This document shows, piece by piece, positions 1 to 64,000 of a DNA stretch of 64,000 nt. Location of the stretch: the IMG/VR virus record IMGVR_UViG_3300026382_000008; one strand, given 5' to 3'. The notes under the pieces are model-generated. The model was not told the DNA's origin. It ran no database searches and worked only from the letters and a program-made list of their open reading frames with translations. Origin of the DNA: an uncultured virus (IMG/VR IMGVR_UViG_3300026382_000008) (taxonomy: Duplodnaviria > Heunggongvirae > Uroviricota > Caudoviricetes). Position numbers and translations under genes: made by a program. The stretch's first letter is position 1; every line of letters starts with the position of its first letter.

Positions 1-28
1 GACTCTAAGGGTTGGCCATCATCTCCAA

Positions 29-136
29 GAGACCTGATGTGATGGGTGTAAAATGGGTTAGGTGTGTTTCCTGGTCTGTCTGAGGATGTGTGTCCTTGTG
101 TTTGTGTCCGTGTAACTCATAACCCAAGAGCATTCC
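29..136 (+). promoter_or_regulatory. Structured leader made of segments complementary to the downstream rep-like CDS
   Basis: Perfect reverse-complement pairs: 35-51/522-538, 52-65/374-387, 63-76/316-329, 74-81/292-299, 82-93/275-286, 97-111/495-509, 121-136/417-432, 29-35/544-550. Function is inferred. Confidence 0.7.
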
Positions 137-187
137 TCTTTTACATTCTTTAAACTTTTTAACAAAACTTCTAAAAGGAGGTGTACT

Positions 188-2056
188 ATGAAAAGAATTC
201 TTGATATTGATGTGATAGCAGAAGCTGTAATGAATAGGGATGGACACCGCCCAAAAAGAGCGGTATCCAACAAAACACACATCCTCTTAAAAGACAGACT
301 ACACAAACCAATAACGACCAGGAAACACATTAACATAAAACAAGGTTGGCGAATAGCCAATCTTGAAGTTATGACACCTAACCCATTCTACAAAGAAACA
401 AACAATATACTAGTTTGGAATGCTCTTGGGTTTGACTTAGATAAAGAAGATGGCGAAAAAGCAGAATACGCCACCATACACATAAATCCAGAAAACGGAC
501 ACAAACACATTTACGTAGAACTTACACCCATCACATCATATAAAGGTCTCAAAACAATCATCTCTCAACACAAATCCAAAGTAGAAGCATCAATAGCTTC
601 TGCTTTATTCAACATAGAGAACAAAGAATTCATGCTCATTTCTGATATTATTGCAGAAGAAGCTCACAAAGAATTAGCAAAAAGGTTGCAGGCAGACCCT
701 GCAACCAGTACTCAAATAAACCACCCCTTCAGAACACTCAGATCTCCCGATAAGTCATATATTATTCAAACAAAAGCTTCGAAATCAGTATCTCTTTTTA
801 AACTTGCAAATGATCTTCATCTAAACAAAAAGAAACTTCTTGTCAAATACATAGAAACTTTAATCAATGAATACTCAAATTCAAAATTCTTTAAGCATAT
901 TACTATAAAAACATCCCTTAAAGAAGTACGTCAAAATGAATACGATATACCAGCTTTATGTGAATTTATTGTCAAACATTTCTGGAAAAAAGGTCATAGG
1001 CAAAATCTTTCAATGATCATAACAGGAATGCTTTATAGATGGTATAACAGAAGCTATATTAAAACACTTAACCATCTAAAATCACTTATTCCAAAAGATG
1101 ATGAAGAGTACAAGAAGAGATTTGATCCAATCAAACACATACGTTACAGGACAACTTATTATGGATTACCAACTGCTATACAATATATTCGAGCAAATTT
1201 TGACTCCAAATTTGATATCAAAGTTTTCAAAATTGATTCAAACAAAACAAAAATTGTTGAAATTCCAACAAAAGAACTCAAAAATAAGAAAAAATTGAGT
1301 CAATATGAATATGATCAGCTTACTCTATTATGCATAATGGGATTAACTCAAGATAAACGTTATACAAAGTATGATGCAAATAATGAAGAATTTGTTATCA
1401 CTCTAAACAGTTCGACAGAATTCGTAAGAAAAGTCAACAACTTTAAAAACTCAGATCACAAATCACAATACAACACTATCATAAGATCTCTTAACAGACT
1501 TGCAAAATCTGGTATTATTCATGTTGTTAAAGAAGCTTATTTTGACAAACAAACTTGGTCAAAGAAACAACGTATCATAATCAGACTGCCATTCAAATAC
1601 TTTAACATTATTAAGAGAAGCATAGTTTGGAATAAGAGTTTACAGCATTTTAGCATCTTTGCTCTTAATAAGATTCTTAAAGAAAAACAAGCTCATAAAA
1701 ACTTCAAAGAAAGAATCGTTAATGATGTCATCCTTAAATGCATTTGGATCTATATATTAGATTCTGACGATCCAATTCTTGATTCATTGTTTGTCAAATT
1801 TGATTCATTAATCAACTATACTTTGACAGAATCTTGGTACACAAAGATCAATAAATTATTTCTTTACAACGGAACATCAAATTGGTATATGTTTAACTTA
1901 ACAATGAAACAACTTACAAATTCAAGAATGCATAATAATGCTTATTCTGATTCATCTAAGTCAAAATTATTATTTAAGCTTTGGTTGATTCAATTACAGT
2001 TAGTTAATATTGTTTATGAAACATATTTTGAGATATGCAAAGAAAACATGCTTTAA
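188..2056 (+). CDS. ColE2-Rep-like primase (AEP replicase domain + PriCT-1-like + probable wHTH), copy 1
   Basis: FDLD, NPENGHKHIYV and LQADP motifs resemble ColE2-type Rep (DxD, NPxNGHAH, LxAD); WKKGHRQ resembles PriCT-1; SD AAGGAGGT before the ATG; paralog at 61365-63182. Confidence 0.6.
   Translation: MKRILDIDVIAEAVMNRDGHRPKRAVSNKTHILLKDRLHKPITTRKHINIKQGWRIANLEVMTPNPFYKETNNILVWNALGFDLDKEDGEKAEYATIHINPENGHKHIYVELTPITSYKGLKTIISQHKSKVEASIASALFNIENKEFMLISDIIAEEAHKELAKRLQADPATSTQINHPFRTLRSPDKSYIIQTKASKSVSLFKLANDLHLNKKKLLVKYIETLINEYSNSKFFKHITIKTSLKEVRQNEYDIPALCEFIVKHFWKKGHRQNLSMIITGMLYRWYNRSYIKTLNHLKSLIPKDDEEYKKRFDPIKHIRYRTTYYGLPTAIQYIRANFDSKFDIKVFKIDSNKTKIVEIPTKELKNKKKLSQYEYDQLTLLCIMGLTQDKRYTKYDANNEEFVITLNSSTEFVRKVNNFKNSDHKSQYNTIIRSLNRLAKSGIIHVVKEAYFDKQTWSKKQRIIIRLPFKYFNIIKRSIVWNKSLQHFSIFALNKILKEKQAHKNFKERIVNDVILKCIWIYILDSDDPILDSLFVKFDSLINYTLTESWYTKINKLFLYNGTSNWYMFNLTMKQLTNSRMHNNAYSDSSKSKLLFKLWLIQLQLVNIVYETYFEICKENML
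242..268 (+). other. Hairpin with CCAAAAAGA loop (copy 1)
   Basis: GGACACCGC-CCAAAAAGA-GCGGTATCC, 8 of 9 stem pairs; same loop at 63214-63240 on the - strand. Confidence 0.7.
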
Positions 2057-2158
2057 TGATTCTTAATTGTTTTTATATACATTTTTCAATGTATACCTAT
2101 ATTATATAGAAACAAAAATAACCTAACTCACAGAATATTTTTCACGAGGTTTATTGGT

Positions 2159-2704
2159 ATGACTTATAGTGAAACATTTGAGAAAGCAATGGAGTTTATC
2201 TTTCAATGGGAAGGTGGTTATGTAAACGATCCTGATGATCCAGGTGGTGAAACGAAATATGGTATCTCTAAAAGACAATATCCAGACTTAGATATAAAAC
2301 ATTTGACAAAGGAACAAGCTAAAGAGATATATTACAAAGATTATTGGTTGAAAGCTAAGTGTCATAAGATAGAAGGATTATGTGAACGATTGGCATTTGT
2401 GCATTTTAATTGTGCAATCAATACAGGTGTATACAATGCAAATCGTATTCTTCAAAAGTCAATAAATAGACAACTTGAAGATTCAAACTTAAAATTAATA
2501 GTTGATGGTGTTGTTGGTCCAAAAACATTACATGCTTTAGAAAAATGTAATACGGATTTCGTCTTTGAAACATATGTGTTAAATCTTGCACGCTATTATC
2601 ATACTTTAGTAATACATAAACCCAGATTAAGAAAGTTTATTGTTGGTTGGTTGAATAGAACCTTTGATGCTTATAAAGTAGCTCTAGAAGGGTTTAGATG
2701 TTAA
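2159..2704 (+). CDS. Endolysin, glycoside hydrolase family 108 with C-terminal peptidoglycan-binding domain
   Basis: EGGYVNDPDDPGGETKYGIS, VDGVVGPKT, GWLNR. Confidence 0.92.
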   Translation: MTYSETFEKAMEFIFQWEGGYVNDPDDPGGETKYGISKRQYPDLDIKHLTKEQAKEIYYKDYWLKAKCHKIEGLCERLAFVHFNCAINTGVYNANRILQKSINRQLEDSNLKLIVDGVVGPKTLHALEKCNTDFVFETYVLNLARYYHTLVIHKPRLRKFIVGWLNRTFDAYKVALEGFRC

Positions 2705-2763
2705 ACTGTGTTATTGAACTTGATATGTGATAAAAAATAAACATAGATGAGAGGTTAAGTAAA

Positions 2764-3066
2764 ATGAAGATTTTAAATGGAATTCTTGAAGCAATTATTC
2801 CTGCTAAGCTTAAGAAGTTTATCTCAAAACCAAGAAATAGACAGAAGCTTCTTGAAAAATGTGGTGCTAAAGCATTTCTTGTACCAGATCAACTAAAGTT
2901 TCCTGTTATGGATCAAAATTGTGAGTATAATTGTGCTTTAATTTTTTCAGCCTATCTTCGTGCAAGAGAATGGGGTTATGAAGACATAGCTGAGAAAGCA
3001 GCAGAATTGTTTGAGAAAAACAACTGTGCTGAAAAGATTGGTAGACATATCAGAGAAGAAACCTAA
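2764..3066 (+). CDS. Small Cys-containing hypothetical protein
   Basis: SD GAGGT; KCGAKAFLVP..LKFPV...C...AYLRARE pattern. Confidence 0.75.
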   Translation: MKILNGILEAIIPAKLKKFISKPRNRQKLLEKCGAKAFLVPDQLKFPVMDQNCEYNCALIFSAYLRAREWGYEDIAEKAAELFEKNNCAEKIGRHIREET

Positions 3067-3080
3067 GAGAGGGTTAATTC

Positions 3081-4331
3081 ATGTCTATATTAAAGACATT
3101 CAATGTTGATCAACAACATAGAGTTGCAGAACCATATCAACTAGTTGATGCATTTGCATACAGGGCTCTTATAAGACAATTGTTCGGAAATAAGACTCAT
3201 ATTTTTCTTGGATGGTTGACAAACAAATCTATTGAAAATACTGATTACAAGGTTAGAATCTATCCTTTTGCGTGTATAATACAGGATACACTTATTTACT
3301 TTGGTGATGCTACATTTTCCGAAACTCCTGTGTTAGAATATGATTTATCAGAAATAGCTTCTGGAAAAAGTGAGATTTATATAGGGGTTAAATACAACTT
3401 TGATTCGTCTTTCTCGAATCAACAGCCAGCAACAATTGCATTTAGTGATTCTCAAAGTGATTTAGATGTTTTGCTTGGTAAATTCATTGTAAGCGATAAA
3501 AGTGTAGAAGTTAACAACTATTCTTATCATCACTTATTTAGTATTTATAAACTAAATTACAACGATCTTTGGAATCCATCATCTTATAAATTAGCCCTAT
3601 GTATACCTGTTGATGCAGATGAACATACAGCTCTAACAATTCATAATGCAGGCAACCAAAAATGTCATTTATTCATAGATGGTGACGTTTTTGCAAACGA
3701 AGGAAAAAAGCAATTAGCTTATACTGATTTAAGTAATGTTTCTTCTTCTGCAGTTGTTAACAAAATTAAAGGAGCTGATGGATCAGGTTCAGGATTAGAT
3801 GCTGATAAGGTAGATGGTCTTGATGCTGATCGATTCTTAAGAAGAGATACATCTTCTGCACCAACAGAAGATGGTAAGTTTGATCTAGGATCATCAAATA
3901 AAAGATTTAAAACTGTTTATGCTGGTCGTTTTGACGGAACGGCATCATCAGCTGATTATGCTGACCTTGCAGAATACTTTATTGCAAATGAAGAATTAGA
4001 AGTGGGTGATGTAGTAAGTGTTTCTTCAAGTGATGATTATGAAATTGAAAAATCTGATGTTAACAGTAAAAATGTGCTTGGTGTGGTATCAGAGAAACCA
4101 GCTTATATCATGAATAATAAGATTAGCAATCATCCTTATGCATATCCAATAGCTTTAAAAGGTCGTGTTTTTGCTAAAGTAAAAGGTCCTGTTGAAAAAG
4201 GTGATGAATTGACAGTTGTTTCAAAAGGGATACTTGGTAAAAAGAAACAAGTTAATGATCGTGTTGTTGCTATAGCTTTACAATCTTTAAATTCTGATTC
4301 TGTAACTCTTTTGGAGGTTGTGGTAGTATGA
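3081..4331 (+). CDS. Tail fibre/appendage protein with C-terminal peptidase G2-like intramolecular chaperone domain
   Basis: GSGLDADKVDGLDADRFLRRD fibre motif; ADYADLAEYF...GDVV...LGVVSEKPAY...IALKGRV...KGDEL. Confidence 0.75.
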   Translation: MSILKTFNVDQQHRVAEPYQLVDAFAYRALIRQLFGNKTHIFLGWLTNKSIENTDYKVRIYPFACIIQDTLIYFGDATFSETPVLEYDLSEIASGKSEIYIGVKYNFDSSFSNQQPATIAFSDSQSDLDVLLGKFIVSDKSVEVNNYSYHHLFSIYKLNYNDLWNPSSYKLALCIPVDADEHTALTIHNAGNQKCHLFIDGDVFANEGKKQLAYTDLSNVSSSAVVNKIKGADGSGSGLDADKVDGLDADRFLRRDTSSAPTEDGKFDLGSSNKRFKTVYAGRFDGTASSADYADLAEYFIANEELEVGDVVSVSSSDDYEIEKSDVNSKNVLGVVSEKPAYIMNNKISNHPYAYPIALKGRVFAKVKGPVEKGDELTVVSKGILGKKKQVNDRVVAIALQSLNSDSVTLLEVVVV

Positions 4332-4858
4332 TAAATCCTGATAAACTCAAACAATTTATGACTGCTATTGATAACAATGATTGTGATACAGCAAAAACCA
4401 TATATGAGCAGATAAAGACAGAAACTATTTTAACATATATTGATATTCAATATTTTGAAGCACTAATTGCTCGTTGCCAGATTAATAAATTAACAGATTT
4501 AAATCAAATACGTCAGATACTTGATGATCTCAAAACCAAAAACAATGCATTTTTGTGTACTCATGTATTACCTTTGTTAATCAAATTGCTTGATGAAAGT
4601 GATGTTGAATATTGTAAGGATAAAAACCCTAAATCCTATGTTTTCATGAAAATCAGATATTTACTTAATGTATTACAACATAATCCAGATCAAACATCTT
4701 ATAATGAATTAAAGCAACTAATTACGAATTACAAAGACTTTATAGATGAATCTTCAAAGAATTTTATTCTTGATACTCTTCAGAATATAAATCTAGAATA
4801 CTTTAAGGAAGTTAAATCGTTGTTTGAAGGAGGCAATGTTGGGAACAATTCAAATTAA
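4328..4858 (+). CDS. Hypothetical helical protein
   Basis: ATGA overlap with upstream gene, SD GGAGG. Confidence 0.75.
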   Translation: MINPDKLKQFMTAIDNNDCDTAKTIYEQIKTETILTYIDIQYFEALIARCQINKLTDLNQIRQILDDLKTKNNAFLCTHVLPLLIKLLDESDVEYCKDKNPKSYVFMKIRYLLNVLQHNPDQTSYNELKQLITNYKDFIDESSKNFILDTLQNINLEYFKEVKSLFEGGNVGNNSN

Positions 4859-5945
4859 TGTAACAGAATCATGTAACTTAGCATGTAAATACTGTTATAT
4901 GCATAATAGAAATAATCAATTACCACAAGAAGTTATCAATCGTATTGATTATGTAGTAGAAAGAATTTCTCAGATTTTGAATGTTGATAAATTTCATGTT
5001 TCGTTTTTTGGTGGTGAACCTCTTTTAAAATTTGATTTAGTTTTAGAATTGTATGATAGATTGAAAGATCATAGGCTTGTAAACGGTTTTGTGATAATAA
5101 CAAATGGATTGTTGCTTGATGATGAAAAGGTTGACTTCATTAAAAGAAGTGGAGTAGGTGTATCATTCAGCTTTGACGGTCTCTGGACTCCGATCCAGAG
5201 ACCTCAAAAAAATTCAACAAATGATAATCTTCTTGAAATCTATGAATCTAAGAAAGATATAATTACTCAGGTGACACGTGGTTGTAAATGTATGGTTTAT
5301 CCTGAAACATGTGGGACGTTAGTTGAAAATTTTGAATACTTGGTTGAATCATGGGGATTTCGTTCTGTAGATTTTTCTATTGTAAGAGATGATATTTGGA
5401 CAAATGATAGTATAGAACACTTTAGAGAATCAGCTTTGAAGTATGCTGATAAACTTGCAGAGTATTTCAACAAAGGTGTGTATATTTCATCAGGTTTCAT
5501 ATGGCTTTGGATAATGGATAATTATATGCTCTTTAAATACAAAAGTAAGCGTAATTGGTCATGTTTTGCTGGTTTTACAGGTTGTGCAATCCATGTAGAT
5601 GGTAGATGTTATCCATGTAGCAGGTTTGCAACAAACAAACTATTTCCATTATATGATATTTACAAGGATCAAGTTTTTGAAGATAATGTAAACTTTTTCA
5701 AAGATCCTAAAGTGTCTGGAGTTCGTTTTCCAGAATGCCAATCTTGTAAACTTTCTAAGAAAGCTTGTTATGCAGGATGTAAATTTGAACAATTAAAACA
5801 AACTGATTTTAAGTATTCTAAACCTGTTAAATGTGTATGTAAATTATATGAAGTTTTTGATGAAGCATCAAAAAGATTTTTACGACAATTAAATTCGCAA
5901 ACGGAATACTTCAAATTCATTGAGTCTAGTTTAAAAAGGAGGTAG
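4824..5945 (+). CDS. Radical SAM/SPASM peptide maturase-like enzyme
   Basis: CNLACKYC, FFGGEP, SFDG; SPASM cysteines CFAG..GRCYPC..CQSC..CYAGC..C; true start probably 4836 or 4839 after GGAGG. Confidence 0.9.
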   Translation: MKEAMLGTIQINVTESCNLACKYCYMHNRNNQLPQEVINRIDYVVERISQILNVDKFHVSFFGGEPLLKFDLVLELYDRLKDHRLVNGFVIITNGLLLDDEKVDFIKRSGVGVSFSFDGLWTPIQRPQKNSTNDNLLEIYESKKDIITQVTRGCKCMVYPETCGTLVENFEYLVESWGFRSVDFSIVRDDIWTNDSIEHFRESALKYADKLAEYFNKGVYISSGFIWLWIMDNYMLFKYKSKRNWSCFAGFTGCAIHVDGRCYPCSRFATNKLFPLYDIYKDQVFEDNVNFFKDPKVSGVRFPECQSCKLSKKACYAGCKFEQLKQTDFKYSKPVKCVCKLYEVFDEASKRFLRQLNSQTEYFKFIESSLKRR

Positions 5946-5946
5946 T

Positions 5947-6186
5947 ATGAAAACGTCTATTTCTATTTCATGTAATCTTTTACTTAATGTTTCAAAAATT
6001 CTTGAGAAAGAAGAACCTCTTATTTCTAATCTTCTCATTGTTATCTCAGATTATCTTATAAACAAATATGATAATAATCAATCAAAGGATAATATCTGTA
6101 AAGAGAAACAGTGTCATGTACAAAGTTGTGATGTTTCAGATGAAGAGGTTCAAGAGTTTCTAGAATTTCTTGAGCAGGAGGAATAA
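5947..6186 (+). CDS. Small acidic accessory protein in the radical SAM operon
   Basis: SD AGGAGG, tightly coupled between two radical SAM genes. Confidence 0.7.
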   Translation: MKTSISISCNLLLNVSKILEKEEPLISNLLIVISDYLINKYDNNQSKDNICKEKQCHVQSCDVSDEEVQEFLEFLEQEE

Positions 6187-7011
6187 ATGACTCATATTCT
6201 TTTTATCACAAATCAGTGTAATCTTGCTTGTGAATACTGTTATGAACAACAAGAGCGTCATAAAACTAAACCATTTTTTGTTTCTGATGAAGAAATTGAT
6301 GTTCTAATACACTCAATTAATAAATCTTCTGATCAACATCATTGCGTAGTTTTATTTGGTGGTGAACCTTTGTTAAAACCTGATCTTGTGCAACATGTTA
6401 TATTATCAGTTTTGAATAATGTAAAGAAAGATAAAATGATAACATTTAATCTGATAACTAACGGAATATACTTTTCTGATAAAGAAAATCTTGAAAAATG
6501 GCATGATTTCATACAGAAACATAATGTTTATATAAGCTATGATATTTCATTTGATGGTTTTGATGATAAGCGACGTGTTGATAAGTCTGGTAAACCAGTT
6601 GTAGATAAAATTATCAAGTGTTTAAACAATTTTGAAGAGTTGAATATTCCTTATAGAATTAGCTATACTCTTCATAAAGCTAATCTTAACTCATTTATCA
6701 ATGATTTTATTCAGATCAGAGAACGCTTTAAAAATTGTCAAAGAATTATTTTAAGAGTCAATTTTAAAGAAGTTGTTAGTGAGTTACATATGAAATCGTT
6801 AGAAGAGTTTAAACAGTATCTTAAACAAGTTATGTCTGTCGTTTATATTTATCTTCGTATACCAATTTGTGAATGGGTATGCAACTTATGTGACGTTAAT
6901 TGTAAATCCACAACAGTTAAATATGTTGTAGCTAATGAAGAAGAAGATTCTGAGATGGTCTTTAACAAGTTTACAAAACGAGAACAAAAACTATCTAAGG
7001 AGGAAAGGTGA
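6187..7011 (+). CDS. Radical SAM enzyme with short Cys-rich C-terminus
   Basis: CNLACEYC, LFGGEP, ISFDG, C-terminal CEWVCNLCDVNC. Confidence 0.9.
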   Translation: MTHILFITNQCNLACEYCYEQQERHKTKPFFVSDEEIDVLIHSINKSSDQHHCVVLFGGEPLLKPDLVQHVILSVLNNVKKDKMITFNLITNGIYFSDKENLEKWHDFIQKHNVYISYDISFDGFDDKRRVDKSGKPVVDKIIKCLNNFEELNIPYRISYTLHKANLNSFINDFIQIRERFKNCQRIILRVNFKEVVSELHMKSLEEFKQYLKQVMSVVYIYLRIPICEWVCNLCDVNCKSTTVKYVVANEEEDSEMVFNKFTKREQKLSKEER

Positions 7012-8093
7012 AATCTCTTTTTATTGATCTGACTCTTACTCAACAATGTAATTTTCGATGTAAATATTGTTTTGAATCTGGTCATTTCAAATCTCGTAAA
7101 CTTTATGAAACTATTACTTTGGATGCTCTTTATAGCTTTATAAATGAACTTGTTAAGAAATTTAGAATTGATAGAGTGACGTTTGGTATGTGGGGTGGTG
7201 AGCCCCTCCTAGAAATAGACTATATGCTTGATATCATAAAGCAATTTGAAAATGAACCTTGGTTTTATAAAACATTTGTCTTTACAAACGGTTACTTAAT
7301 AGATTCTGTTCTTGATAAGTTATCGACTGTGAAAGATAAAATATGGATTCAAGTTAGTTATGACGGAAAAGTTATTCATGATAAATATCGAAAATCGATT
7401 GATCATCAACTAACCTCTGATAGAGTTTTGCATAATTATAAGTTGTTAGTAAAACACAATTTTGAATGCTCAATCAAGTCAGTTTTACCGGTTTCAGACA
7501 TACATAATCTGGTTGAAGTCTATAAGGAATTTGAATCTTTAAATGAAACTTATCTTACAAAATTCAACAAGTCTCTTATATACAATCCATCATTTGATTA
7601 CTACAGTCTCTATGATTGGTCAGAGATTGAGAATAAGCTTAAGCAAGCTTTAAAGAATCTAATTGGCTACTTAAAACATAAAGAAAGAATTTACATCTCC
7701 TGGTTTCAACCACGACCTAAACGAGCCATATGTTCTTTAGGATCCAGCATGATTGCTATCGATGTAAATGGTTTCATACATCCATGCCATGGTTTTATCT
7801 ATTACAAGGATCACAAATTCAAAACACATATATTTGATCACAATGTTTTTGATAAACTTGAGTTAATGTTCAACTTTTTTAGCCAAAAAAATAAGTATGA
7901 GCCTGCTGAATGTAAGTCATGTACAGTGAATTTTTGTATGAGATGCAATGCATCTTTTTATTCTCTTTCAAAGAAGACATCAGACTATGAACGTTTATGG
8001 GACAAAGATTCAACTATATGGTTATGTAAAACTTATAAACTTATTGATAAAGCTTATCGAGCATTAAAACACTATAAAAGTATAACTAGATGA
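7008..8093 (+). CDS. Radical SAM/SPASM peptide maturase-like enzyme
   Basis: CNFRCKYC, WGGEP, SYDG; CSLG..GFIHPC..CKSC..CMRC..C. Confidence 0.9.
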   Translation: MKSLFIDLTLTQQCNFRCKYCFESGHFKSRKLYETITLDALYSFINELVKKFRIDRVTFGMWGGEPLLEIDYMLDIIKQFENEPWFYKTFVFTNGYLIDSVLDKLSTVKDKIWIQVSYDGKVIHDKYRKSIDHQLTSDRVLHNYKLLVKHNFECSIKSVLPVSDIHNLVEVYKEFESLNETYLTKFNKSLIYNPSFDYYSLYDWSEIENKLKQALKNLIGYLKHKERIYISWFQPRPKRAICSLGSSMIAIDVNGFIHPCHGFIYYKDHKFKTHIFDHNVFDKLELMFNFFSQKNKYEPAECKSCTVNFCMRCNASFYSLSKKTSDYERLWDKDSTIWLCKTYKLIDKAYRALKHYKSITR

Positions 8094-8104
8094 GGTTTTG
8101 AATA

Positions 8105-8848
8105 ATGGGAGCTCCTTGTCCATCAAATGTAACACATTGGACTGATGAACCACTTAATTCTTCTATTGTTATAAAAGCTTATCATATAGAAGAATTAAGA
8201 AATGCTATTAACAGAGAAAGACAAAGAAGAGGATTAGCGAAACATTCATGGCAAACAAATATCACATCAGGAATTGTTATTCGTGATGAGCATGTAAAAG
8301 AAGTAGCTGACGTTGTTAAATCAACAGATACACATCATATACTAAAATGGTCCATTAACTATAACAATCTAGATGGTAAATTAATTGAAGATGACCATAT
8401 TGAAGAACTAAGACGCAACATCAATAAACTTGAACAAGAATGTTTATGTGACTGTGATTACTGTACATGTGATTGTAATTACTGTACATGTAACTGCAAC
8501 TATTGTACCTGCAATTGCGATTATTGTACCTGCAATTGTGATTATTCATGTACTTGTGATTGTAATTATAGTTGTACTTGTGATTGTAATTATAGTTGTA
8601 CTTGTAATTGTGATTATTGTACCTGTAATTGTGATTATTCATGTACTTGTGATTGTAATTATTCATGTACATGTGATTGCAATTATTGTACTTGCGACTG
8701 CAATTACTGTACTTGTGATTGTAATTATAGTTGTACATGCGACTGCCACTATGACTGTACATGTAACTGCAACTATTGTACATGCGACTGTGATTACTGT
8801 ACATGTGATTGTAATTATGCTTGTACTTGTAACTGTAATTATCGTTAA
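8105..8848 (+). CDS. Cys-repeat protein, candidate radical SAM substrate (112-aa N-domain + 18 CxC[DN]C[DNH]Y repeats)
   Basis: SD GAGGT; repeat codons vary synonymously (tgt/tgc, gat/gac, aat/aac) while the peptide pattern is held. Confidence 0.85.
   Translation: MGAPCPSNVTHWTDEPLNSSIVIKAYHIEELRNAINRERQRRGLAKHSWQTNITSGIVIRDEHVKEVADVVKSTDTHHILKWSINYNNLDGKLIEDDHIEELRRNINKLEQECLCDCDYCTCDCNYCTCNCNYCTCNCDYCTCNCDYSCTCDCNYSCTCDCNYSCTCNCDYCTCNCDYSCTCDCNYSCTCDCNYCTCDCNYCTCDCNYSCTCDCHYDCTCNCNYCTCDCDYCTCDCNYACTCNCNYR
8441..8845 (+). repeat. Coding tandem repeat, 18 units of 21 or 24 nt
   Basis: Consensus tgtac(t/a/c)tgt(g/a)attgt(a/g)atta(t/c) with an optional extra codon. Confidence 0.95.
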
Positions 8849-8858
8849 GGAGGCAATT

Positions 8859-9368
8859 ATGATTTTTCAAATTTTCAAAATAGATAACGATTTATATGCT
8901 CTTATTCCACTCAAAGATACTTCAAAGTATTTTCCTTTAGCATTCTCCATTTCTGTTGAAAAAAATCATCAACTTATTGATTATGCTATGCAATTGTACA
9001 ACAATAACAGAGTTTTATGTTTGACTCATGATCAATTACATCAGATCGAGACACTAAAACCTGATGAATGTCAATTTAAAGACTTATCAGAATTTCCACA
9101 ATTATCAGCTATAGATCAGGTATCAAAAGTTTTTAACGAATATGTACTAAAGTTTAACTTTACTATTCTTGATATTCTTTTCTATTTGAATGATAAACCT
9201 ATTGAATCTAAGAAAGTTGATTTGCTTTCTAATATAGTCGAGATCTATTTAGATACCCTTTATGAAATAGTTGTTTTACAGAATACTCGTGATCTAAACG
9301 AAAAGATTGATACCATGAAAAAGAGGTTGGAAGATGCTTATCAAAGCTTTTTATCAGAAAACAAATAA
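8859..9368 (+). CDS. Hypothetical protein
   Basis: Start reassigned to ATG 8859 (SD AAGGAGG); the upstream extension in the ORF track is an off-frame reading of the repeat. Confidence 0.75.
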   Translation: MIFQIFKIDNDLYALIPLKDTSKYFPLAFSISVEKNHQLIDYAMQLYNNNRVLCLTHDQLHQIETLKPDECQFKDLSEFPQLSAIDQVSKVFNEYVLKFNFTILDILFYLNDKPIESKKVDLLSNIVEIYLDTLYEIVVLQNTRDLNEKIDTMKKRLEDAYQSFLSENK

Positions 9369-9765
9369 TCCTTTTTGTATGAAAGAAACTTTAGATTCGT
9401 CTAAACAAATTGTATATCTTACAAAACCTAGTCAGTTTGTACCTATCACAGCTTCTAATTATATCAACACACGATCTTATGATAGTTGCGAAGAAGCGGA
9501 AAAAGAAGCTAAGTTTGATATAGAATTTTTCTCCTATCTACGAAATCGTATTTATCCATCTTTTGTACTCATGTTGGTTAAGAAGTACTTAGAAAACTGG
9601 TTCAAAACAAAAGGATATAGTGTTGCTAAGGATGAAGATTATGTGGTAATTTTAACATCTGGTGATGAAGAGCTAACAAAGAAACTTATGTTATATCTTA
9701 TGATTAAAGATGCTTTAGGGACATTCATTAATGGGATGGGATATAGTTGGGATTATAAGAAGTAA
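9334..9765 (+). CDS. Hypothetical protein
   Basis: SD GAGGT, operon-like overlap. Confidence 0.7.
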   Translation: MLIKAFYQKTNNPFCMKETLDSSKQIVYLTKPSQFVPITASNYINTRSYDSCEEAEKEAKFDIEFFSYLRNRIYPSFVLMLVKKYLENWFKTKGYSVAKDEDYVVILTSGDEELTKKLMLYLMIKDALGTFINGMGYSWDYKK

Positions 9766-10516
9766 CGGTTTATCAGGGCTTGTTTTCGATGTATGTGATT
9801 ATTTATTTTATCACCATGTGTACTTTGGATGTAAAGTAGCTATCGTTACCAATTTGAATATCAATATCTTAAAGAATTTCATAAATCAACATTATAGATA
9901 TCATTTGGAATATGATATTTTTGGCATATCAAACTTAGAAACAATAAAGACAAATATTTTGATTACAACAATTCTTAACAAAGATGTGCTAAAATATATT
10001 GAGTTTAATGAGTTATATTTCGTTCCTAATCAGATTTATTATTCTCTTTTTGATAGAGTTACAGTACACAATATTAAGAAAATTTGGTTTCAGGGTTTGA
10101 AAATTCATAAGCCTTTATACGAAAAAAACTTATTAATTTATTCTACTGATTACCCTTTAGTGTTTCCGATGAAAGATAAAATTTTATCATACACTAAAAT
10201 TTTAGTATACAAATCTCCTTTTTTAGCTAATCATCTTTCGAAAATTTACGATAGACCTATATACGCTTTATTACCATCAAAAGATTTCTTTAGTATGTTT
10301 GACAGCATGTTGATCTTAGACTCCAAAACATCCTATCAACGTCCAAGTTACACTCCTAGATTACCACTTGAAATCAGATATTTTGGATATGAATGTGAAT
10401 ACCTGGGTAGTGACAAAGTTATTCAAGAAAGAGTCAATCGTCCAATTGAATTCTTCTCATTTCCAGATTTAGAGGCGTCACCAAAATGGTTTATATCCTT
10501 ACCTCGGATTATCTGA
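9731..10516 (+). CDS. Putative GT-B glycosyltransferase-like protein, paralog 1
   Basis: SGLVFDVCDY at the N-terminus and TPRLPLEIRYFG at the C-terminus match the two downstream paralogs. Confidence 0.45.
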   Translation: MGWDIVGIIRSNGLSGLVFDVCDYLFYHHVYFGCKVAIVTNLNINILKNFINQHYRYHLEYDIFGISNLETIKTNILITTILNKDVLKYIEFNELYFVPNQIYYSLFDRVTVHNIKKIWFQGLKIHKPLYEKNLLIYSTDYPLVFPMKDKILSYTKILVYKSPFLANHLSKIYDRPIYALLPSKDFFSMFDSMLILDSKTSYQRPSYTPRLPLEIRYFGYECEYLGSDKVIQERVNRPIEFFSFPDLEASPKWFISLPRII

Positions 10517-11307
10517 AACATTCTTATGTTTGCGGTCACTTTTTTGAAGCTTTAGATATACATTTTATGTTGAATAGAGTTGGAATACAATCGCAAATTT
10601 GTACATTTAACAAGAATTTTGCATTATACACTGATGTTTATGTTAAGAGTCTTTATGAAGATAAACTTGTTGATAATGTATCAATTCAATATCTGACAAA
10701 ACCATTTTATCAATTTGATGGACCAGTTATAGTAACAGATGGGGCTCTTGATAAAGTATTTGTTCGGGCCCCATCTGTTATTCTTTGTTTATGTAGCAAG
10801 TTTGATGTATCTCATATCTTGTCTGATAAGATTTTTATTTTAGGTGATACTAGATTTATGACTAAAGATTTCATTAAAGAAAAGTTCCAGATTGTTAATG
10901 AAGATCATTTAGAAAAGTATGATATTATACATTATGTTAAAAAAATAGCTTTTGACTTTTATAAACGCTATGATAGTTTTGATTCTCGATGTCTTATTTA
11001 CATGGGAAATAGAATGAAAATGACTGAATCATTACCAATACTAAAATGTAATATGTTGACGATTAAAAATCAATTACCAATCCCTAATCTACATAAACAT
11101 TTTGATACGTACATTTATACACCAGTTAAACGTCAATATGATTGTAGTAACAGACTAATAAAAGAGTGTCAATTCTACAACAAAAAAATTGTCTTTGCAA
11201 TTGATTATGAAGATATAGCATTACAGATACGATATGAAGATGACTTAAGTAATGTTTGGTTTACAGAGAATGATGATCTTATCAACCTAATACGAGATTT
11301 GTTATGA
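10486..11307 (+). CDS. Putative GT-B glycosyltransferase-like protein, paralog 2
   Basis: CGHFFEALD; DCSNRLIKEC (D-x7-E, similar to the GT4 E-x7-E motif). Confidence 0.5.
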   Translation: MVYILTSDYLKHSYVCGHFFEALDIHFMLNRVGIQSQICTFNKNFALYTDVYVKSLYEDKLVDNVSIQYLTKPFYQFDGPVIVTDGALDKVFVRAPSVILCLCSKFDVSHILSDKIFILGDTRFMTKDFIKEKFQIVNEDHLEKYDIIHYVKKIAFDFYKRYDSFDSRCLIYMGNRMKMTESLPILKCNMLTIKNQLPIPNLHKHFDTYIYTPVKRQYDCSNRLIKECQFYNKKIVFAIDYEDIALQIRYEDDLSNVWFTENDDLINLIRDLL

Positions 11308-12143
11308 TCTTGCTTACCTATTCTTTTGAAAAACATGGTTTTTCTGGTCATATATTTGAGGTATTAGATTACTTTTATTGGTTGACTGTTAATGGATTTA
11401 CAAATATATATTTTGCGATTCCGTTTTTTACATTTGATGATATATTAAGAATTGTAAGTTCTCGTTATACAAAAAAGTTTTACGATTTCATATATAATCA
11501 AAGAAACAGGTATGTGTACATCGACAAAACATATGTTTCTAAACCAGTTATTGATTTAACAAAATTTTCAATCGTAATCTCCACTAATGGAGGTTTATGT
11601 TATAATAGACATAAACGTGTATTTTTACAAAACTTTGTAGGATTTAGATGCAACATAGAAAAAGATACATCTTTATACGTTATAGGTTTTCGCTATATTT
11701 TGCAAGATTCGCGTATTTATGTTAGTGATTGGTCCGATTTTCAAACAATCGACTATATCAAGAAAATTTTATTTGATTCTATAAAATACGAACCATGTGA
11801 TAATGTTTATGAATATGCTGCTTATTGTCAAGGAACTCAAAAAGACATATGTCATAAATTTGTAGACATAATAAATGATTCATGTTTAATTATAGGACGA
11901 ACTCAAAAACCTCCTATTGATAATCTTTTTGCAAAGTTTAAGACATATTTAGTAACACCTACTAGAAGAAAATTCGATTGTTCACCAAGATTAATAAAAG
12001 AGTGTCAATACTTTGATAAAGAAATTCTTTTTCTGAATCAACCAGATTATAGCACATATATACGTTATAAAGACCCTTTAGATAAAGTTGATTTGAAAAA
12101 TGATGAATTTATTTTGGAATTTCTGGAGAAGATTACATGTTAA
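11304..12143 (+). CDS. Putative GT-B glycosyltransferase-like protein, paralog 3
   Basis: SGHIFEVLD; DCSPRLIKEC. Confidence 0.5.
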   Translation: MILLTYSFEKHGFSGHIFEVLDYFYWLTVNGFTNIYFAIPFFTFDDILRIVSSRYTKKFYDFIYNQRNRYVYIDKTYVSKPVIDLTKFSIVISTNGGLCYNRHKRVFLQNFVGFRCNIEKDTSLYVIGFRYILQDSRIYVSDWSDFQTIDYIKKILFDSIKYEPCDNVYEYAAYCQGTQKDICHKFVDIINDSCLIIGRTQKPPIDNLFAKFKTYLVTPTRRKFDCSPRLIKECQYFDKEILFLNQPDYSTYIRYKDPLDKVDLKNDEFILEFLEKITC

Positions 12144-13135
12144 CATTTAAAGACATTCTAACAGTTTTCAATATAACTGATAACAAATGTCTTAATAAGC
12201 GTTATTGGTTATTTATCGGTACACAATGCAATGTATCGTGTTCTTTTTGTTATTACAGAAAGCATCATAAGTACTTCAAAACATTAGAAGAACTTGAATT
12301 TTTAATGCAACATGTTCTGAACATTTACCATTTTGAAGAAGTTGATATTTCAGGTGGTGAACCTTCAATTTATCCTGATTTAGAACAACTCGTATTAATG
12401 CTTAGAAATAAGTTTCAGTTAAAAGTAGGAGTTGTTACAAACGGATTTTCACATAAACATCTAGATCTATTTGATGATAGACTTTTAACCTTTCATGGTT
12501 TCGAAGATGATTATTATTTAAGTGTTGGAAGTAAGAAATTATTTTCTGTATTCATCAATACGTTAGAATTCTGTGAAAAACATGATATATTCATTAGAAT
12601 AAACTTTGTTCTTTTTAACGAAAATCAGTACAACAAACTAGATAATTATCTTGAATTCTTACAGCAATTTAAAGTTGTTAAACAAGTTAATCTACTTCCA
12701 ATTAATGCATGGTCCGACCAAAAAAATACAACTTTTAATCGTTATCGTCCTCTTAACATACATAATATATACAATTTTGAAATCAATATAAGATATTTTC
12801 CTTACTGCTTAACTAATCGTCCAGAATTTGTTGTCTCAATGTTAGGACACATATGGGACAAAAGAGATTGGAGTGTACTTAGCTATAAACTTCCAGATAA
12901 GATTTTGAGAAACGATGATCTCTATCGATATGAATGTATACATTATGTACAAACACGGCTTTCTTCTACTCACAAGATGTTAGATATATGTAGTAAGTGT
13001 AAGTACTTTAAGATATGTGATGGTATACAGTTAAAACAGTATGATAAGATTGATAAAAGTCTGTTTAAACCTTTAGAGGGAGAATACGTTTATGATCCAA
13101 GAAACATTAGAAAATCATGTCCTGGAGATTTATGA
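12137..13135 (+). CDS. Radical SAM enzyme with C-terminal Cys cluster
   Basis: CNVSCSFC, SGGEP, FPYC, CSKCKYFKICDG. Confidence 0.9.
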   Translation: MLTFKDILTVFNITDNKCLNKRYWLFIGTQCNVSCSFCYYRKHHKYFKTLEELEFLMQHVLNIYHFEEVDISGGEPSIYPDLEQLVLMLRNKFQLKVGVVTNGFSHKHLDLFDDRLLTFHGFEDDYYLSVGSKKLFSVFINTLEFCEKHDIFIRINFVLFNENQYNKLDNYLEFLQQFKVVKQVNLLPINAWSDQKNTTFNRYRPLNIHNIYNFEINIRYFPYCLTNRPEFVVSMLGHIWDKRDWSVLSYKLPDKILRNDDLYRYECIHYVQTRLSSTHKMLDICSKCKYFKICDGIQLKQYDKIDKSLFKPLEGEYVYDPRNIRKSCPGDL

Positions 13136-14081
13136 TAGAGATCACCTTATAAATCGTCTTTATGTACATATGGATCTTTTAATGCATTGTAATCAAAGAT
13201 GCTCATATTGTTATGCATTCAAGTATAATAAAAAACACGTTATTGTTCCACCAAAGAAGGTATCATTAATACTAGAAGCTTTATCTCATGCAAAACTACC
13301 TGTTTTTCTAGGTATTCAAGGAGGTGAGCCGTCACTATATCCTCTTAAAACCCTAATAAATTCTTTTGAATTATTTTTACAATCAAAAACTAAAAATAGA
13401 GTATACTTTACAACTAATTTCTATAAACCTTCTTTCTGGTTTGACCTTTTAAAGTGTTTTTCAAAATCTTCAAGAAATAAACTTTATCTACTAGTGTCAT
13501 TTCACCCTGAATACGTTAAAGATGAGATATCTTTCATATACAATTTGTATGAAATAAGCCATTTAGTAAAGAAAGTAAGAATCAATGTAATGTTGTACCC
13601 TCCTTATTTATCTAAATGTATACGTGTTCTAAAATTTCTTCTTAATGATATGTTTCGACCAAAAAACCTAGAAATTCATCCTCATTTTCTTTATATTGAG
13701 AGTATAAAATTCTGGCCGTATAAAAACGATATCTGGTATAAGCTTGAATTTCTCAAATATTATGATGAATTAAAGTACATTAAAGTGCGAACAACATATC
13801 AAGATTTGCTTTTATCTGATTATGAATACTTTAGATATGGATTTCATAAAACAGTTAAACATATGTTTTGCTATCATAATAATTTTGAAATATTTGTTGA
13901 TGGTGTAATCAAAAATATATGCATGAATAAAACGTTTGATTTGTCTTATATTGTCAATTTAGAGCAAATTAAACCTATTGTATGTCCTAATGAACAATGT
14001 TGTTGTGATGGTCTTGTGAAACAATATAAACGGTCACAATACATTGAACCAAAGTTTAACAACGAACTTAGACTGTGGTAG
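13092..14081 (+). CDS. Radical SAM enzyme (twitch-like C-terminus)
   Basis: CNQRCSYC, QGGEP, SFH, C...C...CPNEQCCCD. Confidence 0.88.
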   Translation: MIQETLENHVLEIYDRDHLINRLYVHMDLLMHCNQRCSYCYAFKYNKKHVIVPPKKVSLILEALSHAKLPVFLGIQGGEPSLYPLKTLINSFELFLQSKTKNRVYFTTNFYKPSFWFDLLKCFSKSSRNKLYLLVSFHPEYVKDEISFIYNLYEISHLVKKVRINVMLYPPYLSKCIRVLKFLLNDMFRPKNLEIHPHFLYIESIKFWPYKNDIWYKLEFLKYYDELKYIKVRTTYQDLLLSDYEYFRYGFHKTVKHMFCYHNNFEIFVDGVIKNICMNKTFDLSYIVNLEQIKPIVCPNEQCCCDGLVKQYKRSQYIEPKFNNELRLW

Positions 14082-15007
14082 GAATTATGAAAGCTGTCTT
14101 ACATGATTTAGATTTCATTTTTAGTAATTCATGTAATTTAAAGTGTCCTTATTGTGATCATACATATCTTTATAGAAATAAGACATTCACACATATAAAC
14201 TTTGATGAAATTTACTTATCAATGGTTACTCCTTTAATTGAAAAGACAAAAATTGTAAGTTTATCAGGTGGTGAACCAGGAATTCTGAATAGAGAATTTG
14301 TAACAAACTTTCTTGAATTTCTTGATTCTCATAACAATGATTTTTCACTATACATATATACTAATGGTTTGTTTATAGATCGTTATATACATCTTCTTAC
14401 AACATTTAAACATAAAGTAAGGATTATCTGGCATCTGGCACCGGAACCATCAGAAATTCATATAGAAAAAGCAAAAACTTATCTGAAATATTCTTTTCCT
14501 ATAATTGCCCATGTGGTGCTTCATAAACATAACATTGAATATCTTAAACATTTTCTTATTCAGTGGAAGAAGATATTACCAACTTTTCCGATCAGAGTTG
14601 GTCTTTTCACATCAAATGAAAAGTTTCTTAGAGAAAGATTTGAAGTCAAAAGTGAAGATGTGTTAGATTTTAGTGATTTTTGTGCTGTTCACAAAATAGA
14701 CTTTATTTTTAAGTTTTCTAAATTGTTAAAGGTTCAACCTAAGATGGATTACTGTATACGAAAATTCTGTTTCTTTAATAGATCTAACCTCATTGTAGAT
14801 TTTGAAGAGAAACAATTTATAAGATGTTGTTGGATGGATCCACAAAGAGCTATTTCATTCGAAGAGTTTAATGATGAAAATTTGAGAGATAAATTCTTGA
14901 ATGATTTTTCATATGACGCATGTAAATCATGTAATCATTGTTTGTATGATTTGAAAGATCCTTATCTTCTAAAATGGTTAAGATCATGCTTGTTGAATGG
15001 GAAGTAA
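14075..15007 (+). CDS. Radical SAM enzyme
   Basis: CNLKCPYC, SGGEP, RCC...CKSCNHC. Confidence 0.88.
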   Translation: MVGIMKAVLHDLDFIFSNSCNLKCPYCDHTYLYRNKTFTHINFDEIYLSMVTPLIEKTKIVSLSGGEPGILNREFVTNFLEFLDSHNNDFSLYIYTNGLFIDRYIHLLTTFKHKVRIIWHLAPEPSEIHIEKAKTYLKYSFPIIAHVVLHKHNIEYLKHFLIQWKKILPTFPIRVGLFTSNEKFLRERFEVKSEDVLDFSDFCAVHKIDFIFKFSKLLKVQPKMDYCIRKFCFFNRSNLIVDFEEKQFIRCCWMDPQRAISFEEFNDENLRDKFLNDFSYDACKSCNHCLYDLKDPYLLKWLRSCLLNGK

Positions 15008-15750
15008 CTTTAAAATGTAATTTTGATTGCAAATACTGTGGTCTACGTCAGAAGATAGAAGAAGAGATAGATGAGTTAAAACTTGATAGATTCATACAAA
15101 AACTTAAGACTTACAACACTGAAATCTTTTGTTTTGGTGGTGAACCCTTTTTACACCCGAAAATTCATTTTATAACACAAAAACTTTTTGAGTATGATGT
15201 TAAACATGTTTTTCAAACGAACTTTTCACCTTATTCCGTAAAATGTTTTGGATCATTAAAGTATAAACCAATTTTGCAAATTTCAATACATGAACCATAT
15301 TATGAATCTTTAAAAGATCATTATATAGCGTCTATTAAAACTTACAAAAATTATATCAGACAGATAAGCATTATGTTTCTAACACCTAAAGCATTAAAGA
15401 TATATGATGAGTTGAAAACCATAATAGATGAATCTAAATTAGTTATATCAGCAATTGGTGATTTCAAAGTTACAGGATTTATAGATTCTTTACATATGTT
15501 TAATCAACTATCGAGAACACTCAATAAGAGATATAACTTTGAGACACCTATTAAACAATATGGAAAGTATAGATTATCACGTCCTTTGCTTTGGGAATTG
15601 ATAATGACTGGAAAAATTGAACCAACTCGTGGTAAGCCTTGTCTTTATAAAGGTCGATATATTTTATTTGATCCTCAATTAAATTCTTATAACTGTAGTT
15701 ATAGATGTAATTCTGATATATGCCCACACAAATGTTGTTTCTTTATGTAG
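14974..15750 (+). CDS. Radical SAM enzyme
   Basis: CNFDCKYC, FGGEP, ISIH, C-terminal CPHKCC. Confidence 0.88.
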   Translation: MVKIMLVEWEVTLKCNFDCKYCGLRQKIEEEIDELKLDRFIQKLKTYNTEIFCFGGEPFLHPKIHFITQKLFEYDVKHVFQTNFSPYSVKCFGSLKYKPILQISIHEPYYESLKDHYIASIKTYKNYIRQISIMFLTPKALKIYDELKTIIDESKLVISAIGDFKVTGFIDSLHMFNQLSRTLNKRYNFETPIKQYGKYRLSRPLLWELIMTGKIEPTRGKPCLYKGRYILFDPQLNSYNCSYRCNSDICPHKCCFFM

Positions 15751-15763
15751 AGAGGTTTGAAAT

Positions 15764-16360
15764 ATGGGAGATCGTTTTTGTGTTAAAGGAAAGTTTGAGC
15801 TAATTGATAGAATTTATTCTACACCAGATTTCAATTTATGCGTCTTTCATAATTATCTTTCGAATTCTGATAAACTTCTTTTTGATAATTCTACAGATTT
15901 AACACCTGAATTTGTAAAGAATCATAAAGCATACAATATTCTATTCAATCCTTTATCACATAATAAGTTTTCGACAATTCTTTATGCAAGCGAAGATTTA
16001 AATACACTTGTAACATGTTTATTACCAAACTTCGTTCCATCGAGATCTGATTTTGAAAAGATAGTCGAAATTCAACAAGAATATGATGTAGTATTTCTTA
16101 ATCAATTGAGATGGACAAAAGTTAACGATCAACTATATTATCTTGATTTAGAGAATATAGCTTTGCTTACAGATAAAATCAAACACCTATCCAATCTTAT
16201 TTTTCATCATATTACATCAGAAAAACTAATTATAACATCAATTGATGATAGATATAGTGATATAGATATAAGTCCATATCCTGAAATTCATGAATATGTG
16301 CGATTCAATGATTTCATTTCAATTTTAAATGATCAAGCTAATAATTCGAGGTTGTCATGA
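15764..16360 (+). CDS. Hypothetical protein
   Basis: SD GAGGT; YYLDLEN resembles YYIDIDS in 17138-17839. Confidence 0.7.
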   Translation: MGDRFCVKGKFELIDRIYSTPDFNLCVFHNYLSNSDKLLFDNSTDLTPEFVKNHKAYNILFNPLSHNKFSTILYASEDLNTLVTCLLPNFVPSRSDFEKIVEIQQEYDVVFLNQLRWTKVNDQLYYLDLENIALLTDKIKHLSNLIFHHITSEKLIITSIDDRYSDIDISPYPEIHEYVRFNDFISILNDQANNSRLS

Positions 16361-17256
16361 TCTTTTTGCATATAGGAGGAGTGCTTAGACATTTTCCCGA
16401 TTACATTCCTCTTCTTTTTAGTTTAAAGTCAAAATACAAATTTCTAAGATTTATAGGATACGATTCATTTAAGGATCTTCAACAATCAGGAGGACGAATA
16501 AATTATTTTGCTTCAGATTATGATATAGAGAAATTAGAATTATTACGAAAAACAAATTTATTTGATTCTTTTAACATTCAACTAGGAAACTTTTACTACA
16601 TAAAAGAAGAAATAGACCTGATTAAACAACGTTTAACAGATATATTATTGTTTTTTGATAAAGTTTATGTTACTCTTTCTAATGAATATTTGTTATCTAA
16701 ATTGAAACAATTCTTCGGTAACAATATTGTAGCTATATGTAGCATAACAAGAGTTCAACTTTCTTCAATTGAATGCGATAGAAAAGATTCTCTAATGTAT
16801 AAAAGATTGGAGAAAATATTTGATTTGATTGTTCCAAGATGTGAACATGTTTTCCAAGAAAATTTCATAAAGTCAGTAAACCTTAACAAGTATATCATAA
16901 TGATAAATGATACATGTAAGTACGCATGTCCCTATTGGAAATCACACTTTAAAGTTTATCATAAATTAAATGTATCTCACAAATGGAAATTGTTTAATAA
17001 ACAACAAATCTATAAGTTTCATGAATGCTGGTTAAAAGACTTTAATCCTTACGAAGAAAACCATCAGGAACGTTGTATATATGGTGATAAGTACGGAATG
17101 GACTTAACTGCAAAACAAATTAAGGAACTTATAGAACATGGAGTTAAACATTTCAAAATCTCAGGTCGAGAACTCACCAGTTCTAGATTTACTCAAGAAC
17201 TTAAAGACCAACTACAAAAGTTTGAAACAGCTTTTCAAACTACTAGAAGAAGTTAA
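16357..17256 (+). CDS. Peptidase U32-family-like protein (Fe-S hydroxylase family)
   Basis: INDTCKYACP..H, later C, GVKHFKISGRE. Confidence 0.75.
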   Translation: MIFLHIGGVLRHFPDYIPLLFSLKSKYKFLRFIGYDSFKDLQQSGGRINYFASDYDIEKLELLRKTNLFDSFNIQLGNFYYIKEEIDLIKQRLTDILLFFDKVYVTLSNEYLLSKLKQFFGNNIVAICSITRVQLSSIECDRKDSLMYKRLEKIFDLIVPRCEHVFQENFIKSVNLNKYIIMINDTCKYACPYWKSHFKVYHKLNVSHKWKLFNKQQIYKFHECWLKDFNPYEENHQERCIYGDKYGMDLTAKQIKELIEHGVKHFKISGRELTSSRFTQELKDQLQKFETAFQTTRRS

Positions 17257-17839
17257 TATAAGTTTGAGTAGTGTTAAACGTATAAACTTGAATGAATGTG
17301 GAGAGATTTGGACTATACTAACAGATTCAAGTATCGTTTACAATCTTGAATCGTTAACTTGTTTACCGAATCTCAGCATAACTGATCATATTATAGATTA
17401 TGTTTATGATTCGTATCTATTTCGTATATCGAAATCAATTTTTCTAAAACTTTACAAAAAATATGTATATCTCTTGATCAATGAATTACCTGGTAATAAA
17501 AAGTTTATATCATCAGACATACTTTGTAGGGAGTTGATTCCGTCTGAACATATCATTTTATCTAGAAATTTCATTTCATTCGTAATACATAGACAAAAGA
17601 AACTACGACTTGTTTTGCCTAATATAGAAAACTTTTTGTTGTATGATCAATCTTATTACTATATAGACATAGATTCGTTCATCATTCCTAAAGATACGTA
17701 TTTGCTTTCAACATGGATTGATGTCTACAATGGTATTGTAATCTACAATCGCAAAACAAACAAATTAAAACATTATCATAAATTGTTAACTTGTACTTAT
17801 AACAGACCTTTCAAATTCATAGAGGTTAACTCATGTTAA
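17138..17839 (+). CDS. Hypothetical protein (weak kinase-like N...D motif)
   Basis: ENFLLYDQSYYYIDID; start uncertain because of the long overlap. Confidence 0.55.
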   Translation: MELNISKSQVENSPVLDLLKNLKTNYKSLKQLFKLLEEVNISLSSVKRINLNECGEIWTILTDSSIVYNLESLTCLPNLSITDHIIDYVYDSYLFRISKSIFLKLYKKYVYLLINELPGNKKFISSDILCRELIPSEHIILSRNFISFVIHRQKKLRLVLPNIENFLLYDQSYYYIDIDSFIIPKDTYLLSTWIDVYNGIVIYNRKTNKLKHYHKLLTCTYNRPFKFIEVNSC

Positions 17840-18837
17840 TTGGTAAGATCAGACCCAAAAAGTCTTACGAAGTCTTAAATGACAACATTGATGAATCATA
17901 TAATTTTGAAGTTGTATCTCGTATCAATGATCTTTGTTCGTTACAATGTCCTTATTGTCATTGGTGCCATGGATATCATTATGATCTTAATGAGTGGTTT
18001 GAGACACATTTAAAGTTATTAGAAGTACTTCTACCTTTACACAAAAACATTCTTTTTTCATTTCATGGTGGTGAAGCAACAGAACATCCGGAATATAACT
18101 TATTTGAATCAATGATTTTTAAATTGAAAGATAAATTTGGTAGTCATCTAACAACGCTTCTAATGTCTCATGGTTTGTCACCATTATCAAAATATGAGGT
18201 ATTTGATAAACTCAATTTAACGTTACATTTTAATGAAAGTTTGCGCGTTAGAAAGCTTGATAATTTCTTTTTAACATTGGAAACATTCAGAAATAAAGTT
18301 GTGACTGTTGATATTATGTTAGAGAGTGTAGAAGAACCAAACTTAGATCTTTACAAAGATACAGTGTGCAATCTAATAGAATATTGTTTCAAATACGGAA
18401 TTAAAGTAACGTTACTTAAAGACTATTGTCATTACAAAGATCCATCAATAGCTTCAAATAAAGTAAATCAATTTATAGTTAACAAATATGGTGAATTAGG
18501 GTCTAAATTTAATATCGATAATCATGTATATAGCTACAATCAATTATTTCAGCTTGGCTTAAATTGTGAAGGTTATAAGTGTTACGCTCTAAGAGATATA
18601 TGTTATACAGCATGTAATAAACTTTTTGCATGTGGTGTCCACATGACTTCATATTTAAAATCTGTTGTCTATAACCAACATTGTAACTATTATCATGAAT
18701 CATTGCTTGATCTAAAAGAAGTTGATACATCTTTTCTAAAAAGTTTCTTTATGATTTACAAATATAAACTTTTTAAGTGTAAGTGGCCTTATTGTGGAGG
18801 CGATTTTGAAGTACAAAAAGTTATCTCAGATTTATAA
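17833..18837 (+). CDS. Radical SAM enzyme
   Basis: CSLQCPYC, FHGGEA, LTLH, C..C..CKWPYCGGD. Confidence 0.88.
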   Translation: MLIGKIRPKKSYEVLNDNIDESYNFEVVSRINDLCSLQCPYCHWCHGYHYDLNEWFETHLKLLEVLLPLHKNILFSFHGGEATEHPEYNLFESMIFKLKDKFGSHLTTLLMSHGLSPLSKYEVFDKLNLTLHFNESLRVRKLDNFFLTLETFRNKVVTVDIMLESVEEPNLDLYKDTVCNLIEYCFKYGIKVTLLKDYCHYKDPSIASNKVNQFIVNKYGELGSKFNIDNHVYSYNQLFQLGLNCEGYKCYALRDICYTACNKLFACGVHMTSYLKSVVYNQHCNYYHESLLDLKEVDTSFLKSFFMIYKYKLFKCKWPYCGGDFEVQKVISDL

Positions 18838-19642
18838 TAATCGTAAACAAACCACTAAACTATGGATGATACATAACAAGAAGGAATTTCATGAAAGATT
18901 GTTTCAAAAAGTTTTTGAAGACTTTTTTCCATCATATGAAAATATCAGCATTTTTCTTACGTATGATACCTGTATACCAAAAAAGTCTTACTTTTTAAAC
19001 GCTTATAGTATACATTTCATAAATGAAGATGTAATTCATATTCACTCTCTGAAAAATTACTTTGAATTCTATCCAGTATTTGAGATTGTAAAACCTCCTT
19101 TGAAACTTCTTGAATTAGGTCTAATAGAATGCGAAGAACCTATTTATTCATTCGATTATGTTAAAAACTTTATGACTCTTATGTCCTATATTGATAAGAT
19201 GAAAGAAACTAAATTACAGACTATATCATCATATGATGAATTTAAATCTATTTTATTACAAAATCATACATTAGCATCAGACTTTATTGATACATGGTTA
19301 TACTTTTTAACTCACTTTTATGCTTCTTATCAAATAGTAACAAACTACTTTATAATTCATAATGGAACTCTTCTTCCAGATTTGATTGCTAATGAATGTT
19401 TTCCTTCTTACATACCATCATCATACATAAATATGTATGCGCATTGTTTCTTGTATGCTGTAGAACATAAACTTATCAATCAAAGCCAATTATTTACAAT
19501 GATATCTAATATAAATCTTAAACTTGAAGAAGTGTTTTGCATCTTAGTTTCTCTGTTAATTTTTGATGATGGAGTTCTTGATGAAGAAGTTAAACAACAC
19601 ATTAAAAACAGAATTGAAGAAATTTATAACTTATTGTTATAA
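18794..19642 (+). CDS. Hypothetical protein
   Basis: Long ORF within the operon. Confidence 0.7.
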   Translation: MEAILKYKKLSQIYNNRKQTTKLWMIHNKKEFHERLFQKVFEDFFPSYENISIFLTYDTCIPKKSYFLNAYSIHFINEDVIHIHSLKNYFEFYPVFEIVKPPLKLLELGLIECEEPIYSFDYVKNFMTLMSYIDKMKETKLQTISSYDEFKSILLQNHTLASDFIDTWLYFLTHFYASYQIVTNYFIIHNGTLLPDLIANECFPSYIPSSYINMYAHCFLYAVEHKLINQSQLFTMISNINLKLEEVFCILVSLLIFDDGVLDEEVKQHIKNRIEEIYNLLL

Positions 19643-20234
19643 AAATCATGTATCACATTTTCCATCTTCTTTGAGTATGTTTTTCTTCATCTATCAAACA
19701 TTTTCTTCCATTTCAAACTTTCATGTCTTTAACGGAAAAGCTTTTAACGATTATGTATTAGATTACTTTAAATTAAAGAAGATTTGCAGTGATCCATCAT
19801 TATTCAATGCATATCCTATAGCATTAGGATATGCATTGGAAACATCTTTTAACACTCTTTGTTTTTTAAGTGATTCACAGATTACTCATGGAAGATTTTT
19901 TGAAACATTGTGCTTACTAAAGAAATTTGAGTTGACAAATCTTGTATGTGTTATTGACTTCAATAATCAAAGGTTAAGAAATCATCTTGATATAAATCTT
20001 GAAACATTTTTGGAAATTCTGAATTCTTTCAATTTGAGAATCAAGGTAATTGATGGATCATCTTTAGTCTATCAAAACTTTAGCTGTGATATTAATGAAT
20101 TCCACATTATAATTCTTCATACAAAAAAAGGATATCCTTTTAAATTCATTGAAGAAAACCCACAACTTTATCATTATAGGAGATTAGATGAGGAGTTTTA
20201 TATACAACTTAATCAAGAACTCAGAAAATTATAA
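19563..20234 (+). CDS. Transketolase-like N-terminal (TPP-binding) subunit, divergent
   Basis: SHFPSSLS, LSDSQ...GRFFE...IDFNNQ (degenerate GDG-x-NN), HTKKGYP...HY. Confidence 0.75.
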   Translation: MMMEFLMKKLNNTLKTELKKFITYCYKNHVSHFPSSLSMFFFIYQTFSSISNFHVFNGKAFNDYVLDYFKLKKICSDPSLFNAYPIALGYALETSFNTLCFLSDSQITHGRFFETLCLLKKFELTNLVCVIDFNNQRLRNHLDINLETFLEILNSFNLRIKVIDGSSLVYQNFSCDINEFHIIILHTKKGYPFKFIEENPQLYHYRRLDEEFYIQLNQELRKL

Positions 20235-20901
20235 GTTGTTTCATGCTGATATATTTCCTTATAAACATCCAAACATAATAGATGTAGGAAATTGTGAGTC
20301 AAGTTTATACCATGTGGCATATGGTTATGCTTTATCTCATCCTGATCAAATAGTTTTAGTTTTTGATGTATCGAGTTTTTCATTAGAGCAATCGATAAGC
20401 TTTTTTCGAGCATGTAAACCTGTAAAAAACTTTAAGATTTTGATTGGTGGTGCTGGTTTTGTTTACTATAAAACTTCTCATCAACATTATTGCTTGCATG
20501 ATATAAGTCTTGCTAAAAGTGTTTGTGGTACTGTGTTTTTTCCGATAAGTTTTCGTGAGTTAATACACTTTATAAACAGTAAAGAAGATACATGGACATT
20601 TATACGCCTGATGCCTGATAACTTGATTCATATGGATCTCCCAAAACTAAATCTAAGTATTCCTTTAGCATGTTATGGTTGGATTTTCAAGATCTTACAT
20701 CAATTTGTAAGTCCCATTAGGAGAATTTCTTATGTAAATTGTTTTTCTCGTTATAACAATTATCTTGTAATAGAAGATCATATATTTCACAATTTAACTA
20801 GTTATGATAAATGGTTTGGTGTACCATCTGTTTACTATGAAAGCTCAATGAAAATGTTTATTGAAAGAGGCATCGAGTGGCTCAAAAAATTCTCATTATA
20901 G
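20188..20901 (+). CDS. Transketolase-like C-terminal (pyrimidine-binding) subunit
   Basis: IDVGNCESSL..AYGYA, HYCLHDISL, FIRL, VIEDH. Confidence 0.75.
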   Translation: MRSFIYNLIKNSENYKLFHADIFPYKHPNIIDVGNCESSLYHVAYGYALSHPDQIVLVFDVSSFSLEQSISFFRACKPVKNFKILIGGAGFVYYKTSHQHYCLHDISLAKSVCGTVFFPISFRELIHFINSKEDTWTFIRLMPDNLIHMDLPKLNLSIPLACYGWIFKILHQFVSPIRRISYVNCFSRYNNYLVIEDHIFHNLTSYDKWFGVPSVYYESSMKMFIERGIEWLKKFSL

Positions 20902-21506
20902 GATGTGGTTATCTTGGGACAGCTATTTATGAGAGATTAAAATCATCATTTTTTGCTCTATGTACAAGTTTTAAATCTTTTGTTGACAATTTAAGAACAA
21001 TTCAATCACAAGATTTTATTCTTATTCATACTTCACATGTTAACAAAAATGAAGACATAAGTACGTATCAAACATATAAGAATTATCTTATAACAGAATA
21101 TCTTGTTAACTACAAATGGAAAAAGTACATTTTTCTCAGTAGTTTGGGTGTATATGAACTAGATAAAGTGAAAAGTACTTGCATATCAAATCAACATAAC
21201 TACAATTTATCTAAGTTTATTTCAGAATTTCGAATAAGAGAGACACAGCAATCATTTTTGATTTATCGATTAGACAGAATTTACGATGAATGTTTTAGAA
21301 GTAAAGGTTATATTAGTTATGCTATTAGAAACAATAAACCATTCAAACAATATGTATCTATTTGTTGGTTAAGAGACTTTTTAGATATCTTTGAGAAAAC
21401 TTTTCTAACAATGACAGGTGTTATTGATGTAAGAGGTAAATTCTATACATTCGAAGAGTTAAAACATGTCTTTGTTAACTATTGCTATACCAACAAAGAA
21501 TCGTAA
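20877..21506 (+). CDS. NAD-dependent epimerase/dehydratase (extended SDR)
   Basis: GCGYLG, FLSS.GVY, YNLSK. Confidence 0.85.
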   Translation: MAQKILIIGCGYLGTAIYERLKSSFFALCTSFKSFVDNLRTIQSQDFILIHTSHVNKNEDISTYQTYKNYLITEYLVNYKWKKYIFLSSLGVYELDKVKSTCISNQHNYNLSKFISEFRIRETQQSFLIYRLDRIYDECFRSKGYISYAIRNNKPFKQYVSICWLRDFLDIFEKTFLTMTGVIDVRGKFYTFEELKHVFVNYCYTNKES

Positions 21507-22155
21507 ACAGTATTTTTCTGAAACAATAAATAGTTTGAAAGCTTTCTATGACCAAAGAGAATTTGAAATTCTTATTCTTGATCAAACAGGTTACGCTGCT
21601 AATATATGTAGACATATTGATAATTGTAACATAATCACTTATAAAGAATACCTCTCGTTAAATGAAGTTTACAGAATTCTCATACAAGAAAGTAAAAGTG
21701 ATTTTATATGGTTTTTGGAAGATGATGATTATGTTTTAAACTGTAACATAAACGCATTCAATTATTTGATCTTGAAATACAAAGATCATATTCATTTTGT
21801 ACCACATAAAGAAGGTCAGTCTATCAAGTTTCTCTATCTTTTGAAGAATGAACGTATTACAAAAGAAAGGTTTATACATCTTTTGCAACAACATAATGAT
21901 TTATACTTTCTACAATTATCAAACTTTATTTTTCCTAAAGATGGACTTGTAATTGATTTCTTCAATGTTGTGGAAAGTATTTATAATGATTTTCTTCTGT
22001 TTCTTAAACATTCTTCAAAAACTGTTTGTTTCAATCCAAATTTGATATGGGTAAGGAGAATTCATGAACAACAAATATCATCAGAGTCAAAATATGAAAG
22101 ATTCGTTTACGATTCATTTCTCAGACATTACATGCATAATAGCTCATCCAGATGA
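21466..22155 (+). CDS. Glycosyltransferase family 2
   Basis: TIAIPTKNR, FLEDDD, RRIHEQQIS. Confidence 0.88.
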   Translation: MSLLTIAIPTKNRKQYFSETINSLKAFYDQREFEILILDQTGYAANICRHIDNCNIITYKEYLSLNEVYRILIQESKSDFIWFLEDDDYVLNCNINAFNYLILKYKDHIHFVPHKEGQSIKFLYLLKNERITKERFIHLLQQHNDLYFLQLSNFIFPKDGLVIDFFNVVESIYNDFLLFLKHSSKTVCFNPNLIWVRRIHEQQISSESKYERFVYDSFLRHYMHNSSSR

Positions 22156-22690
22156 TGAAGTCTTTTCATGTCTTGTTATGTTGCCATACATTACAAAAAT
22201 TGTTTGTCTTACATATGTTCCAAATCATAGAAGATTTGATACTTTACGCAATTTGTGTGATATATTAGGTATAAACTTATTGATTGATTATGATACAAAA
22301 CCTTTTCAAATACAACAATCAAAAACTGTTGAATTTCTTGATAAACACATAAAACTCTCAGAAAAATCTTTGTTGATAACTCATCATCCTAATGATTTAC
22401 ATCATGATCACAAACATGTTTATGAATGTGTTCAACAACATTTGAGATATAATACATATGCTTCATACATGTTTATGCCAGGTGTTTCTCATAATTGGCT
22501 GAAAACTGAGTTTAATACAGTTATTACATCAAATCACATAAGATTTGACTTGTTAGAAAAGTATAATTATATTCATAACTTCGAAATAATGAAGAATAAG
22601 TTAATAAGCATTCTTTCCTTTTATGGATCTCTTAAAGGAGCTCCTTATGGTTGGCCAGCATATACAAACTACACCCTTTTATGTACATGA
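22064..22690 (+). CDS. PIG-L/LmbE family deacetylase
   Basis: AHPDDE and HHDH motifs. Confidence 0.88.
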   Translation: MNNKYHQSQNMKDSFTIHFSDITCIIAHPDDEVFSCLVMLPYITKIVCLTYVPNHRRFDTLRNLCDILGINLLIDYDTKPFQIQQSKTVEFLDKHIKLSEKSLLITHHPNDLHHDHKHVYECVQQHLRYNTYASYMFMPGVSHNWLKTEFNTVITSNHIRFDLLEKYNYIHNFEIMKNKLISILSFYGSLKGAPYGWPAYTNYTLLCT

Positions 22691-23300
22691 TATAAACATA
22701 GGAAAACATTTATTGTACATGAATAAGTATTCAATACGATGCGATGACTCACTTTTTAGTCATTATTACTATTATGACTATTTCAAGAAATCAGTAATAC
22801 TTGCTGTCACAACATCGTATCTTCATGAATCTTCTAAGCTTAGAAAACGTTTTATTCAGACTCGTACTCCTTTGAATCACTTAACATGTTATGATTATAC
22901 TCGACAATTATTTGAAGGAAAAAAAGATGTTTTTATGACATATGAAGAATTAGTATGGTTAAGTCATCAACCAAACGTAATTATCATGTTTCATTCTCAT
23001 TGGCATTTAGCAGTTCCATCTGACAATTCACAGCGTCCGATAAGTCAGACACATTCTCTTTGGCAAGAATTCTATGATTGTCATTCTAAAATGGATTCTG
23101 TATATATTAATCCTCATTACAAAGACTTTATAGAATATGATTTTGAAGCAGGATTGATATTATTAAGATATCTTTTAAAGGATAGATTTTCATCTTATTT
23201 TGTTGCCCCTTATAACAGAGTTAATGATTTTCTTATATCAATTGCATCTAAATTTGGATTAAAAGTTTATCCTTGTAGAAATTTGGTGTGTATTGATTAG
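22623..23300 (+). CDS. Polysaccharide deacetylase (CE4/NodB-like)
   Basis: RCDD, MTYEEL, HSHWH, APYN. Confidence 0.7.
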   Translation: MDLLKELLMVGQHIQTTPFYVHDINIGKHLLYMNKYSIRCDDSLFSHYYYYDYFKKSVILAVTTSYLHESSKLRKRFIQTRTPLNHLTCYDYTRQLFEGKKDVFMTYEELVWLSHQPNVIIMFHSHWHLAVPSDNSQRPISQTHSLWQEFYDCHSKMDSVYINPHYKDFIEYDFEAGLILLRYLLKDRFSSYFVAPYNRVNDFLISIASKFGLKVYPCRNLVCID

Positions 23301-24125
23301 ATTCACAAACCATTCATACGTATGTTGAAAACATTCTTTAATATCGTCTTCTGATTGTTGTATAATGGATGATTTATAAGGTTTACGTTCTTCAACAAAA
23401 TCTTCTATTCGTGGTTTTGTTTCGTAAACAATTTTATGATACTCAGCGATATCAAGAATAAATTTTTCAAGCGTCATTGAAACACCAGCTAAATGAATAT
23501 CTATATTTGGTAAATCATGATCCAGAAATTTCAAAAGTGCTTCTAATGCTTTGATGCTGGTGAACGATCTTTTGATATTACGACCAAACAATTTCACATG
23601 TTTGTTAAAAGTTTTACAACGAACCACCGAAAATGGAAGTCGTGAATCATGTAGTTTAAAATAGGGACCAAACATATTGTAAGGATAAACTATCAGATAT
23701 TGTTTGTATATTGAACGAATTAGTATTTCAGCCATCATTTTAGATGCAGGATAAACTAAACGTTCATCTGGAACATTTAGAACATTCAGAGCTTTCATAT
23801 CGAACTTTTCTGGAGAGGATGTAAAAATTATACGATCTGTTTTTGATTGCAAAATTTGTACCAAGTTTATATTAGCTTCAATCAGTTGCTTATGTGCACT
23901 CATAACTTGTGACGGTCCTGTTGTAGACAGAAGATGAATAACTAAATCAAATTTGATATTTGACTGTTTCAGTTCATCAATATAACCAAAATGATCTAGG
24001 TAGTAATCTATATTATAAGTTTTACAGATGTCGTAACCGTAGAGTTTGAATGATGAATTAGTTTTTATCATTCTTATAAGATTTTGACCAATCATGCTTG
24101 AACATCCAACGATACAAACTTTCAT
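23259..24125 (-). CDS. NAD-dependent epimerase/decarboxylase (extended SDR)
   Basis: GCSSMIG, FTSS.E, YPASK, NMFGP, RSF; SD GGAGG. Confidence 0.85.
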   Translation of the reverse strand: MKVCIVGCSSMIGQNLIRMIKTNSSFKLYGYDICKTYNIDYYLDHFGYIDELKQSNIKFDLVIHLLSTTGPSQVMSAHKQLIEANINLVQILQSKTDRIIFTSSPEKFDMKALNVLNVPDERLVYPASKMMAEILIRSIYKQYLIVYPYNMFGPYFKLHDSRLPFSVVRCKTFNKHVKLFGRNIKRSFTSIKALEALLKFLDHDLPNIDIHLAGVSMTLEKFILDIAEYHKIVYETKPRIEDFVEERKPYKSSIIQQSEDDIKECFQHTYEWFVNLINTHQISTRINF

Positions 24126-24139
24126 AAGGACGCCTCCTA

Positions 24140-24643
24140 ATGAAATGTATTTATTCAGGATCTTATGCTTTTAATAAATTGTATGAATCTAGTTATAGTC
24201 CAAATGATATTGATATTTATACATATAACCCAACATTTGTAAGAAATGTTTCGAAAATAGATATAACTTTATGTGATCCTATCTTTATTGATATAGTAGG
24301 ATTTCTCTATCCAAACTTATGCATTAATTGTAATTCAACATTATCTTATTCACATAACTCCTTAATCTTATTTGAAATCAAAAACTATCTTCAATCAATC
24401 ATAAATAATTGTTTAACATCATCGTACAAATATCAAGTAAGATTAATTCTATACTTGACATTCTTTAGTGCCTTACATTTGCGAACATCTTTACTTTTAA
24501 CCTTTGATTTTGTAAACATGATTTTATCACCAAGATACATAAATTTGTACTTTAAACCACGAAATTCCTTAAAAGTAAATAAGATTTTAACATCTGGTAA
24601 CATTCTGGAAGCAAATCTAATTAAGAAGAGGTTACTATCATGA
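24140..24643 (+). CDS. Putative nucleotidyltransferase-like protein
   Basis: SGSYA...NDIDIY (GS-x-DxD signature). Confidence 0.5.
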   Translation: MKCIYSGSYAFNKLYESSYSPNDIDIYTYNPTFVRNVSKIDITLCDPIFIDIVGFLYPNLCINCNSTLSYSHNSLILFEIKNYLQSIINNCLTSSYKYQVRLILYLTFFSALHLRTSLLLTFDFVNMILSPRYINLYFKPRNSLKVNKILTSGNILEANLIKKRLLS

Positions 24644-24825
24644 TTCATTCTTTTCAAATTTTCGTAGATCTTGCTTTATTTGCTCTTGGTTTCGTTCTTG
24701 GTATTTTAGCTTACAAGAAAAGACATACTATAAAACAAGAAGCTAAAGAAGAATTCGAAGTTGTCAAACGCAAACTTAGTGAATTAGAACTCAAACTTGA
24801 AGAATTAGCAAAAAAGAAATTATAG
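24640..24825 (+). CDS. Small membrane protein with coiled-coil tail
   Basis: N-terminal hydrophobic helix, charged C-terminus, SD GAGGT. Confidence 0.7.
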   Translation: MIHSFQIFVDLALFALGFVLGILAYKKRHTIKQEAKEEFEVVKRKLSELELKLEELAKKKL

Positions 24826-24832
24826 AAACAAA

Positions 24833-24861
24833 GAGGTCCTATGGAATTTCCATAGGACCTC
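24833..24861. terminator. Palindromic hairpin at the convergence of the + and - gene blocks
   Basis: GAGGTCCTATGGAA-T-TTCCATAGGACCTC, 14-bp perfect inverted repeat. Confidence 0.75.
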
Positions 24862-24897
24862 CCTCCTATTTTTAACTTGGATTGCGATGTTACGTTT

Positions 24898-25305
24898 TTA
24901 GTTGGCTTTCTTGAGATCATCATTAGACAAAGCAGCGATTGCTATAACCTCATCAAGAGTAACATATTCAACAATACGAAAAATAGGATCAAAAATAAAT
25001 TCTCCTCTAATAAGCGGAACAAAAGTGAAGCTTTCTGGATCTGTATCAGAATACCATTCAATTGTCAACACAAAACTTTCAATAGAAACAACTTTTCCAT
25101 ATGTTTTGATTATCTCATAATCTATATCATCTGGTAACATATACCATGATCTAAATTGTCCTGCAACAGGAAAGGAATTATTGGATATTTCGTGTATAAG
25201 TTTTTCAATAACAGGTTCCTGATATGTGATCGTTAAATCAGTATTCGGTGAGTAAGGCAATACTATTTGGTAACAAGTTTGGAGTGGTTGTTTTACATAC
25301 ATCAT
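24898..25305 (-). CDS. Hypothetical protein
   Basis: SD GAGGT, operon context. Confidence 0.7.
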   Translation of the reverse strand: MMYVKQPLQTCYQIVLPYSPNTDLTITYQEPVIEKLIHEISNNSFPVAGQFRSWYMLPDDIDYEIIKTYGKVVSIESFVLTIEWYSDTDPESFTFVPLIRGEFIFDPIFRIVEYVTLDEVIAIAALSNDDLKKAN

Positions 25306-26080
25306 ACAAAACCTCGTTTGAGATATGTTTTAGAGGACTATCAAATAACCAGAAATCTGTCAAATTATACTTTACAATATAATAACTAAGATCATATCTG
25401 AAATGAGTTTGTAAGAATTGTTCTAAAACAGTTTTTTCAAAAGCATCAAGATTTGCAAAATTTGGTAAGAAATGAGTAGAGACCTCTATATGAAGTGGCC
25501 AGAACAGATGAATAAGTTTATAATAATCGTATAAGAATTGATAATCATCATTATCAAAATCAAAACCTATGGTTAAAAGTAAATCTCTAAAAGTTTTGAT
25601 TGACTTTCTTTTTAAACGTTTATGCAAAGAATCTAAACGAAATATCACAAGCTTATTTAATCCATCTTCAAAAGTATAGTATGCTGTTTTGAGTTTGTTT
25701 AATAAACACTTAACTTTCCATATAGAATTAACATGAGTATATATAGGTGGTTCTGGTAGACGATAAAATTTTTGTAGTTCTTGTTGTAGTTTACAAAGTT
25801 TTTCTTGTAAGAAATCATCAAATTTGATGGGTGCATAATCAAATGTGTAAACTTTATCATATATTGGATGAAGTAATACCTGTTTGAGAGTAGCTTTCTG
25901 TCTGTTTAATGCAAAACATATAATAAGTTTGTTATCACCTTTGTATTCTATATTCTTACCGTGAAGAAAAATCTTTATATTAAGAGTATCTTCATCAAAG
26001 TATTCCCAACGAGCATCAGTAACTTTAAACTTATGAGAAAGTATGAGATATGAATCAGGTTTAATAATATAACCTCTCAT
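25238..26080 (-). CDS. Hypothetical protein
   Basis: Coupled ORF. Confidence 0.7.
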   Translation of the reverse strand: MRGYIIKPDSYLILSHKFKVTDARWEYFDEDTLNIKIFLHGKNIEYKGDNKLIICFALNRQKATLKQVLLHPIYDKVYTFDYAPIKFDDFLQEKLCKLQQELQKFYRLPEPPIYTHVNSIWKVKCLLNKLKTAYYTFEDGLNKLVIFRLDSLHKRLKRKSIKTFRDLLLTIGFDFDNDDYQFLYDYYKLIHLFWPLHIEVSTHFLPNFANLDAFEKTVLEQFLQTHFRYDLSYYIVKYNLTDFWLFDSPLKHISNEVLYDVCKTTTPNLLPNSIALLTEY

Positions 26081-26667
26081 ATCAGCCTCATATCAATAAT
26101 GTTACAACATACCCTATCAATCTTAAGATATTTTACGTATCCACGCAACTCTCTTAATACAGAAATGTTATACATTATATGCTTAAAAGCAGAATCAAAA
26201 ACTTCAAATCTGTCTTCTTCTTTATTATAACGGAGCGTCAAATCATCTTTTGTATATGAAACTGATTCACTATCTATATCATCGATAAACTTGTTAATTT
26301 GTTCAGTATTGTCAAACTCAAAATAAGGATATGGTTCAATAAAGCTTATTTCTTTGGCATCAAAATCAAGAATTGCTAGTTTATCATTAAGAATTGTATA
26401 AAGATGTCTCCTCTTTCTTTTCAGAATGTTGATATAGTTATCAATTGTTTGACTTATATGACCGTTAAAGATATCGTGTATAAAAGAATCAAGATTGAAA
26501 AAATGAAGATGACCTTCCGAAGGAAGTCTTCTAATAATCTTAGAAACAAATTTAAATTTTCTAGTAGTTTGAATATCATGAAGATGAATAACCTCTATAT
26601 GCTGATCTCGCATATAAACTTCGTAGTCTCTAAATCTCTTGATTGTCTTTAACATGACATACCTCAA
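26077..26667 (-). CDS. Hypothetical protein
   Basis: Coupled ORF. Confidence 0.7.
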   Translation of the reverse strand: MRYVMLKTIKRFRDYEVYMRDQHIEVIHLHDIQTTRKFKFVSKIIRRLPSEGHLHFFNLDSFIHDIFNGHISQTIDNYINILKRKRRHLYTILNDKLAILDFDAKEISFIEPYPYFEFDNTEQINKFIDDIDSESVSYTKDDLTLRYNKEEDRFEVFDSAFKHIMYNISVLRELRGYVKYLKIDRVCCNIIDMRLI

Positions 26668-27224
26668 CCAAGTAAATTATCAAACATGTTTTGTATATAT
26701 GCTTGTTTACTTTTAGTAAGTGTACAATGATATAGCCTATCAATCTTTGCATAAACTGGCTTTTCTGGAAAATCAATTATTAGATAAGGATTGAAAACAG
26801 AAGTATTTGCATCTACATATCTGAAAACTGGATTGAAATCTCTGATGTTTAGTTTCTGTTTGCTAAGAATATTATCAATAGCTTTTATCACAGTATGACA
26901 AGCTTTCCTAATGTTTTGGTTTAGATTAGGTTTGTAAATGTAGTATTCACCATATCTTACGATATTTTTGGGTTCATAAAACCAATCAAATACTTTAAGT
27001 GTTACATCATCATTATAGATGTTAATAAGTGAACTCCATATTCTACAATTGTAGTAATCATCATCTTTTACAATCTCATCAGCTTCATCATTTATGATCA
27101 TCTTACATTTTTCTTTCAACAATTTGAAATGATACGATGTTAATCTATTTGTGCAAACTTTAACAAGACCGATGTATCTCCAACGAATTTGTAACTGAGG
27201 GTTTATAGCATAAAAGTTAAACAT
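26664..27224 (-). CDS. Hypothetical protein
   Basis: SD GGAG, coupled ORF. Confidence 0.7.
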   Translation of the reverse strand: MFNFYAINPQLQIRWRYIGLVKVCTNRLTSYHFKLLKEKCKMIINDEADEIVKDDDYYNCRIWSSLINIYNDDVTLKVFDWFYEPKNIVRYGEYYIYKPNLNQNIRKACHTVIKAIDNILSKQKLNIRDFNPVFRYVDANTSVFNPYLIIDFPEKPVYAKIDRLYHCTLTKSKQAYIQNMFDNLLG

Positions 27225-27233
27225 ATTCGACTC

Positions 27234-28175
27234 CTAAAACAGACTTTCGAGGATTTGAGATGTAGAAAGATTAACTTCTATATCCATAGCAGATAAAACT
27301 TCATTAGCTTTAGATACGAAAACTTTATCTAAAATTGTTTCTTCATCAAGCTTGATCCATTCAGGAATTGTATCAAAATCCGTTGGTATGACAATTCTGT
27401 CTAAGATATCGAGTAAATTCTTCTTTTTCTTTAATCCGTATTTGTTATGAAAGTTTTCTAGAAATACCTTGATGTCATCATTAGACATCTTAAAATAAGT
27501 GAAATCTATACCCTTTATGTAGATCTTGTAACCTTTTGATCCTGGTTGAAAAATATCTTGTTTCATCAATTCATTATAAAGCAACATACCACGAATACAA
27601 TCATTAATAGTTTTGTATTCTGATAGAGGTTTGTTGAATCCACATGGTACACAAATAGATGTGCTGCGTTTACGGATCAGTTCTTTAAATCGACTTTTCC
27701 ACATTTCAACAGCTTTAAGTATCAAATCTCTTTCACCATTAGTAAAAATAATAACATGAAAAAGATCCTTCATCATTTCATTTGTTAATGGTGGGACATC
27801 AGACTTAACACCTATACCAGATTGACTTATCTCTTGAATTAACTCTCCTTCACGTTCAATGATGTATTGAGCATAAGCTTTCTTTCTTAAAAAATAGAGT
27901 GATTTAAATAAGTATTCTGTCTTAAAAGAGAATCGATTGTCTTCGACATTCAAGATCTTTGCAAATTCATTGAGTATTTTATCTGAAAAAGCAGATAATC
28001 TATCTATGATTCTATGGGCTGCTTCATAGATAACTATCTCATTCAGTTTACAATTGACTCTTTGTTCAGCTTCCTCTTGAGACAAACCAAGTTTAGTTAA
28101 TGTTTGAATTGCTTCTTCTTTATTAGGAAAGTATTTAAGCAGCTCTTGCTTAATCAGATTCTTATTCATCTTCAT
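27234..28175 (-). CDS. Family B DNA polymerase, C-terminal (palm end + thumb) subunit
   Basis: FKTEYL...FLRKKAYA (KKxY), SGIGVKSDVP; has its own SD GGAGG. Confidence 0.8.
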   Translation of the reverse strand: MKMNKNLIKQELLKYFPNKEEAIQTLTKLGLSQEEAEQRVNCKLNEIVIYEAAHRIIDRLSAFSDKILNEFAKILNVEDNRFSFKTEYLFKSLYFLRKKAYAQYIIEREGELIQEISQSGIGVKSDVPPLTNEMMKDLFHVIIFTNGERDLILKAVEMWKSRFKELIRKRSTSICVPCGFNKPLSEYKTINDCIRGMLLYNELMKQDIFQPGSKGYKIYIKGIDFTYFKMSNDDIKVFLENFHNKYGLKKKKNLLDILDRIVIPTDFDTIPEWIKLDEETILDKVFVSKANEVLSAMDIEVNLSTSQILESLF

Positions 28176-28217
28176 TCCTCCATTATGAATAGGGAGGGCA
28201 ACAAGCCCTCTAAAGAC

Positions 28218-29423
28218 TTATTTGGTTTCTTGAAGTTGATGTACTTTACGAATAATTGGTTCAAGATTGTTAAACTTCCCAGCTACATAGAATGTAATAA
28301 AAGTTTTCATCTCATGATTATGTTTAGCATAAAGAGCTCTTAAGTGTTTTACATATGTGACATATTTTCGAATAGTATCATCTTTAAAAAGTATATAAAC
28401 ATAGTATTGTTTACTTGGATTAACATATTTAAGAGTTAGATCAAGATCCTTCTTATGTAAACCAACAAGCATGTAATATTCCGTATCGTTTATTTGTCTA
28501 AAATCGTGATTGTTTGGTCTTAAAACAGTCATATCGGATAATGAATATTTGAAAACCACACCAAATTTATGCATCATACCTGTTGTTAACCATTCAGTGA
28601 TATACATCTTATGTGGAATGTGTATCATCAGAGATCTTCTAAAATCATAAAGATTTGAAGTTTTAAGAGCATGAAACTCATCTGAATCATGAAGTAATGG
28701 TATATGAAATGGAATTTTGCTTTGACCATGAAAATAAGTTTCAACAAATTCAAACATGTTGCTAAATTGATTAAAGTCTACATATTTCTTGATAAACTTT
28801 GGAACAAAACGATTGAATACATCTTCAAAAGTTTGTTTACGGAGATGTTTATGGCAATTGAAATTGATAGTAACTCTATAAATCTTATTGGTTAGTTTAG
28901 ACTGCAGAATAAAAGTCTGGAAGAGTTTCTCAACATCAGGTGATCGAAGATTAAGTTTAATGGCTAAATACTTGCGCAAAGGCTCTATTTTGATTTTCTC
29001 TGATAATTTATAGAAGTGAGAAACAGGAACAATATCAATTTTAGCATTCTTAATGAATTCAGTTATATCATGCTTATGATAGAAAACTTTGTTTACTTTA
29101 CCATTGATAAAATCTCGAATTTGTATTGCTAGATTTGATATGTTTGGTGTGTAGTAAAGTTTATCGTCTATTGTTAGTAACATATACTTAGCTTTACCAG
29201 AAACTGCATTCTGTCTTAACCATATCTTAAACAAAGGATAGGGTGGTTTTTCGCTATAAACTTTATCAACAATTTTAAATTGATCAAGAATCTCTTTCGA
29301 TGAAATTTTCTTATTAAAACCGAAGTAGATATCATCAGAACTAGTTAACTTACGATATGCTGATCTAGAAAGAGCATATTTCTCATGAGTTTGCTTATGT
29401 TCTATTATGTAGTAGTATTCCAT
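28218..29423 (-). CDS. Hypothetical basic protein
   Basis: 401-aa ORF with SD GGAGG. Confidence 0.75.
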   Translation of the reverse strand: MEYYYIIEHKQTHEKYALSRSAYRKLTSSDDIYFGFNKKISSKEILDQFKIVDKVYSEKPPYPLFKIWLRQNAVSGKAKYMLLTIDDKLYYTPNISNLAIQIRDFINGKVNKVFYHKHDITEFIKNAKIDIVPVSHFYKLSEKIKIEPLRKYLAIKLNLRSPDVEKLFQTFILQSKLTNKIYRVTINFNCHKHLRKQTFEDVFNRFVPKFIKKYVDFNQFSNMFEFVETYFHGQSKIPFHIPLLHDSDEFHALKTSNLYDFRRSLMIHIPHKMYITEWLTTGMMHKFGVVFKYSLSDMTVLRPNNHDFRQINDTEYYMLVGLHKKDLDLTLKYVNPSKQYYVYILFKDDTIRKYVTYVKHLRALYAKHNHEMKTFITFYVAGKFNNLEPIIRKVHQLQETK

Positions 29424-29432
29424 CCTATCCTC

Positions 29433-30890
29433 CTAAAATACTTCATCTATAGAGATAGCTTTTTTGCTAATACAAAATGTTTCTTTTAGATTAAGTCTAT
29501 CTTTTACAATATTATTTGGATACATTGTATGAATTGATCGAGTCATTGCTACATATATAAGATTATACTCTTCTATCTCTTGTTGTGTTCCAGGTTTAAT
29601 ATTCCATTCCCAATCATCAGCCATTTTGACAGTACCAAACTCCAATCCTTTTGAAGTATGTGCTGTTAAGATACATAGACCTTTCTTTTTCCTATTCTTA
29701 CTTCTAAGCAACTTGTAAAGATCTGTTAAACGTTTATGATACATCTTGACTATATCAATTGAAGCGGATACCTCAATATCATTAGCATCAAGAGCATAAC
29801 GAGATAATTCACCTAATGAATAGAATTTTGATACAAACTTTCTAAGATTATCAGGTAACTTAATTGGTGGAGTATACATAAAGAATCTTTCAGCAATTGC
29901 CATAGGAAGAGCAAATATTTCTGATGGTGTACGATATGAATAAAAGTCAGAATTCGGATCCATTTTGGCAATCTTATCTACTATTTCAGCGTTGGTACGA
30001 GTTATGTAAGCATAAGTTTCAATTTTAGGATCCTTAGGTCCTTGACCTTTCAGAGGTGGATAAAGCTCTTCATCAAAATCAGGCTTAAGACAAAGCCATT
30101 GATATGCTAAATCTGCTACTTCTTGTGGAAATCGAAAACTCTCTGTTAGATATAACATTTTAGCATCATACTCGTTATAAAGCTTACTCATTACGTCCAT
30201 TGCATTTCTGAAACCATAGATCTTCTGATGAACATCCCCAACAGCTATTATAGGTTTACCAGAATTAAGCAGTATTTTGAAGACAACAGGATTTGTATCT
30301 TGTGCTTCATCTAACAAAACAAAATCATAACCTGATAATAATTCACTACAATCAGATTCTGAAGCTAATTTAAGATAGAAATCATGAGTTATTTCAATTT
30401 TTCTGTCTATCATATCTTGCCATAAACGTAAAGCTGCTTCTCTACCTATGTTTATGTAGTCTCTTTCTGATGGTACTTTGTAAGACATATGTTTAGCTAT
30501 AGTATGCATATCTCTGTTAACACTATTACAATATTCATGAAATATCTTTATAGCATAATAAGCTGATTTGTAATCTATATCATACAATTCACATATTGTA
30601 TAAGGACGTAAGTTATAACCAAGCCTAGGTGATCCAACATTTGTAACATACCATTTGTAACCAAGACCATGAGTTGTCAATACTTTTACATTAGAAGGGA
30701 ATCGTGCTTCAGCTTCTTCTTTTACAGATCTATTGTAAGCTAAATACAGAAATTTGTATTGTGGATAAGATTCAGCTACAGCTACAAGTGTTGTAGTTTT
30801 ACCAGTACCAGCATAAGCATTAATTACTAAATGTGAATCAAGATTCTTAACAGAGTCTACAATTTGTTTTTGTTCCTTTGTTAGTTGCAT
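29433..30890 (-). CDS. UvrD/Rep-like SF1 helicase
   Basis: AYAGTGKT, DEAQD, VGDVHQKIYGFR, SFRF, HTSKGLEF, YVAMTR. Confidence 0.93.
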   Translation of the reverse strand: MQLTKEQKQIVDSVKNLDSHLVINAYAGTGKTTTLVAVAESYPQYKFLYLAYNRSVKEEAEARFPSNVKVLTTHGLGYKWYVTNVGSPRLGYNLRPYTICELYDIDYKSAYYAIKIFHEYCNSVNRDMHTIAKHMSYKVPSERDYINIGREAALRLWQDMIDRKIEITHDFYLKLASESDCSELLSGYDFVLLDEAQDTNPVVFKILLNSGKPIIAVGDVHQKIYGFRNAMDVMSKLYNEYDAKMLYLTESFRFPQEVADLAYQWLCLKPDFDEELYPPLKGQGPKDPKIETYAYITRTNAEIVDKIAKMDPNSDFYSYRTPSEIFALPMAIAERFFMYTPPIKLPDNLRKFVSKFYSLGELSRYALDANDIEVSASIDIVKMYHKRLTDLYKLLRSKNRKKKGLCILTAHTSKGLEFGTVKMADDWEWNIKPGTQQEIEEYNLIYVAMTRSIHTMYPNNIVKDRLNLKETFCISKKAISIDEVF

Positions 30891-31190
30891 CTAGTCCTCC
30901 GTTGAAGACGAAAGTAATTTATTGATAGACCAATCTTTGTTTCCATTAATCGAATAAATTTCACCTTTGAATGCAATAAATGGTGGTGTTAAAGCAGAGG
31001 TTAGAAGAATAAGAGATGGTTTTAAATGTTTATCAATTTCATCAAGCATATCAATATTGACATTTTCATTTTTAACAACATTCATTATAACTTCTCTAAC
31101 AATTTCTGGATCTTTGTTAGAAATCAAAATAAGAAATGTTTTGGTGGTTAATAATGTTTGAGATTTGAGCTCAATGATATACAACTTCAT
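30891..31190 (-). CDS. Hypothetical protein
   Basis: SD GGAGG. Confidence 0.65.
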   Translation of the reverse strand: MKLYIIELKSQTLLTTKTFLILISNKDPEIVREVIMNVVKNENVNIDMLDEIDKHLKPSLILLTSALTPPFIAFKGEIYSINGNKDWSINKLLSSSTED

Positions 31191-31228
31191 CTTGACCCTC
31201 CTTAAAGAAAAGAGTTAGAGGTGAAGAC

Positions 31229-33559
31229 CTAATGATCTTCACCTCTATCACCAAACATGTTTGCAACTATGTGATGTATTGGGCAATCTGTATCAATTTT
31301 TTCTTTTAAAGCTTTATACTTAACGTTTACAAGGGTTCTTACTTTCTCATCAAAATTATCTGGTAAGTTTATGATTTCATCACCTAATCTGACTTGTTTA
31401 AGATCTTCAAATTCTCGTACAACTTTTGGTATTTCATCTGCTAATAATTCATAGATATCTATGAATGATGAATCAGTATCAGAATAGAATACATAATATT
31501 GCTCACCTTCAGCTTGTCTAACAACTTCTCTATTAAGACTTATATCAAACTGATTAACATCTGAAATTGAACCATCAATCAAAGCTTTGATTAGATTTTC
31601 TGTTATACCAGAAACAAATTTAATTTCATACTGTCCTGTTAATGTGATAGTTATTGAGATTCTTGTATCAAAGAATCTGTATGCTTGATTACCCATAGCA
31701 CCATAAATAGCATTAGCTAATACTTTAAGAGCTTTCTGTATAATGTTGTACTTAGCACCTAAAGCTTTTTCTTCTGGATCTGAACTTGCTAAAAGCTTTA
31801 AAGCTTTCTTTTTAAATGCTTTTCTTCTTTTGATAAGATCTTCAAGAATGTTAACGATAAACCCTTTCTTTTCTCTGGAGAAAATAGCTCCTGAAAAACC
31901 AATTGTAAGTTTTGAGTTATAGATATGATCTTTAAGATCTTTGACCTTAATTTTTACTCGTCTTACATCAATAAAATTCTGATTTTTTGGATCAAGTATG
32001 AGTGTTACTTCTTTGTCGTCCAATTCATTAGTGAGTAAAATCTTTTCCATAAGATATGTATCACCTAATGCTTCTTCAATAAATCCTATAAATGTTTCTG
32101 GTGAGATATTGAGAGAAATCATAATACTTGGATACATAGAAGAAGCATCCAAATCAATAGCCCATTGAATAAGACCTTTTCGAGGTTCTCTTACAAACGC
32201 TCCTACAAAAGCATTTGATTTTTCTGCATTTCTTGGTCGTTGTCTCAGTAAAAGATTTTCTTTTGAAGCATATTGGAACATCAAACCATCAATCTGTGAC
32301 AGAGTGCTAAAGCTATTAAGAAAAGAGATCCAAGATAAATCTTTTAGCATTAGGTGTAGTGCTAAGTTACCTCTTTTATCTTCTAGCTTCTTAATAAGAT
32401 ATGTATCAACAATTGAATAAGCTATGAATTTATTTGGTTCACGTTTAACTAAATCAACAAGAGTACCACTATACTTAACTTTTGATACACCTAAAACTTT
32501 ACCAGCTATATGATCAAGAGAATATGATGTTTCACGACCTTCATAAGACTTATACAACTCTAATAAGTCAACAACAATTATACCCGGAATAAAATGGTAA
32601 CCAAGTTTACCAGATGGATACATAGGTTTATTTACAGGCGAAAATTGTTGAGTATCGTAACCAATAACCTTACATCTATTTGCTATATAATTGATATCGA
32701 AGTAAATATTCCAAGCAGTGAGTACATCTATTTGATTTTCTCTTAAAAGTTTAGCAAATACATCTAATAAATCTTTTTCGGATTTAACTTTGATAAGTTT
32801 ATAGTTGTTAAAAGTTATCCCATTTTCTTGTATGTGTTGGTTGATTGCTGATTGATCAATGAATTTCTCATCAATTATTTCGCAGTTGATAATCTGATAA
32901 AGTGTATCATTGACCATGAAAGACATAGCACTTATTGGATACTTAGCTTCTTTTTCATTTGGGAATAGTCCATCCTCAGCAAAAACTTCAATGTCAAAAA
33001 AGGCTATTCTATAAGATGGTTCGTCAGGAATAATCGATTTAATCTGGAAAACTAACCAATCATCAATTGATAAGTCATAATTGTAATAAACTTTATCTTT
33101 GTCAAATGGTAAAGCTTTATATCGATCAACTACTATTGATTTACAAGTTGGGCCAATCTGCTTATAACATGCAGTTTCTGGTAAAAGTGGTTCTGGTATT
33201 TGTTTGTCAGGTTTTACATAATAGAAATGAAAATTTACGTTATCAAGTAAAACATATTTATGTTGATTTCCATTACTGAATATAGCAAAGATTCCTTGAT
33301 CTACAACATCATCTCCAACAAATGTCTTATAACGTTGTACATCTATCAACTTAAAGTTTTGTTTCTTTAAAGTTTCCAATATAGATTGCAATGAATGAGT
33401 ATCAGCAACAATGAAATTTGATGCATTTTCTTTTAACTGTATTGATGAATCTAGAAATTGTTGTATACTTTCAAATGCTTGTTTGAAAATTGGTTCGTTT
33501 TTTGCACGACTTCTTAAAACAGCTGATGGATGAAGGTTAGGAATTACAGTTACTTTCAT
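31229..33559 (-). CDS. Family B DNA polymerase, main subunit (UDG C-terminal fragment + 3'-5' exonuclease + palm/fingers)
   Basis: HPSAVLR at the N-terminus; FDIE, WNIYFD, YSIVD exonuclease motifs; DASSMYPS, KVLANAIYG, YSDTDS; no KKxY or thumb; ATG 33559 follows SD GAGGT. Confidence 0.9.
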   Translation of the reverse strand: MKVTVIPNLHPSAVLRSRAKNEPIFKQAFESIQQFLDSSIQLKENASNFIVADTHSLQSILETLKKQNFKLIDVQRYKTFVGDDVVDQGIFAIFSNGNQHKYVLLDNVNFHFYYVKPDKQIPEPLLPETACYKQIGPTCKSIVVDRYKALPFDKDKVYYNYDLSIDDWLVFQIKSIIPDEPSYRIAFFDIEVFAEDGLFPNEKEAKYPISAMSFMVNDTLYQIINCEIIDEKFIDQSAINQHIQENGITFNNYKLIKVKSEKDLLDVFAKLLRENQIDVLTAWNIYFDINYIANRCKVIGYDTQQFSPVNKPMYPSGKLGYHFIPGIIVVDLLELYKSYEGRETSYSLDHIAGKVLGVSKVKYSGTLVDLVKREPNKFIAYSIVDTYLIKKLEDKRGNLALHLMLKDLSWISFLNSFSTLSQIDGLMFQYASKENLLLRQRPRNAEKSNAFVGAFVREPRKGLIQWAIDLDASSMYPSIMISLNISPETFIGFIEEALGDTYLMEKILLTNELDDKEVTLILDPKNQNFIDVRRVKIKVKDLKDHIYNSKLTIGFSGAIFSREKKGFIVNILEDLIKRRKAFKKKALKLLASSDPEEKALGAKYNIIQKALKVLANAIYGAMGNQAYRFFDTRISITITLTGQYEIKFVSGITENLIKALIDGSISDVNQFDISLNREVVRQAEGEQYYVFYSDTDSSFIDIYELLADEIPKVVREFEDLKQVRLGDEIINLPDNFDEKVRTLVNVKYKALKEKIDTDCPIHHIVANMFGDRGEDH

Positions 33560-33567
33560 TCTTGACC

Positions 33568-33903
33568 TCACGATTTTAGAATTTCTCCAAATGTTTTATT
33601 AAGTTTGACTTCTATGCATCGAATTAAATAACATGAATTAATGAATAAATAGTATATGTCATCATCGTCATATGATTCGTAATCTACAATATCGATGATT
33701 GAAGTAACTTTATCTATTATCTCTAAATCAATATCTTGATCAATGGAAAACTCCACATTATAAGCTAGGTCTATGAGAACTTTCTCATCTTTGAGGGAGT
33801 TGATTCGCACTAGTATGTTTAATATCTTTTTAGCTAAATCTTCAGACTGATTATATATAAGCTGTGTTGCATAACAGAATAAGTCTTTAACTAGCTGTTT
33901 CAC
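33568..33903 (-). CDS. Hypothetical protein lying between the UDG halves
   Basis: Coupled ORF. Confidence 0.65.
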   Translation of the reverse strand: MKQLVKDLFCYATQLIYNQSEDLAKKILNILVRINSLKDEKVLIDLAYNVEFSIDQDIDLEIIDKVTSIIDIVDYESYDDDDIYYLFINSCYLIRCIEVKLNKTFGEILKS

Positions 33904-34504
33904 AACAACCTCGTATAAGCTTCTTAATTAAACAACTTGTTGTACCATGTGGATATAGATCGTAGTAATACTGCATAATTTCTTTCTCATCTGATAAATG
34001 TTTCACATCATATAAATGTAATGTATCAATTCTGTTATCTTTCCAGATACGTTTATAAGAATCTGGATCGAAGTGAGATCTAAACAGTCTAAAACATTCA
34101 ATAGGTTTTATCAGTGATGCAAAATCATCAAGAGACATAAAACTTAAGATTACCTTTTTTATACTCAACCATTGAAACTGTATTGGTTGAAAATCTTGTA
34201 GCAACCTAAGTAATTCATCTTTTCTGTTGATTGACTCTATATCAATGTTAATGTTATCAACAATAACTACATCCTTCAAAAGATCTGATAAATTGTTATT
34301 TTCATAACTATAATGTAGCAAACACATACTTTTAACAAGACTGTATAAATGTAATTCAAATTCGTAAAAATTGAAATTAAATTCCGAATAAAGCAAATTT
34401 ATTACCGATTTTTGATATGTTTCAAGCAAATTTTGAGTCTGATGTAAAGTGTTAGTAATTATATATCTCACAATATAAGAAAGACTAACCATCATCCACC
34501 TCAA
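33887..34504 (-). CDS. Hypothetical protein lying between the UDG halves
   Basis: Coupled ORF; likely start at MMVSL after GAGGTG. Confidence 0.65.
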   Translation of the reverse strand: MRWMMVSLSYIVRYIITNTLHQTQNLLETYQKSVINLLYSEFNFNFYEFELHLYSLVKSMCLLHYSYENNNLSDLLKDVVIVDNINIDIESINRKDELLRLLQDFQPIQFQWLSIKKVILSFMSLDDFASLIKPIECFRLFRSHFDPDSYKRIWKDNRIDTLHLYDVKHLSDEKEIMQYYYDLYPHGTTSCLIKKLIRGCCETAS

Positions 34505-35480
34505 TTACAAATCTTTGTCCAGCAACTTTTGTAATTGCTACTGGTTTTTCAAGTATATTCTGAGTTGCTAATGCTCCAAGAGGAACAACAACTTTAGGCT
34601 TAACTTTACTTATTTGTTGTTTAAGAAGAGGTTTACAACATTCTAAAGTCTGTTTGTCAGGATCACCATTATCTGGAATGTAGCACATAGCAGAATTTGT
34701 GATAACTATATTCTTATCAGGAAACATTTCAGCTAAATATTTTCTGAGTAGTCGTCCACTTTGACCAACAAATGGCCTACCTTGTTCCTTTTCTTCTTTA
34801 TATGGATTCATACCAATTATGAGAATATCTACTTCATCTCTTGAATCATCACCAATTATAAAGTCTGGTGGGACAAAAGGTTGGTTCCTCAGAGGACAAT
34901 TCTTACAATTCTCATAAAGACAAGTTGTATTTTTAGTTGATAACAGATCAATAATCCATTGTTTATAATCTTGCAATCTTTTATGGAGATTACTAACATT
35001 TTGAGCTGTTTGTTTTGCTGCAATTGTAAAGAAATCTAATTCCTCTTTAGATTTGGCTTTCTTTGCTTGACCACATAACTGCTTAAGAGTTTCTTCTCCA
35101 AGCATTTCTTTAACAAAAGGTATATCTTGTGGCTTGATACCAAAATGCTCCCATAAAGGTTTAGCTAATGGATCTTGATGTGGTTTCTTTTGTGCAAGAG
35201 TCCAAAAATCATACTTTGATACTTTGTAATGCTTAACTAATTGTTTCAATCGAATCAAAAGATCTTTTTTAGATATGTGATATATGTTAAAACCACTTAA
35301 GAGTTGTGCTATATGACTATTAAGTTGTGGGTTAAGGAGAAATGTTGTAATTAGAGTCTTATGAGTAATTTGTTTAGACACTATTAATTCATCAGGCGGT
35401 ATCATTGAATCATCTTCAAACAACCAATAATAGTAAAGTTCCATGATATTTTTTGCTTTAGCTTTTATACTTTCATGCAT
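34485..35480 (-). CDS. Unknown N-domain fused to a family-4 uracil-DNA glycosylase lacking its last motif
   Basis: CKNCPL, IIGMNP..EE..GRPFVGQSG.LL, TNSAMC, CKPLLKQQI...PKVVVPLGALA; ends at GQRFVIEVDDG before the HP motif. Confidence 0.85.
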   Translation of the reverse strand: MHESIKAKAKNIMELYYYWLFEDDSMIPPDELIVSKQITHKTLITTFLLNPQLNSHIAQLLSGFNIYHISKKDLLIRLKQLVKHYKVSKYDFWTLAQKKPHQDPLAKPLWEHFGIKPQDIPFVKEMLGEETLKQLCGQAKKAKSKEELDFFTIAAKQTAQNVSNLHKRLQDYKQWIIDLLSTKNTTCLYENCKNCPLRNQPFVPPDFIIGDDSRDEVDILIIGMNPYKEEKEQGRPFVGQSGRLLRKYLAEMFPDKNIVITNSAMCYIPDNGDPDKQTLECCKPLLKQQISKVKPKVVVPLGALATQNILEKPVAITKVAGQRFVIEVDDG

Positions 35481-36022
35481 GTTTCACCTCTCAGTTTTTG
35501 TACATTTCGTTTAAGCTTAATAGGCATGAAATCCATCCAAATAGAAAGAGTTTCAGTATCAAGTTTATTAATGATTTTTCTAAGAATAACAACAATAGGT
35601 TCAGGTCTAACAGGTTTTGTAATCGGTGTCCAAATCTGATCTTTTTTCTTCTGATTGCATTCTTCACATGCAGTTACAAGATTTGTCCAACTCCATAAAC
35701 CACCACGTGATTTAGGGATAACGTGATCAATAGTTGCAGTCTTTTCATTCACTTCTCTTCCACAATATTGACATGTCCAATTATCTCTAATGAAAATAAG
35801 AGTACGTGACGGATTTACATAAATCATTTTCTGGTCTATAACTTCATTAACTTGAATAACGATAGGTATTTGAAATATTTGATGTGGACTATGTAAAAAT
35901 TTTGATGGATGATAAGCTAAAACTTTTGAAGTTTCCCTTAATGATAAAACAAATGCTTTCTTGAAGTTCAAGATCATACAGGGATAATACCGTTTGTCAA
36001 GAATAAGACAATAAGGTATCAT
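35465..36022 (-). CDS. HNH endonuclease
   Basis: RDNWTCQYCG, TIDHVIPKSRGG, NLVTACEECNQKK. Confidence 0.92.
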   Translation of the reverse strand: MIPYCLILDKRYYPCMILNFKKAFVLSLRETSKVLAYHPSKFLHSPHQIFQIPIVIQVNEVIDQKMIYVNPSRTLIFIRDNWTCQYCGREVNEKTATIDHVIPKSRGGLWSWTNLVTACEECNQKKKDQIWTPITKPVRPEPIVVILRKIINKLDTETLSIWMDFMPIKLKRNVQKLRGETCMKV

Positions 36023-36025
36023 TCC

Positions 36026-36274
36026 TCACCTCTGTTTCTTGATGTAGTCAATGGTTAGGAGTGGTAAGAAAACAATAATCGAAAATGATGCTATCAGAAT
36101 AACCTGAATGCTAAAAAAGATTGATGATGTTGATAGTTCGTTAACAAGAGCATATGTCACAATGCTAATGATTAAGATTAGTAAAAGTAGAGATTGAACA
36201 GGATATAAGACTATGCATAAAGCTAACAACAAATCCCATAAGATTGTCAATAAAAGATCCATCTCTTTCTCCAA
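36026..36274 (-). CDS. Small membrane protein
   Basis: Highly hydrophobic, about 3 TM segments. Confidence 0.6.
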   Translation of the reverse strand: MEKEMDLLLTILWDLLLALCIVLYPVQSLLLLILIISIVTYALVNELSTSSIFFSIQVILIASFSIIVFLPLLTIDYIKKQR

Positions 36275-36310
36275 ATTAGGTTTGTATAATATAAATGATG
36301 AAAACTTTAA

Positions 36311-36340
36311 AGGGAAGGTGGATTAGGTTCCACCTTCCCT
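36311..36340 (-). terminator. Rho-independent terminator after the tail gene block
   Basis: 12-bp stem AGGGAAGGTGGA/TCCACCTTCCCT followed by a T-rich tract on the - strand. Confidence 0.75.
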
Positions 36341-36347
36341 CTATCAA

Positions 36348-38117
36348 CTAGTACATGATATTAAGTCTTAGTGTTTCATCATTACCTGATTTGTTAGTTA
36401 TAACAATCTTTTGCGGTCCTTGTTCATAGACATCGAATTTTGCTCCATCAATAGAAACCCAATGCCATTCACCTTGCAACAATCCTTCTACTGATACTTC
36501 ATCTAAGACAGGTGGTTTTTTAGGATCAAAGTTAATCTTGTCATAACTAATTTGAGAACTCGATGTTTCGATTATGAATAACACATAAACATTATTTCCA
36601 AACGTTTCATATAAGACTTTTGATGATAACGAATCCACGACAGTTATCTCTGATACATGTTGCTCTAATGTTTCTCCTGTTGTTAGAGATAATTGTTTAA
36701 AAGAGTTTGATGTTGAATCATAAACATAAAATGTTTTAAAATCTTTCGTAAAAACTGTTTTCTTATTTGGAAACTTGTAAGTCAAGTAATCAGCATTTAT
36801 AATCGGTAATTTTGTAATAGTTTCAACATAAGTAGATGATGTATAATAAGGGTCTAAAATTATTTGGTTTGTTGATGATGAAATATTACAATATTCTGTT
36901 ATCATATCTGATTCACATTTAACACCACCAAATAGAGACATAATTTCATCATCACTCAAAGCACGATTGAAAAAGTAGAAAATTAGACCACCCGAATAAG
37001 GCTGTTCAATTGTTTTATTAGAATAAGTACCTGCTTGAAACTTACCAACACCATCTTGAGTCTTTACGAGTTTACCATTAGCGAAATAAGATAACTTATT
37101 GGTTGATGAGTCACTTCTTATACATACTACAACGGGAAATGAATCTTTAGGAAATGAGTATCCAAAACCTCCTGTTGATTGTTCATAAAAATATATAGAA
37201 ACATAACCTGATTGAGTTCCATCCTTTGCCATTTTAAATGTGCCTTTATACTGACTATTTGTATTTGTAAAGATATGTCGATATTCAAGATAAGGAGTAC
37301 CAATTATGGCAAATATTGTCCAATCGTATAAAGTCGATGACAGAGTATAATTCCACGTAGCATGATTTGTTTCTACAATATAACCCTTACAACCAAGATC
37401 TTTATCACCTGTATCATATGGATATGCACCTGAAACACCAGACATATTTGTTAAAACTTTAGAACCATCAGTTGTAAGATAAGCTAAAACATCACCTGTA
37501 TTAAGAGGATCTGATGTACAAAGATTAGCACCCAAATGAATACTATCGGATCTATTACTTATACAGTCTGTATAAATCAATTTGTAAACTTTTGTTTCAT
37601 TTGCATTAAATGAATCTTGAATAATAAGTTTATCACTTACATTCCATGTAACATCTGAACCATCTTCTTTATACAGAGAGTAATTCTGTGGATCTACTTT
37701 GATCGGAATACACACATATCCTGATTTACTTTCAGTCGAATTATTTGTAACTTTTATAGTCATTTGATAAAGCTTATTATCTAAATACACAGTATCCAAA
37801 GGAACAGATTTGAGATAAATTGCAATATCTAAAGAGTTGGCATCAGATGCTAACATATTCCATTCATTCTGAGTAAGTTTTTGTATCTGATTAAGTGATA
37901 GACCAGAAGTAGCAATATCATCTAAAGAAACATCAATCCAGGAGGAAGTTGTAAAATCATAAGTTTTCCAAGTTGTACGTCCGTCAACGCTAAAAAGAAA
38001 CTTACTTAAATCTAGATCTAAACCTTTAATTGAAATATTAGTTAATGTTTTCAAACCACTTAAGTTTAAAGAGTTCGCTGAAATAAGCAATACTGAATCA
38101 TATAGAGAAATTTTCAT
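36348..38117 (-). CDS. Virion structural protein with ConA/LamG-like domain
   Basis: FSVDGRTTW, beta-rich, YFANGKLV...FFNRALSDDEI. Confidence 0.7.
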   Translation of the reverse strand: MKISLYDSVLLISANSLNLSGLKTLTNISIKGLDLDLSKFLFSVDGRTTWKTYDFTTSSWIDVSLDDIATSGLSLNQIQKLTQNEWNMLASDANSLDIAIYLKSVPLDTVYLDNKLYQMTIKVTNNSTESKSGYVCIPIKVDPQNYSLYKEDGSDVTWNVSDKLIIQDSFNANETKVYKLIYTDCISNRSDSIHLGANLCTSDPLNTGDVLAYLTTDGSKVLTNMSGVSGAYPYDTGDKDLGCKGYIVETNHATWNYTLSSTLYDWTIFAIIGTPYLEYRHIFTNTNSQYKGTFKMAKDGTQSGYVSIYFYEQSTGGFGYSFPKDSFPVVVCIRSDSSTNKLSYFANGKLVKTQDGVGKFQAGTYSNKTIEQPYSGGLIFYFFNRALSDDEIMSLFGGVKCESDMITEYCNISSSTNQIILDPYYTSSTYVETITKLPIINADYLTYKFPNKKTVFTKDFKTFYVYDSTSNSFKQLSLTTGETLEQHVSEITVVDSLSSKVLYETFGNNVYVLFIIETSSSQISYDKINFDPKKPPVLDEVSVEGLLQGEWHWVSIDGAKFDVYEQGPQKIVITNKSGNDETLRLNIMY

Positions 38118-40324
38118 TATAGATCCTCCAAATTGATTGATCGAATCGAAACAACACCATCTTTAAACTCTATTGCATCAGGATTCTCTATGATCCAATC
38201 TGATTCTGTTCCCGTATCAAAATTCCAAGTAGAATCTGTTACAATTCCAGTTGATACATATTTCTTAAGTGATACTAATGCGCCAGATGAATTAGTCGGA
38301 GTTGGCAAATCTATTTCTTTTGAATCACCATTAGCTAAAAAGAATTCATAAGATAAAAGATAAGTAGGAGCAAAAATTTCTATAAGAAACGTTCCATCTT
38401 TACCTGTTGTGTTCGTTAAAGCTGTAGCTGAAGGCGAAGGAAATTGTACTTTTAGATCGACAGGAATATACTGTGGCCATTGAGTAGCTTTAAGTGTAAT
38501 GTGATCAAAATATGGTATGAAATCATATTCACCTGGACTCAAAGATGCTACTAACTGTATACTGGTTACATCGTTTGTGATTATGTAATTGTTTATAGCT
38601 TTAACAAGAGATTCTAAATCTGATGCTTTTGTTGTATCTGTAGCTTTTACTAATTCACCAGTTGAAGAATCTACAGTATAATACGAATCATCCATAAAAG
38701 CTAAAAATTTCAAATTTGTATCATACTCTACTATATCAAATCTCTTGTAAAGAGATGGATTAAGATTCTGACTTGTAATTTTAGATTCAGAAGAAAGATT
38801 TGTATTAAGAATTTCGTATACAACACCTTCTGTTGGAGGTGTTACTGTTTCCTCTTTTAATAGAATTCTGACTTCATCAGGTGTTATAACACGATTAAAA
38901 ATACGTGTTTGATCGATTTCTCCTTTTAGTAATGGATCAGAAGAATAAGTGGATTTTCCAAAATAAACTGAACCTTGTATAGATCTTGAACCAGAGCTTC
39001 TAGAAGATGGTTCCATTTCTTCTCCATTAATATAAACTTTCCAGTGACCATATCCATCATAAGTAACTACAACATGAATCCAGTCATTTATATAAGGAAG
39101 TTTATACGTGTTACGAATTGTATGACCATGTTGGTCATCATGTAGTACCCATAACGTTTGTCCCGAATCTAAAGAAGCTAACATGAAAATGTTAGCAACA
39201 TCTATATACCTTGATACATTTGGAGTTGAAGATGTTGGTTTTATCCACATTGAAATAGAGAAAGGTCCTTGGACTAGTTTAATTAATTCAGATCCATTTT
39301 GTATAGTTATATAATTACTTCCATTGAAAACAGCAGATTTATCAAATTTACCGCTACCATATAAAGCATTTCCAGACCATATACCATTAAAGTTTCCAGA
39401 TAAATCATCTGCACTATTATCGAACGTCCAAGTTGCAACAGTATGACCATCATTAAAGATATCAAATGCAGATGTACTAGAACCAACTAGATGTGCAGTT
39501 GGAGTTGATGTCTGATTTTTGATGATGTAAATTTTACTAGAATTAGCTTTTAAAGAATCTTTGATAACAACCGTTTTTAACTTTGTTTCTTTATCAGTTA
39601 TAAAATCATAATCCGGTTTAGTTCCATCAAACCTTTCTACTGTTATATTAACAAGTGGTAAATTCTTTATGTGAACAACAGCTTCTGTCAAATCTGTTGA
39701 TGTTGTATTATTAACTTCAACCTTTATTGAATCAAAATTAGGATAAAGTTTATCAAAACTTACTGTATTAGTAGATACAACTGAATCTTGATTTATATTA
39801 ACTGTTACAACCGGACCATCTTCTTTGCGTTTAACAATAACTTTTCTCAGATAAGCAGATTCTTTAGCATGTTGAACTACAACAGTTTCATTATTAGCAA
39901 TAGACTTTTCAGTTTTGAACAACAATCTTCCGGGTGCATCTGTAAGAGATTTAGGAAGTACAATCTCAGCCCATCTAATTTGTCCTGTTACTGGATCAAC
40001 TTGTAAGTATTTACCATTCTGATCATGAGTGTCTGGAAATGTAGCTATATTAAGTTTGAACCATTCGCCTTTGTAATGCACAAAATATTCTTCTTGTTTA
40101 TCAGTATGTTTAATCCAAAAACATTGCTCATTATGATCCACTTCTGGTTGTGTTTCTGAATAAACAATTTTAACGTGAGCTGACACATCCTGCCACTGTG
40201 AACCGTCCCAGACAAAAAGAGTTTTAGTATTAGGATCATACCAAATTGTACTTATGTTTGGATCTGGCTTAGTAGTACTTACGGTTAAAGATGAACCTTG
40301 TTGAATTTGTCCTTTTATAATCAT
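38117..40324 (-). CDS. Tail-associated protein with LamG-like domain
   Basis: WYDPN..LFVWDGSQW; DLSGNFNG, FSISMWIK, WIHVVVTYDG, GEIDQTRIFNRVITPDEV. Confidence 0.78.
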   Translation of the reverse strand: MIIKGQIQQGSSLTVSTTKPDPNISTIWYDPNTKTLFVWDGSQWQDVSAHVKIVYSETQPEVDHNEQCFWIKHTDKQEEYFVHYKGEWFKLNIATFPDTHDQNGKYLQVDPVTGQIRWAEIVLPKSLTDAPGRLLFKTEKSIANNETVVVQHAKESAYLRKVIVKRKEDGPVVTVNINQDSVVSTNTVSFDKLYPNFDSIKVEVNNTTSTDLTEAVVHIKNLPLVNITVERFDGTKPDYDFITDKETKLKTVVIKDSLKANSSKIYIIKNQTSTPTAHLVGSSTSAFDIFNDGHTVATWTFDNSADDLSGNFNGIWSGNALYGSGKFDKSAVFNGSNYITIQNGSELIKLVQGPFSISMWIKPTSSTPNVSRYIDVANIFMLASLDSGQTLWVLHDDQHGHTIRNTYKLPYINDWIHVVVTYDGYGHWKVYINGEEMEPSSRSSGSRSIQGSVYFGKSTYSSDPLLKGEIDQTRIFNRVITPDEVRILLKEETVTPPTEGVVYEILNTNLSSESKITSQNLNPSLYKRFDIVEYDTNLKFLAFMDDSYYTVDSSTGELVKATDTTKASDLESLVKAINNYIITNDVTSIQLVASLSPGEYDFIPYFDHITLKATQWPQYIPVDLKVQFPSPSATALTNTTGKDGTFLIEIFAPTYLLSYEFFLANGDSKEIDLPTPTNSSGALVSLKKYVSTGIVTDSTWNFDTGTESDWIIENPDAIEFKDGVVSIRSINLEDL

Positions 40325-40350
40325 TGTAGTATATGCCTCCTTGGAAGCTT

Positions 40351-41955
40351 CTAGTTAGTTGCTATAACAATTGAATATGTAAACTTTGTTTCCGTTGAAT
40401 CATTTATGATTCTAACATATAGAATTTTGGATGTAGCAGAAATTGTGGTTAATGGTGTATAATCATGATAAGTTGTACCATCAAAAGAATATTGTAATTT
40501 CAAATTTGGATTCATAACAATATCAAAAGCAATTTGAGTTGGTTGTAATCCTCTTAAATTTGTGATATCTACACTATAAACTTTTTCTTGTTTTGGTTCA
40601 ATTCTGATTAAGCGATCTTCAACCATTGGTTGATCTGAATTCGGAATGTAGATAATATAGTTACTTAATCCTGTTTCAAAAGCTATAAAAATTGCATAAG
40701 ATTTGCTTATATTATCCAATGATGCTAAGAAATCTCTTGTGATTATCGGCAAATTAGGATTATAGTAGACATATTCGTAATTTGATCCATTAAACAGTAA
40801 TACTGTATTTTTCTGTTTATTTGAGGAATCAACATTTTCTAATGAATCTATGTTATGAGTATGATCTTTAAGAGCAAATTTATTATCTGCAACTTTAATA
40901 ACATACTTGGTTGTATCAACGACTAATGTATCATTGTCAATTTTGTCAGATAAGTAACCAGCTTGTTTATCATCTTCAGTAACTTTAACTTTCTCATCAA
41001 CTTTATCTGTCCAAACAAGAGCATCTTCCGTGTCATTTACACTTAAGACTTTATTAGCATTACCAGCATAAGATGGTACGTCTTCAATATCTGAAAGTTT
41101 AGATCCATTTTTGTTAACTTCTTCCCATTTATGACTATGTTTAAATGGAGCAAATTTTGATTCATTAACTTTGATAATATGATTGTTTGTATCAGCTATA
41201 ATTGTGTTATTGTCAATTTTATCAATAAGATATCCTGGTTGATCATCATTTTCATCAGCTTTAACTTTTTCATCTGTTGATGAAATACTAATCCATTTTA
41301 CACCTGACTCATCTTCTTTAACAGCCAAAACTTTACCAGCATTATGTGTTAAAGCAGGGAAATCTTTTATGTCTGATAGAGTATGCTTATGAATAACAGA
41401 AGCAAAATTTTCTGAAACCCATGATTCTGTGGCTATATTTTCTAAGTTTGGTTTAATACCAACTTTCCATTTATCATCAGTTTCATCAAAAATCAATTTA
41501 GCTGATGGTGAAGATCCTCGATCTATACTAATTCCAGCTTCACCTAAAGAAATACCGTCTCCAGTTTCACCGTCATTAAGAACGATTTCATTATCCTTAA
41601 TTGCTAGATTTTCTGATTCAACTTGAGTAACTTTACCAGAAACAGTTAAATTTCCTTGAATCGTTACATCATTCTTAAAAACTTTATATCCAGAAATTGT
41701 TTCATCACCTGTTGTGTGAACATATGCACTATCATCAAAGTCTTCTATATCTGATAAAGTATGTTTATGAGTAGCAGATGCAAATTTATCAGATCTAAAC
41801 TTAAGGAACGAATTATCAGATGATGGATAGAAAACATCAGAATCAAGTTTATACTGAAGATAGTTAGGTTGTTTATCATTTTTATTTACAATTACTTTAT
41901 GATCAGAAACTCCATGAACTGCACCAACTTCTATGACTAATGGTATTTGTTTCAT
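40351..41955 (-). CDS. Tail fibre protein with internal repeats and HxH motifs
   Basis: HKHTLSDI x2, HSH, HTH; DEKVK..D.Q.GYL.DKIDN repeats; YVHTTGDETISGYKVF. Confidence 0.78.
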   Translation of the reverse strand: MKQIPLVIEVGAVHGVSDHKVIVNKNDKQPNYLQYKLDSDVFYPSSDNSFLKFRSDKFASATHKHTLSDIEDFDDSAYVHTTGDETISGYKVFKNDVTIQGNLTVSGKVTQVESENLAIKDNEIVLNDGETGDGISLGEAGISIDRGSSPSAKLIFDETDDKWKVGIKPNLENIATESWVSENFASVIHKHTLSDIKDFPALTHNAGKVLAVKEDESGVKWISISSTDEKVKADENDDQPGYLIDKIDNNTIIADTNNHIIKVNESKFAPFKHSHKWEEVNKNGSKLSDIEDVPSYAGNANKVLSVNDTEDALVWTDKVDEKVKVTEDDKQAGYLSDKIDNDTLVVDTTKYVIKVADNKFALKDHTHNIDSLENVDSSNKQKNTVLLFNGSNYEYVYYNPNLPIITRDFLASLDNISKSYAIFIAFETGLSNYIIYIPNSDQPMVEDRLIRIEPKQEKVYSVDITNLRGLQPTQIAFDIVMNPNLKLQYSFDGTTYHDYTPLTTISATSKILYVRIINDSTETKFTYSIVIATN

Positions 41956-41972
41956 TTGCTATTGCCTCTCCT

Positions 41973-42557
41973 TTATATTTCTGGCCATTTAGGAAGTTTT
42001 TCTGTTATATCAAAATTTCTAAAAGTAGAAAGATCTATAGAAGATTTTATTTTTTGCTCTATAGTATCATAAATAGTTGTACAAAGTTTGATCCATCCAA
42101 TTCTTATCGCAACTTTAAGAATTTCTATCCATGCCATTGATTCAGGTACAGACATACCATTCCATTGGTATACAGTTGTTGGATATGTAGATATGATTTC
42201 TTGGTATGTTGTTGTACCTGATAAAATCTTAGATGCATCATCATAAACTTTTTGAGCTATCTTATCAGTCGTTAAATCTGATCTTCTTACAAGCAACCAA
42301 GATATCCAAAAATCTTTCTTAGTTAAATCATATTGTTGTTTTTCTAATGGGTAATATGAAAGAATATACTGAGATAAATCTTTTTTAAGTTTCTGAATTA
42401 TTCTTGACTTTTCATAATCATTTTGCTTGATAACTACAGGTTTCCCATCTTTACATACAATCTTATCCGACAGTTTTGCATCAACAGGAATCCACGAATC
42501 ATCTGGTTGAGTAAGACTTATTCTTGGATAACCGTTTATACATTTAACATAAATCAT
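41973..42557 (-). CDS. Putative tail fibre assembly protein
   Basis: YILSYYPLEKQ shared with 47331-47966; adjacent to a fibre gene. Confidence 0.55.
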   Translation of the reverse strand: MIYVKCINGYPRISLTQPDDSWIPVDAKLSDKIVCKDGKPVVIKQNDYEKSRIIQKLKKDLSQYILSYYPLEKQQYDLTKKDFWISWLLVRRSDLTTDKIAQKVYDDASKILSGTTTYQEIISTYPTTVYQWNGMSVPESMAWIEILKVAIRIGWIKLCTTIYDTIEQKIKSSIDLSTFRNFDITEKLPKWPEI

Positions 42558-42605
42558 TACTTATGCCTCCTTGATAACAACATAACTGAAATAAGTTCAA
42601 ATTTT

Positions 42606-42640
42606 GAGGGTAGGCTATTAAGATTTCTTAGCCTACCCTC
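42606..42640. terminator. Intergenic hairpin (terminator or processing site)
   Basis: 12-bp stem GAGGGTAGGCTA/TAGCCTACCCTC; no clear U-tract on the - strand. Confidence 0.5.
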
Positions 42641-42647
42641 TCATTGT

Positions 42648-43235
42648 TTATTGAGTTGATGTTGTTGTAGTTTGTTCCAATGGTTCAACAATAGCAATTC
42701 TTGGATTATCTTTAAGAATTGGAAGAGGTGATGGTGGCTGCATTGTTTTTGCATTAAGTATCTTATCTAACTGTACTTCAAATACTCCTGAATTCTTAAA
42801 TGTGATAACACCACTTCCTTCACCATTTGTAATATCAATAGCAACAGCACCTACTTGATTTTCAGTTCCTGCTTGGAAGTAAGGAACTATATAAGTTCCA
42901 TCAAGAGGTAAAGCCTGTTTAGTACCTTCATCATCTATAGTATAAAGTAAGACATGAACAGTTACAGGATCACCAACTTTAGCAATTTTTGTTTCATTAC
43001 CATTTTTATCAAGAAACTTAACTTCAAGATAAGGTTTGTCATTTTCTGTTGGATTTTGTGTTGATGACAAGTTATTCACAAAATCTTCAGCAAATTTACG
43101 AGCTTCTTCTTCAGTTGCAAATGGTAAACCTGTTGACGGATTGAAAGGTTGGTCTAAAAGAATATGATCTCCTTCAATAACTCTAACAGCAATATTACCC
43201 TCTTTTGTTGTATATGTTTCTATTGAAATCGACAT
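42648..43235 (-). CDS. Hypothetical virion-associated protein
   Basis: QPFNPSTGLPFATEEEA, Ig-like C-terminus, tail gene context. Confidence 0.65.
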   Translation of the reverse strand: MSISIETYTTKEGNIAVRVIEGDHILLDQPFNPSTGLPFATEEEARKFAEDFVNNLSSTQNPTENDKPYLEVKFLDKNGNETKIAKVGDPVTVHVLLYTIDDEGTKQALPLDGTYIVPYFQAGTENQVGAVAIDITNGEGSGVITFKNSGVFEVQLDKILNAKTMQPPSPLPILKDNPRIAIVEPLEQTTTTSTQ

Positions 43236-43237
43236 CT

Positions 43238-44092
43238 TTAGCCTCCAAATGATGTTGATATAAAGTCAGTGATATAAGGTTTCAAAGTAAGTTTTATAAC
43301 AGAAGAATCTTCAAACTTTACAATCATAGTTACTTCATCAAGCGTTATCAAACGACCATAGATTGATTTATCGTTGAATTTAACACCAAATGGCTTATTA
43401 TAAACATCTGTAATTCGTTTCTTAGACTCAAAGAATCTATAGAACTCTCCGACTCTAACGGGTATAACGATTTCTTCAAGTTTGTTTTGACCTGAATCAC
43501 AAATATTCATAGAATAGTAATTTGGCATTAACCCTTTAACAATAACAGTAGCTTTATATGGTGTCTGTTTATCTGCAGTCTTATCAGCTCTGATCACTTG
43601 TGTTACAGCATAGTTAGTTATAAACGACATATAACCACCATATGGTCTTTTGATAACTCTTTCAGATGATGTTTGAAATGATAAAGTGATTTTTTCACGA
43701 TGAGTTACATATAGTTTTTGTGATGAAGATGGAAGATAACTTGATATATCTGATCTTTTTGACAAAGATTTTATGCTTATTTTCGATGTACGGAATGTTA
43801 TAGGACTCACATAAACAAAATTTGAAGCACGTGAAAGAGTTCCTTTTACGTAAGTATTTGAATACCATTCAAGATTGAAGTTTTTTCTTTGAATAACAGT
43901 TGAAGTTATAATAGGGGTGGTAACAAAACCACCCCTCATTATGTTATAACCGAATTGTTTAGTACGTTGATTTTCATGATTTGTAATAGGAGTTTTCTGA
44001 GTTATATAACTATGAACTTTTTCTCCAAGAAGTTCTTTACGAAACTTATAACTATCCCAAACATAACCTGATGCATAAACTGTATAATTCAT
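43238..44092 (-). CDS. Hypothetical structural protein
   Basis: Tail gene context. Confidence 0.65.
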   Translation of the reverse strand: MNYTVYASGYVWDSYKFRKELLGEKVHSYITQKTPITNHENQRTKQFGYNIMRGGFVTTPIITSTVIQRKNFNLEWYSNTYVKGTLSRASNFVYVSPITFRTSKISIKSLSKRSDISSYLPSSSQKLYVTHREKITLSFQTSSERVIKRPYGGYMSFITNYAVTQVIRADKTADKQTPYKATVIVKGLMPNYYSMNICDSGQNKLEEIVIPVRVGEFYRFFESKKRITDVYNKPFGVKFNDKSIYGRLITLDEVTMIVKFEDSSVIKLTLKPYITDFISTSFGG

Positions 44093-44094
44093 GG

Positions 44095-45666
44095 TTATCC
44101 ACCTACTGTAAAGTTAACATCAAATACAGCTTCTACTAAACCAGGTCCTGTTATCTTGATAGGAACTTGAACATCACCAGTCGTGGATGTTGTAACTTCC
44201 TTTTCACGGCTTCCATCATTAAATTCTGCATTATCAGTTAGAAGTTTTAATGTTCCATTAACACTAATTCTTGCACCTTGGAAGTTATAAGCAGAAACAT
44301 AAATGTTTGTGGTAATCGTTGTTCCTGTATAATCATAAGTGTCTTTTTCGAATCTTATTTCAACAGATGCAGGGATTTGTGGTAAGAAGAGATAGAATTC
44401 TCCTTGTTCACTAATCATCCAAAGACGTCCATAGTTATCATAAACACTTGTGATAATACGACCTACAGATAATGGTAGAATAGTCCATGATGAACCATTG
44501 AAAACAACACTATAAGCATCATTAACACCATATACCATTAAACGAGTTCTTTCTTTATCCAGAAAGATAAGAGATACAACATGAGATTTAAATGCTGCTT
44601 CTGTTACGTATGTAAGATTATTTGGATTAGTTGGATCTATCTTAAACGTATATAGTACATATTGCTCATTAGGCATTGAGTAGTCATCACGTGACGTTAA
44701 CAATACGTTTAAGTAATATGTATCATTAGCATATGAAATCCAAGTTCTAACTTGAATACGAGAATCACTACTTCCGTTAAACTTAAAACTGCTTGATCCG
44801 AAAGAAATTGTACAATCTTCAGAAGTAACCTTATTTGCAGTCAAGTCAAGAGTGACTTTCTTAACACCTAATTGATTTGTTCCGGCAATATATGCATAAT
44901 AGAAAACTTTTGTTGTATCTGTACTTGCTGTAGGATGAAACTGGCTTGGGACATGAGTTTGATATCCAGACCCAGGTGATTCTTGTAGAAGAACTGTTGA
45001 TCTCTTATTTGAGATATTATATACATGTACACTAAACTCCCTATAATGACGTGACATATAACCGTAAACATAAGATCCATTCTTCATAAGTAATCCTGAA
45101 TGACCATTTGTATATTCAACAGTTCTATCATGAATACGTGTCAAAGTGTCGTTTTTCCAACTAAATCGTCTAAATAAGTAAGCTCTATCACCATAACTAT
45201 AAGTGAATGCATCAACCCATTCATTTTCATTTATAGCTATTGCACATCCTAAAGATATGTAAGTTCCATTACTTCCAAAAGGAGCATTAATAAATGATGT
45301 ATCATCTTTCGAAACAATTCTGTAACCTGTACCACTCTTGTCAAAGAGTACTAGATCAGAATCATTTCCAGGAATAACTTGTACTATATTGATATCTAAA
45401 TTTGGATTCATAACATTTGTATCACATAAAGTACGACATGGAATCCAATTAGTTGTAGCAAACTGAGATCCATGATATGCAACCAAAGTATGAAAGTTTT
45501 TCCAAGCCTCACTACGATTTAAGGGACTATATTGAGTAAGATTACAAAATTTAGTTGGAGCTAAAGTTCCTTTATCAAAGTAAAGATAACCAAGAATTAA
45601 CTTATCAGAAAGTTCAACGATTCCGACAGGGCGTACAGCCTTTTGAGTAAAAACTGGTTTAGCCAT
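44095..45666 (-). CDS. Putative beta-propeller/Ig structural (receptor-binding) protein
   Basis: Beta-rich, S/T/Y-rich, DNYGRLW, Ig-like C-terminus. Confidence 0.6.
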   Translation of the reverse strand: MAKPVFTQKAVRPVGIVELSDKLILGYLYFDKGTLAPTKFCNLTQYSPLNRSEAWKNFHTLVAYHGSQFATTNWIPCRTLCDTNVMNPNLDINIVQVIPGNDSDLVLFDKSGTGYRIVSKDDTSFINAPFGSNGTYISLGCAIAINENEWVDAFTYSYGDRAYLFRRFSWKNDTLTRIHDRTVEYTNGHSGLLMKNGSYVYGYMSRHYREFSVHVYNISNKRSTVLLQESPGSGYQTHVPSQFHPTASTDTTKVFYYAYIAGTNQLGVKKVTLDLTANKVTSEDCTISFGSSSFKFNGSSDSRIQVRTWISYANDTYYLNVLLTSRDDYSMPNEQYVLYTFKIDPTNPNNLTYVTEAAFKSHVVSLIFLDKERTRLMVYGVNDAYSVVFNGSSWTILPLSVGRIITSVYDNYGRLWMISEQGEFYLFLPQIPASVEIRFEKDTYDYTGTTITTNIYVSAYNFQGARISVNGTLKLLTDNAEFNDGSREKEVTTSTTGDVQVPIKITGPGLVEAVFDVNFTVGG

Positions 45667-45680
45667 CCGTATAATGCCTC

Positions 45681-46001
45681 CTAATCAATTTTAAAGAATC
45701 TTATATCAATTTTACAAGATCCATTAATATCAACAACTGTATTAAAAACATTATCAACAACAATATAACCTGTTGTATGTGGTTGAAGTACATGCGTGTC
45801 AAGTTGTATCTTTTTTGTTGGATCGTTTAAATCATAAAGACTCACATCAATTGTACATAAACTTTCAGATTCTATTTTTATTACAGCTTTACTTATACAA
45901 TGTCCCTGGCAAACATCAGGAAAACGAATTGATCCTTTATCAGAAACAGTGAAAGAACGCGTTAAACTTTGAGGTAAACCATGAAATTTAACAGTTTGCA
46001 T
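45681..46001 (-). CDS. Hypothetical protein
   Basis: SD GAGG. Confidence 0.65.
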   Translation of the reverse strand: MQTVKFHGLPQSLTRSFTVSDKGSIRFPDVCQGHCISKAVIKIESESLCTIDVSLYDLNDPTKKIQLDTHVLQPHTTGYIVVDNVFNTVVDINGSCKIDIRFFKID

Positions 46002-46013
46002 TCTTTATGCCTC

Positions 46014-46988
46014 TTATTCATAAGATATCCACTTACTAGATGTATCTTTCAAAACAAATGTTCCTGATACATGAATATTTTCATCTGAAACATTATTGGT
46101 AGCCAACAAATTTGGAAACTGACTTTGACCAAAAGCTAATGTATAGCTTGTTCCGTAAAAATGACAATTATCAACGAATACGGATGATCCTTTCTCTAAA
46201 GCCAAAAAGACTATACTTGATGATGATCCTTCATAAACAAATCTACAGTTCTTAAATGTAATAGAGGTATGTTCGAGTACAAAGGGAAACAATAAAGGAT
46301 TAAAGAAATCATAACTGTTCTCAATTTCTTTTGGAATGATAAATCCAATGTTTTCGAAAACTATATCACAATTTCTAAACCAAAACTTACCAAGCAAATC
46401 ACCAGTCTTATAAAAGACTATATTCAAATCACCTTCACTTATGTTTTGAAAATGCATTGAGATATTTTCAAATACATGCATTCCAGAATGGACAGCATTA
46501 CCTTCTGTAATAAAACGAATAGTGCTCGATAAAAACTGACCAGCACTATCTATACATTTTTCATAAAGTTTTGTAGCAGTTTGAGATCCATCACTTGTAT
46601 CACCATTCACCAAATCTATTTCAAATGTTTTTGGTTGATATTTTGAAATTGACTGATATATTGTTAATCCGGCTCTATAACCTATCTTGTAAATGAATGT
46701 TTGATTTGTAGAATCTAATGGTTTGTTAGATAAACCGTCAATTAAACCTTTATCAAAATCATCAGGTGTACCAAGAGAATTCAATCTATCAATAGTATCT
46801 TCGGTTACTTTAGAATTTATAGTAGAAACAACTGTATAAATATTCTCTATTTCGGATTTGAGTTTGTTATAAGATTCAGAGTTGCTCTGTAGTAAATCTT
46901 TTAGATCATTAAGTTTCTCGTCAACATATTGTATTATGTGGTCGTAACTAGCATTTAACTTACTTTCATCTTTCACACTTCTTAACAT
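46014..46988 (-). CDS. Structural protein, coiled-coil N-terminus with beta-helix-like C-terminus
   Basis: IDLVNGD; repeated FENI/FRNC/FKNC/VDNC rungs. Confidence 0.6.
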   Translation of the reverse strand: MLRSVKDESKLNASYDHIIQYVDEKLNDLKDLLQSNSESYNKLKSEIENIYTVVSTINSKVTEDTIDRLNSLGTPDDFDKGLIDGLSNKPLDSTNQTFIYKIGYRAGLTIYQSISKYQPKTFEIDLVNGDTSDGSQTATKLYEKCIDSAGQFLSSTIRFITEGNAVHSGMHVFENISMHFQNISEGDLNIVFYKTGDLLGKFWFRNCDIVFENIGFIIPKEIENSYDFFNPLLFPFVLEHTSITFKNCRFVYEGSSSSIVFLALEKGSSVFVDNCHFYGTSYTLAFGQSQFPNLLATNNVSDENIHVSGTFVLKDTSSKWISYE

Positions 46989-47002
46989 GAGAATTTAACC
47001 TC

Positions 47003-47317
47003 TTAGAATTTAGCATAAGAAGCTTGAACAGATATCTTACTTGTTTCATCATATTTCTTAATGTAAATTGCATCTCCTGGTTCTAATAAAAACTTTTCCA
47101 TATTTAAAATGAATGTATCATAAGGCTCTAATGTTTGATTAACAATAAAAAATGTTTCATCGTCTCCAGGAGATGAACCAGCAGGCACTATATAGATGTC
47201 AAAAGTAGCAGTAGTTCCACCTCTATTACATATATAAATAGCTATACATGCTATATTTGAATCTACTGCCTTTACTAAAAGATTAGGTTCTGTTCCTTGT
47301 ACGGAAATAGCTTTCAT
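47003..47317 (-). CDS. Small virion structural protein
   Basis: IYICN...LEPGDAIY pattern seen in small phage beta-sandwich proteins. Confidence 0.6.
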   Translation of the reverse strand: MKAISVQGTEPNLLVKAVDSNIACIAIYICNRGGTTATFDIYIVPAGSSPGDDETFFIVNQTLEPYDTFILNMEKFLLEPGDAIYIKKYDETSKISVQASYAKF

Positions 47318-47330
47318 ATCTTACCTCTCC

Positions 47331-47966
47331 TTAAAATGTTGGAAAGTCTGGAAACTCAAGAGTTTCTGTTTCTAAGTTTTGCAAAGTCTCCATATCATTA
47401 GCTTGTTCAACTTTTTTTACGTAGTCTCTGAAAACATAAACACATTTAACCACCCAAGCTTTTCTAACACCAGCTTTAATAAGTTGTTCCCAATAGAATT
47501 GCTCATCAGCAGGATATGTTGAAACAATTTGATCGAGGGTTGATGTACCATCTAGAATTTGATTTACTTTGAAACCTACTTCTAAGTAAATCTTATCTAA
47601 TGTTAAAGGTTCCCGATCTGTATGAGATGATCTTATCATTAAAATTGCAGTACCATAATAATCTTTCTGTTGGTTATCAGCATTTTGCTTTTCTAATGGA
47701 TAATATTGTAAAATGTAATCTTGTACGATTTTGTTAGCATTTTCTATCAACTCTTTTTTATATGCTTCAACTTCAGCTTCTTCATCAACAACTATTGAAT
47801 CTGTTGTTGGATCATACTTATAACAACCAAAGCGTGATTCTGGTAAAGAATCAATTTTTCTAAAGTCTCCAGTATTGTTAATCTTAAGAAATTCATCTTC
47901 TTCCTCAGGTCGTATGTAATCTATCACAAACGCTTTATTAGTTGTCTTATCTATTCTGACGATCAT
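47331..47966 (-). CDS. Putative tail fibre assembly protein
   Basis: YILQYYPLEKQ; paralog of 41973-42557. Confidence 0.55.
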   Translation of the reverse strand: MIVRIDKTTNKAFVIDYIRPEEEDEFLKINNTGDFRKIDSLPESRFGCYKYDPTTDSIVVDEEAEVEAYKKELIENANKIVQDYILQYYPLEKQNADNQQKDYYGTAILMIRSSHTDREPLTLDKIYLEVGFKVNQILDGTSTLDQIVSTYPADEQFYWEQLIKAGVRKAWVVKCVYVFRDYVKKVEQANDMETLQNLETETLEFPDFPTF

Positions 47967-47978
47967 TTGAAAGTCTCC

Positions 47979-48833
47979 TTAATGTTCTTGATATAAAGCT
48001 TTGACTTCTGTATCAGTTAGAGATCTGTTAAAGAGACGTATTTGGTCAATTCGACCAAAATTCCTATAAGCTCTATTAGCACCCCAACCAAATACATAAA
48101 AATCTTCACCAAAATCAGCATTACCAAATAAAGGTGATCTCAATTCTTGTCTAAGTATCTTTTGTTCTCCGTTAATCCAGATCTTATTCTGATAGAAGTC
48201 TTCACCTTTATGAAATTCTGCAACTATATGAACCCACTTACCATAAAGCTCTTTCTGAGCGTTACTAAAACCATAAATATCTGCATGACCTGTATTGAAT
48301 CCAAATTTATCGCAACATGTATAAATATCGTATCTTGTAAAGCCAAATGGCATAACACAACATCTGTAACCTTCCCACAGTATCCATGCAGAAACTGTTA
48401 CAACAGTACAAGATTTTAACTCAGGTATATGAAAACGCACGTTGTAGTTATTATGATAGGACTTCAAAGACTGATTAAAGCGACCCAAATCAAATACAGG
48501 ACCACGTCCTTGAACTTGTCCATTATATTTCCCACCTAAATCTTTAACATTACCATCAAAATTACAGACTAATAATGTTGATCCATCCTCAAAGAAATCA
48601 AACTTTGATAAAGTTGATGGTGCTATTATTTTTCCAGATGTTCCTCTCCAAATATTTTTGTTAGGTGTATTATCAATACAAATAAAAATTTCTCCAGATT
48701 TTCTGTTATACCAGATAACGTTAACTTTGTCAGGATTAACAGAAATAGTGGGATCTGAATCTGATATGTATTGAATTTTATGAGAAATAACGTCAGTTTT
48801 ATACCATTCTTGTAAACGATCTTTAAGACTCAT
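47979..48833 (-). CDS. LamG/ConA-like domain structural protein
   Basis: IWYNRKSGEIFICIDNT; TVSAWI, WVHIV, GRIDQIRLFNRSLTDTEVKALY. Confidence 0.78.
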   Translation of the reverse strand: MSLKDRLQEWYKTDVISHKIQYISDSDPTISVNPDKVNVIWYNRKSGEIFICIDNTPNKNIWRGTSGKIIAPSTLSKFDFFEDGSTLLVCNFDGNVKDLGGKYNGQVQGRGPVFDLGRFNQSLKSYHNNYNVRFHIPELKSCTVVTVSAWILWEGYRCCVMPFGFTRYDIYTCCDKFGFNTGHADIYGFSNAQKELYGKWVHIVAEFHKGEDFYQNKIWINGEQKILRQELRSPLFGNADFGEDFYVFGWGANRAYRNFGRIDQIRLFNRSLTDTEVKALYQEH

Positions 48834-48835
48834 TA

Positions 48836-49546
48836 TTAACGTTCCTCGTTAAGGGAGATTGTAGATAAATAAATCATTTTATCAGCTAGTGAAACATCAG
48901 GTTTTTCTTTATCGAATTGATTAAAATTCAAGGATGACAAAACATTATCAATTGTAGACTTATCTGCAGCACCTCTTATTTTATTCTCTAGATTCAATTC
49001 ATATTCAGTAACTTTTGTAATCCATTGGAAAACACTATCTGATTCTTGTATGTATTGTGCTAATGTGCTAACTTGTTCTTGAGTTAAAGATTTGTTTGAA
49101 ATCATTGATACAAGAAGTCTTACAATTAAAGATGAGAATCCTATCAAATGTAGTACATCAAATCTAGATAGTATGTAGGATTGATATTGCTGTAATAAAG
49201 TTTTCAATGCATAATTTTTATACAATTCTAAGCTAAAGATCCAATCTTGTTTTGTTTCATCCCATACACAAAAGTCACATGGCTGTTTTTGTGTATAGAG
49301 AGTTGTATCAATTTCTACACCAATTTCTGTTATAACAAGTTTCTCTTTTGTTTTCTTGTTATACCATACACCTCTGTAATCTGGAACAATCTTCCAATCA
49401 TTTAATTTAGGATCAAATAGAGCTATATGATATCGATCTGTTTCTGGAGGTGCTTTAGTAGTTACACCAAAAACATTTGTTTCTGGTAGTTTAGTCGGGC
49501 TTGATCCTAAGTATTCTCCAGAAGGTTTCTTGTATAAGTAATACAT
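48836..49546 (-). CDS. Tail fibre assembly (Tfa-like) protein
   Basis: GEYLG, TTKAPP, WKIVPDYRG, VWDETKQDW. Confidence 0.65.
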   Translation of the reverse strand: MYYLYKKPSGEYLGSSPTKLPETNVFGVTTKAPPETDRYHIALFDPKLNDWKIVPDYRGVWYNKKTKEKLVITEIGVEIDTTLYTQKQPCDFCVWDETKQDWIFSLELYKNYALKTLLQQYQSYILSRFDVLHLIGFSSLIVRLLVSMISNKSLTQEQVSTLAQYIQESDSVFQWITKVTEYELNLENKIRGAADKSTIDNVLSSLNFNQFDKEKPDVSLADKMIYLSTISLNEER

Positions 49547-49551
49547 AACAC

Positions 49552-49863
49552 TTAAACCTCAAATCGAAGATATTTAGAGTATACAACACAATTAAGCACC
49601 TTATTCATAACATAAGCAAAACATTCCATCAAACATTTGTCTTTAAAATGTATCTTAAGTGTAGTTTCATTTTCTTGTGAAACATCAGCTAATGATTTAG
49701 CATATGATAGCTTTGGTTCATATAGATCTGTATAAAGATTTTCAAAATGAATCTTATATGTTGTATCATCAATCTTTTCTACACTTAGAGAAAATGTTTT
49801 ACTAATATCATAATTGAATCTCATAATACTGAAACCTCTATATTCCCTCTCTATAGTAAGCAT
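49552..49863 (-). CDS. Hypothetical protein
   Basis: Coupled ORF. Confidence 0.6.
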   Translation of the reverse strand: MLTIEREYRGFSIMRFNYDISKTFSLSVEKIDDTTYKIHFENLYTDLYEPKLSYAKSLADVSQENETTLKIHFKDKCLMECFAYVMNKVLNCVVYSKYLRFEV

Positions 49864-50242
49864 CTAAAAATGTATCCAGAATCTCTATCACACATTCTTC
49901 CTTATCACAATGAAAATTTGCGAGATGTTTAATCCAACTATGATCCATACACTTGAAAGCTATTATCATCTTATGTGGTGATTTTGCTTTGAAATAACCC
50001 AATTCAGCACAAGCTCCAACTGATGGATAAGGAATATGAATAAGTAGTATGTCAGCACAATCTAACAAATTCAAGTCTGCAAAAACATAAGATTCACATG
50101 TGGAATCAACAAGTCTTGGAATAAAGAATTTGAAATGATCTGCTAAGAATGGTCTATTATAACGAATATTTGTAACTAATTGTTTTACAATTTCTACTTC
50201 ATTCATAGGACAAGCACAATAGACATTAAACTGTTTTTTCAT
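49838..50242 (-). CDS. Nucleoside 2-deoxyribosyltransferase / nucleotide N-hydrolase-like protein
   Basis: VYCACPM, DLNLLDCADIL, SVGACAELGY. Confidence 0.8.
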   Translation of the reverse strand: MKKQFNVYCACPMNEVEIVKQLVTNIRYNRPFLADHFKFFIPRLVDSTCESYVFADLNLLDCADILLIHIPYPSVGACAELGYFKAKSPHKMIIAFKCMDHSWIKHLANFHCDKEECVIEILDTFLDAYYREGI

Positions 50243-50245
50243 CTC

Positions 50246-50890
50246 TTACCTCTCTAAAAATTCAGTCCAATAATGAGGATATTTGCAAAGAGATGCAGTA
50301 AGATTTAGAGCATGAATATCTGAAAGATTATATTGTGGATAACGAGTTGTATGGAGTATGTTTAATGGAAGCTTAGTAGAGCTGCATAGAAAGTCAAAAG
50401 ACTTATAAAGATTCTTATGATATGTTTCTAAACATTTATCATCATAATCATGTGATGAAAAAAGGATCTCTTTGTAAACATCATATCTTGATTTGTTAAG
50501 ATTCATTGGAAGGACAAGAGATAAGTCAATTCCATCAACAATATCATAAATCTTCATAAGATTATCTGGTAATGCACCGTTAGTTTCAATGCGTATATTA
50601 AATCCATAAGACTTAATTAACTTTATCAGATCTTTGAGTTGGTCAACAAAAATAAGTGGTTCACCACCTGATATAGTTACTAAATCTACATTTAAAGCTT
50701 TATATCTTTTAAGTAGATTCTTTAATTCTTCCAAAGTTAAGTAATCATTAAATTGATCAAGATGGGATCTGACATAACATTTATAACAATTTAAATTACA
50801 CGCGTTCCAAGGTGTATACAAATAAAGAGATTGTTTTCCATCATGTGTGAGTCTCAAATCTTGATTATGAAACGTCCTTAAAATTGTCAT
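50246..50890 (-). CDS. Radical SAM activase (NrdG/PflA-like)
   Basis: CNLNCYKC, VTISGGEP, IETNG. Confidence 0.8.
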   Translation of the reverse strand: MTILRTFHNQDLRLTHDGKQSLYLYTPWNACNLNCYKCYVRSHLDQFNDYLTLEELKNLLKRYKALNVDLVTISGGEPLIFVDQLKDLIKLIKSYGFNIRIETNGALPDNLMKIYDIVDGIDLSLVLPMNLNKSRYDVYKEILFSSHDYDDKCLETYHKNLYKSFDFLCSSTKLPLNILHTTRYPQYNLSDIHALNLTASLCKYPHYWTEFLER

Positions 50891-50915
50891 ATGTCTTTCC
50901 TCACTTCACTCAATA

Positions 50916-51605
50916 TCAGTTCGTGAGCAATTCTATACCAATGTTATTTTCTTTGAGGTACTTTAATGATGATTCACCATAATTCTTGTCAACATAGTCT
51001 TGAAGACAGTAAATCACTCGTATACCAGATGCAACAATCAATCGTGCACAATCTAAACAAGGAGCCATTGTTATAAACATTATAGCATCATCAATTCTTG
51101 TTCCATACTTTGCAACCTGAGCTATAGCATTTTGTTCAGCATGAATTTCATATTTATAATGTATGAAATTGAATTGTCTTATAAATGATTGTTTATCAAA
51201 ATAGCTAAAATCTACATCTGACTTGTATCTCACATATGTTAGAAGTCTATTGAGTAATTTTGAAGTCTTGTAGATTGAATACTTATCAACAAGATTTTGT
51301 AAACATAAAGGTAAAAAGTTTTCAGAAACAACGATTTTACTATATTGTATTAGCTGATCAAACATTTTGTGAATGATTTCTTCTACATCACTAATAGACA
51401 TTGGTTGTTGATCATATATGTATGATAGTATACTAGCCAATTCATTGCATTCAAAATAACCTGAAGGAACACCATTATATCCAGTAGCCAAGATTCTATA
51501 ATCTTGTGATATAATCAGTGCACCTACTTTACGTGAATAACATGTTGATAATTGAGAAACTGACTTAACAAGAGATGTGAAGTAATCTACAAACTTTTGC
51601 TTCAT
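50916..51605 (-). CDS. dCMP deaminase with long internal insertion
   Basis: STC..RKVGA, TGYNG, HAEQNAI, APCLDC; ATG 51605 follows GGAG. Confidence 0.88.
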   Translation of the reverse strand: MKQKFVDYFTSLVKSVSQLSTCYSRKVGALIISQDYRILATGYNGVPSGYFECNELASILSYIYDQQPMSISDVEEIIHKMFDQLIQYSKIVVSENFLPLCLQNLVDKYSIYKTSKLLNRLLTYVRYKSDVDFSYFDKQSFIRQFNFIHYKYEIHAEQNAIAQVAKYGTRIDDAIMFITMAPCLDCARLIVASGIRVIYCLQDYVDKNYGESSLKYLKENNIGIELLTN

Positions 51606-51628
51606 ACCGACTCCCGAAAACAAATAGT

Positions 51629-51663
51629 TTTAAGGAGAGTGGTTAATAACCACCCTCCTTAAA
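51629..51663 (-). terminator. Hairpin/terminator after nrdB
   Basis: 17-nt arms with one mismatch that reads as G-U on the - strand. Confidence 0.6.
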
Positions 51664-52750
51664 GATGAAAGATTTCATCCCATTTAGCAGAAACATGTTG
51701 ATAATCAGTATTTCCTGTTTCCATGAATGATGCTTTCTTAGTTTCGGAACCCATAGACATTAATTCTACATGCTCTAATGGGTTTCGTGTTTCGTTAAAT
51801 AATGGTTTGAGCCCTAATAATTTTAATCGTTTATCTGTCAGATATTTGATATATGTTTCAATTACATTTGATGTTAGACCTGGTATGTTATCACCATAAG
51901 CTTCACTATAAAATGTTATATCAGCTTTAGCAGATTTCTCAGCTATTTCATAAATGATATCTTCATGATAGAATTCTGGATATTCTGTTTTAAATGTACT
52001 TATGATGTTTGCAAATAACGGAACATGAAGTTCTTCATCTCTTCTAATTAAAACAATATTCTTATTGCTTCCTGATAGTATGTGATGTTCAACTTCCATA
52101 AAATGAAAAAGATTGAATCCTGTGTAGAAAACAACACCTTCTATAAAGTAATCTTGTACTATAGCTCTAAATACTTGTTGTTTAAATTTCTTTTCATCTG
52201 CATGTAGTAAACCATTCCATACAAGATCTCTAAGGGATTGAAACTCTCTTGATATTAAGTAATTTCTTTCAGCTAAAGGTGAAAAATCTTTGAAACGATA
52301 GTAGATTTCATTGATTCTTTCATTATCTTCACCACATAAAGTTTTTAAGATTGTCTGATAGGATTCTGTATGAATCCCAGCTTCTACCATTTCATGAATA
52401 GCTAAAGCTCTTTTGATCTCATAATCATTTGTTACAAGTTTTATAAGAATCAGATTTTCAGCAACACATGATTCAATGTATTGTAAAAACGATAATGTTG
52501 TTTCGATACTAAATTGAATTCTGGGATCTAATGAACGAAATTGAGATGCATCTTGTGACATATCAATTTCATCTGGTCTCCAAAGAAATGCCCATTGATT
52601 CTCAAAGAATCTATCTGCAAAACCTCTTTTAGACTTGTTAAGGTTCCATGTTCCTGTGCTATTCTGGATTGCTTGATCAGAATAAAACAATTCTCTTAAA
52701 GAAATGTCATCATTACCATCTCTATTGAAAAATTGTGGTATCTGTGTCAT
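51659..52750 (-). CDS. nrdB: Class I ribonucleotide reductase beta subunit
   Basis: WRPDEIDMSQD, IHTESY, IEGVVFYTGF, IRRDEELH, FME..NTDY. Confidence 0.92.
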   Translation of the reverse strand: MTQIPQFFNRDGNDDISLRELFYSDQAIQNSTGTWNLNKSKRGFADRFFENQWAFLWRPDEIDMSQDASQFRSLDPRIQFSIETTLSFLQYIESCVAENLILIKLVTNDYEIKRALAIHEMVEAGIHTESYQTILKTLCGEDNERINEIYYRFKDFSPLAERNYLISREFQSLRDLVWNGLLHADEKKFKQQVFRAIVQDYFIEGVVFYTGFNLFHFMEVEHHILSGSNKNIVLIRRDEELHVPLFANIISTFKTEYPEFYHEDIIYEIAEKSAKADITFYSEAYGDNIPGLTSNVIETYIKYLTDKRLKLLGLKPLFNETRNPLEHVELMSMGSETKKASFMETGNTDYQHVSAKWDEIFHL

Positions 52751-53155
52751 TTACAACAACACCTCCATGTCGCCATATTGTGAAACAATAAGCTCTTCAA
52801 GTTTCTTAAACAACACATTTGTCTTAGAAAGAAGTTTCTTCTTATCAACACTATGAGTTGCAAAAGGTGTTAGAGCTACAACAAATACAATCTCAACATC
52901 TATATTGTTTATAGACTTACGATTCATGATATCTTCTATATCAGATCTTAATTCTTGGATTACACGATGAAGACCAAAAAGATCATTACTATAAGTTATA
53001 ACTTTTTGTTTTTCATCACCAATGTTAACACCTATTACAGGTTCAAGATTCGCATGTGTTAAAAGTGTTAAGAATATACGATGTAATGATTCTTCAAAGT
53101 ATTTGGTATTTGTTGGACGATTAACTACAGTAAATCTTTCAACACAAAATTTCAT
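52751..53155 (-). CDS. Hypothetical protein
   Basis: SD GGAGG. Confidence 0.65.
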   Translation of the reverse strand: MKFCVERFTVVNRPTNTKYFEESLHRIFLTLLTHANLEPVIGVNIGDEKQKVITYSNDLFGLHRVIQELRSDIEDIMNRKSINNIDVEIVFVVALTPFATHSVDKKKLLSKTNVLFKKLEELIVSQYGDMEVLL

Positions 53156-53430
53156 AATCCCTCCTTATCATGATTTCTGCATTTCAAAACAGGTTTATCA
53201 AACTTTTCTTGTATCAATGTTTCAGTCAAAGACATAATAACACTTCCAATTATGATGCTAATTATTAATGGTAACCAGAAAACCCAGACAATCAAGCCTA
53301 TTATAATTGTTAAAAAGATGTCTGTATATGTAACCTTTCCAAAGGTTTGACAAAGATCTCTAAGAATAAAAATTGTTAAGAAAAGGGTGCAAACAGCACC
53401 CACACTCAAATAAAAAGTTATCATAATCAA
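53152..53430 (-). CDS. Small membrane protein
   Basis: Two hydrophobic helices. Confidence 0.65.
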   Translation of the reverse strand: MIMITFYLSVGAVCTLFLTIFILRDLCQTFGKVTYTDIFLTIIIGLIVWVFWLPLIISIIIGSVIMSLTETLIQEKFDKPVLKCRNHDKEGL

Positions 53431-53448
53431 CCTCTTTATTGAGATTTA

Positions 53449-55926
53449 TTAATTTGCACAACCAATACATTCATCCTTTTCTTGATTTCCTTGTACAGTT
53501 ATATTTCTTGCATAATATAAGGTTTTGATGTTTGACTTCCAACACTTCATTAAGAATTTAAAGAAAAAGACTGGTATGTTCTTGATCTTTTTATGATTCA
53601 ACGGATATTCAAATGATATACCACTATCGATATACTTTTGAATGAAAGAGATAACATCAACCAAATCAAAAACATCTTCTTCATCATACGTCACAATAAA
53701 ATCGTACATTAAAGGTCCATATTTGATATATCTAGGAAAGACAAAGTATGTAGCACTTCTTTGAGATTCTGTTTGAAATGGTGCATAAGCAGGCATAATT
53801 GATGCAGTTGTACCAGCATACAACGATGTTGATGTATTAGGTGGACAATTAAACAACATTGTATTTCTTATACCATACTTCTTAAGATCCTCTCTCAATT
53901 CAACTATTTCTTCTTCATCTACATTAAATTCAATTTTTGCAGAAATCTCAAAATCTTCTTCGATAGGAATATGACCAAGTAAAACTAAATCTTTCCACTT
54001 TGTTTCATTATACTTCTTAGCAACTCCTCTTTCTTTTGCTAAATCTATAGAAGCTTTAATACCATAAAATGTAATTGGACCAAAGATTTCTTGTATCAGT
54101 GAAATAAGTTTATCTCTTAACTGATCGCGTAATTCTTCATCATTATTGGATCTCTTAGTAAAACGATATGTATATAATGTATTTCTATCTACAGATAGCT
54201 TAACAAAGAGATCAGCTAAACCTAGAAAACCTATCCCTATAGTCCTGAATAAACGGTTATGATTCTTGATTTCAATAACAGGAGGTTCAGTCATTTCTAT
54301 AATGTTATCCATATACCTAACAACAAGGGACATTAATATCTGAAGTTTTTTATTGTTAAACAGAATACCATCTTCATAAAGCTTTGGAAGATTCAATGAG
54401 AAAAGATTACAGGAATGAGCATAACCTTGTTCATCTTCTCTAATACATTCATGTAATTTCTTATGTTCTGGATTTGTATTTCTGAATGGACTGAAAGACT
54501 CCATACAGAGATTACCACAATGAATCTTTTCTTTAAATGGAGAAAATCTGTTAACTGTGTCTTCAAAGAAAACATAAGGCAGTCCTGTTGCAGTCACATT
54601 TTTACCAATTTCAATGATTAGTGATCTAGCTTTAATCTTCTTGTAGTTTTTAAGTTTTCCTTCTTGTATATAACGTTTAACTTTTTCCCATTGTTGCTCA
54701 AATTCTTCTCCTACTGCATCTATCAAATTGATGGATTTGTCCAGTTTCTGTATTTCATAATGATCTACAAGATACCAATCATCATTATTTTCTACTGCTT
54801 TCATAAAAGTATCATTTAGAATGATTTGTGGAAAAATATCATATAGCTTAAGCCTTTGATCTCCAAGAGGATTCTTACAATTAATGAATTCAATTACATC
54901 TTTATGCCAACATGGCAAAGCAATTGTACATGAACCTTTCCTTACACCTGATTGATTCACAGCTACTACTATATCGTTAAATATCTTACCCCACATATTA
55001 AAATGATTAGCTAAACCAGGATTTCCCATTAGATAAGAACCAGATGGTCTTAATCTTCCTCCATAAACACCTATACCACCAGCTCTTTTGGAAATGAAAG
55101 CAACTTGTGATGCCGTATACATAATTGATTCAAGATTGTCATGCATATCAAAGATATTACATGATGACAAGTTACCATTCTTTCTTCTCAAATTGAGAAG
55201 TTGAGGTGTTGCTGGAATGAAGTGATATTTTACTAAATGCCAGTAGAATTGTTTTACATTTTTGATAAACAACTCTTTATCTTGTTTGTAATCTGGATAG
55301 AATCCCATTATGCTTATAAGCAGTAATGCTTCATCAAAGTTTTCAATTGGAAAACCTTCATATCTTATGAGATATGATTTGTAGAATTTCAAAGTTTGAT
55401 AAAAGAAGTTGTTCCACATGAAATGACCACAACCAAGTGTACCATCATCAAACTTAATATTAACTCTCTTCGCATATGTATAAAGATGTCTTAAGGTTTC
55501 TTTTGATACTTTTAGAATTCTTTCATCATAAACACCTAATTCTACATACTTTTCAAGATGCTCAATCCACTTATCACTATTCTTGAAAAAACCAAACTCA
55601 TCAGTCATAGTATTGTATTCTTCTTCTCTTTTATGCTTAAACTCTTTCCAGAAGTCCATAAGAAAGAGTCTATTAGCAAATATAGAATAATCGGGATTTA
55701 CTTGTCCATCTTTAACAGTTAATTTGTTAGCTGTTGAAATGAGTTTCTGCTGTAATTCTTTTGTTGTTATACCCACTTTGAATACAAATTGGAATTCTTG
55801 GTAGAATTCATCAAGATTAACATCTTGTAATCCTTTAGATGCAAAGTTGACAACTTTCATTACTTTGTTAAAGTTAAACGTTTCTTTTCTACCATCTCTT
55901 TTGATAACATATATTTCGTGACCCAT
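53449..55926 (-). CDS. nrdA: Class I ribonucleotide reductase alpha subunit with ATP cone
   Basis: VIKRDG ATP cone, ATP.LLN, LSSC, GNLCME, CNL, TLYY, C-terminal CIGC; start moved to ATG 55926 after GGAGGT. Confidence 0.95.
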   Translation of the reverse strand: MGHEIYVIKRDGRKETFNFNKVMKVVNFASKGLQDVNLDEFYQEFQFVFKVGITTKELQQKLISTANKLTVKDGQVNPDYSIFANRLFLMDFWKEFKHKREEEYNTMTDEFGFFKNSDKWIEHLEKYVELGVYDERILKVSKETLRHLYTYAKRVNIKFDDGTLGCGHFMWNNFFYQTLKFYKSYLIRYEGFPIENFDEALLLISIMGFYPDYKQDKELFIKNVKQFYWHLVKYHFIPATPQLLNLRRKNGNLSSCNIFDMHDNLESIMYTASQVAFISKRAGGIGVYGGRLRPSGSYLMGNPGLANHFNMWGKIFNDIVVAVNQSGVRKGSCTIALPCWHKDVIEFINCKNPLGDQRLKLYDIFPQIILNDTFMKAVENNDDWYLVDHYEIQKLDKSINLIDAVGEEFEQQWEKVKRYIQEGKLKNYKKIKARSLIIEIGKNVTATGLPYVFFEDTVNRFSPFKEKIHCGNLCMESFSPFRNTNPEHKKLHECIREDEQGYAHSCNLFSLNLPKLYEDGILFNNKKLQILMSLVVRYMDNIIEMTEPPVIEIKNHNRLFRTIGIGFLGLADLFVKLSVDRNTLYTYRFTKRSNNDEELRDQLRDKLISLIQEIFGPITFYGIKASIDLAKERGVAKKYNETKWKDLVLLGHIPIEEDFEISAKIEFNVDEEEIVELREDLKKYGIRNTMLFNCPPNTSTSLYAGTTASIMPAYAPFQTESQRSATYFVFPRYIKYGPLMYDFIVTYDEEDVFDLVDVISFIQKYIDSGISFEYPLNHKKIKNIPVFFFKFLMKCWKSNIKTLYYARNITVQGNQEKDECIGCAN

Positions 55927-55947
55927 TGAATACCTCCTAAGTAGGTC

Positions 55948-55977
55948 TAAATGAGGGAGCACAAACTCCCTCATTTA
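55948..55977. promoter_or_regulatory. Hairpin between nrdD and nrdA
   Basis: 12-bp stem TAAATGAGGGAG/CTCCCTCATTTA overlapping the nrdD stop codon. Confidence 0.5.
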
Positions 55978-57710
55978 AGACAATCATACTGTCTAATCTT
56001 GAATTCATTCTGTTTCTTTTGATTCCAGTTTGATACAGGTACGAACCAACCTGTAACTCTTGTTATATAATCTATGGATTTTGATGAACAATGTGGACAT
56101 ACATTTTGCTTACCAAATGTTGCTTTATGACATTCTTCACAATAAGTAAAGATAGGATTGAATGTATAGTAATAAACTTTCATTTTACCTGCAATTTTAA
56201 TTAGCTTCTTTATAGTTTCTTTCTTTGGTTGTTGACCTATCGGTAGAAACGTAACAGTTCCACCATTACAATAAGCATCAATTTCACTTGCAAACTTCAA
56301 ACGTGTATAAACATCTGCATTAGACCATAATGGTATATACTGTGTTGATAAAGGAAGATCAGATTCAGAAAGCACAGCACCAGCATTTTCAGCAGGGACT
56401 AATTCAACTCCGTAAGGTAGTAACTCATCTTGAGACCATCTATCAGTTTTTTGTCTTATAAACTTAGCTATTTCTTTTTCAGCATTCTTGATAGATTCTA
56501 AATCATCTCCATCTGCTATTTCAAGAGCAGCTTCATATAAACCTATTAGACCCACTGTTGAGTAAAACATGGTATCTAAATCAAACCATCCACCTTTTTC
56601 AACAGTATTGTATTTTTTACATCTGAAATAAGGTAGTGCACCAGCTTCTATTTCATCTCTCATTATTTCTCTATGCCCTTTAAGAAGTGGATGAACAATA
56701 TCTTCAACTATATGATCGAGTAATTCAAATCCACCATCTCTCATAATCTTTGGAAGATTTAAGCTAATAACCCTGTGAGAACCAATCTGAGCATTAGCTG
56801 TACCAAGTGATCCTATCTTATGTTTAGATAACTCCTGTAAGAATGATAGATCATTTCTCAATCTACAACATGTAGAAATAGCTTTAACATCGCCATAGTT
56901 GTGATATATGTACCATAAATGTGGATAGGATGCAGCTAAATCTAAATATTCTTCATCTAACAAGTTACCTTCTTCATCAAAAGATAATTGTATTGTCACA
57001 ACCGGGAATGTATATGGATAACCTCGTGTTTCATACGTCTCCACAAATTCATCTATAAAAATTCTTTGAATTCTATCAACTTCTGGAATTTGATCATCAG
57101 AAACATTAAATAAACGCCTCAAACCAGGTTTATCAAATATATTGATGTTAACAAATGGTGATCCATCTACTTCTCGTATGTCATCATTAATAATATGAAT
57201 AAACATTTGCATAAGTTGTCTTACTTGTTTGTAAGATAGATCTTTGGTAAAGTATGATAACTGAATAAGAAAATCAATAGGTGTAACTGCTCCAGCAAAT
57301 ATTTGTGACAATGAATGAATTAACATAGCTACATGATCTACAAATACATGAGGATGTTTAGCGGGTGTTTTTGGTTCTGGTGATATCGGAAGTCCAAACA
57401 ATCTTACATTTTCAGTTTGAAATGCAAAACAATAAGGTTTGAATATTTTTCCACTTCCTGCATCATGAATATAAATGTATTTGTTCAAGACATACTTTTC
57501 GTAAATCTCATCAATATCGTCAAACCCAGATTTATCAATTAAGAATCGTATACCAAATTCTTTCAGTTCATCACCAAAGACAAAATTCTTAAGAAGAGTT
57601 GGTCTCATAATTCTATTGTTTGCATTTGCATCATTCTTATCATTTCTAAAACCACCTTCTAGATATTCGTAAAACTTACGCTTCCATTTGTGATACAAGT
57701 TTTGCATCAA
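55971..57710 (-). CDS. nrdD: Class III anaerobic ribonucleotide reductase
   Basis: YIHD, PYC, TCCRLRND, VPAE, CEEC...CPHC, glycyl-radical loop RVTGW. Confidence 0.92.
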   Translation of the reverse strand: MMQNLYHKWKRKFYEYLEGGFRNDKNDANANNRIMRPTLLKNFVFGDELKEFGIRFLIDKSGFDDIDEIYEKYVLNKYIYIHDAGSGKIFKPYCFAFQTENVRLFGLPISPEPKTPAKHPHVFVDHVAMLIHSLSQIFAGAVTPIDFLIQLSYFTKDLSYKQVRQLMQMFIHIINDDIREVDGSPFVNINIFDKPGLRRLFNVSDDQIPEVDRIQRIFIDEFVETYETRGYPYTFPVVTIQLSFDEEGNLLDEEYLDLAASYPHLWYIYHNYGDVKAISTCCRLRNDLSFLQELSKHKIGSLGTANAQIGSHRVISLNLPKIMRDGGFELLDHIVEDIVHPLLKGHREIMRDEIEAGALPYFRCKKYNTVEKGGWFDLDTMFYSTVGLIGLYEAALEIADGDDLESIKNAEKEIAKFIRQKTDRWSQDELLPYGVELVPAENAGAVLSESDLPLSTQYIPLWSNADVYTRLKFASEIDAYCNGGTVTFLPIGQQPKKETIKKLIKIAGKMKVYYYTFNPIFTYCEECHKATFGKQNVCPHCSSKSIDYITRVTGWFVPVSNWNQKKQNEFKIRQYDCLK

Positions 57711-58212
57711 TCATGCCTCCTTCTGGGGTTATTATTACTTCTTTGTAAGTATCGTTAAGAGGAACATACAAAGTCTTTCTGTTAACCTTATTTTCTTTGA
57801 AAAAGGGTCTTTCACATAGTATGGCATCAAAATATTGTTTGTAATCTGGTTTAAGTTTACTGAAAATACTTTTCAAAGTTTTGAGAGACGCTCCAGTTGA
57901 CCAAACAACTTTAACAAACGGGCATTTTGTTTTTACATCTCTTATAAAATCAAACCAATTCTCAAGTTGAAAATAAAAGTCTCCTCCTTCCCCAACAAGA
58001 GTTATATCATTAGAATATTGTTGTAGTTCCTTTAGCAATCTAATCATATCGTTGGATGTTAACTCATATCCTTGGTTGAAGTCCCACGTATTTTTTGAAT
58101 GACAATATTTACATTTCCATTTACATCCAGCTGCATATAAAACTACTGCTGGGTTGTTAAACACAACATCATCTTGTAAATTAAACACATCAACAGAAAG
58201 AACTCGTATCAT
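57676..58212 (-). CDS. nrdG: Anaerobic RNR activase
   Basis: GCKWKCKYCHS, adjacent to nrdD. Confidence 0.82.
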   Translation of the reverse strand: MIRVLSVDVFNLQDDVVFNNPAVVLYAAGCKWKCKYCHSKNTWDFNQGYELTSNDMIRLLKELQQYSNDITLVGEGGDFYFQLENWFDFIRDVKTKCPFVKVVWSTGASLKTLKSIFSKLKPDYKQYFDAILCERPFFKENKVNRKTLYVPLNDTYKEVIITPEGGMIDAKLVSQMEA

Positions 58213-58335
58213 CTTTCATTTTCCTCTTGATTTTAAACTTAGATACATTAAATTACGAAACATTTCAAAAAGGTTTTAAAGTTTCTTTCTGATTATGATT
58301 GTAAGTCAATAATATTTCGTATGAAATGAACGTAA

Positions 58336-58361
58336 GGGTGTGGTCCATTCGAACCACACCC
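58336..58361 (-). terminator. Hairpin/terminator
   Basis: 9-bp stem GGGTGTGGT/ACCACACCC just after the stop codon at 58372. Confidence 0.55.
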
Positions 58362-58371
58362 GATTCATATT

Positions 58372-59019
58372 TTACAACTCATCAGTGGCAGCACCAAAAT
58401 AAACTCCTTTTCGATTATGAATTGCTTCTTCTAATGTACTTATAAACAAGTCATAAACATCATCACAACTTTCTTCACTTACAGTAACATGTCGTTCAGA
58501 ACCAGTCGACTTATCTTTTTCAACCTTTGTATACTGATAAACTCTACAAAACTGTTTCTTAAATGCATCAGATGAAGCTATTCTGTAAAGTTTAACAACT
58601 TCGTCTGATGTAAAGAATCCATCACATTGACATTGTGGATAATAAGCTTTAAGTTTTGCCATTAAAGATGCATATGTTCTTATAAAGTGAATTGGTTCAA
58701 TAACTTTGAATGTTAGTGTACCAAAATCTGCAGAATCTGCATAATGTTTTAGAAGTAGTGTCACCTCTTTTAATCCTTCATAAGTTTTAAATAGACCTCG
58801 TTTTGAAATTTCTGATCTGATCTTTTGAATATCATCATCGGATAAGATTGCAAGAACAGCATAAATTTTATCAGGTTGTTTCATATACCATCTTAAATAG
58901 AGAACACCGGCAACACCTAAAACTGCTAAAACTGCAAGATTGATAAGTCTGTTCTTGTCGATTTCTTCATTCAACAAACTTTCTTCTAACAACTTATTAA
59001 GAGCTTGTTCTTTGATCAT
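58372..59019 (-). CDS. Membrane-anchored hypothetical protein
   Basis: Single N-terminal TM helix, SD GGAG. Confidence 0.7.
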   Translation of the reverse strand: MIKEQALNKLLEESLLNEEIDKNRLINLAVLAVLGVAGVLYLRWYMKQPDKIYAVLAILSDDDIQKIRSEISKRGLFKTYEGLKEVTLLLKHYADSADFGTLTFKVIEPIHFIRTYASLMAKLKAYYPQCQCDGFFTSDEVVKLYRIASSDAFKKQFCRVYQYTKVEKDKSTGSERHVTVSEESCDDVYDLFISTLEEAIHNRKGVYFGAATDEL

Positions 59020-59033
59020 TATAAGTTTCCTCC

Positions 59034-60467
59034 TTAAACAACTCTTAACAATTTTGAAGATTCGATTATTTTTACAGCTTCTTCTATAGCCTTAATACGT
59101 CTAGCAGGAATATCATGTTCATCAGCTTGAGATGATAGATCATACATATATTCTTCTGGTGTCAACTTTCTAAGAGCTTGCGATAGATATGCACCATATC
59201 CTAGTCTTATAGCAAAGGCATCTGCACTTTGTTCACTTCTTCTTGCATAAATTGTATAAGTATATTCTATATCAAAATCTATAAGTTTAGTTAGAAGTCG
59301 TAGATAAACAAATGAAAGTGATGTATATCGTCTTATTATTATTGGCAAGTTTATCCTAATAAACATATCCATAAGCAAAGATGAGATAAGCATTATGTAA
59401 TATGCATACTGTGATGACTTTAGATCATAAGCATGACCTAATTCATGAGCTATGATTGCTGCTAATTCTTTATCTGTAAATTTGTTAATGAAACGTCCAT
59501 CGTCCAACACAACAATAGTATGCATTAAAGGATGATAATAAGCGTTAAACTCTTGATCTTTCTTAATTACTAATTTTGGAAATTTCATATGTATTCCGGA
59601 TTTCTTTGCTGCATCAATAACTTCGTCATAAATAGCTCTGATTCTATCATACTTTTTATTGTTAGACATGTTTTTATGAAACTTATGTGAAAACGATTCT
59701 TTTATAGCTTGTTTGATGATTGAATCTTTTAACTTCTTACTCAATTTTAGACGTAATACAGTTAGTATCAAAAGACCAACATTCTTTGGAAAGTTAAGAT
59801 GAGTCTTACTAATTCGTTTTAACTGCCTGATTTCTTTCACTAAAGTTAAAGATTTCACTATCATTAAAACTGTTACAGCTAAAAGAAGATAATAAACCGT
59901 TCTTTCCCATGGTTTCAATAACTTAAGTGATTTAGGAATTAATGTTAAAGATTTCTTAACAACTTTGACTAAATCTTTATAGGTTACACCATGAACCTTA
60001 TGAAGATATATTAAAGCTAAAACTATACCTGCTAAAAATCCTGCAAAGAAATACGTTCCTAACTTTGATGTATCATCAGCATACTTAGTAAGCACTTTTT
60101 TATTGTAAGCTGGTATTGTATATGCTGAAGTATAGAAAAGAATATAAGATTCAAAAACTGCTTGTTGGAAGTTTTCAACTATAAACCAAAAACCAGATTG
60201 GAATAATTTGCTTTTGAAGAATGGTGTTTCATCATTTACTTCAGCTAATAACTGTTGTGGATCTTTCTTCAATAACTCCTCAAGCTCATCAACATATTGT
60301 GAAATCATATTCAGTTGCATAGCAGCAGATAACACAGAATTGAATCCTATTGAAAAACCATACATTACCGCAGATCGTTTAGATGAGAAATATTTTCCTA
60401 CAAATTTAGAAGCAAAAGAAATGGTTGCATACAATACAATCATTTCTTTAACATCATTATTTGTCAT
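59034..60467 (-). CDS. Membrane M48 (HtpX-like) zinc metalloprotease
   Basis: FNAY, ELAAIIAHELGH, EQSADAFA, ALRKL, H..PARRI; several TM segments. Confidence 0.85.
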   Translation of the reverse strand: MTNNDVKEMIVLYATISFASKFVGKYFSSKRSAVMYGFSIGFNSVLSAAMQLNMISQYVDELEELLKKDPQQLLAEVNDETPFFKSKLFQSGFWFIVENFQQAVFESYILFYTSAYTIPAYNKKVLTKYADDTSKLGTYFFAGFLAGIVLALIYLHKVHGVTYKDLVKVVKKSLTLIPKSLKLLKPWERTVYYLLLAVTVLMIVKSLTLVKEIRQLKRISKTHLNFPKNVGLLILTVLRLKLSKKLKDSIIKQAIKESFSHKFHKNMSNNKKYDRIRAIYDEVIDAAKKSGIHMKFPKLVIKKDQEFNAYYHPLMHTIVVLDDGRFINKFTDKELAAIIAHELGHAYDLKSSQYAYYIMLISSLLMDMFIRINLPIIIRRYTSLSFVYLRLLTKLIDFDIEYTYTIYARRSEQSADAFAIRLGYGAYLSQALRKLTPEEYMYDLSSQADEHDIPARRIKAIEEAVKIIESSKLLRVV

Positions 60468-60976
60468 CCATTATACCTCTGTATGTAATCTTTTAAATGA
60501 AATACAGCTTCCTCTAAATCACAAATTAAGTAAGACTTATTCTTTGAAATCATATAACTTGAAAGTCGGTTCAAAAATCGATCCAATGAAAAATCTTTCA
60601 ATACAGGAGTATCCAACAAATTCTGTATCTCAAATATCATAAATTTCGGATAACGTGATCTTCCTACTACTAAGCTGTAAAGTGGTTCATATCCTTTAAT
60701 CTGTATGAATTTACAAACATCATTTATTAATTGTTTCCACCAATCAGTAATAGGTTTGTTCCAATAAAACAAATGTTTCATATCCCACGATTCTTGATTC
60801 TTACATTCAATTATGAAATCTATATCCTTAAAATAAATGTCTCCAAACTCAGTTTGAAATACACCAGATGTTTGATTCCTATGTACATCAAACTTAGTTA
60901 AATCCCATTTCTCTTGAATTACTTTAGCAACTAAATCTTCAAGATATTTACCTTTACGTTTTGCCTTTGAAGACAT
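60464..60976 (-). CDS. Holliday junction resolvase-like PD-(D/E)XK nuclease
   Basis: KRKGKYLE, GDI, IIECK, WW.Q. Confidence 0.78.
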   Translation of the reverse strand: MSSKAKRKGKYLEDLVAKVIQEKWDLTKFDVHRNQTSGVFQTEFGDIYFKDIDFIIECKNQESWDMKHLFYWNKPITDWWKQLINDVCKFIQIKGYEPLYSLVVGRSRYPKFMIFEIQNLLDTPVLKDFSLDRFLNRLSSYMISKNKSYLICDLEEAVFHLKDYIQRYNG

Positions 60977-61073
60977 TAATCACCTCCATCCCTTCCATTT
61001 TCAAGAAATTTCATAGATCAGTTCTTCAATTCATGAAATCCTGGAATTTATTCAATATGAATTCTTAACACCT

Positions 61074-61332
61074 GATTTAAAAACTTTAATTAATTTAGGA
61101 AAAGAGGATTGTTTATATTATGAATACATCGTAAATTTCGATAGAGCAATTAATGTTTGACATCAACCTCATAACAATAAAGAATTTGCTATATGAAACC
61201 ATTATGTTGTTTGCTTTATGTAGATTCTATATGATATTGTCTATGGATTCTGTAACAACAAATTGCAGATATCACTTCTCTTATAATCTTTATCTTCGGA
61301 TTTAAAAACTTTAATTAATTTAGGAAAAGAGG
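61074..61332. repeat. 34-bp perfect direct repeat (61074-61107 and 61299-61332)
   Basis: GATTTAAAAACTTTAATTAATTTAGGAAAAGAGG twice, 225 bp apart, with a further imperfect extension. Confidence 0.9.
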
Positions 61333-61364
61333 TATGTTTATTTATAATGAAATCAAATAATCAT

Positions 61365-63182
61365 TTAAGCAACATTTAGCAATTTGTTACATTGATTGTC
61401 ATATTGAAACATTAATGTATCTGACAAAGTCTTAATGGCATCAAGCATTTGATATCTAATATAGTTGATGAATTTTTGCAATTGTTTATTTGAAGATGGT
61501 AACGTTTTCATGAATCTATATTGCAATAAATCTTTGATGATAGATTTTGCAGTTATTAGATGATGCCATTTTAAGCCATTTCTGATTCTCTTAGTAGTTT
61601 TTGTTAAACGTTTAAAATTGAATTTGAAATCATGAAATTTGCGAATAATTGTATCATTTTGGACGATTTGTAACTGTTTTATAGCTGAAAATATATCAAA
61701 AATTGATAACTCATCAACTATTAGGTTATAGTAAGCAATGATGAGTTGAACTAAACTTTGTCTATGAGGATGTGACATTTGTTGTTTATGATTGTTGTAA
61801 GTTTCAAAGATATCTGAATCTTTTCTCATAAAGATAATTGGTAATTGTGTTTGAGGATCTAAACTGATAAGAGATTTTGCTGTTGATAAGTTTTCAATGT
61901 GACTTATAATGATGTATCTTTTGTCTTTCGAATAACCAACAGTTTTGTAATTAATGATTACTTTCTTTTTCATTAAGAAATCAAGAACTTTGTTGATATA
62001 GCTTAGGTTTGGAAGTTGTTTGTTAAGAATCTGTTTGTAAATCTTTTTAAATTCTGATGATTTGATTTCAAATGTAACTTTACCATCAACATCTATTTTG
62101 CAGCTTTTTTGTTTCAACCAAAGATCAATTAGAAACATTCCAATTACACCAACTGTATCATAGAAGCTTGTTCTTCTATGAGATTCTTTAAAAGATTTTC
62201 TTCTATAAGTTACTTCTTGCTGTACATCTGCATTTACGTAATTGAGATATCCAAAGATTTGGTTTAGTTTGATTTCAGGCTTGGTTTTCCTTATAATTTC
62301 TATGAGACTTGGGAAACCAAGCCTCTTTTTTGCATTATCACATTTGACTACATCAAGGCGTTTATAATGTTCCTCATCAATACCTCTAATAAGTGGATAA
62401 AGATGTTTTTCAAAAAGCTTTAGTCTTTCATTTTTATCTTTAGTGATATATTTGTAACCTATTCCGTTTAAGCACATCCAAATAGGTTGTCTATTTCCGT
62501 GCTGGTATATCCCCGTCTCTATAAGCTTTTGGAGTATCAGTTTGAGATCTTCAATTGTGACAGTTAGCATATACTTAACTTTTTTGGTTCTTCTGAATCT
62601 CATTAGAGGATTATAATGTTTGTTGAAGATTACATCATCGAGCCTTACAAAGAATTCTGTAATAATGTCAATCATATCTTCTTTATCAAGAACCATTTGA
62701 GCTAATTCATAGAGATCAATTTTATCATTAGCCTCAAACATACATGTATAATATTTACTCTCCCAAGTTTGACAAATACCTTGTTGATGATTTGAAGCAA
62801 AGATAGGATCTGCATTAAACATTTGTACAAGTTTCCTATAAACAGCAGAATATACAATTTCATTAAGTAATGCTAGTTGTGGATTGAGTTGTTTCGATGT
62901 GCATAAAATTTTGAGTGCTTTAAAGTAAAGTTTTGATGAACAATCATATGTAGAGAGGGAGTCTTTAATTAAGCTCCAAGTTGTAAATGGTTTTAGATGT
63001 ATGTAAACGTGTGCTTTGTCAGAATTTTTTATGTAGAGGGAAACAAAAGGTTTGAATTTTTCAACAAGGTGTCCAACTTTGTGGAAACCTTGGTCAATGT
63101 CTAGTTGAATTTCTTTAACGAATATATCTGTGTCCTCAATCCTAAATGTGGTGAGCCTTTTATCTGTATATTTTTTCATCAT
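61365..63182 (-). CDS. ColE2-Rep-like primase, copy 2
   Basis: LDID, KAHVYIHL, FNADP, YQHGNRQ, DEEHYKRLD and GFPSLI align with copy 1; ATG 63182 follows SD AAGGAGGT. Confidence 0.6.
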   Translation of the reverse strand: MMKKYTDKRLTTFRIEDTDIFVKEIQLDIDQGFHKVGHLVEKFKPFVSLYIKNSDKAHVYIHLKPFTTWSLIKDSLSTYDCSSKLYFKALKILCTSKQLNPQLALLNEIVYSAVYRKLVQMFNADPIFASNHQQGICQTWESKYYTCMFEANDKIDLYELAQMVLDKEDMIDIITEFFVRLDDVIFNKHYNPLMRFRRTKKVKYMLTVTIEDLKLILQKLIETGIYQHGNRQPIWMCLNGIGYKYITKDKNERLKLFEKHLYPLIRGIDEEHYKRLDVVKCDNAKKRLGFPSLIEIIRKTKPEIKLNQIFGYLNYVNADVQQEVTYRRKSFKESHRRTSFYDTVGVIGMFLIDLWLKQKSCKIDVDGKVTFEIKSSEFKKIYKQILNKQLPNLSYINKVLDFLMKKKVIINYKTVGYSKDKRYIIISHIENLSTAKSLISLDPQTQLPIIFMRKDSDIFETYNNHKQQMSHPHRQSLVQLIIAYYNLIVDELSIFDIFSAIKQLQIVQNDTIIRKFHDFKFNFKRLTKTTKRIRNGLKWHHLITAKSIIKDLLQYRFMKTLPSSNKQLQKFINYIRYQMLDAIKTLSDTLMFQYDNQCNKLLNVA

Positions 63183-63435
63183 GTTCACCTCCTTGTGTTT
63201 TCTTGGGGTTTTTGGGTGCAACTCTTTTTGGGTTGCACCCACTCTTAAAATTAGCAAATTTGAGTGGGTTGTTTTACTACAAAAGTTTTCTATATGGTGG
63301 TTTCGGAGACCTCTGATGAAACAAAAAACAATCACACACAAACACAAGGAGGCTCACCACATTTCATAGTGTGCCATTCTTTGTAGAAGAGGTTTGGAGT
63401 CTGAGGTCTCCTACTCCCACCAATAAGATGTTCAA
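63183..63435 (-). promoter_or_regulatory. Structured leader of rep-like copy 2
   Basis: Inverted repeats 63340-63352/63188-63200 (anti-SD), 63350-63364/63144-63158, 63305-63313/63403-63411; hairpin 63214-63240. Confidence 0.7.
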
Positions 63436-64000
63436 TCATTCTGATGGAATAAGACGTCTTGATTTAAGCAAATACTTGTTTAACTCATCGAAAAACTGAA
63501 AAGCAATTACTCTGTCATAATCCATATCTGCTGTTCTCAATTTATCTTTAGACAATTCTAATCCTTCAACCAAATCTGTTGAATTAGCAAAAATGTAATA
63601 AATTGCTGAGAAGAAATAATCATAAAGATCTGTTACTGCTTCAGCATATCTTTCTGGAAACTTGAAATAACAAATCATAGAACCATCATCACCAGTCATT
63701 CTTTCTAGTATATGTTGAATTTCATATACAAGTGGAGTATATTCATAAGGATCAAAAATGGCTGGATATGTATGAAGCATAGAAATGGATGCTTTAACTT
63801 TCCATATGTTATGAGTTGGGTCATTAAGATCCGTTACTTCTTCGACTTCAGGAAACTGTTTCTGTAAAATTTTTGATGTTTGTTTGAATTGAAAAGGTTT
63901 AGCACGACCTTCATAAAGACATGATGTCAGTTTTACATAATCCTTTAAGTCAATAATTATTTTGTTATCATCATGAAGAAATAGTTTCTGTTGTTTTAAA
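63436..64000 (-). CDS. Hypothetical protein, 5' end outside the window
   Basis: Frame stays open from 63780 to the window edge. Confidence 0.7.
   Translation of the reverse strand, partial: LKQQKLFLHDDNKIIIDLKDYVKLTSCLYEGRAKPFQFKQTSKILQKQFPEVEEVTDLNDPTHNIWKVKASISMLHTYPAIFDPYEYTPLVYEIQHILERMTGDDGSMICYFKFPERYAEAVTDLYDYFFSAIYYIFANSTDLVEGLELSKDKLRTADMDYDRVIAFQFFDELNKYLLKSRRLIPSE

Follow-up and report, generated by a model that had tools for sequence, protein, structure and literature searches.

The stretch of DNA analyzed here (the window, 64,000 nt in full) belongs to the uncultured virus IMGVR_UViG_3300026382_000008. In it, seven ORFs from 3081 to 8848 lie on one strand and are separated or overlap by at most 11 nt (Table 1), and their order and orientation are as a preliminary description of this DNA had given them. 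The last of the seven (8105-8848) encodes a 247-aa Cys-repeat protein, which we refer to as REP; the gene of rSAM3, the nearest of three upstream radical SAM enzymes, stops 11 nt before it. The preliminary description had also reported no transporter, signal peptide or leader protease, and our searches of the 17 ORFs located between 188 and 14081 (Pfam, PHROG, NCBIfam) likewise returned no transporter, peptidase or signal-type family.

Table 1. Features of the REP locus and its downstream flank (window positions)
Feature	Position	Strand	Evidence
Tail-fibre-like protein, 416 aa	3081..4331	+	phrog_19602 'tail fiber protein', E 3.6e-26
176-aa ORF, window-specific	4328..4858	+	ORF call
rSAM1, radical SAM with SPASM-type C-terminus	4824..5945	+	PF04055, E 2.1e-16
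79-aa small protein, small-ORF family	5947..6186	+	hhalign to family alignment
rSAM2, short radical SAM without SPASM	6187..7011	+	PF04055, E 2e-17
rSAM3, radical SAM, SPASM-type C-terminus	7008..8093	+	PF04055, E 3.5e-15
REP N-terminal domain, residues 1-112	8105..8440	+	AlphaFold2, three predicted helices
REP repeat region, 18 units, 54 Cys, stop codon included	8441..8848	+	sequence
171-aa ORF, window-specific	8853..9368	+	ORF call
143-aa member of conserved REP-following family	9334..9765	+	jackhmmer
Three paralogous proteins, 261, 273 and 279 aa	9731..12143	+	family search
Four other-type radical SAM genes	12137..15750	+	PF04055 or PHROG rSAM matches

We counted 18 units of C-[TL]-C-[DN]-C-[DNH]-Y in REP, the number originally claimed, nine of them 7 aa and nine 8 aa long owing to an optional eighth residue. 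The full-length protein has 55 Cys, of which 54 lie in the repeats as described, although the region measures 134 aa and not 135. DNA identity between units is only 76%, with C, T and Y nearly invariant, and the synonymous codon variation pointed out earlier is evident for Cys (TGT 43, TGC 11) and Thr (ACA 7, ACC 3, ACT 7), as well as for Tyr (TAT 14, TAC 4). The N-x-x-C motif on which part of the earlier argument rested is present, but it occurs just five times and is confined to some of the 8-residue units; D-x-x-C occurs three times and C-x-x-[DN] 36 times, with two in every unit (from Cys1 to position 4 and from Cys3 to position 6). As 693 database proteins match the repeat at E <= 1e-3, it is more than a chance pattern. 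The family logo (820 units from 91 proteins) reads C, T 77%, C, N/D/Q 96%, C, N 86%, Y 88%, and at the sequence level the general repeat motif is C-x-x-[N/D/Q], rather than N-x-x-C. The number of units per protein ranges from 3 to 28, and in 50 of the 91 proteins the C-terminus is a 12-residue tail with S-D-x-x-L-K.

Ahead of the repeats, AlphaFold2 predicts a confident structure, with 10-residue block means of 69 for residues 1-10 and 90-97 for residues 11-110, and helices at 25-41, 61-74 and 96-111; E38, R41 and R42 are conserved. In this model REP begins with a folded domain of 110 aa rather than with a leader, and the fold of this domain has no PDB or BFVD match at E <= 1e-3. The repeats are modeled as strands throughout, at low confidence (pLDDT 33-73).

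All three radical SAM enzymes named in the preliminary description match PF04055 (overall E 2e-16 to 4e-15; individual values in Table 1), with the CX3CX2C Cys at residues 17/21/24 (rSAM1), 11/15/18 (rSAM2) and 14/18/21 (rSAM3). The SPASM-type C-termini ascribed to rSAM1 and rSAM3 are also upheld. That of rSAM1 is borderline for Pfam SPASM, at 20.4 bits and under the cut-off of 21.5; rSAM3 gave no SPASM match in the Pfam search, and has seven C-terminal Cys (C242, C260, C302, C305, C310, C313, C340) unchanged in 15 orthologs and a full-length alignment to the PapB, anSME and CteB models. In rSAM2 (274 aa), listed without SPASM, the C-terminal end shows no more than a CX3CX2CX3C block (residues 228-239). 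The PapB ranthipeptide maturase is the top NCBIfam model for rSAM1, rSAM2 and rSAM3 (141, 88 and 103 bits, against a curated cut-off of 340), the rSAM2 match being confined to model positions 6-202. Weaker matches include anSME (57-72 bits), YhhB/HxsB of the cyclophane type (48-69 bits), SCIFF and, for rSAM3, CefB (76 bits), and none of the three enzymes comes near the curated cut-off of any named maturase family.

The closest solved relative of all three enzymes is 5WGG/5WHY, which the text of the CrpC paper names as CteB (PMC13692751). It is the top PDB match of rSAM1 (E 9e-18; query 7-322 on chain 97-419), and the rSAM3 profile matches 5WGG at E 3.2e-22 and the anSME 4K37 at E 2.7e-13. As the PDB alignments begin at chain residues 97-113, the RRE-equivalent N-terminus is missing in the phage enzymes, and neither family-model nor PDB-profile searches found an RRE in rSAM1-3. 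In a quick tree, rSAM1-3 form three orthogroups (SH-aLRT 99, 97 and 99, respectively) within a single 51-row clade (support 95) apart from other phage rSAM genes. The four rSAM genes of 12137..15750 fall outside this clade and are not REP-linked orthogroups; the window total is at least eight rSAM genes, plus NrdG.

The coupling to a tail fibre gene that had been claimed for this locus recurs upstream in at least eight other phage groups. The C-terminal part of the 3081..4331 product, which also has a weak, below-cut-off Pfam match to Peptidase_G2 IMC (E 0.0012), is conserved in other phages, where it lies immediately ahead of rSAM1. BLASTP matches of the fibre lie directly before rSAM1 in loci L007, L011, L012, L014, L021/22, L027, L028/29 and L031, and directly before REP in L015/16, L018/19 and L036; giant collagen-repeat fibre genes immediately precede REP in L015, L018 and L036. 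Several REP relatives end in an S74 fibre chaperone, a self-cleaving domain (PF13884), above cut-off in P0072, P0105 and L043 and below it in P0065, P0099 and L053; the domain directly follows the final repeat and is matched from profile position 1 onward. Another relative, P0141, is fused to a Hint domain. An S74 tail is missing from the window REP, and a search of the window ORFs detected no S74-like domain.

The S74 domains of relatives, the folded N-domain and the lack of an exporter or protease among the searched ORFs agree with the earlier suggestion of a virion part: judged from sequence, REP resembles a protein component of the virion more than a peptide destined for secretion. We consider it highly improbable that REP gives rise to a released RiPP-like product (for example a toxin, signal or anti-defence peptide) cut from the N-domain. 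A non-Cys N-part and a Cys-rich C-terminal core beside SPASM enzymes do recall RiPP clusters, but none of the searches turned up a protease, an exporter, an immunity gene or an RRE, the N-terminus is predicted to be a domain, the core reaches 28 units and the surroundings are fibre genes. Quite improbable, too, is an intracellular helper, such as a Cys-rich scaffold or store supplying Fe-S to the phage rSAM enzymes. The abundance of rSAM genes in the window and the absence of an S74 tail from its REP would suit such a role; against it, relatives are fused to S74 or Hint domains or directly follow giant fibre genes, repeat number varies as in fibre shafts, and REP is tied to three particular rSAM orthogroups and not to rSAM number.

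Among the remaining ORFs, 4328..4858 has no match above threshold in Pfam or PHROG, its NCBIfam score of 18 bits lies under the cut-off of 40, and jackhmmer found no relatives of it in 116 loci. Small ORFs occupy the position of 5947..6186, between rSAM1 and the next rSAM gene, in 12 loci; jackhmmer alone found no relative of it and it has no Pfam or NCBIfam family, and hhalign matches it to the small-ORF alignment A4 (probability 84.9%, E 6.4e-6, 51 columns). For 8853..9368, jackhmmer found no relatives in the loci and Pfam matches are sub-threshold only. The 9334..9765 family matches no named family and has 77 jackhmmer matches, one per source (the window ORF and 76 loci), the window member scoring E 7.7e-8 against its own family profile. 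The paralogs of 9731..12143 also travel with the cassette (91 matches in 65 sources, the window and 64 loci); phrog_24441 matches the 273-aa (E 9e-10) and 279-aa (E 1e-14) proteins, and the 261-aa one has no PHROG match. Their structural likeness to GT-B glycosyltransferases in the Atlas (TM 0.55-0.65) is below the tool's bar, and as a lead they possibly have a glycosyltransferase-like fold.

Surveying the neighbourhoods of REP homologs, we found rSAM genes in the flank of 29 of 35 loci (26/31 viral and 3/4 genome loci found through REP). The linkage proposed in the preliminary description holds for most homologs and not for exceptions such as L006, where a tail module encodes a heptad protein and the entire 43.8-kb record (23% complete) has no rSAM, and L037, with no rSAM in the 14.5 kb examined. 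An rSAM3-type gene ends within 150 nt before REP in 16/31 viral loci, in L034 and in the window. In the reverse direction, a same-strand REP-family ORF is present in 66 of 79 viral loci retrieved with an rSAM3-ortholog profile; 18 of these 79 loci lie on contigs that the REP search had found as well. In eight of the 13 REP-less loci, the profile-matched gene falls outside the rSAM3 orthogroup; L104 and L101 have rSAM3 with REP absent within about 7 kb. Because the phages concerned are related and T4-like, with much shared gene order and many rSAM genes (at least 8 in the window, 11 in CP220), nearness of REP and rSAM genes alone is weaker evidence than it appears. REP and the enzymes also co-occur where the gene order has changed: the enzymes of L036 are found 3.7-9.6 kb beyond REP on its downstream side, the order differs again in L008 and L010, and the CP220 orthologs are dispersed. 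These comparisons support the cassette as a genuine unit coupled to REP, conserved in both directions across many distantly related phages.

rSAM2 is present in 17/23 heptad groups versus 1/18 groups with two-Cys hexads or other variants (Fisher p 1.65e-5, uncorrected for shared ancestry); three heptad groups have no rSAM2 in the flank examined. As far as sequence goes, rSAM2 tracks the three-Cys heptad type, the sole type with Tyr in every unit.

The cultured Campylobacter phage CP220 keeps REP and all three enzyme orthologs scattered over 177 kb, in contrast to the single operon of the window: CPT_0023 (395 bits, rSAM1 profile), CPT_0099 (231 bits, rSAM2) and CPT_0184 (472 bits, rSAM3), the last a member of the rSAM3 orthogroup. 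Its REP-family protein, CPT_0180, has six to seven heptads, and its 21-bp repeats resemble the REP repeat DNA; unlike the window REP, it is 534 aa long, with a longer, different N-part and an extra C-terminal region. Group II Campylobacter phages have 11-12 radical SAM genes (PMC2853527, PMC3322345). The relevant passages of these two papers mention just the 21-bp repeat and the 'unusual' rSAM genes, suggest metabolic or DNA-related roles for the latter, and draw no link between repeat and enzymes. Our literature search found no publications on the phage REP/rSAM system.

We give about an even chance to the reading that the rSAM enzymes install Cys thioether links (C-x-x-[N/D], two per unit) in a fibre-type virion protein. 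REP would be that protein, and its 18 Cys-rich repeats the substrate of the three upstream enzymes. The Asn/Asp three positions past a Cys would lose a hydrogen from one of its side-chain carbons, and that carbon would be joined to the Cys sulfur, giving ranthionine-type thioether rings. The SPASM enzymes rSAM1 and rSAM3 would make the two rings of each unit (Cys1-position 4, Cys3-position 6), and rSAM2 would act on a heptad-only feature, the third Cys or the Tyr. Since rSAM1-3 are without an RRE, recognition would proceed via the folded REP N-domain, perhaps assisted by the 79-aa protein. This would yield a rod or virion appendage held by covalent staples and associated with the neighbouring tail fibre. 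We infer, rather than observe, REP's status as substrate, the link chemistry, the enzymes' division of labour and the virion location; that many distantly related phages keep the same gene set argues for a phage that cross-links its own fibre-type protein. If present, such links would be independent of disulfides and suit a host with little or no oxygen.

It is rather unlikely, in our judgment, that REP forms a structural rod or fibre in which the Cys rows instead bind metal or Fe-S, or simply fill the interior of a trimeric or solenoid shaft, while the rSAM enzymes act elsewhere (for example on the tail fibre, on sugars produced by the downstream glycosyltransferase-like genes or on nucleotides). 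The C-x-C spacing puts Cys on one face of a beta-strand, in line with the AlphaFold2 strands, S74 in relatives implies a trimeric fibre, L006 has its heptad protein and no rSAM, and N/D at alternate positions with an aromatic residue could be purely structural, e.g., as Asn ladders in a beta-solenoid. A metal-lined fibre core has a precedent in T4 gp37. Such phages also have many rSAM genes of unknown role (PMC2853527). Against such a role stand the two-way co-occurrence of REP with one rSAM orthogroup trio, the retention of all three enzymes unlinked in CP220 and an rSAM2 that follows repeat type; nor does a metal site require position 4 to be held to N/D/Q.

If REP is modified, the chemistry could differ from ranthionine formation, although we think sactionine (alpha-carbon) links, Cys-Tyr/Tyr cyclophane links or anSME-like Cys oxidation unlikely. 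The many maturase families matched at similar low scores (anSME, YhhB/HxsB, SCIFF), the conservation of Tyr and the association of rSAM2 with the heptad type all leave room for it. Against this, the PapB ranthipeptide type tops the models for all three enzymes, the sulfatase motif is absent, and the C-x-x-[N/D/Q] spacing agrees with that of the proven substrate CrpA (PMC13692751).

Thioether-stapled repeats in a fibre-type protein, the reading we favor, would touch on several known systems. S74 fibres and spikes of the endosialidase type (PF13884) share their domain with REP relatives, and 50 of the 91 family members retain its S-D-x-x-L-K opening as the 12-residue tail; the window REP has neither domain nor tail, and a literature search found no S74 fibre with a Cys-heptad shaft or rSAM partners. 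PapB/freyrasin (NF047865) and CteB/SCIFF are the best family model and best solved relative of the phage enzymes, and their ranthipeptide logic is one of repeated Cys-to-Asp or Cys-to-Thr thioethers; their substrates, however, are short bacterial peptides with a leader, and the phage scores are far under the cut-offs. In QhpD/QhpC (the gamma subunit of quinohemoprotein amine dehydrogenase), a SPASM rSAM enzyme places Cys-to-Asp/Glu thioethers in a subunit that stays in a larger assembly, and TIGR03906 matches the phage enzymes at 54-80 bits; unlike REP, this small enzyme subunit has few links and no repeat array and is not known from phages.

The closest tested analogue, by this comparison, is CrpC/CrpA of Methanococcus voltae, in which the SPASM enzyme CrpC makes ranthionine links in CrpA, a 28.8-kDa Cys-repeat protein (PMC13692751, 2026). 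Crp differs in having one enzyme and not three, an RRE in CrpC (a member of TIGR04463, against which rSAM3 scores only 69 bits versus a cut-off of 525), 17-residue repeats instead of 7/8 residues with three Cys, and an archaeal, cellular setting with a suspected metal role, whereas the phage system adjoins tail-fibre genes. In both systems the enzymes are SPASM-type and closer to PapB than to sactisynthases, and the actual or putative substrate is a whole protein and not a short peptide. Both substrates combine a non-Cys N-terminal part (used for engagement in Crp) with a C-terminal Cys-repeat array predicted, at low confidence, to be beta-rich, and the C-X-X-Q/D motifs of CrpA match the C-x-x-[N/D/Q] of the REP family (PMC13692751).

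The gene set built around REP, a 247-aa Cys-repeat protein, and the three radical SAM genes upstream of it (rSAM1, rSAM2 and rSAM3) is a conserved functional unit. It lies in a single tightly packed gene run on the + strand, from 2159 to 23300, of a phage-like contig with a G+C content of about 30% (see the table). A scan of the window returned promoter-like sites below the shuffle mean and 5 terminator-like sites against 2.9 +/- 1.5 in shuffled sequence (about 1.4 sd above); none of either kind bounds the cassette, so it is the tight spacing of the genes, and that spacing only, which points to an operon. Jackhmmer returned no relatives for the 79-aa, 176-aa and 171-aa ORFs or for orf100, and a search of the tail-fibre protein against the PDB found nothing. 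The 79-aa ORF was joined by hhalign to a family of small ORFs sited alike in other loci (probability 84.9%, E 6.4e-6).

Features of the REP cassette and its flanking genes
Feature	Position (nt)	Strand	Description
Tail-fibre-like protein	3081-4331	+	phrog_19602, E 3.6e-26
176-aa ORF	between tail-fibre-like gene and rSAM1	+	specific to the window
rSAM1	4824-5945	+	radical SAM core match
79-aa ORF	between rSAM1 and rSAM2	+	small-ORF family by hhalign
rSAM2	6187-7011	+	radical SAM core match
rSAM3	7008-8093	+	radical SAM core match
REP	8105-8848	+	Cys-repeat protein
143-aa ORF	9334-9765	+	family found downstream of REP in 76 fetched loci
171-aa ORF		+	specific to the window

The repeat region of REP is built from the unit C-[TL]-C-[DN]-C-[DNH]-Y in 18 copies, of which nine are extended by an eighth residue, and places 54 Cys in 134 residues, over which C-x-x-[DN] occurs 36 times. 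The units show abundant synonymous codon variation while their residues are nearly constant; ORF, family and repeat analysis confirm the gene set and the 18-unit, synonymously varied repeat protein reported in a preliminary description of the sequence. A database search yielded 693 relatives at E <= 1e-3, and REP matches phrog_26958 (E 4.5e-33). Family members share a helical N-domain of roughly 110 residues with an E-x-x-R-R motif, followed by 3 to 28 heptads of the form C-x-C-x-C-x-Y; REP has this architecture, and E38 and the Cys columns are invariant. Across 820 units from 91 distinct proteins, the successive positions are C, T (77%), C, N/D/Q (96%), C, N (86%) and Y (88%), with spacers of 0-1 residues. 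Just 4 REP loci, every one on a MAG contig, were found among 185,579 prokaryote genomes; the family is essentially viral.

AlphaFold2 predicts three helices for the N-domain, with block-mean pLDDT of 90-97 over residues 11-110. Fold searches with the REP model gave no PDB or BFVD match at E <= 1e-3, and the sequence profile found merely chance-level fibrinogen matches in the PDB. Pfam at E <= 10 held no family for REP or for four of six relatives; the ArgZ-like matches of two relatives, P0003 (E 0.069) and P0121 (E 0.25), are at chance level. The Atlas lead for REP was PF27846 (score 0.81, 52% of members), and a homotrimer prediction scored 0.00, which we count neither for nor against binding. 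Two family members, P0127 and P0129, carry an insert of about 200 residues within the N-domain that on visual inspection resembles a binding module rich in beta structure and has no Pfam match. In four loci (L002, L007, L012 and L014), a C-x-G-H motif lies midway along the small ORF that separates the rSAM genes, and in the same phages it is present, in repeated form, at the REP N-terminus; M-A/G-C-x-G/A-H begins 23 of the 91 REP proteins, and the window's proteins are without C-x-G-H. The motif may represent a metal site common to the two proteins, or else a tag for recognition.

The linkage between REP and the radical SAM genes was examined in both directions. A neighborhood survey, proposed in the preliminary description, found rSAM genes within 10 kb in 26 of the 31 viral loci identified through REP (25 by phmmer, L023 by Pfam) and in 3 of the 4 prokaryote genome loci. 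The usual order is tail fibre, rSAM1, small ORF, (rSAM2), rSAM3 and REP, at just 25-45% protein identity to the window. Four loci (L015, L016, L018 and L019) were rejected as instances of REP without rSAM genes, as their contigs stop just past REP and, in the related L036, the three enzymes are all encoded 3.7-9.6 kb downstream of REP. Two exceptions are left: L006, with no rSAM gene in its entire 43.8-kb record (23% complete), and L037, with none within the 14.5 kb examined. In L006 (6595-7122 and 10784-11443), a heptad-repeat protein without the usual N-domain is encoded inside a T4-like tail/baseplate module, and separate small S74-bearing proteins lie one directly after the heptad protein and one about 2.9 kb upstream.

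For the reverse test, a profile built from 15 rSAM3 orthologs recovered 79 viral loci, 18 of which were contigs already found via REP. Profile search detected a REP-family ORF in 66 of them (a 71-residue fragment only in L092), and 40 of the 79 have an ORF with three or more C-x-C-x-C. Among the 13 loci lacking REP, the matched gene falls outside the rSAM3 orthogroup in 8, L111 breaks off at the rSAM gene, and L076 ends about 1.3 kb past the next, rSAM1-like gene. L067 has no REP on its whole 8.6-kb contig, and REP is truly absent within about 7 kb of rSAM3 in L101 and L104. The reverse search also surfaced REP variants (L039-L069, in the ORF that follows the rSAM3-type gene) with a fixed run of four C-x-C-[NH]-x-[DVN] units, that is, two Cys per six residues, ending in C-N-Y and a full S74 domain, as well as a variant in L102 (9142-9645) with a run of C-H-S-[ND] units. 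Between the rSAM genes of L001, a related phage, at 1947-3694, there are look-alikes, judged by eye, of an acyl carrier protein, a hot-dog dehydratase and a ketosynthase.

In a tree of 82 rSAM proteins built by a quick maximum-likelihood search, rSAM1, rSAM2 and rSAM3 fall into three clades (SH-aLRT 99, 97 and 99; 15, 12 and 16 rows), nested in one 51-row clade (support 95) separate from the remaining rSAM genes that these phages carry. The same three orthogroups are present in the cultured Campylobacter phage CP220, whose genome has 11 rSAM matches and from which the orthogroup profiles pick one clear member each: CPT_0023 (395 bits, at 16 kb), CPT_0099 (231 bits, at 84 kb) and CPT_0184 (472 bits, at 165 kb), with the REP-family protein CPT_0180 at 161 kb. 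Retention of the whole set in CP220 without linkage is a better argument for shared function than synteny. The available portions of the 2010 and 2012 Campylobacter phage papers (PMC2853527, PMC3322345) record the 21-bp repeat of CPT_0180 and the many rSAM genes without linking them. Gene 3-9 of another Campylobacter phage, IBB_35, would be a REP homologue. A tblastn search of REP against the phage collection gave no match, probably through the low-complexity filter; despite this null result, the DNA search and viral scan recovered the Campylobacter phage homologues.

All three enzymes belong to the radical SAM superfamily, with PF04055 scores of 61.0, 64.3 and 57.0 bits for rSAM1, rSAM2 and rSAM3 (cut-off 29.5) and the CX3CX2C cluster motif at residues 17/21/24, 11/15/18 and 14/18/21, respectively. 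rSAM1 scores 20.4 bits against Pfam SPASM, slightly below the cut-off of 21.5, and has nine C-terminal Cys; rSAM3 has no Pfam SPASM match and seven Cys invariant over 15 orthologs. Both appear to carry SPASM-type Cys sets. rSAM2 is short, with a four-Cys CX3CX2CX3C block only, and falls outside the SPASM type. The top curated model for all three is the PapB ranthipeptide maturase NF047865 (141.4, 87.6 and 103.0 bits); despite this best match, none reaches its cut-off of 340 bits, which would place the phage enzymes outside that family. The nearest solved structure in each case is 5WGG/5WHY, the latter being CteB as named in the available portions of the CrpC paper (PMC13692751). An RRE, an N-terminal region of about 90 residues before the radical SAM core, was not found in rSAM1-3: query residues 5-13 pair with chain residues 97-101 of 5WGG, and the matches to RRE-containing NCBIfam models begin no earlier than position 73-101. 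With the cluster motif starting at residue 11-17 and 5WGG entered at 97-101, the three proteins have no room for one.

The enzyme set varies with the type of repeat. After de-duplication of the loci into 45 groups (rSAM3 at least 80% identical; the L021 group counted as heptad), rSAM2 was present in 17 of 23 heptad-type groups versus 1 of the 18 groups whose REP variants are not heptads (Fisher p 1.65e-5, the groups not being phylogenetically independent); three heptad groups had no rSAM2 in the examined flank. Heptad and non-heptad repeats alike contain two C-x-x-[N/D/...] motifs per unit, to which each heptad adds a third Cys as well as a Tyr. Since rSAM2 tracks the heptads and their additional Cys and Tyr, we propose a division of labor in which rSAM1 and rSAM3 would serve the two registers shared by the repeat types and rSAM2 the heptad's extra one. 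New in the present analysis are the search from rSAM3 back to REP, the dispersal of the orthologs in CP220 and the association of rSAM2 with heptads.

The surroundings of REP suggest a fibre-type protein. It follows a tail-fibre gene in the window as well as in at least eight further groups of phages, and in L015, L018 and L036 it stands immediately after giant collagen-repeat fibre genes. In some relatives, PF13884 (S74, ‘chaperone of endosialidase’) begins at profile position 1 straight after the final repeat, scoring above the cut-off in P0072, P0105 and L043 and below it in P0065, P0099 and L053; P0141 has a Hint domain in place of S74 (27.2 bits, cut-off 28.4). A 12-residue tail starting with S-D-x-x-L-K ends 50 of the 91 family members. 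The window's REP, which ends in ...C-N-Y-R, has neither S74 nor such a tail and no Pfam match even at E 10, and a profile of 25 REP-linked S74 domains found no S74-like ORF in the window; we therefore infer a virion location from the relatives.

Several other features of the window deserve mention. The stretch 9731-15750 encodes three paralogous proteins (two match phrog_24441) and, after them, four additional radical SAM genes belonging to other types. The paralogues resemble GT-B glycosyltransferases in Atlas structure comparisons (TM 0.55-0.65, under the tool's bar), and their family recurs in 64 fetched loci, often interleaved with rSAM genes; together they may be a second modification module. 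Counting one radical SAM-type gene at 50246-50890 (-), about 0.7 kb and two small ORFs from a tail fibre assembly gene (48836-49546), and another at 17833-18837 (+), known solely by its CX3CX2C pattern, the window holds at least 8 rSAM genes, plus NrdG. The rest encodes a DNA polymerase, a helicase, aerobic and anaerobic ribonucleotide reductases and tail genes. The polymerase is seemingly split over two ORFs on the - strand (27234-28175 and 31229-33571): phrog_262 positions 107-629 and 612-851 match different genes separated by about 3 kb, in which a helicase gene and others are located, and close by, at 35465-36022, is a gene for an HNH endonuclease. At 51659-58212 (-), the aerobic (NrdA/NrdB-like) set adjoins the anaerobic (NrdD/NrdG-like) one, consistent with a host under changing oxygen. 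Near-identical DNA is present in runs labelled hydrothermal vent metagenome; one of these may be the source of the sequence, and a second run, from another study, contained 92% of sampled words. Judging by the G+C content and the relatives among Campylobacter phages, our guess is a host within Campylobacterota.

The function that we judge most likely is the cross-linking, by enzymes, of Cys residues in a phage protein of the fibre type, a reading that may equally well turn out wrong; its main rival is metal binding by REP without modification. Within the cross-linking reading, we tentatively put forward a more specific model, possible although somewhat less likely to be right than wrong. In large T4-like phages, including cultured Campylobacter phages, the dedicated rSAM trio would convert the genetically encoded array of Cys heptads into a thioether-stapled ladder, with two to three staples for every seven residues and up to about 50 in REP, and with one Cys register per enzyme, giving a disulfide-free, reduction-proof virion rod. 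If true, REP would be the first case of a virus structural protein that undergoes RiPP-type maturation and would rank among the most densely cross-linked natural proteins. According to the available portions of two papers, the rSAM genes of Campylobacter group II phages were called unusual and have been unexplained since 2010 (PMC2853527), still in 2025 (PMC12398825); CPT_0180 is a concrete candidate substrate for three such genes in growable phages, making the proposal directly testable. Confirmation would add virus particles to the peptides and the one archaeal protein in which RiPP-type thioether chemistry occurs, open a route to covalently braced extracellular proteins without disulfides in low-oxygen hosts, and provide in REP a modular substrate (3 to 28 units) for studying several radical SAM enzymes that share one protein.

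We found no paper on a phage system of rSAM enzymes and a Cys-repeat protein in our literature search, most subscription journals lying outside it. Compared with a classical RiPP cluster, which has a short leader-bearing precursor and a leader protease or exporter, the cassette differs: the REP N-domain is predicted to be folded and spans 110 aa, and no peptidase or transporter family occurs among the 17 ORFs from 188 to 14081, which bears out the earlier remark that neither a transporter nor a leader protease was evident. The closest tested analogue is CrpC/CrpA of Methanococcus voltae, in which, as described in the available portions of PMC13692751, the SPASM radical SAM enzyme CrpC puts ranthionine links on the 28.8-kDa CrpA. 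CrpC has an RRE, unlike rSAM1-3, and the phage enzymes are not members of its family TIGR04463 (rSAM3 69.1 bits, rSAM2 45.3 bits; cut-off 525). At the level of the substrate, however, the two systems agree, as far as CrpA is described there: CrpA has an N-terminal engagement region and C-terminal Cys repeats with C-X-X-Q/D, and REP likewise combines a conserved N-domain with C-terminal Cys repeats rich in C-x-x-[DN].

Follow-up and report, generated by a model that had tools for sequence, protein, structure and literature searches.

A large phage from hydrothermal-vent metagenomes carries a family-4-type uracil-DNA glycosylase (UDG) that small inserted genes have split into two pieces. The last beta-strand and the catalytic histidine motif of the glycosylase now open the family B DNA polymerase (PolB), and the enzyme can probably form only when the two proteins associate. 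The pieces are colinear with relatives in which UDG and PolB form one chain, and the cut is conserved across a clade even as the genes lodged within it change.

Two pieces of one glycosylase domain

The window, the whole 64,000-nucleotide stretch of DNA analysed here, encodes UDG-N, in which a helical N-domain precedes a UDG domain (Table 1). This domain spans the Fe-S cysteines to the next-to-last strand and stops within the last beta-hairpin, the protein ending ..AITKVAGQRFVIEVDDG (last residues ..QRFVIEVDDG) before a TAG. The Pfam UDG match (PF03167, 71.9 bits, cut-off 24.3) runs over residues 215-315 but takes in only profile positions 6-102 of 141, bearing out a preliminary description of this DNA that had read a truncated family-4 UDG from the letters alone. 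That description had also placed the missing strand and motif at the head of PolB, past two ORFs, and this is where they lie: 925 nt separate the UDG-N stop from the PolB ATG at 33559, from which the frame reads MKVTVIPNLHPSAVLR. This UDG-C piece supplies what the UDG fold lacks in UDG-N: its last beta-strand, motif B and final helix. When we searched all 720 stop-to-stop frames of the window with a 197-position profile made from 62 intact UDG domains and no split forms, two frames matched, UDG-N at positions 16-149 (E 2.5e-49) and PolB at positions 146-191 (E 7e-5). The matches are complementary and tile the profile end to end, which exceeds chance, and the joined halves approximate a complete domain as proposed. 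The sequence TGAGGT recurs at both junctions, a few bases 5' of an ATG each time, and a deletion between the two copies would join the halves out of frame, again as described. An assembly artefact is rejected, since DNA runs of three further studies yield contigs that span both junctions in the same arrangement, none of them without the insert.

Table 1. Features of the split UDG-PolB locus and genes lodged in the cut
Feature	Position	Strand	Basis or content
PolB-C gene, 313 aa, rest of palm and thumb	27234..28175	-	phrog_262
Terminator-like hairpin directly 3' of PolB-N stop	31216..31247	-	14-pair stem then T run
PolB-N gene, 776 aa	31229..33559	-	Pfam DNA_pol_B_exo1 and DNA_pol_B; phrog_262
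UDG-C piece, first ~40 PolB residues	33440..33559	-	Profile of intact UDG domains
Motif B, HPSAVLR (PolB residues 10-16)	33512..33532	-	Translation
Inserted ORF, 111 aa, acidic, pI 4.3	33568..33903	-	ORF list
Inserted ORF, 202 aa from ATG (205 aa from TTG; ORF205)	33887..34495	-	ORF list
UDG-N gene, 331 aa	34485..35480	-	ORF; helical N-domain and UDG domain
Motif A, GMNPY (UDG-N residues 223-227)	34800..34814	-	Translation
UDG-N N-domain, all-helical, about residues 1-175	34956..35480	-	AF2 model, pLDDT 73.1
HNH endonuclease gene	35465..36022	-	Pfam HNH_5, E 4.9e-19
Terminator-like hairpin upstream of block	36308..36343	-	15-pair stem then T run
Genes between UDG-N and PolB, window			202 aa and 111 aa
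Genes between UDG-N and PolB, L001			59 aa and 201 aa
Genes between UDG-N and PolB, L002			115 aa
Genes between UDG-N and PolB, L092			194 aa

By sequence, the nearest solved relatives of UDG-N are the family-4 UDGs 1ui0, 4zbx and 1vk2. The closest, from Thermus thermophilus (1ui0), aligns over residues 12-142 of 205 with UDG-N 191-323 (E 4.8e-19), and both have a CxxC pair, a PFVG.SG motif and a TN...C motif. It differs in being one chain with a GEAPG-type motif A, whereas the counterpart of its last ~60 residues sits on PolB here. UDG-N therefore matches the family-4/UDG superfamily by sequence but has neither the family-4 motif A nor a motif B on the same chain. Candidate 4Fe-4S cysteines align with conserved columns across 36 sequences, C192/C195 being invariant or nearly so and C266/C282 conserved in at least 90%.

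Motif A reads GMNPY, in keeping with the earlier reading of GMNP rather than GEAP, and departs from the GE(A/G)PG given for family 4 (PMC10359453) in lacking its glutamate. It is invariant in the four split UDG-N orthologues and recurs in two fused proteins, P0008 and one of 858 aa from L086; AEAPG takes its place in P0011 and P0025, fused proteins that are more distant. Since GMNPY is common to fused relatives, it is a trait of the lineage and not a sign of decay. Its likeness to the motifs reported for SMUG (GMNPG) and Mug (GINPG) (PMC10359453) suggests that it may be catalytically competent. Motif B belongs to the PolB chain rather than to UDG-N. The pattern reported for UdgX is HPS(S/A)(L/V)(L/V)R, and R184 is described as conserved in family 4 too (PMC10359453). 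H10 and P11 do not vary across 16 PolBs, split and fused, and R16, N225 and the four cysteines are invariant within the clade.

The N-domain has no Pfam match at E<=1 and no Foldseek match at E<=0.001, and is kept in the fused P0008, P0011 and P0025. Of the clamp-loader likeness suggested earlier, a weak structural hint stands: the best structural match is 3u5z_A (VIA; Z 5.7, rmsd 2.8 Å, 75 residues aligned), and clamp-loader/AAA+ C-terminal helical domains account for 14 of the 50 matches listed, at Z scores below the stated noise level for helical bundles.

Fused relatives, a shared cut and changing cargo

A scan of 19 long hits gave 11 with UDG and PolB in one chain, a lower bound for such metagenomic proteins, and in these the UDG match reaches profile position 126-139 of 141, compared with 102 in the window. 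Three of these, P0008 (1047 aa), P0011 and P0025, join the N-domain, a whole UDG and PolB, supplying the uninterrupted fusion that the preliminary description had named beforehand as a check. The nearest fused relative, P0008, is colinear with the two window pieces, with 37% identity over residues 10-322 and an ITK-to-HPS spacing of 24 residues, against 25 in the two pieces summed. Split forms make up one group in our tree (100/100), with P0008 as sister (90/93), and the fusion appears to be older than the split.

At the window and three related loci, UDG and PolB are separated by one or two ORFs instead of lying in one. The cut is common to five PolB clusters and the four sequenced loci, and the genes within it differ. 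All five PolB clusters of the clade start 1-6 residues ahead of VIPNLHPSAV; among them, 11 of PolB residues 1-16 are invariant, compared with only three invariant columns in residues 17-59. The four UDG-N orthologues, 56-62% identical and all full length, end within a few residues of the same strand and retain GMNPY, the cysteines and every other key residue. Strain variants in UDG-N are 11 synonymous and 6 non-synonymous among the 40 of 80 variants listed. As read from these comparisons, the cut is a trait of the whole clade and not private to this genome, and it appears to be conserved and under selection. A 147-kb relative record (estimated 54% complete) contains no second UDG, only the split one.

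The 202-aa ORF takes its Shine-Dalgarno site, GAGGTG, from within the last UDG-N codons. It is 33% identical to ORF201 of L001 (E 3e-19) and akin to ORF212 of L002; its likeness to ORF194 of L092 is weak (E 1e-4 to 3e-4, 8-sequence database). On these matches, the family seems to occur beside UDG-N in all four lineages. The 111-aa ORF resembles ORF115 at the same location in L002 (42% identity, E 2e-25). Among the 40 of 80 variants listed, changes are 10 synonymous and 3 not in the 202-aa ORF, and 2 synonymous and 6 not in the 111-aa ORF, which also has a 1-nt insertion and a 1-nt deletion, each in single contigs of one run. Neither ORF has a Pfam or PHROG match or a detectable nuclease domain, and the predicted model of the 202-aa insert (pLDDT 46.6) was too poor for structure search. 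The HNH endonuclease gene overlaps the UDG-N start and adjoins its 5' side, outside the break. It is present in three of four related lineages: tblastn detects it in L001 and L002/L091, whereas L092 gave no match and has UDG-N 89 nt after the upstream gene.

Every cistron has a GGAGG-like site 5-8 nt 5' of its start. The hairpin scan that placed terminator-like sites at either end of the block found none between UDG-N and PolB-N, such sites being no more numerous in the region than in shuffles; UDG-N through PolB-N presumably share one transcript. A search of RNA runs found none that contains the stretch.

PolB-N comprises the UDG-C piece, a linker, a 3'-5' exonuclease, palm and fingers to motif C (YSDTDS), and a tail of ~75 aa. 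Its DNA_pol_B match covers profile positions 14-252 of 453, and it matches phrog_262 at positions 107-629 of 856 (E 7e-97). PolB-C, beyond three intervening genes (99 aa, an SF1 helicase and 401 aa), matches positions 612-851 (E 2.4e-14). It aligns just past the DTDS of the unsplit fused P0056, over residues 947-1184 of that protein, and has a 63% identical orthologue in the record of L002. Judged by these alignments, PolB is itself split a second time, before the thumb.

Proposed fragment complementation and its alternatives

We think it probable that an ancestral UDG-PolB fusion was cut by gene insertion and that its function was rescued through fragment complementation. The ancestor would have been a single gene joining the helical N-domain and a family-4-type Fe-S UDG to a family B DNA polymerase of T4-like type. 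In the clade's ancestor, a small gene, most likely of the 202-aa family, would have inserted at the turn of the last beta-hairpin of the glycosylase; parsimony across the four lineages is the ground for this guess at the culprit. Each piece would have gained or kept its own Shine-Dalgarno site and start codon, apparently within one operon. Most of the fold would come from UDG-N, together with motif A and the four cluster cysteines; the PolB start would add the strand that is missing, the closing helix, and motif B, which bears the catalytic histidine and a DNA-contacting arginine. We infer that the two chains dock non-covalently into a working glycosylase, which would tether both it and the N-domain to the polymerase, as in the fused relatives.

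Modelling of UDG-N with PolB supports such docking. The predicted complex has an ipSAE of 0.78 (runs 0.72, 0.78 and 0.79; best control 0.00). Among solved complexes, 116 of 157 attain the ipSAE mark used, and among mismatched pairs 2 of 215 do. Runs have at least 99% of contacts in common, with partner pLDDT of at least 77, and PolB strand residues 4-8 are sandwiched between UDG-N 297-301 and 322-326, pairing with both. The pass may reflect the model's memory of intact family-4 structures such as 1ui0, and hence indicates that the halves fit the fold, not that they bind in the cell. Together with the invariance of the motif in five PolB clusters, the model nevertheless argues for the fragment complementation put forward in the preliminary description.

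Docked halves might also form something other than a glycosylase, namely a part of the replicase that binds DNA or has a structural role (in processivity or in tethering the N-domain), with the motif kept only as a docking strand. The absence of the family-4 glutamate from GMNPY would suit this, and there are precedents: some phage UDG-PolA fusions are described as having an inactive, presumably structural UDG, with a processivity role proposed for those of N4-like type (PMC10201439), and the poxvirus UDG as a processivity cofactor of a PolB (PMC4889955). We regard this as unlikely, as the residues that matter for catalysis are kept (H10/P11 in 16 sequences; R16, N225 and four cysteines clade-wide), including the histidine hairpin that the inactive N4-like domains are reported to have lost (PMC10201439), and GMNP equals the motif reported for active SMUG (PMC10359453). 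That the cut instead killed the glycosylase, leaving UDG-N and the PolB leader as decaying, non-interacting relics, is highly improbable and disfavoured. The interrupted domain, its non-canonical motif A and the relaxed constraint and strain-level indels of the 111-aa ORF in the cut point that way, but lineages only 56-63% identical have the cut in common with both pieces still open, the motif is invariant while the next 40 PolB residues vary freely, the UDG-N variants listed are mostly synonymous (11 versus 6), and all four UDG-N genes are full length.

We give almost no credence to the idea that the pieces are rejoined after transcription or translation, be it by a group I/II intron, trans-splicing, a split intein, recoding or bypass. 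Introns and inteins are frequent in phage polymerase genes, the relative P0022 has an intein within PolB, an HNH gene adjoins UDG-N, and phage metagenomes are reported to contain fractured genes that have split inteins along with a free-standing endonuclease (PMC2677866). Against this, no Rfam intron appears at E<=1 over 30000-37000, and the 925-nt insert shows no folding beyond that of shuffles (z -0.17), is fully coding, with ORFs that have their own ribosome sites, and differs in content by lineage; the joining at the RNA level that the preliminary description gave as its alternative therefore finds no support. Inteins fare no better, as tails of 0-6 residues past the UDG fold leave no room for intein halves, and no intein Pfam family matches at E<=0.01. 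Nor was a recoding signal found: the UDG-N stop is TAG, TGA, TAG and TAA across the four lineages, readthrough of the TAG in the window reaches a TAA 12 codons on, and the frame offset between the halves varies among genomes.

A further step beyond fragment complementation, decidedly unlikely in our view, is that the cut is put to use. With motif B on the polymerase, the glycosylase would be active only while UDG-N is docked on PolB, making UDG-N, through its clamp-loader-like N-domain, an exchangeable replisome subunit open to regulated loading; the products of the small genes in the cut, the acidic 111-aa protein among them, would be translated alongside it and modulate either docking or host uracil repair.

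Relation to known split and fused enzymes

The split UDG-PolB recalls nrdA of Aeromonas phage Aeh1, which the mobE endonuclease gene is reported to divide into NrdA-a and NrdA-b (Crona et al. 2010, PMC3045599). In both, inserted DNA has broken an essential phage gene of DNA metabolism into two retained cistrons, with function through non-covalent assembly as described for Aeh1 and as proposed here; retention of both fragments is seen in four UDG-N orthologues and five PolB clusters, with invariant motifs. The Aeh1 insert is a recognisable homing endonuclease, whereas the ORFs inserted here have no detectable nuclease domain. Tails made by the Aeh1 insertion are described as essential for assembly; UDG-N and PolB lack such tails because the cut sits in the hairpin turn of a small domain. 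Unlike the Aeh1 break, the UDG cut parts two catalytic motifs and leaves one on another enzyme, the polymerase. Environmental phages are also reported to have fractured replication and repair genes with other genes between the pieces (Dassa et al. 2009, PMC2677866), but, unlike in those, no intein halves lie beside the UDG break and protein splicing cannot ligate the pieces.

A family-4-type UDG likewise heads a replicative polymerase in the UDG-PolA fusions of phages such as SPO1 and the N4-like, some lineages being described as having an active UDG and others an inactivated one (Czernecki et al. 2023, PMC10201439). Each of those fusions is a single polypeptide with a family A polymerase, whereas here the polymerase is of family B, the chains are two and an extra helical domain of ~170 aa lies ahead. 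We found no description of a phage UDG-PolB fusion in the literature searched, which lay mostly outside subscription journals. The poxvirus holoenzyme, described as PolB with A20/A22 and the UDG D4/E4 (PMC4889955; PMC11912389), also holds a UDG non-covalently on a family B replicase, as proposed here. Its UDG is whole, belongs to an unrelated family and is connected through a third protein; in the phage, the two chains would be linked by the very UDG fold that they share. The split UDG-PolB is a new variant of phage 'genes in pieces' and, were the cut indeed used, would amount to a natural enzyme of two chains, a repair protein and a replicase, with one active site between them.

A glycosylase domain divided between two genes

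The preliminary description held that a uracil-DNA glycosylase (UDG) is cut in two, with its last catalytic motif heading the polymerase, and complementary profile matches bear this out. UDG-N, a protein comprising a helical N-domain and a family-4-type UDG without its last strand and motif B, matches the Pfam UDG profile with 71.9 bits over positions 6-102 of 141 only. We built an intact-UDG HMM from 62 domains (51 stand-alone proteins and 11 domains excised from fusions, none of them a split form) and searched every stop-to-stop frame of at least 30 aa in the window (n = 720). The HMM hit just two of these: the UDG-N frame aligned to profile positions 16-149 (E 2.5e-49) and the PolB one to 146-191 (E 7e-5), so that the two pieces tile the domain. 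Residues 12-142 of 205 of the closest solved enzyme, the Thermus family-4 UDG 1ui0, align to UDG-N, and its final ~60 residues have no counterpart within that chain. The 45-residue PolB leader found no UDG match among PDB sequences, being too short a query. UDG-N ends in ..ITKVAGQRFVIEVDDG followed by TAG and carries motif A as GMNPY; PolB-N starts with MKVTVIPNLHPSAVLR and carries motif B as HPSAVLR.

The split arrangement is solidly observed and no artefact: three other studies have DNA runs whose contigs cover the stretch, two of these contigs being gapless (33640-35600 and 33854-35275) and another (33300-33779) crossing the PolB start; no contig joins across the insert. Loose ends at 33560 in two runs continue into the upstream sequence of a relative of the L002 type, indicating that homology between relatives stops exactly at the PolB start codon.

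Features of the window and of related viral loci
Feature	Sequence	Position	Strand	Remark
HNH endonuclease	window	35465-36022	-	Pfam/PHROG and ORF calls; overlaps UDG-N start
UDG-N	window	34485-35480	-	331 aa
ORF202	window	33887-34495	-	202 aa from its ATG
ORF111	window	33568-33903	-	111 aa
PolB-N	window	31229-33559	-	776 aa
ORF	window	30891-31190	-	99 aa
SF1 helicase	window	29433-30890	-
ORF	window	28218-29423	-	401 aa
PolB-C	window	27234-28175	-	313 aa
Radical-SAM-like genes	window	4824-8093, 12137-15750	+
Radical-SAM-like genes	window	50246-50890, 57676-58212	-
Tightly packed ORFs	window	8430-23300	+	mostly unannotated
dCMP deaminase	window	50916-51623	-
Class I ribonucleotide reductase	window	51659-55974	-	NrdA/NrdB
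Class III ribonucleotide reductase	window	55971-58212	-	NrdD/NrdG-like
HNH gene	L001	3681-4244
HNH gene	L002	1431-1991
Nicotinamide-nucleotide adenylyltransferase-like gene	L002	4020-4484	+	putative
HD/kinase-like and RNA-ligase-like genes	L002	9226-12201	+	putative

Fused relatives and conservation of the cut

Uninterrupted fusions, suggested as a point to look for among relatives, do exist. An exhaustive HMMER search with UDG-N returned one orthologue of the split type (P0006, 334 aa, 57% identity) and end-to-end matches in three long proteins, P0008 (1047 aa, 37%), P0011 (971 aa) and P0025 (1006 aa), each of which carries the helical N-domain, the whole UDG and PolB on a single chain. A Pfam scan of 19 long matches identified 11 as UDG plus PolB, 6 as UDG plus PolA, one as a PolIII-alpha finger plus UDG and one as UDG only; the UDG match of those 11 PolB fusions extends to profile position 126-139 of 141. 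Between ITK and HPS lie 24 residues in P0008, the fused relative nearest to the window, and 25 in the summed window pieces; no residues were thus lost or gained, and the cut falls in a hairpin turn. Motif A reads GMNP rather than GEAP, as first described, and a viral contig (L086) encodes an 858-aa fused UDG-PolB that has GMNPY and no long N-domain, which marks GMNPY as a trait of the lineage, not a sign of decay; in the more distant fusions this position reads AEAPG. No locus for the P0008 gene emerged from a scan of viral contigs, and the 147-kb record of L002 (estimated 54% complete) holds a single UDG match. Fusions of a UDG to a family A polymerase are on record (PMC10201439). Our literature search, whose scope left aside most subscription journals, found no description of a UDG-PolB fusion in phages, and within that scope the N-domain/UDG/PolB fusion replicases appear previously undescribed.

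The boundaries of the cut are shared across relatives. Five PolB clusters, 58-63% identical overall, all start 1-6 residues before VIPNLHPSAV, with 11 of their first 16 residues invariant and only three invariant columns across residues 17-59. The four UDG-N orthologues end at nearly the same point, a few residues apart at most, and keep GMNPY, PFVG.SG, TN and the cysteines; this retention, together with that of the PolB start motif in all five clusters, speaks against the decay of both halves that the preliminary description had considered. A maximum-likelihood tree built from 16 PolB parts (midpoint-rooted only, with several fused rows on long branches) places the five split forms in one group (100/100) whose sister is the fused P0008 (90/93). 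Judged from these comparisons, the cut is old and conserved and the cargo between the pieces is not. Strain variants, counted from the 40 of 80 that were listed, were synonymous and non-synonymous in numbers of 11 and 6 for UDG-N, 10 and 3 for ORF202, and 2 and 6 for ORF111, which also has single-base indels at 33570 and 33826, seen within one run and in single contigs. Constraint thus seems to act on UDG-N and ORF202 and far less on ORF111, a gene that may be dispensable or evolving fast.

The window order is HNH, UDG-N, ORF202, ORF111, PolB. That of L001 is HNH, UDG-N, a 59-aa ORF, ORF201, PolB; L002 has HNH, five other genes including ORF212, UDG-N, ORF115, PolB; and L092, with no HNH, has UDG-N, ORF194, PolB. 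ORF202 (ORF205 when counted from TTG), ORF201 and ORF212 form one family (E 3e-19; E 2e-10 to 3e-14), with ORF194 as a weakly matching member (E 1e-4 to 3e-4 against 8 sequences); ORF111, which is acidic (pI 4.3), is 42% identical to ORF115. The window and L092 share the way in which the ORF202-family gene starts inside the end of UDG-N, with GAGGTG within the E-V codons of UDG-N. Given this common junction, we take the ORF202-family gene as the original insertion; parsimony over four lineages would make it the first insert. Word-indexed protein searches with the inserted ORFs matched only their own clusters, a protein atlas offered no usable match for ORF111 and scores of at most 0.89 for ORF205, and an AF2 model of ORF205 from 3 sequences reached a pLDDT of 46.6. 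The neighbouring HNH gene occurs in three lineages (62% identity) and is missing from L092, where UDG-N begins 89 nt past the upstream gene. It looks like a free-standing mobile endonuclease adjoining a locus of ever-changing gene content.

PolB itself is split again. PolB-N ends about 75 residues past YSDTDS and covers positions 107-629 of the phage PolB family phrog_262; PolB-C matches the last quarter of that family (612-851 of 856) and aligns to 947-1184 of P0056, an unsplit fused protein, directly after its DTDS. PolB-C orthologues are present in the L002 and L086 records. P0008, P0011 and P0025 likewise end near this cut, making it older than the UDG cut. Another fused relative, P0022, has an intein in PolB at profile position ~264 of 453, about the same place as where the window's match ends (252). 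PolB-N and PolB-C are separated by the SF1 helicase and the ORFs of 99 and 401 aa; UDG and PolB occupy three genes here with five others between, as against one or two genes in relatives.

Docking, rejoining and activity of the halves

We modelled UDG-N 165-331 (36-row alignment) with PolB 1-45 (16-row alignment). Three runs gave ipSAE values of 0.72, 0.78 and 0.79 (median 0.78; best of three controls 0.00), with at least 99% of contacts in common and a partner pLDDT of at least 77. Of 157 solved complexes 116 attain the mark used, as do 2 of 215 mismatched pairs; these counts are only rough, since the alignments were self-supplied. PolB strand residues 4-8 are placed between UDG-N 297-301 and 322-326, the position of the last strand in an intact UDG. 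Intact family-4 UDGs have been solved, so this pass may stem from model memory. Of the proposed fragment complementation, the fit of the halves to the UDG fold stands in the model, and their binding is a prediction.

The preliminary description named joining at the RNA level as the alternative. The evidence goes against it: no intron was found by Rfam at E<=1 across 30000-37000, the 925-nt insert folds no better than its shuffles (z -0.17), and its content differs among lineages. The insert is filled by ORFs, each start preceded 5-8 nt by its own GGAGG-like site. Recoding is rejected, as the UDG-N stop codon varies across four lineages (TAG, TGA, TAG, TAA) and a ribosome reading through the window's TAG would reach TAA 12 codons on. 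The two halves are also offset in frame by different amounts in different genomes. A fractured gene with a split intein, of the kind covered in PMC2677866, is likewise rejected, given that tails of 0-6 residues past the UDG fold leave no room for split-intein halves and a Pfam search of the locus found no intein family. We favour docking of separate chains: gene insertion would have cut the UDG between its two catalytic motifs, and the pieces would dock non-covalently as in the Aeh1 reductase. Experiments have demonstrated this mechanism for the Aeh1 ribonucleotide reductase, whose gene nrdA is interrupted by mobE (PMC3045599). In contrast to that case, the window break has no recognisable endonuclease and no assembly tails, and it splits a small domain so that the two catalytic motifs lie on either side. 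In functional terms the arrangement resembles the poxvirus holoenzyme of PolB, A20 and UDG (PMC4889955).

Two long terminator-like hairpins flank the block from an 82-aa ORF to PolB-N, with none inside, so we read this block as a probable single operon, although the number of hairpin sites is not above chance. A sigma-70-type promoter scan was uninformative, with 25 sites against 31.9 expected from shuffles.

The four UDG-N cysteines align with conserved cluster columns. The asparagine of motif A positions water in SMUG and Mug, and by analogy the asparagine of GMNPY could take this role. According to PMC10359453, the motif pairs A and B are GQDPY and HPSPLS for family 1, GMNPG and HPSPRN for SMUG, and GE(A/G)PG and HPAAVL for family 4; Mug has GINPG as motif A and UdgX has HPS(S/A)(L/V)(L/V)R as motif B, with an arginine that makes DNA contact and that family 4 conserves too. 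GMNPY combines the GMNP of SMUG with the family-1 tyrosine, and HPSAVLR fits the UdgX/family-4 pattern exactly. A purely structural module is a real alternative, seeing that N4-like UDG-PolA domains are reported inactive (PMC10201439); those domains have lost the histidine hairpin, whereas the window's motif B is intact in pattern. From the motif B fit, the SMUG-like GMNP and the four aligned cysteines, we think an active glycosylase the likelier prediction and a structural role less likely.

The N-domain and the phage setting

Split and fused forms alike conserve residues 1-175 of UDG-N, for which the model shows helices only (pLDDT 73.1, pTM 0.55, 7 sequences). Foldseek against the PDB gave no match at E<=0.001 and Pfam none at E<=1. 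The top match in a wide VIA search was 3u5z_A of the T4 clamp-loader complex, presumably the small subunit gp62 (Z 5.7, rmsd 2.8 A, 75 residues), and of the 50 VIA matches listed, 14 come from clamp-loader or AAA+ C-terminal helical domains, each aligned at model residues ~10-97. By the tool's own statement, Z values under 8-13 are common for helical bundles. The clamp-loader resemblance first suggested for this domain thus survives as a fold-search lead only.

The window DNA is phage, AT-rich (28-33% G+C), with genes for an endolysin, tail-fibre proteins, a dCMP deaminase and a RusA-like resolvase, as well as class I and class III ribonucleotide reductases and many radical-SAM proteins. A 175,752-base contig encodes the same proteins, and runs labelled hydrothermal vent metagenome contain near-identical DNA; no RNA run is listed for 33300-35600. 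PolB and UDG-N, as tblastn queries against GenBank phages, brought up no close relative, every match being below 60% identity; T4-like Vibrio phages match PolB at ~27%. Radical-SAM-like genes are unusually many for a phage (at least 8 ORFs with PHROG radical-SAM matches), several of them inside a run of ~20 packed ORFs of 200-330 aa. The L002 phage has extra genes around its corresponding replication block that are missing there in the window: putatively, and named from translations only, an adenylyltransferase-like gene just upstream of UDG-N, and HD/kinase-like and RNA-ligase-like genes after PolB. In the window, the dCMP deaminase and both reductases form a cluster. That the phage has its own dUMP-producing metabolism agrees with a replicase into which uracil surveillance is built.

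If the halves dock as predicted, this would be a clean natural case of protein-fragment complementation, in which a catalytic domain of ~190 residues is cut in a hairpin turn with one active-site motif per chain, kept across phage lineages diverged to about 60% identity. Neutralising the insertion of a selfish or accessory gene could then do without introns, inteins and newly made interaction tails, and the strand-plus-motif leader of PolB might serve as a natural split-enzyme tag. Automated gene calling will label UDG-N a truncated UDG, and the leader on the polymerase will escape it. The split forms would belong to a wider family of fusion replicases in which a family B polymerase comes with its own uracil surveillance.
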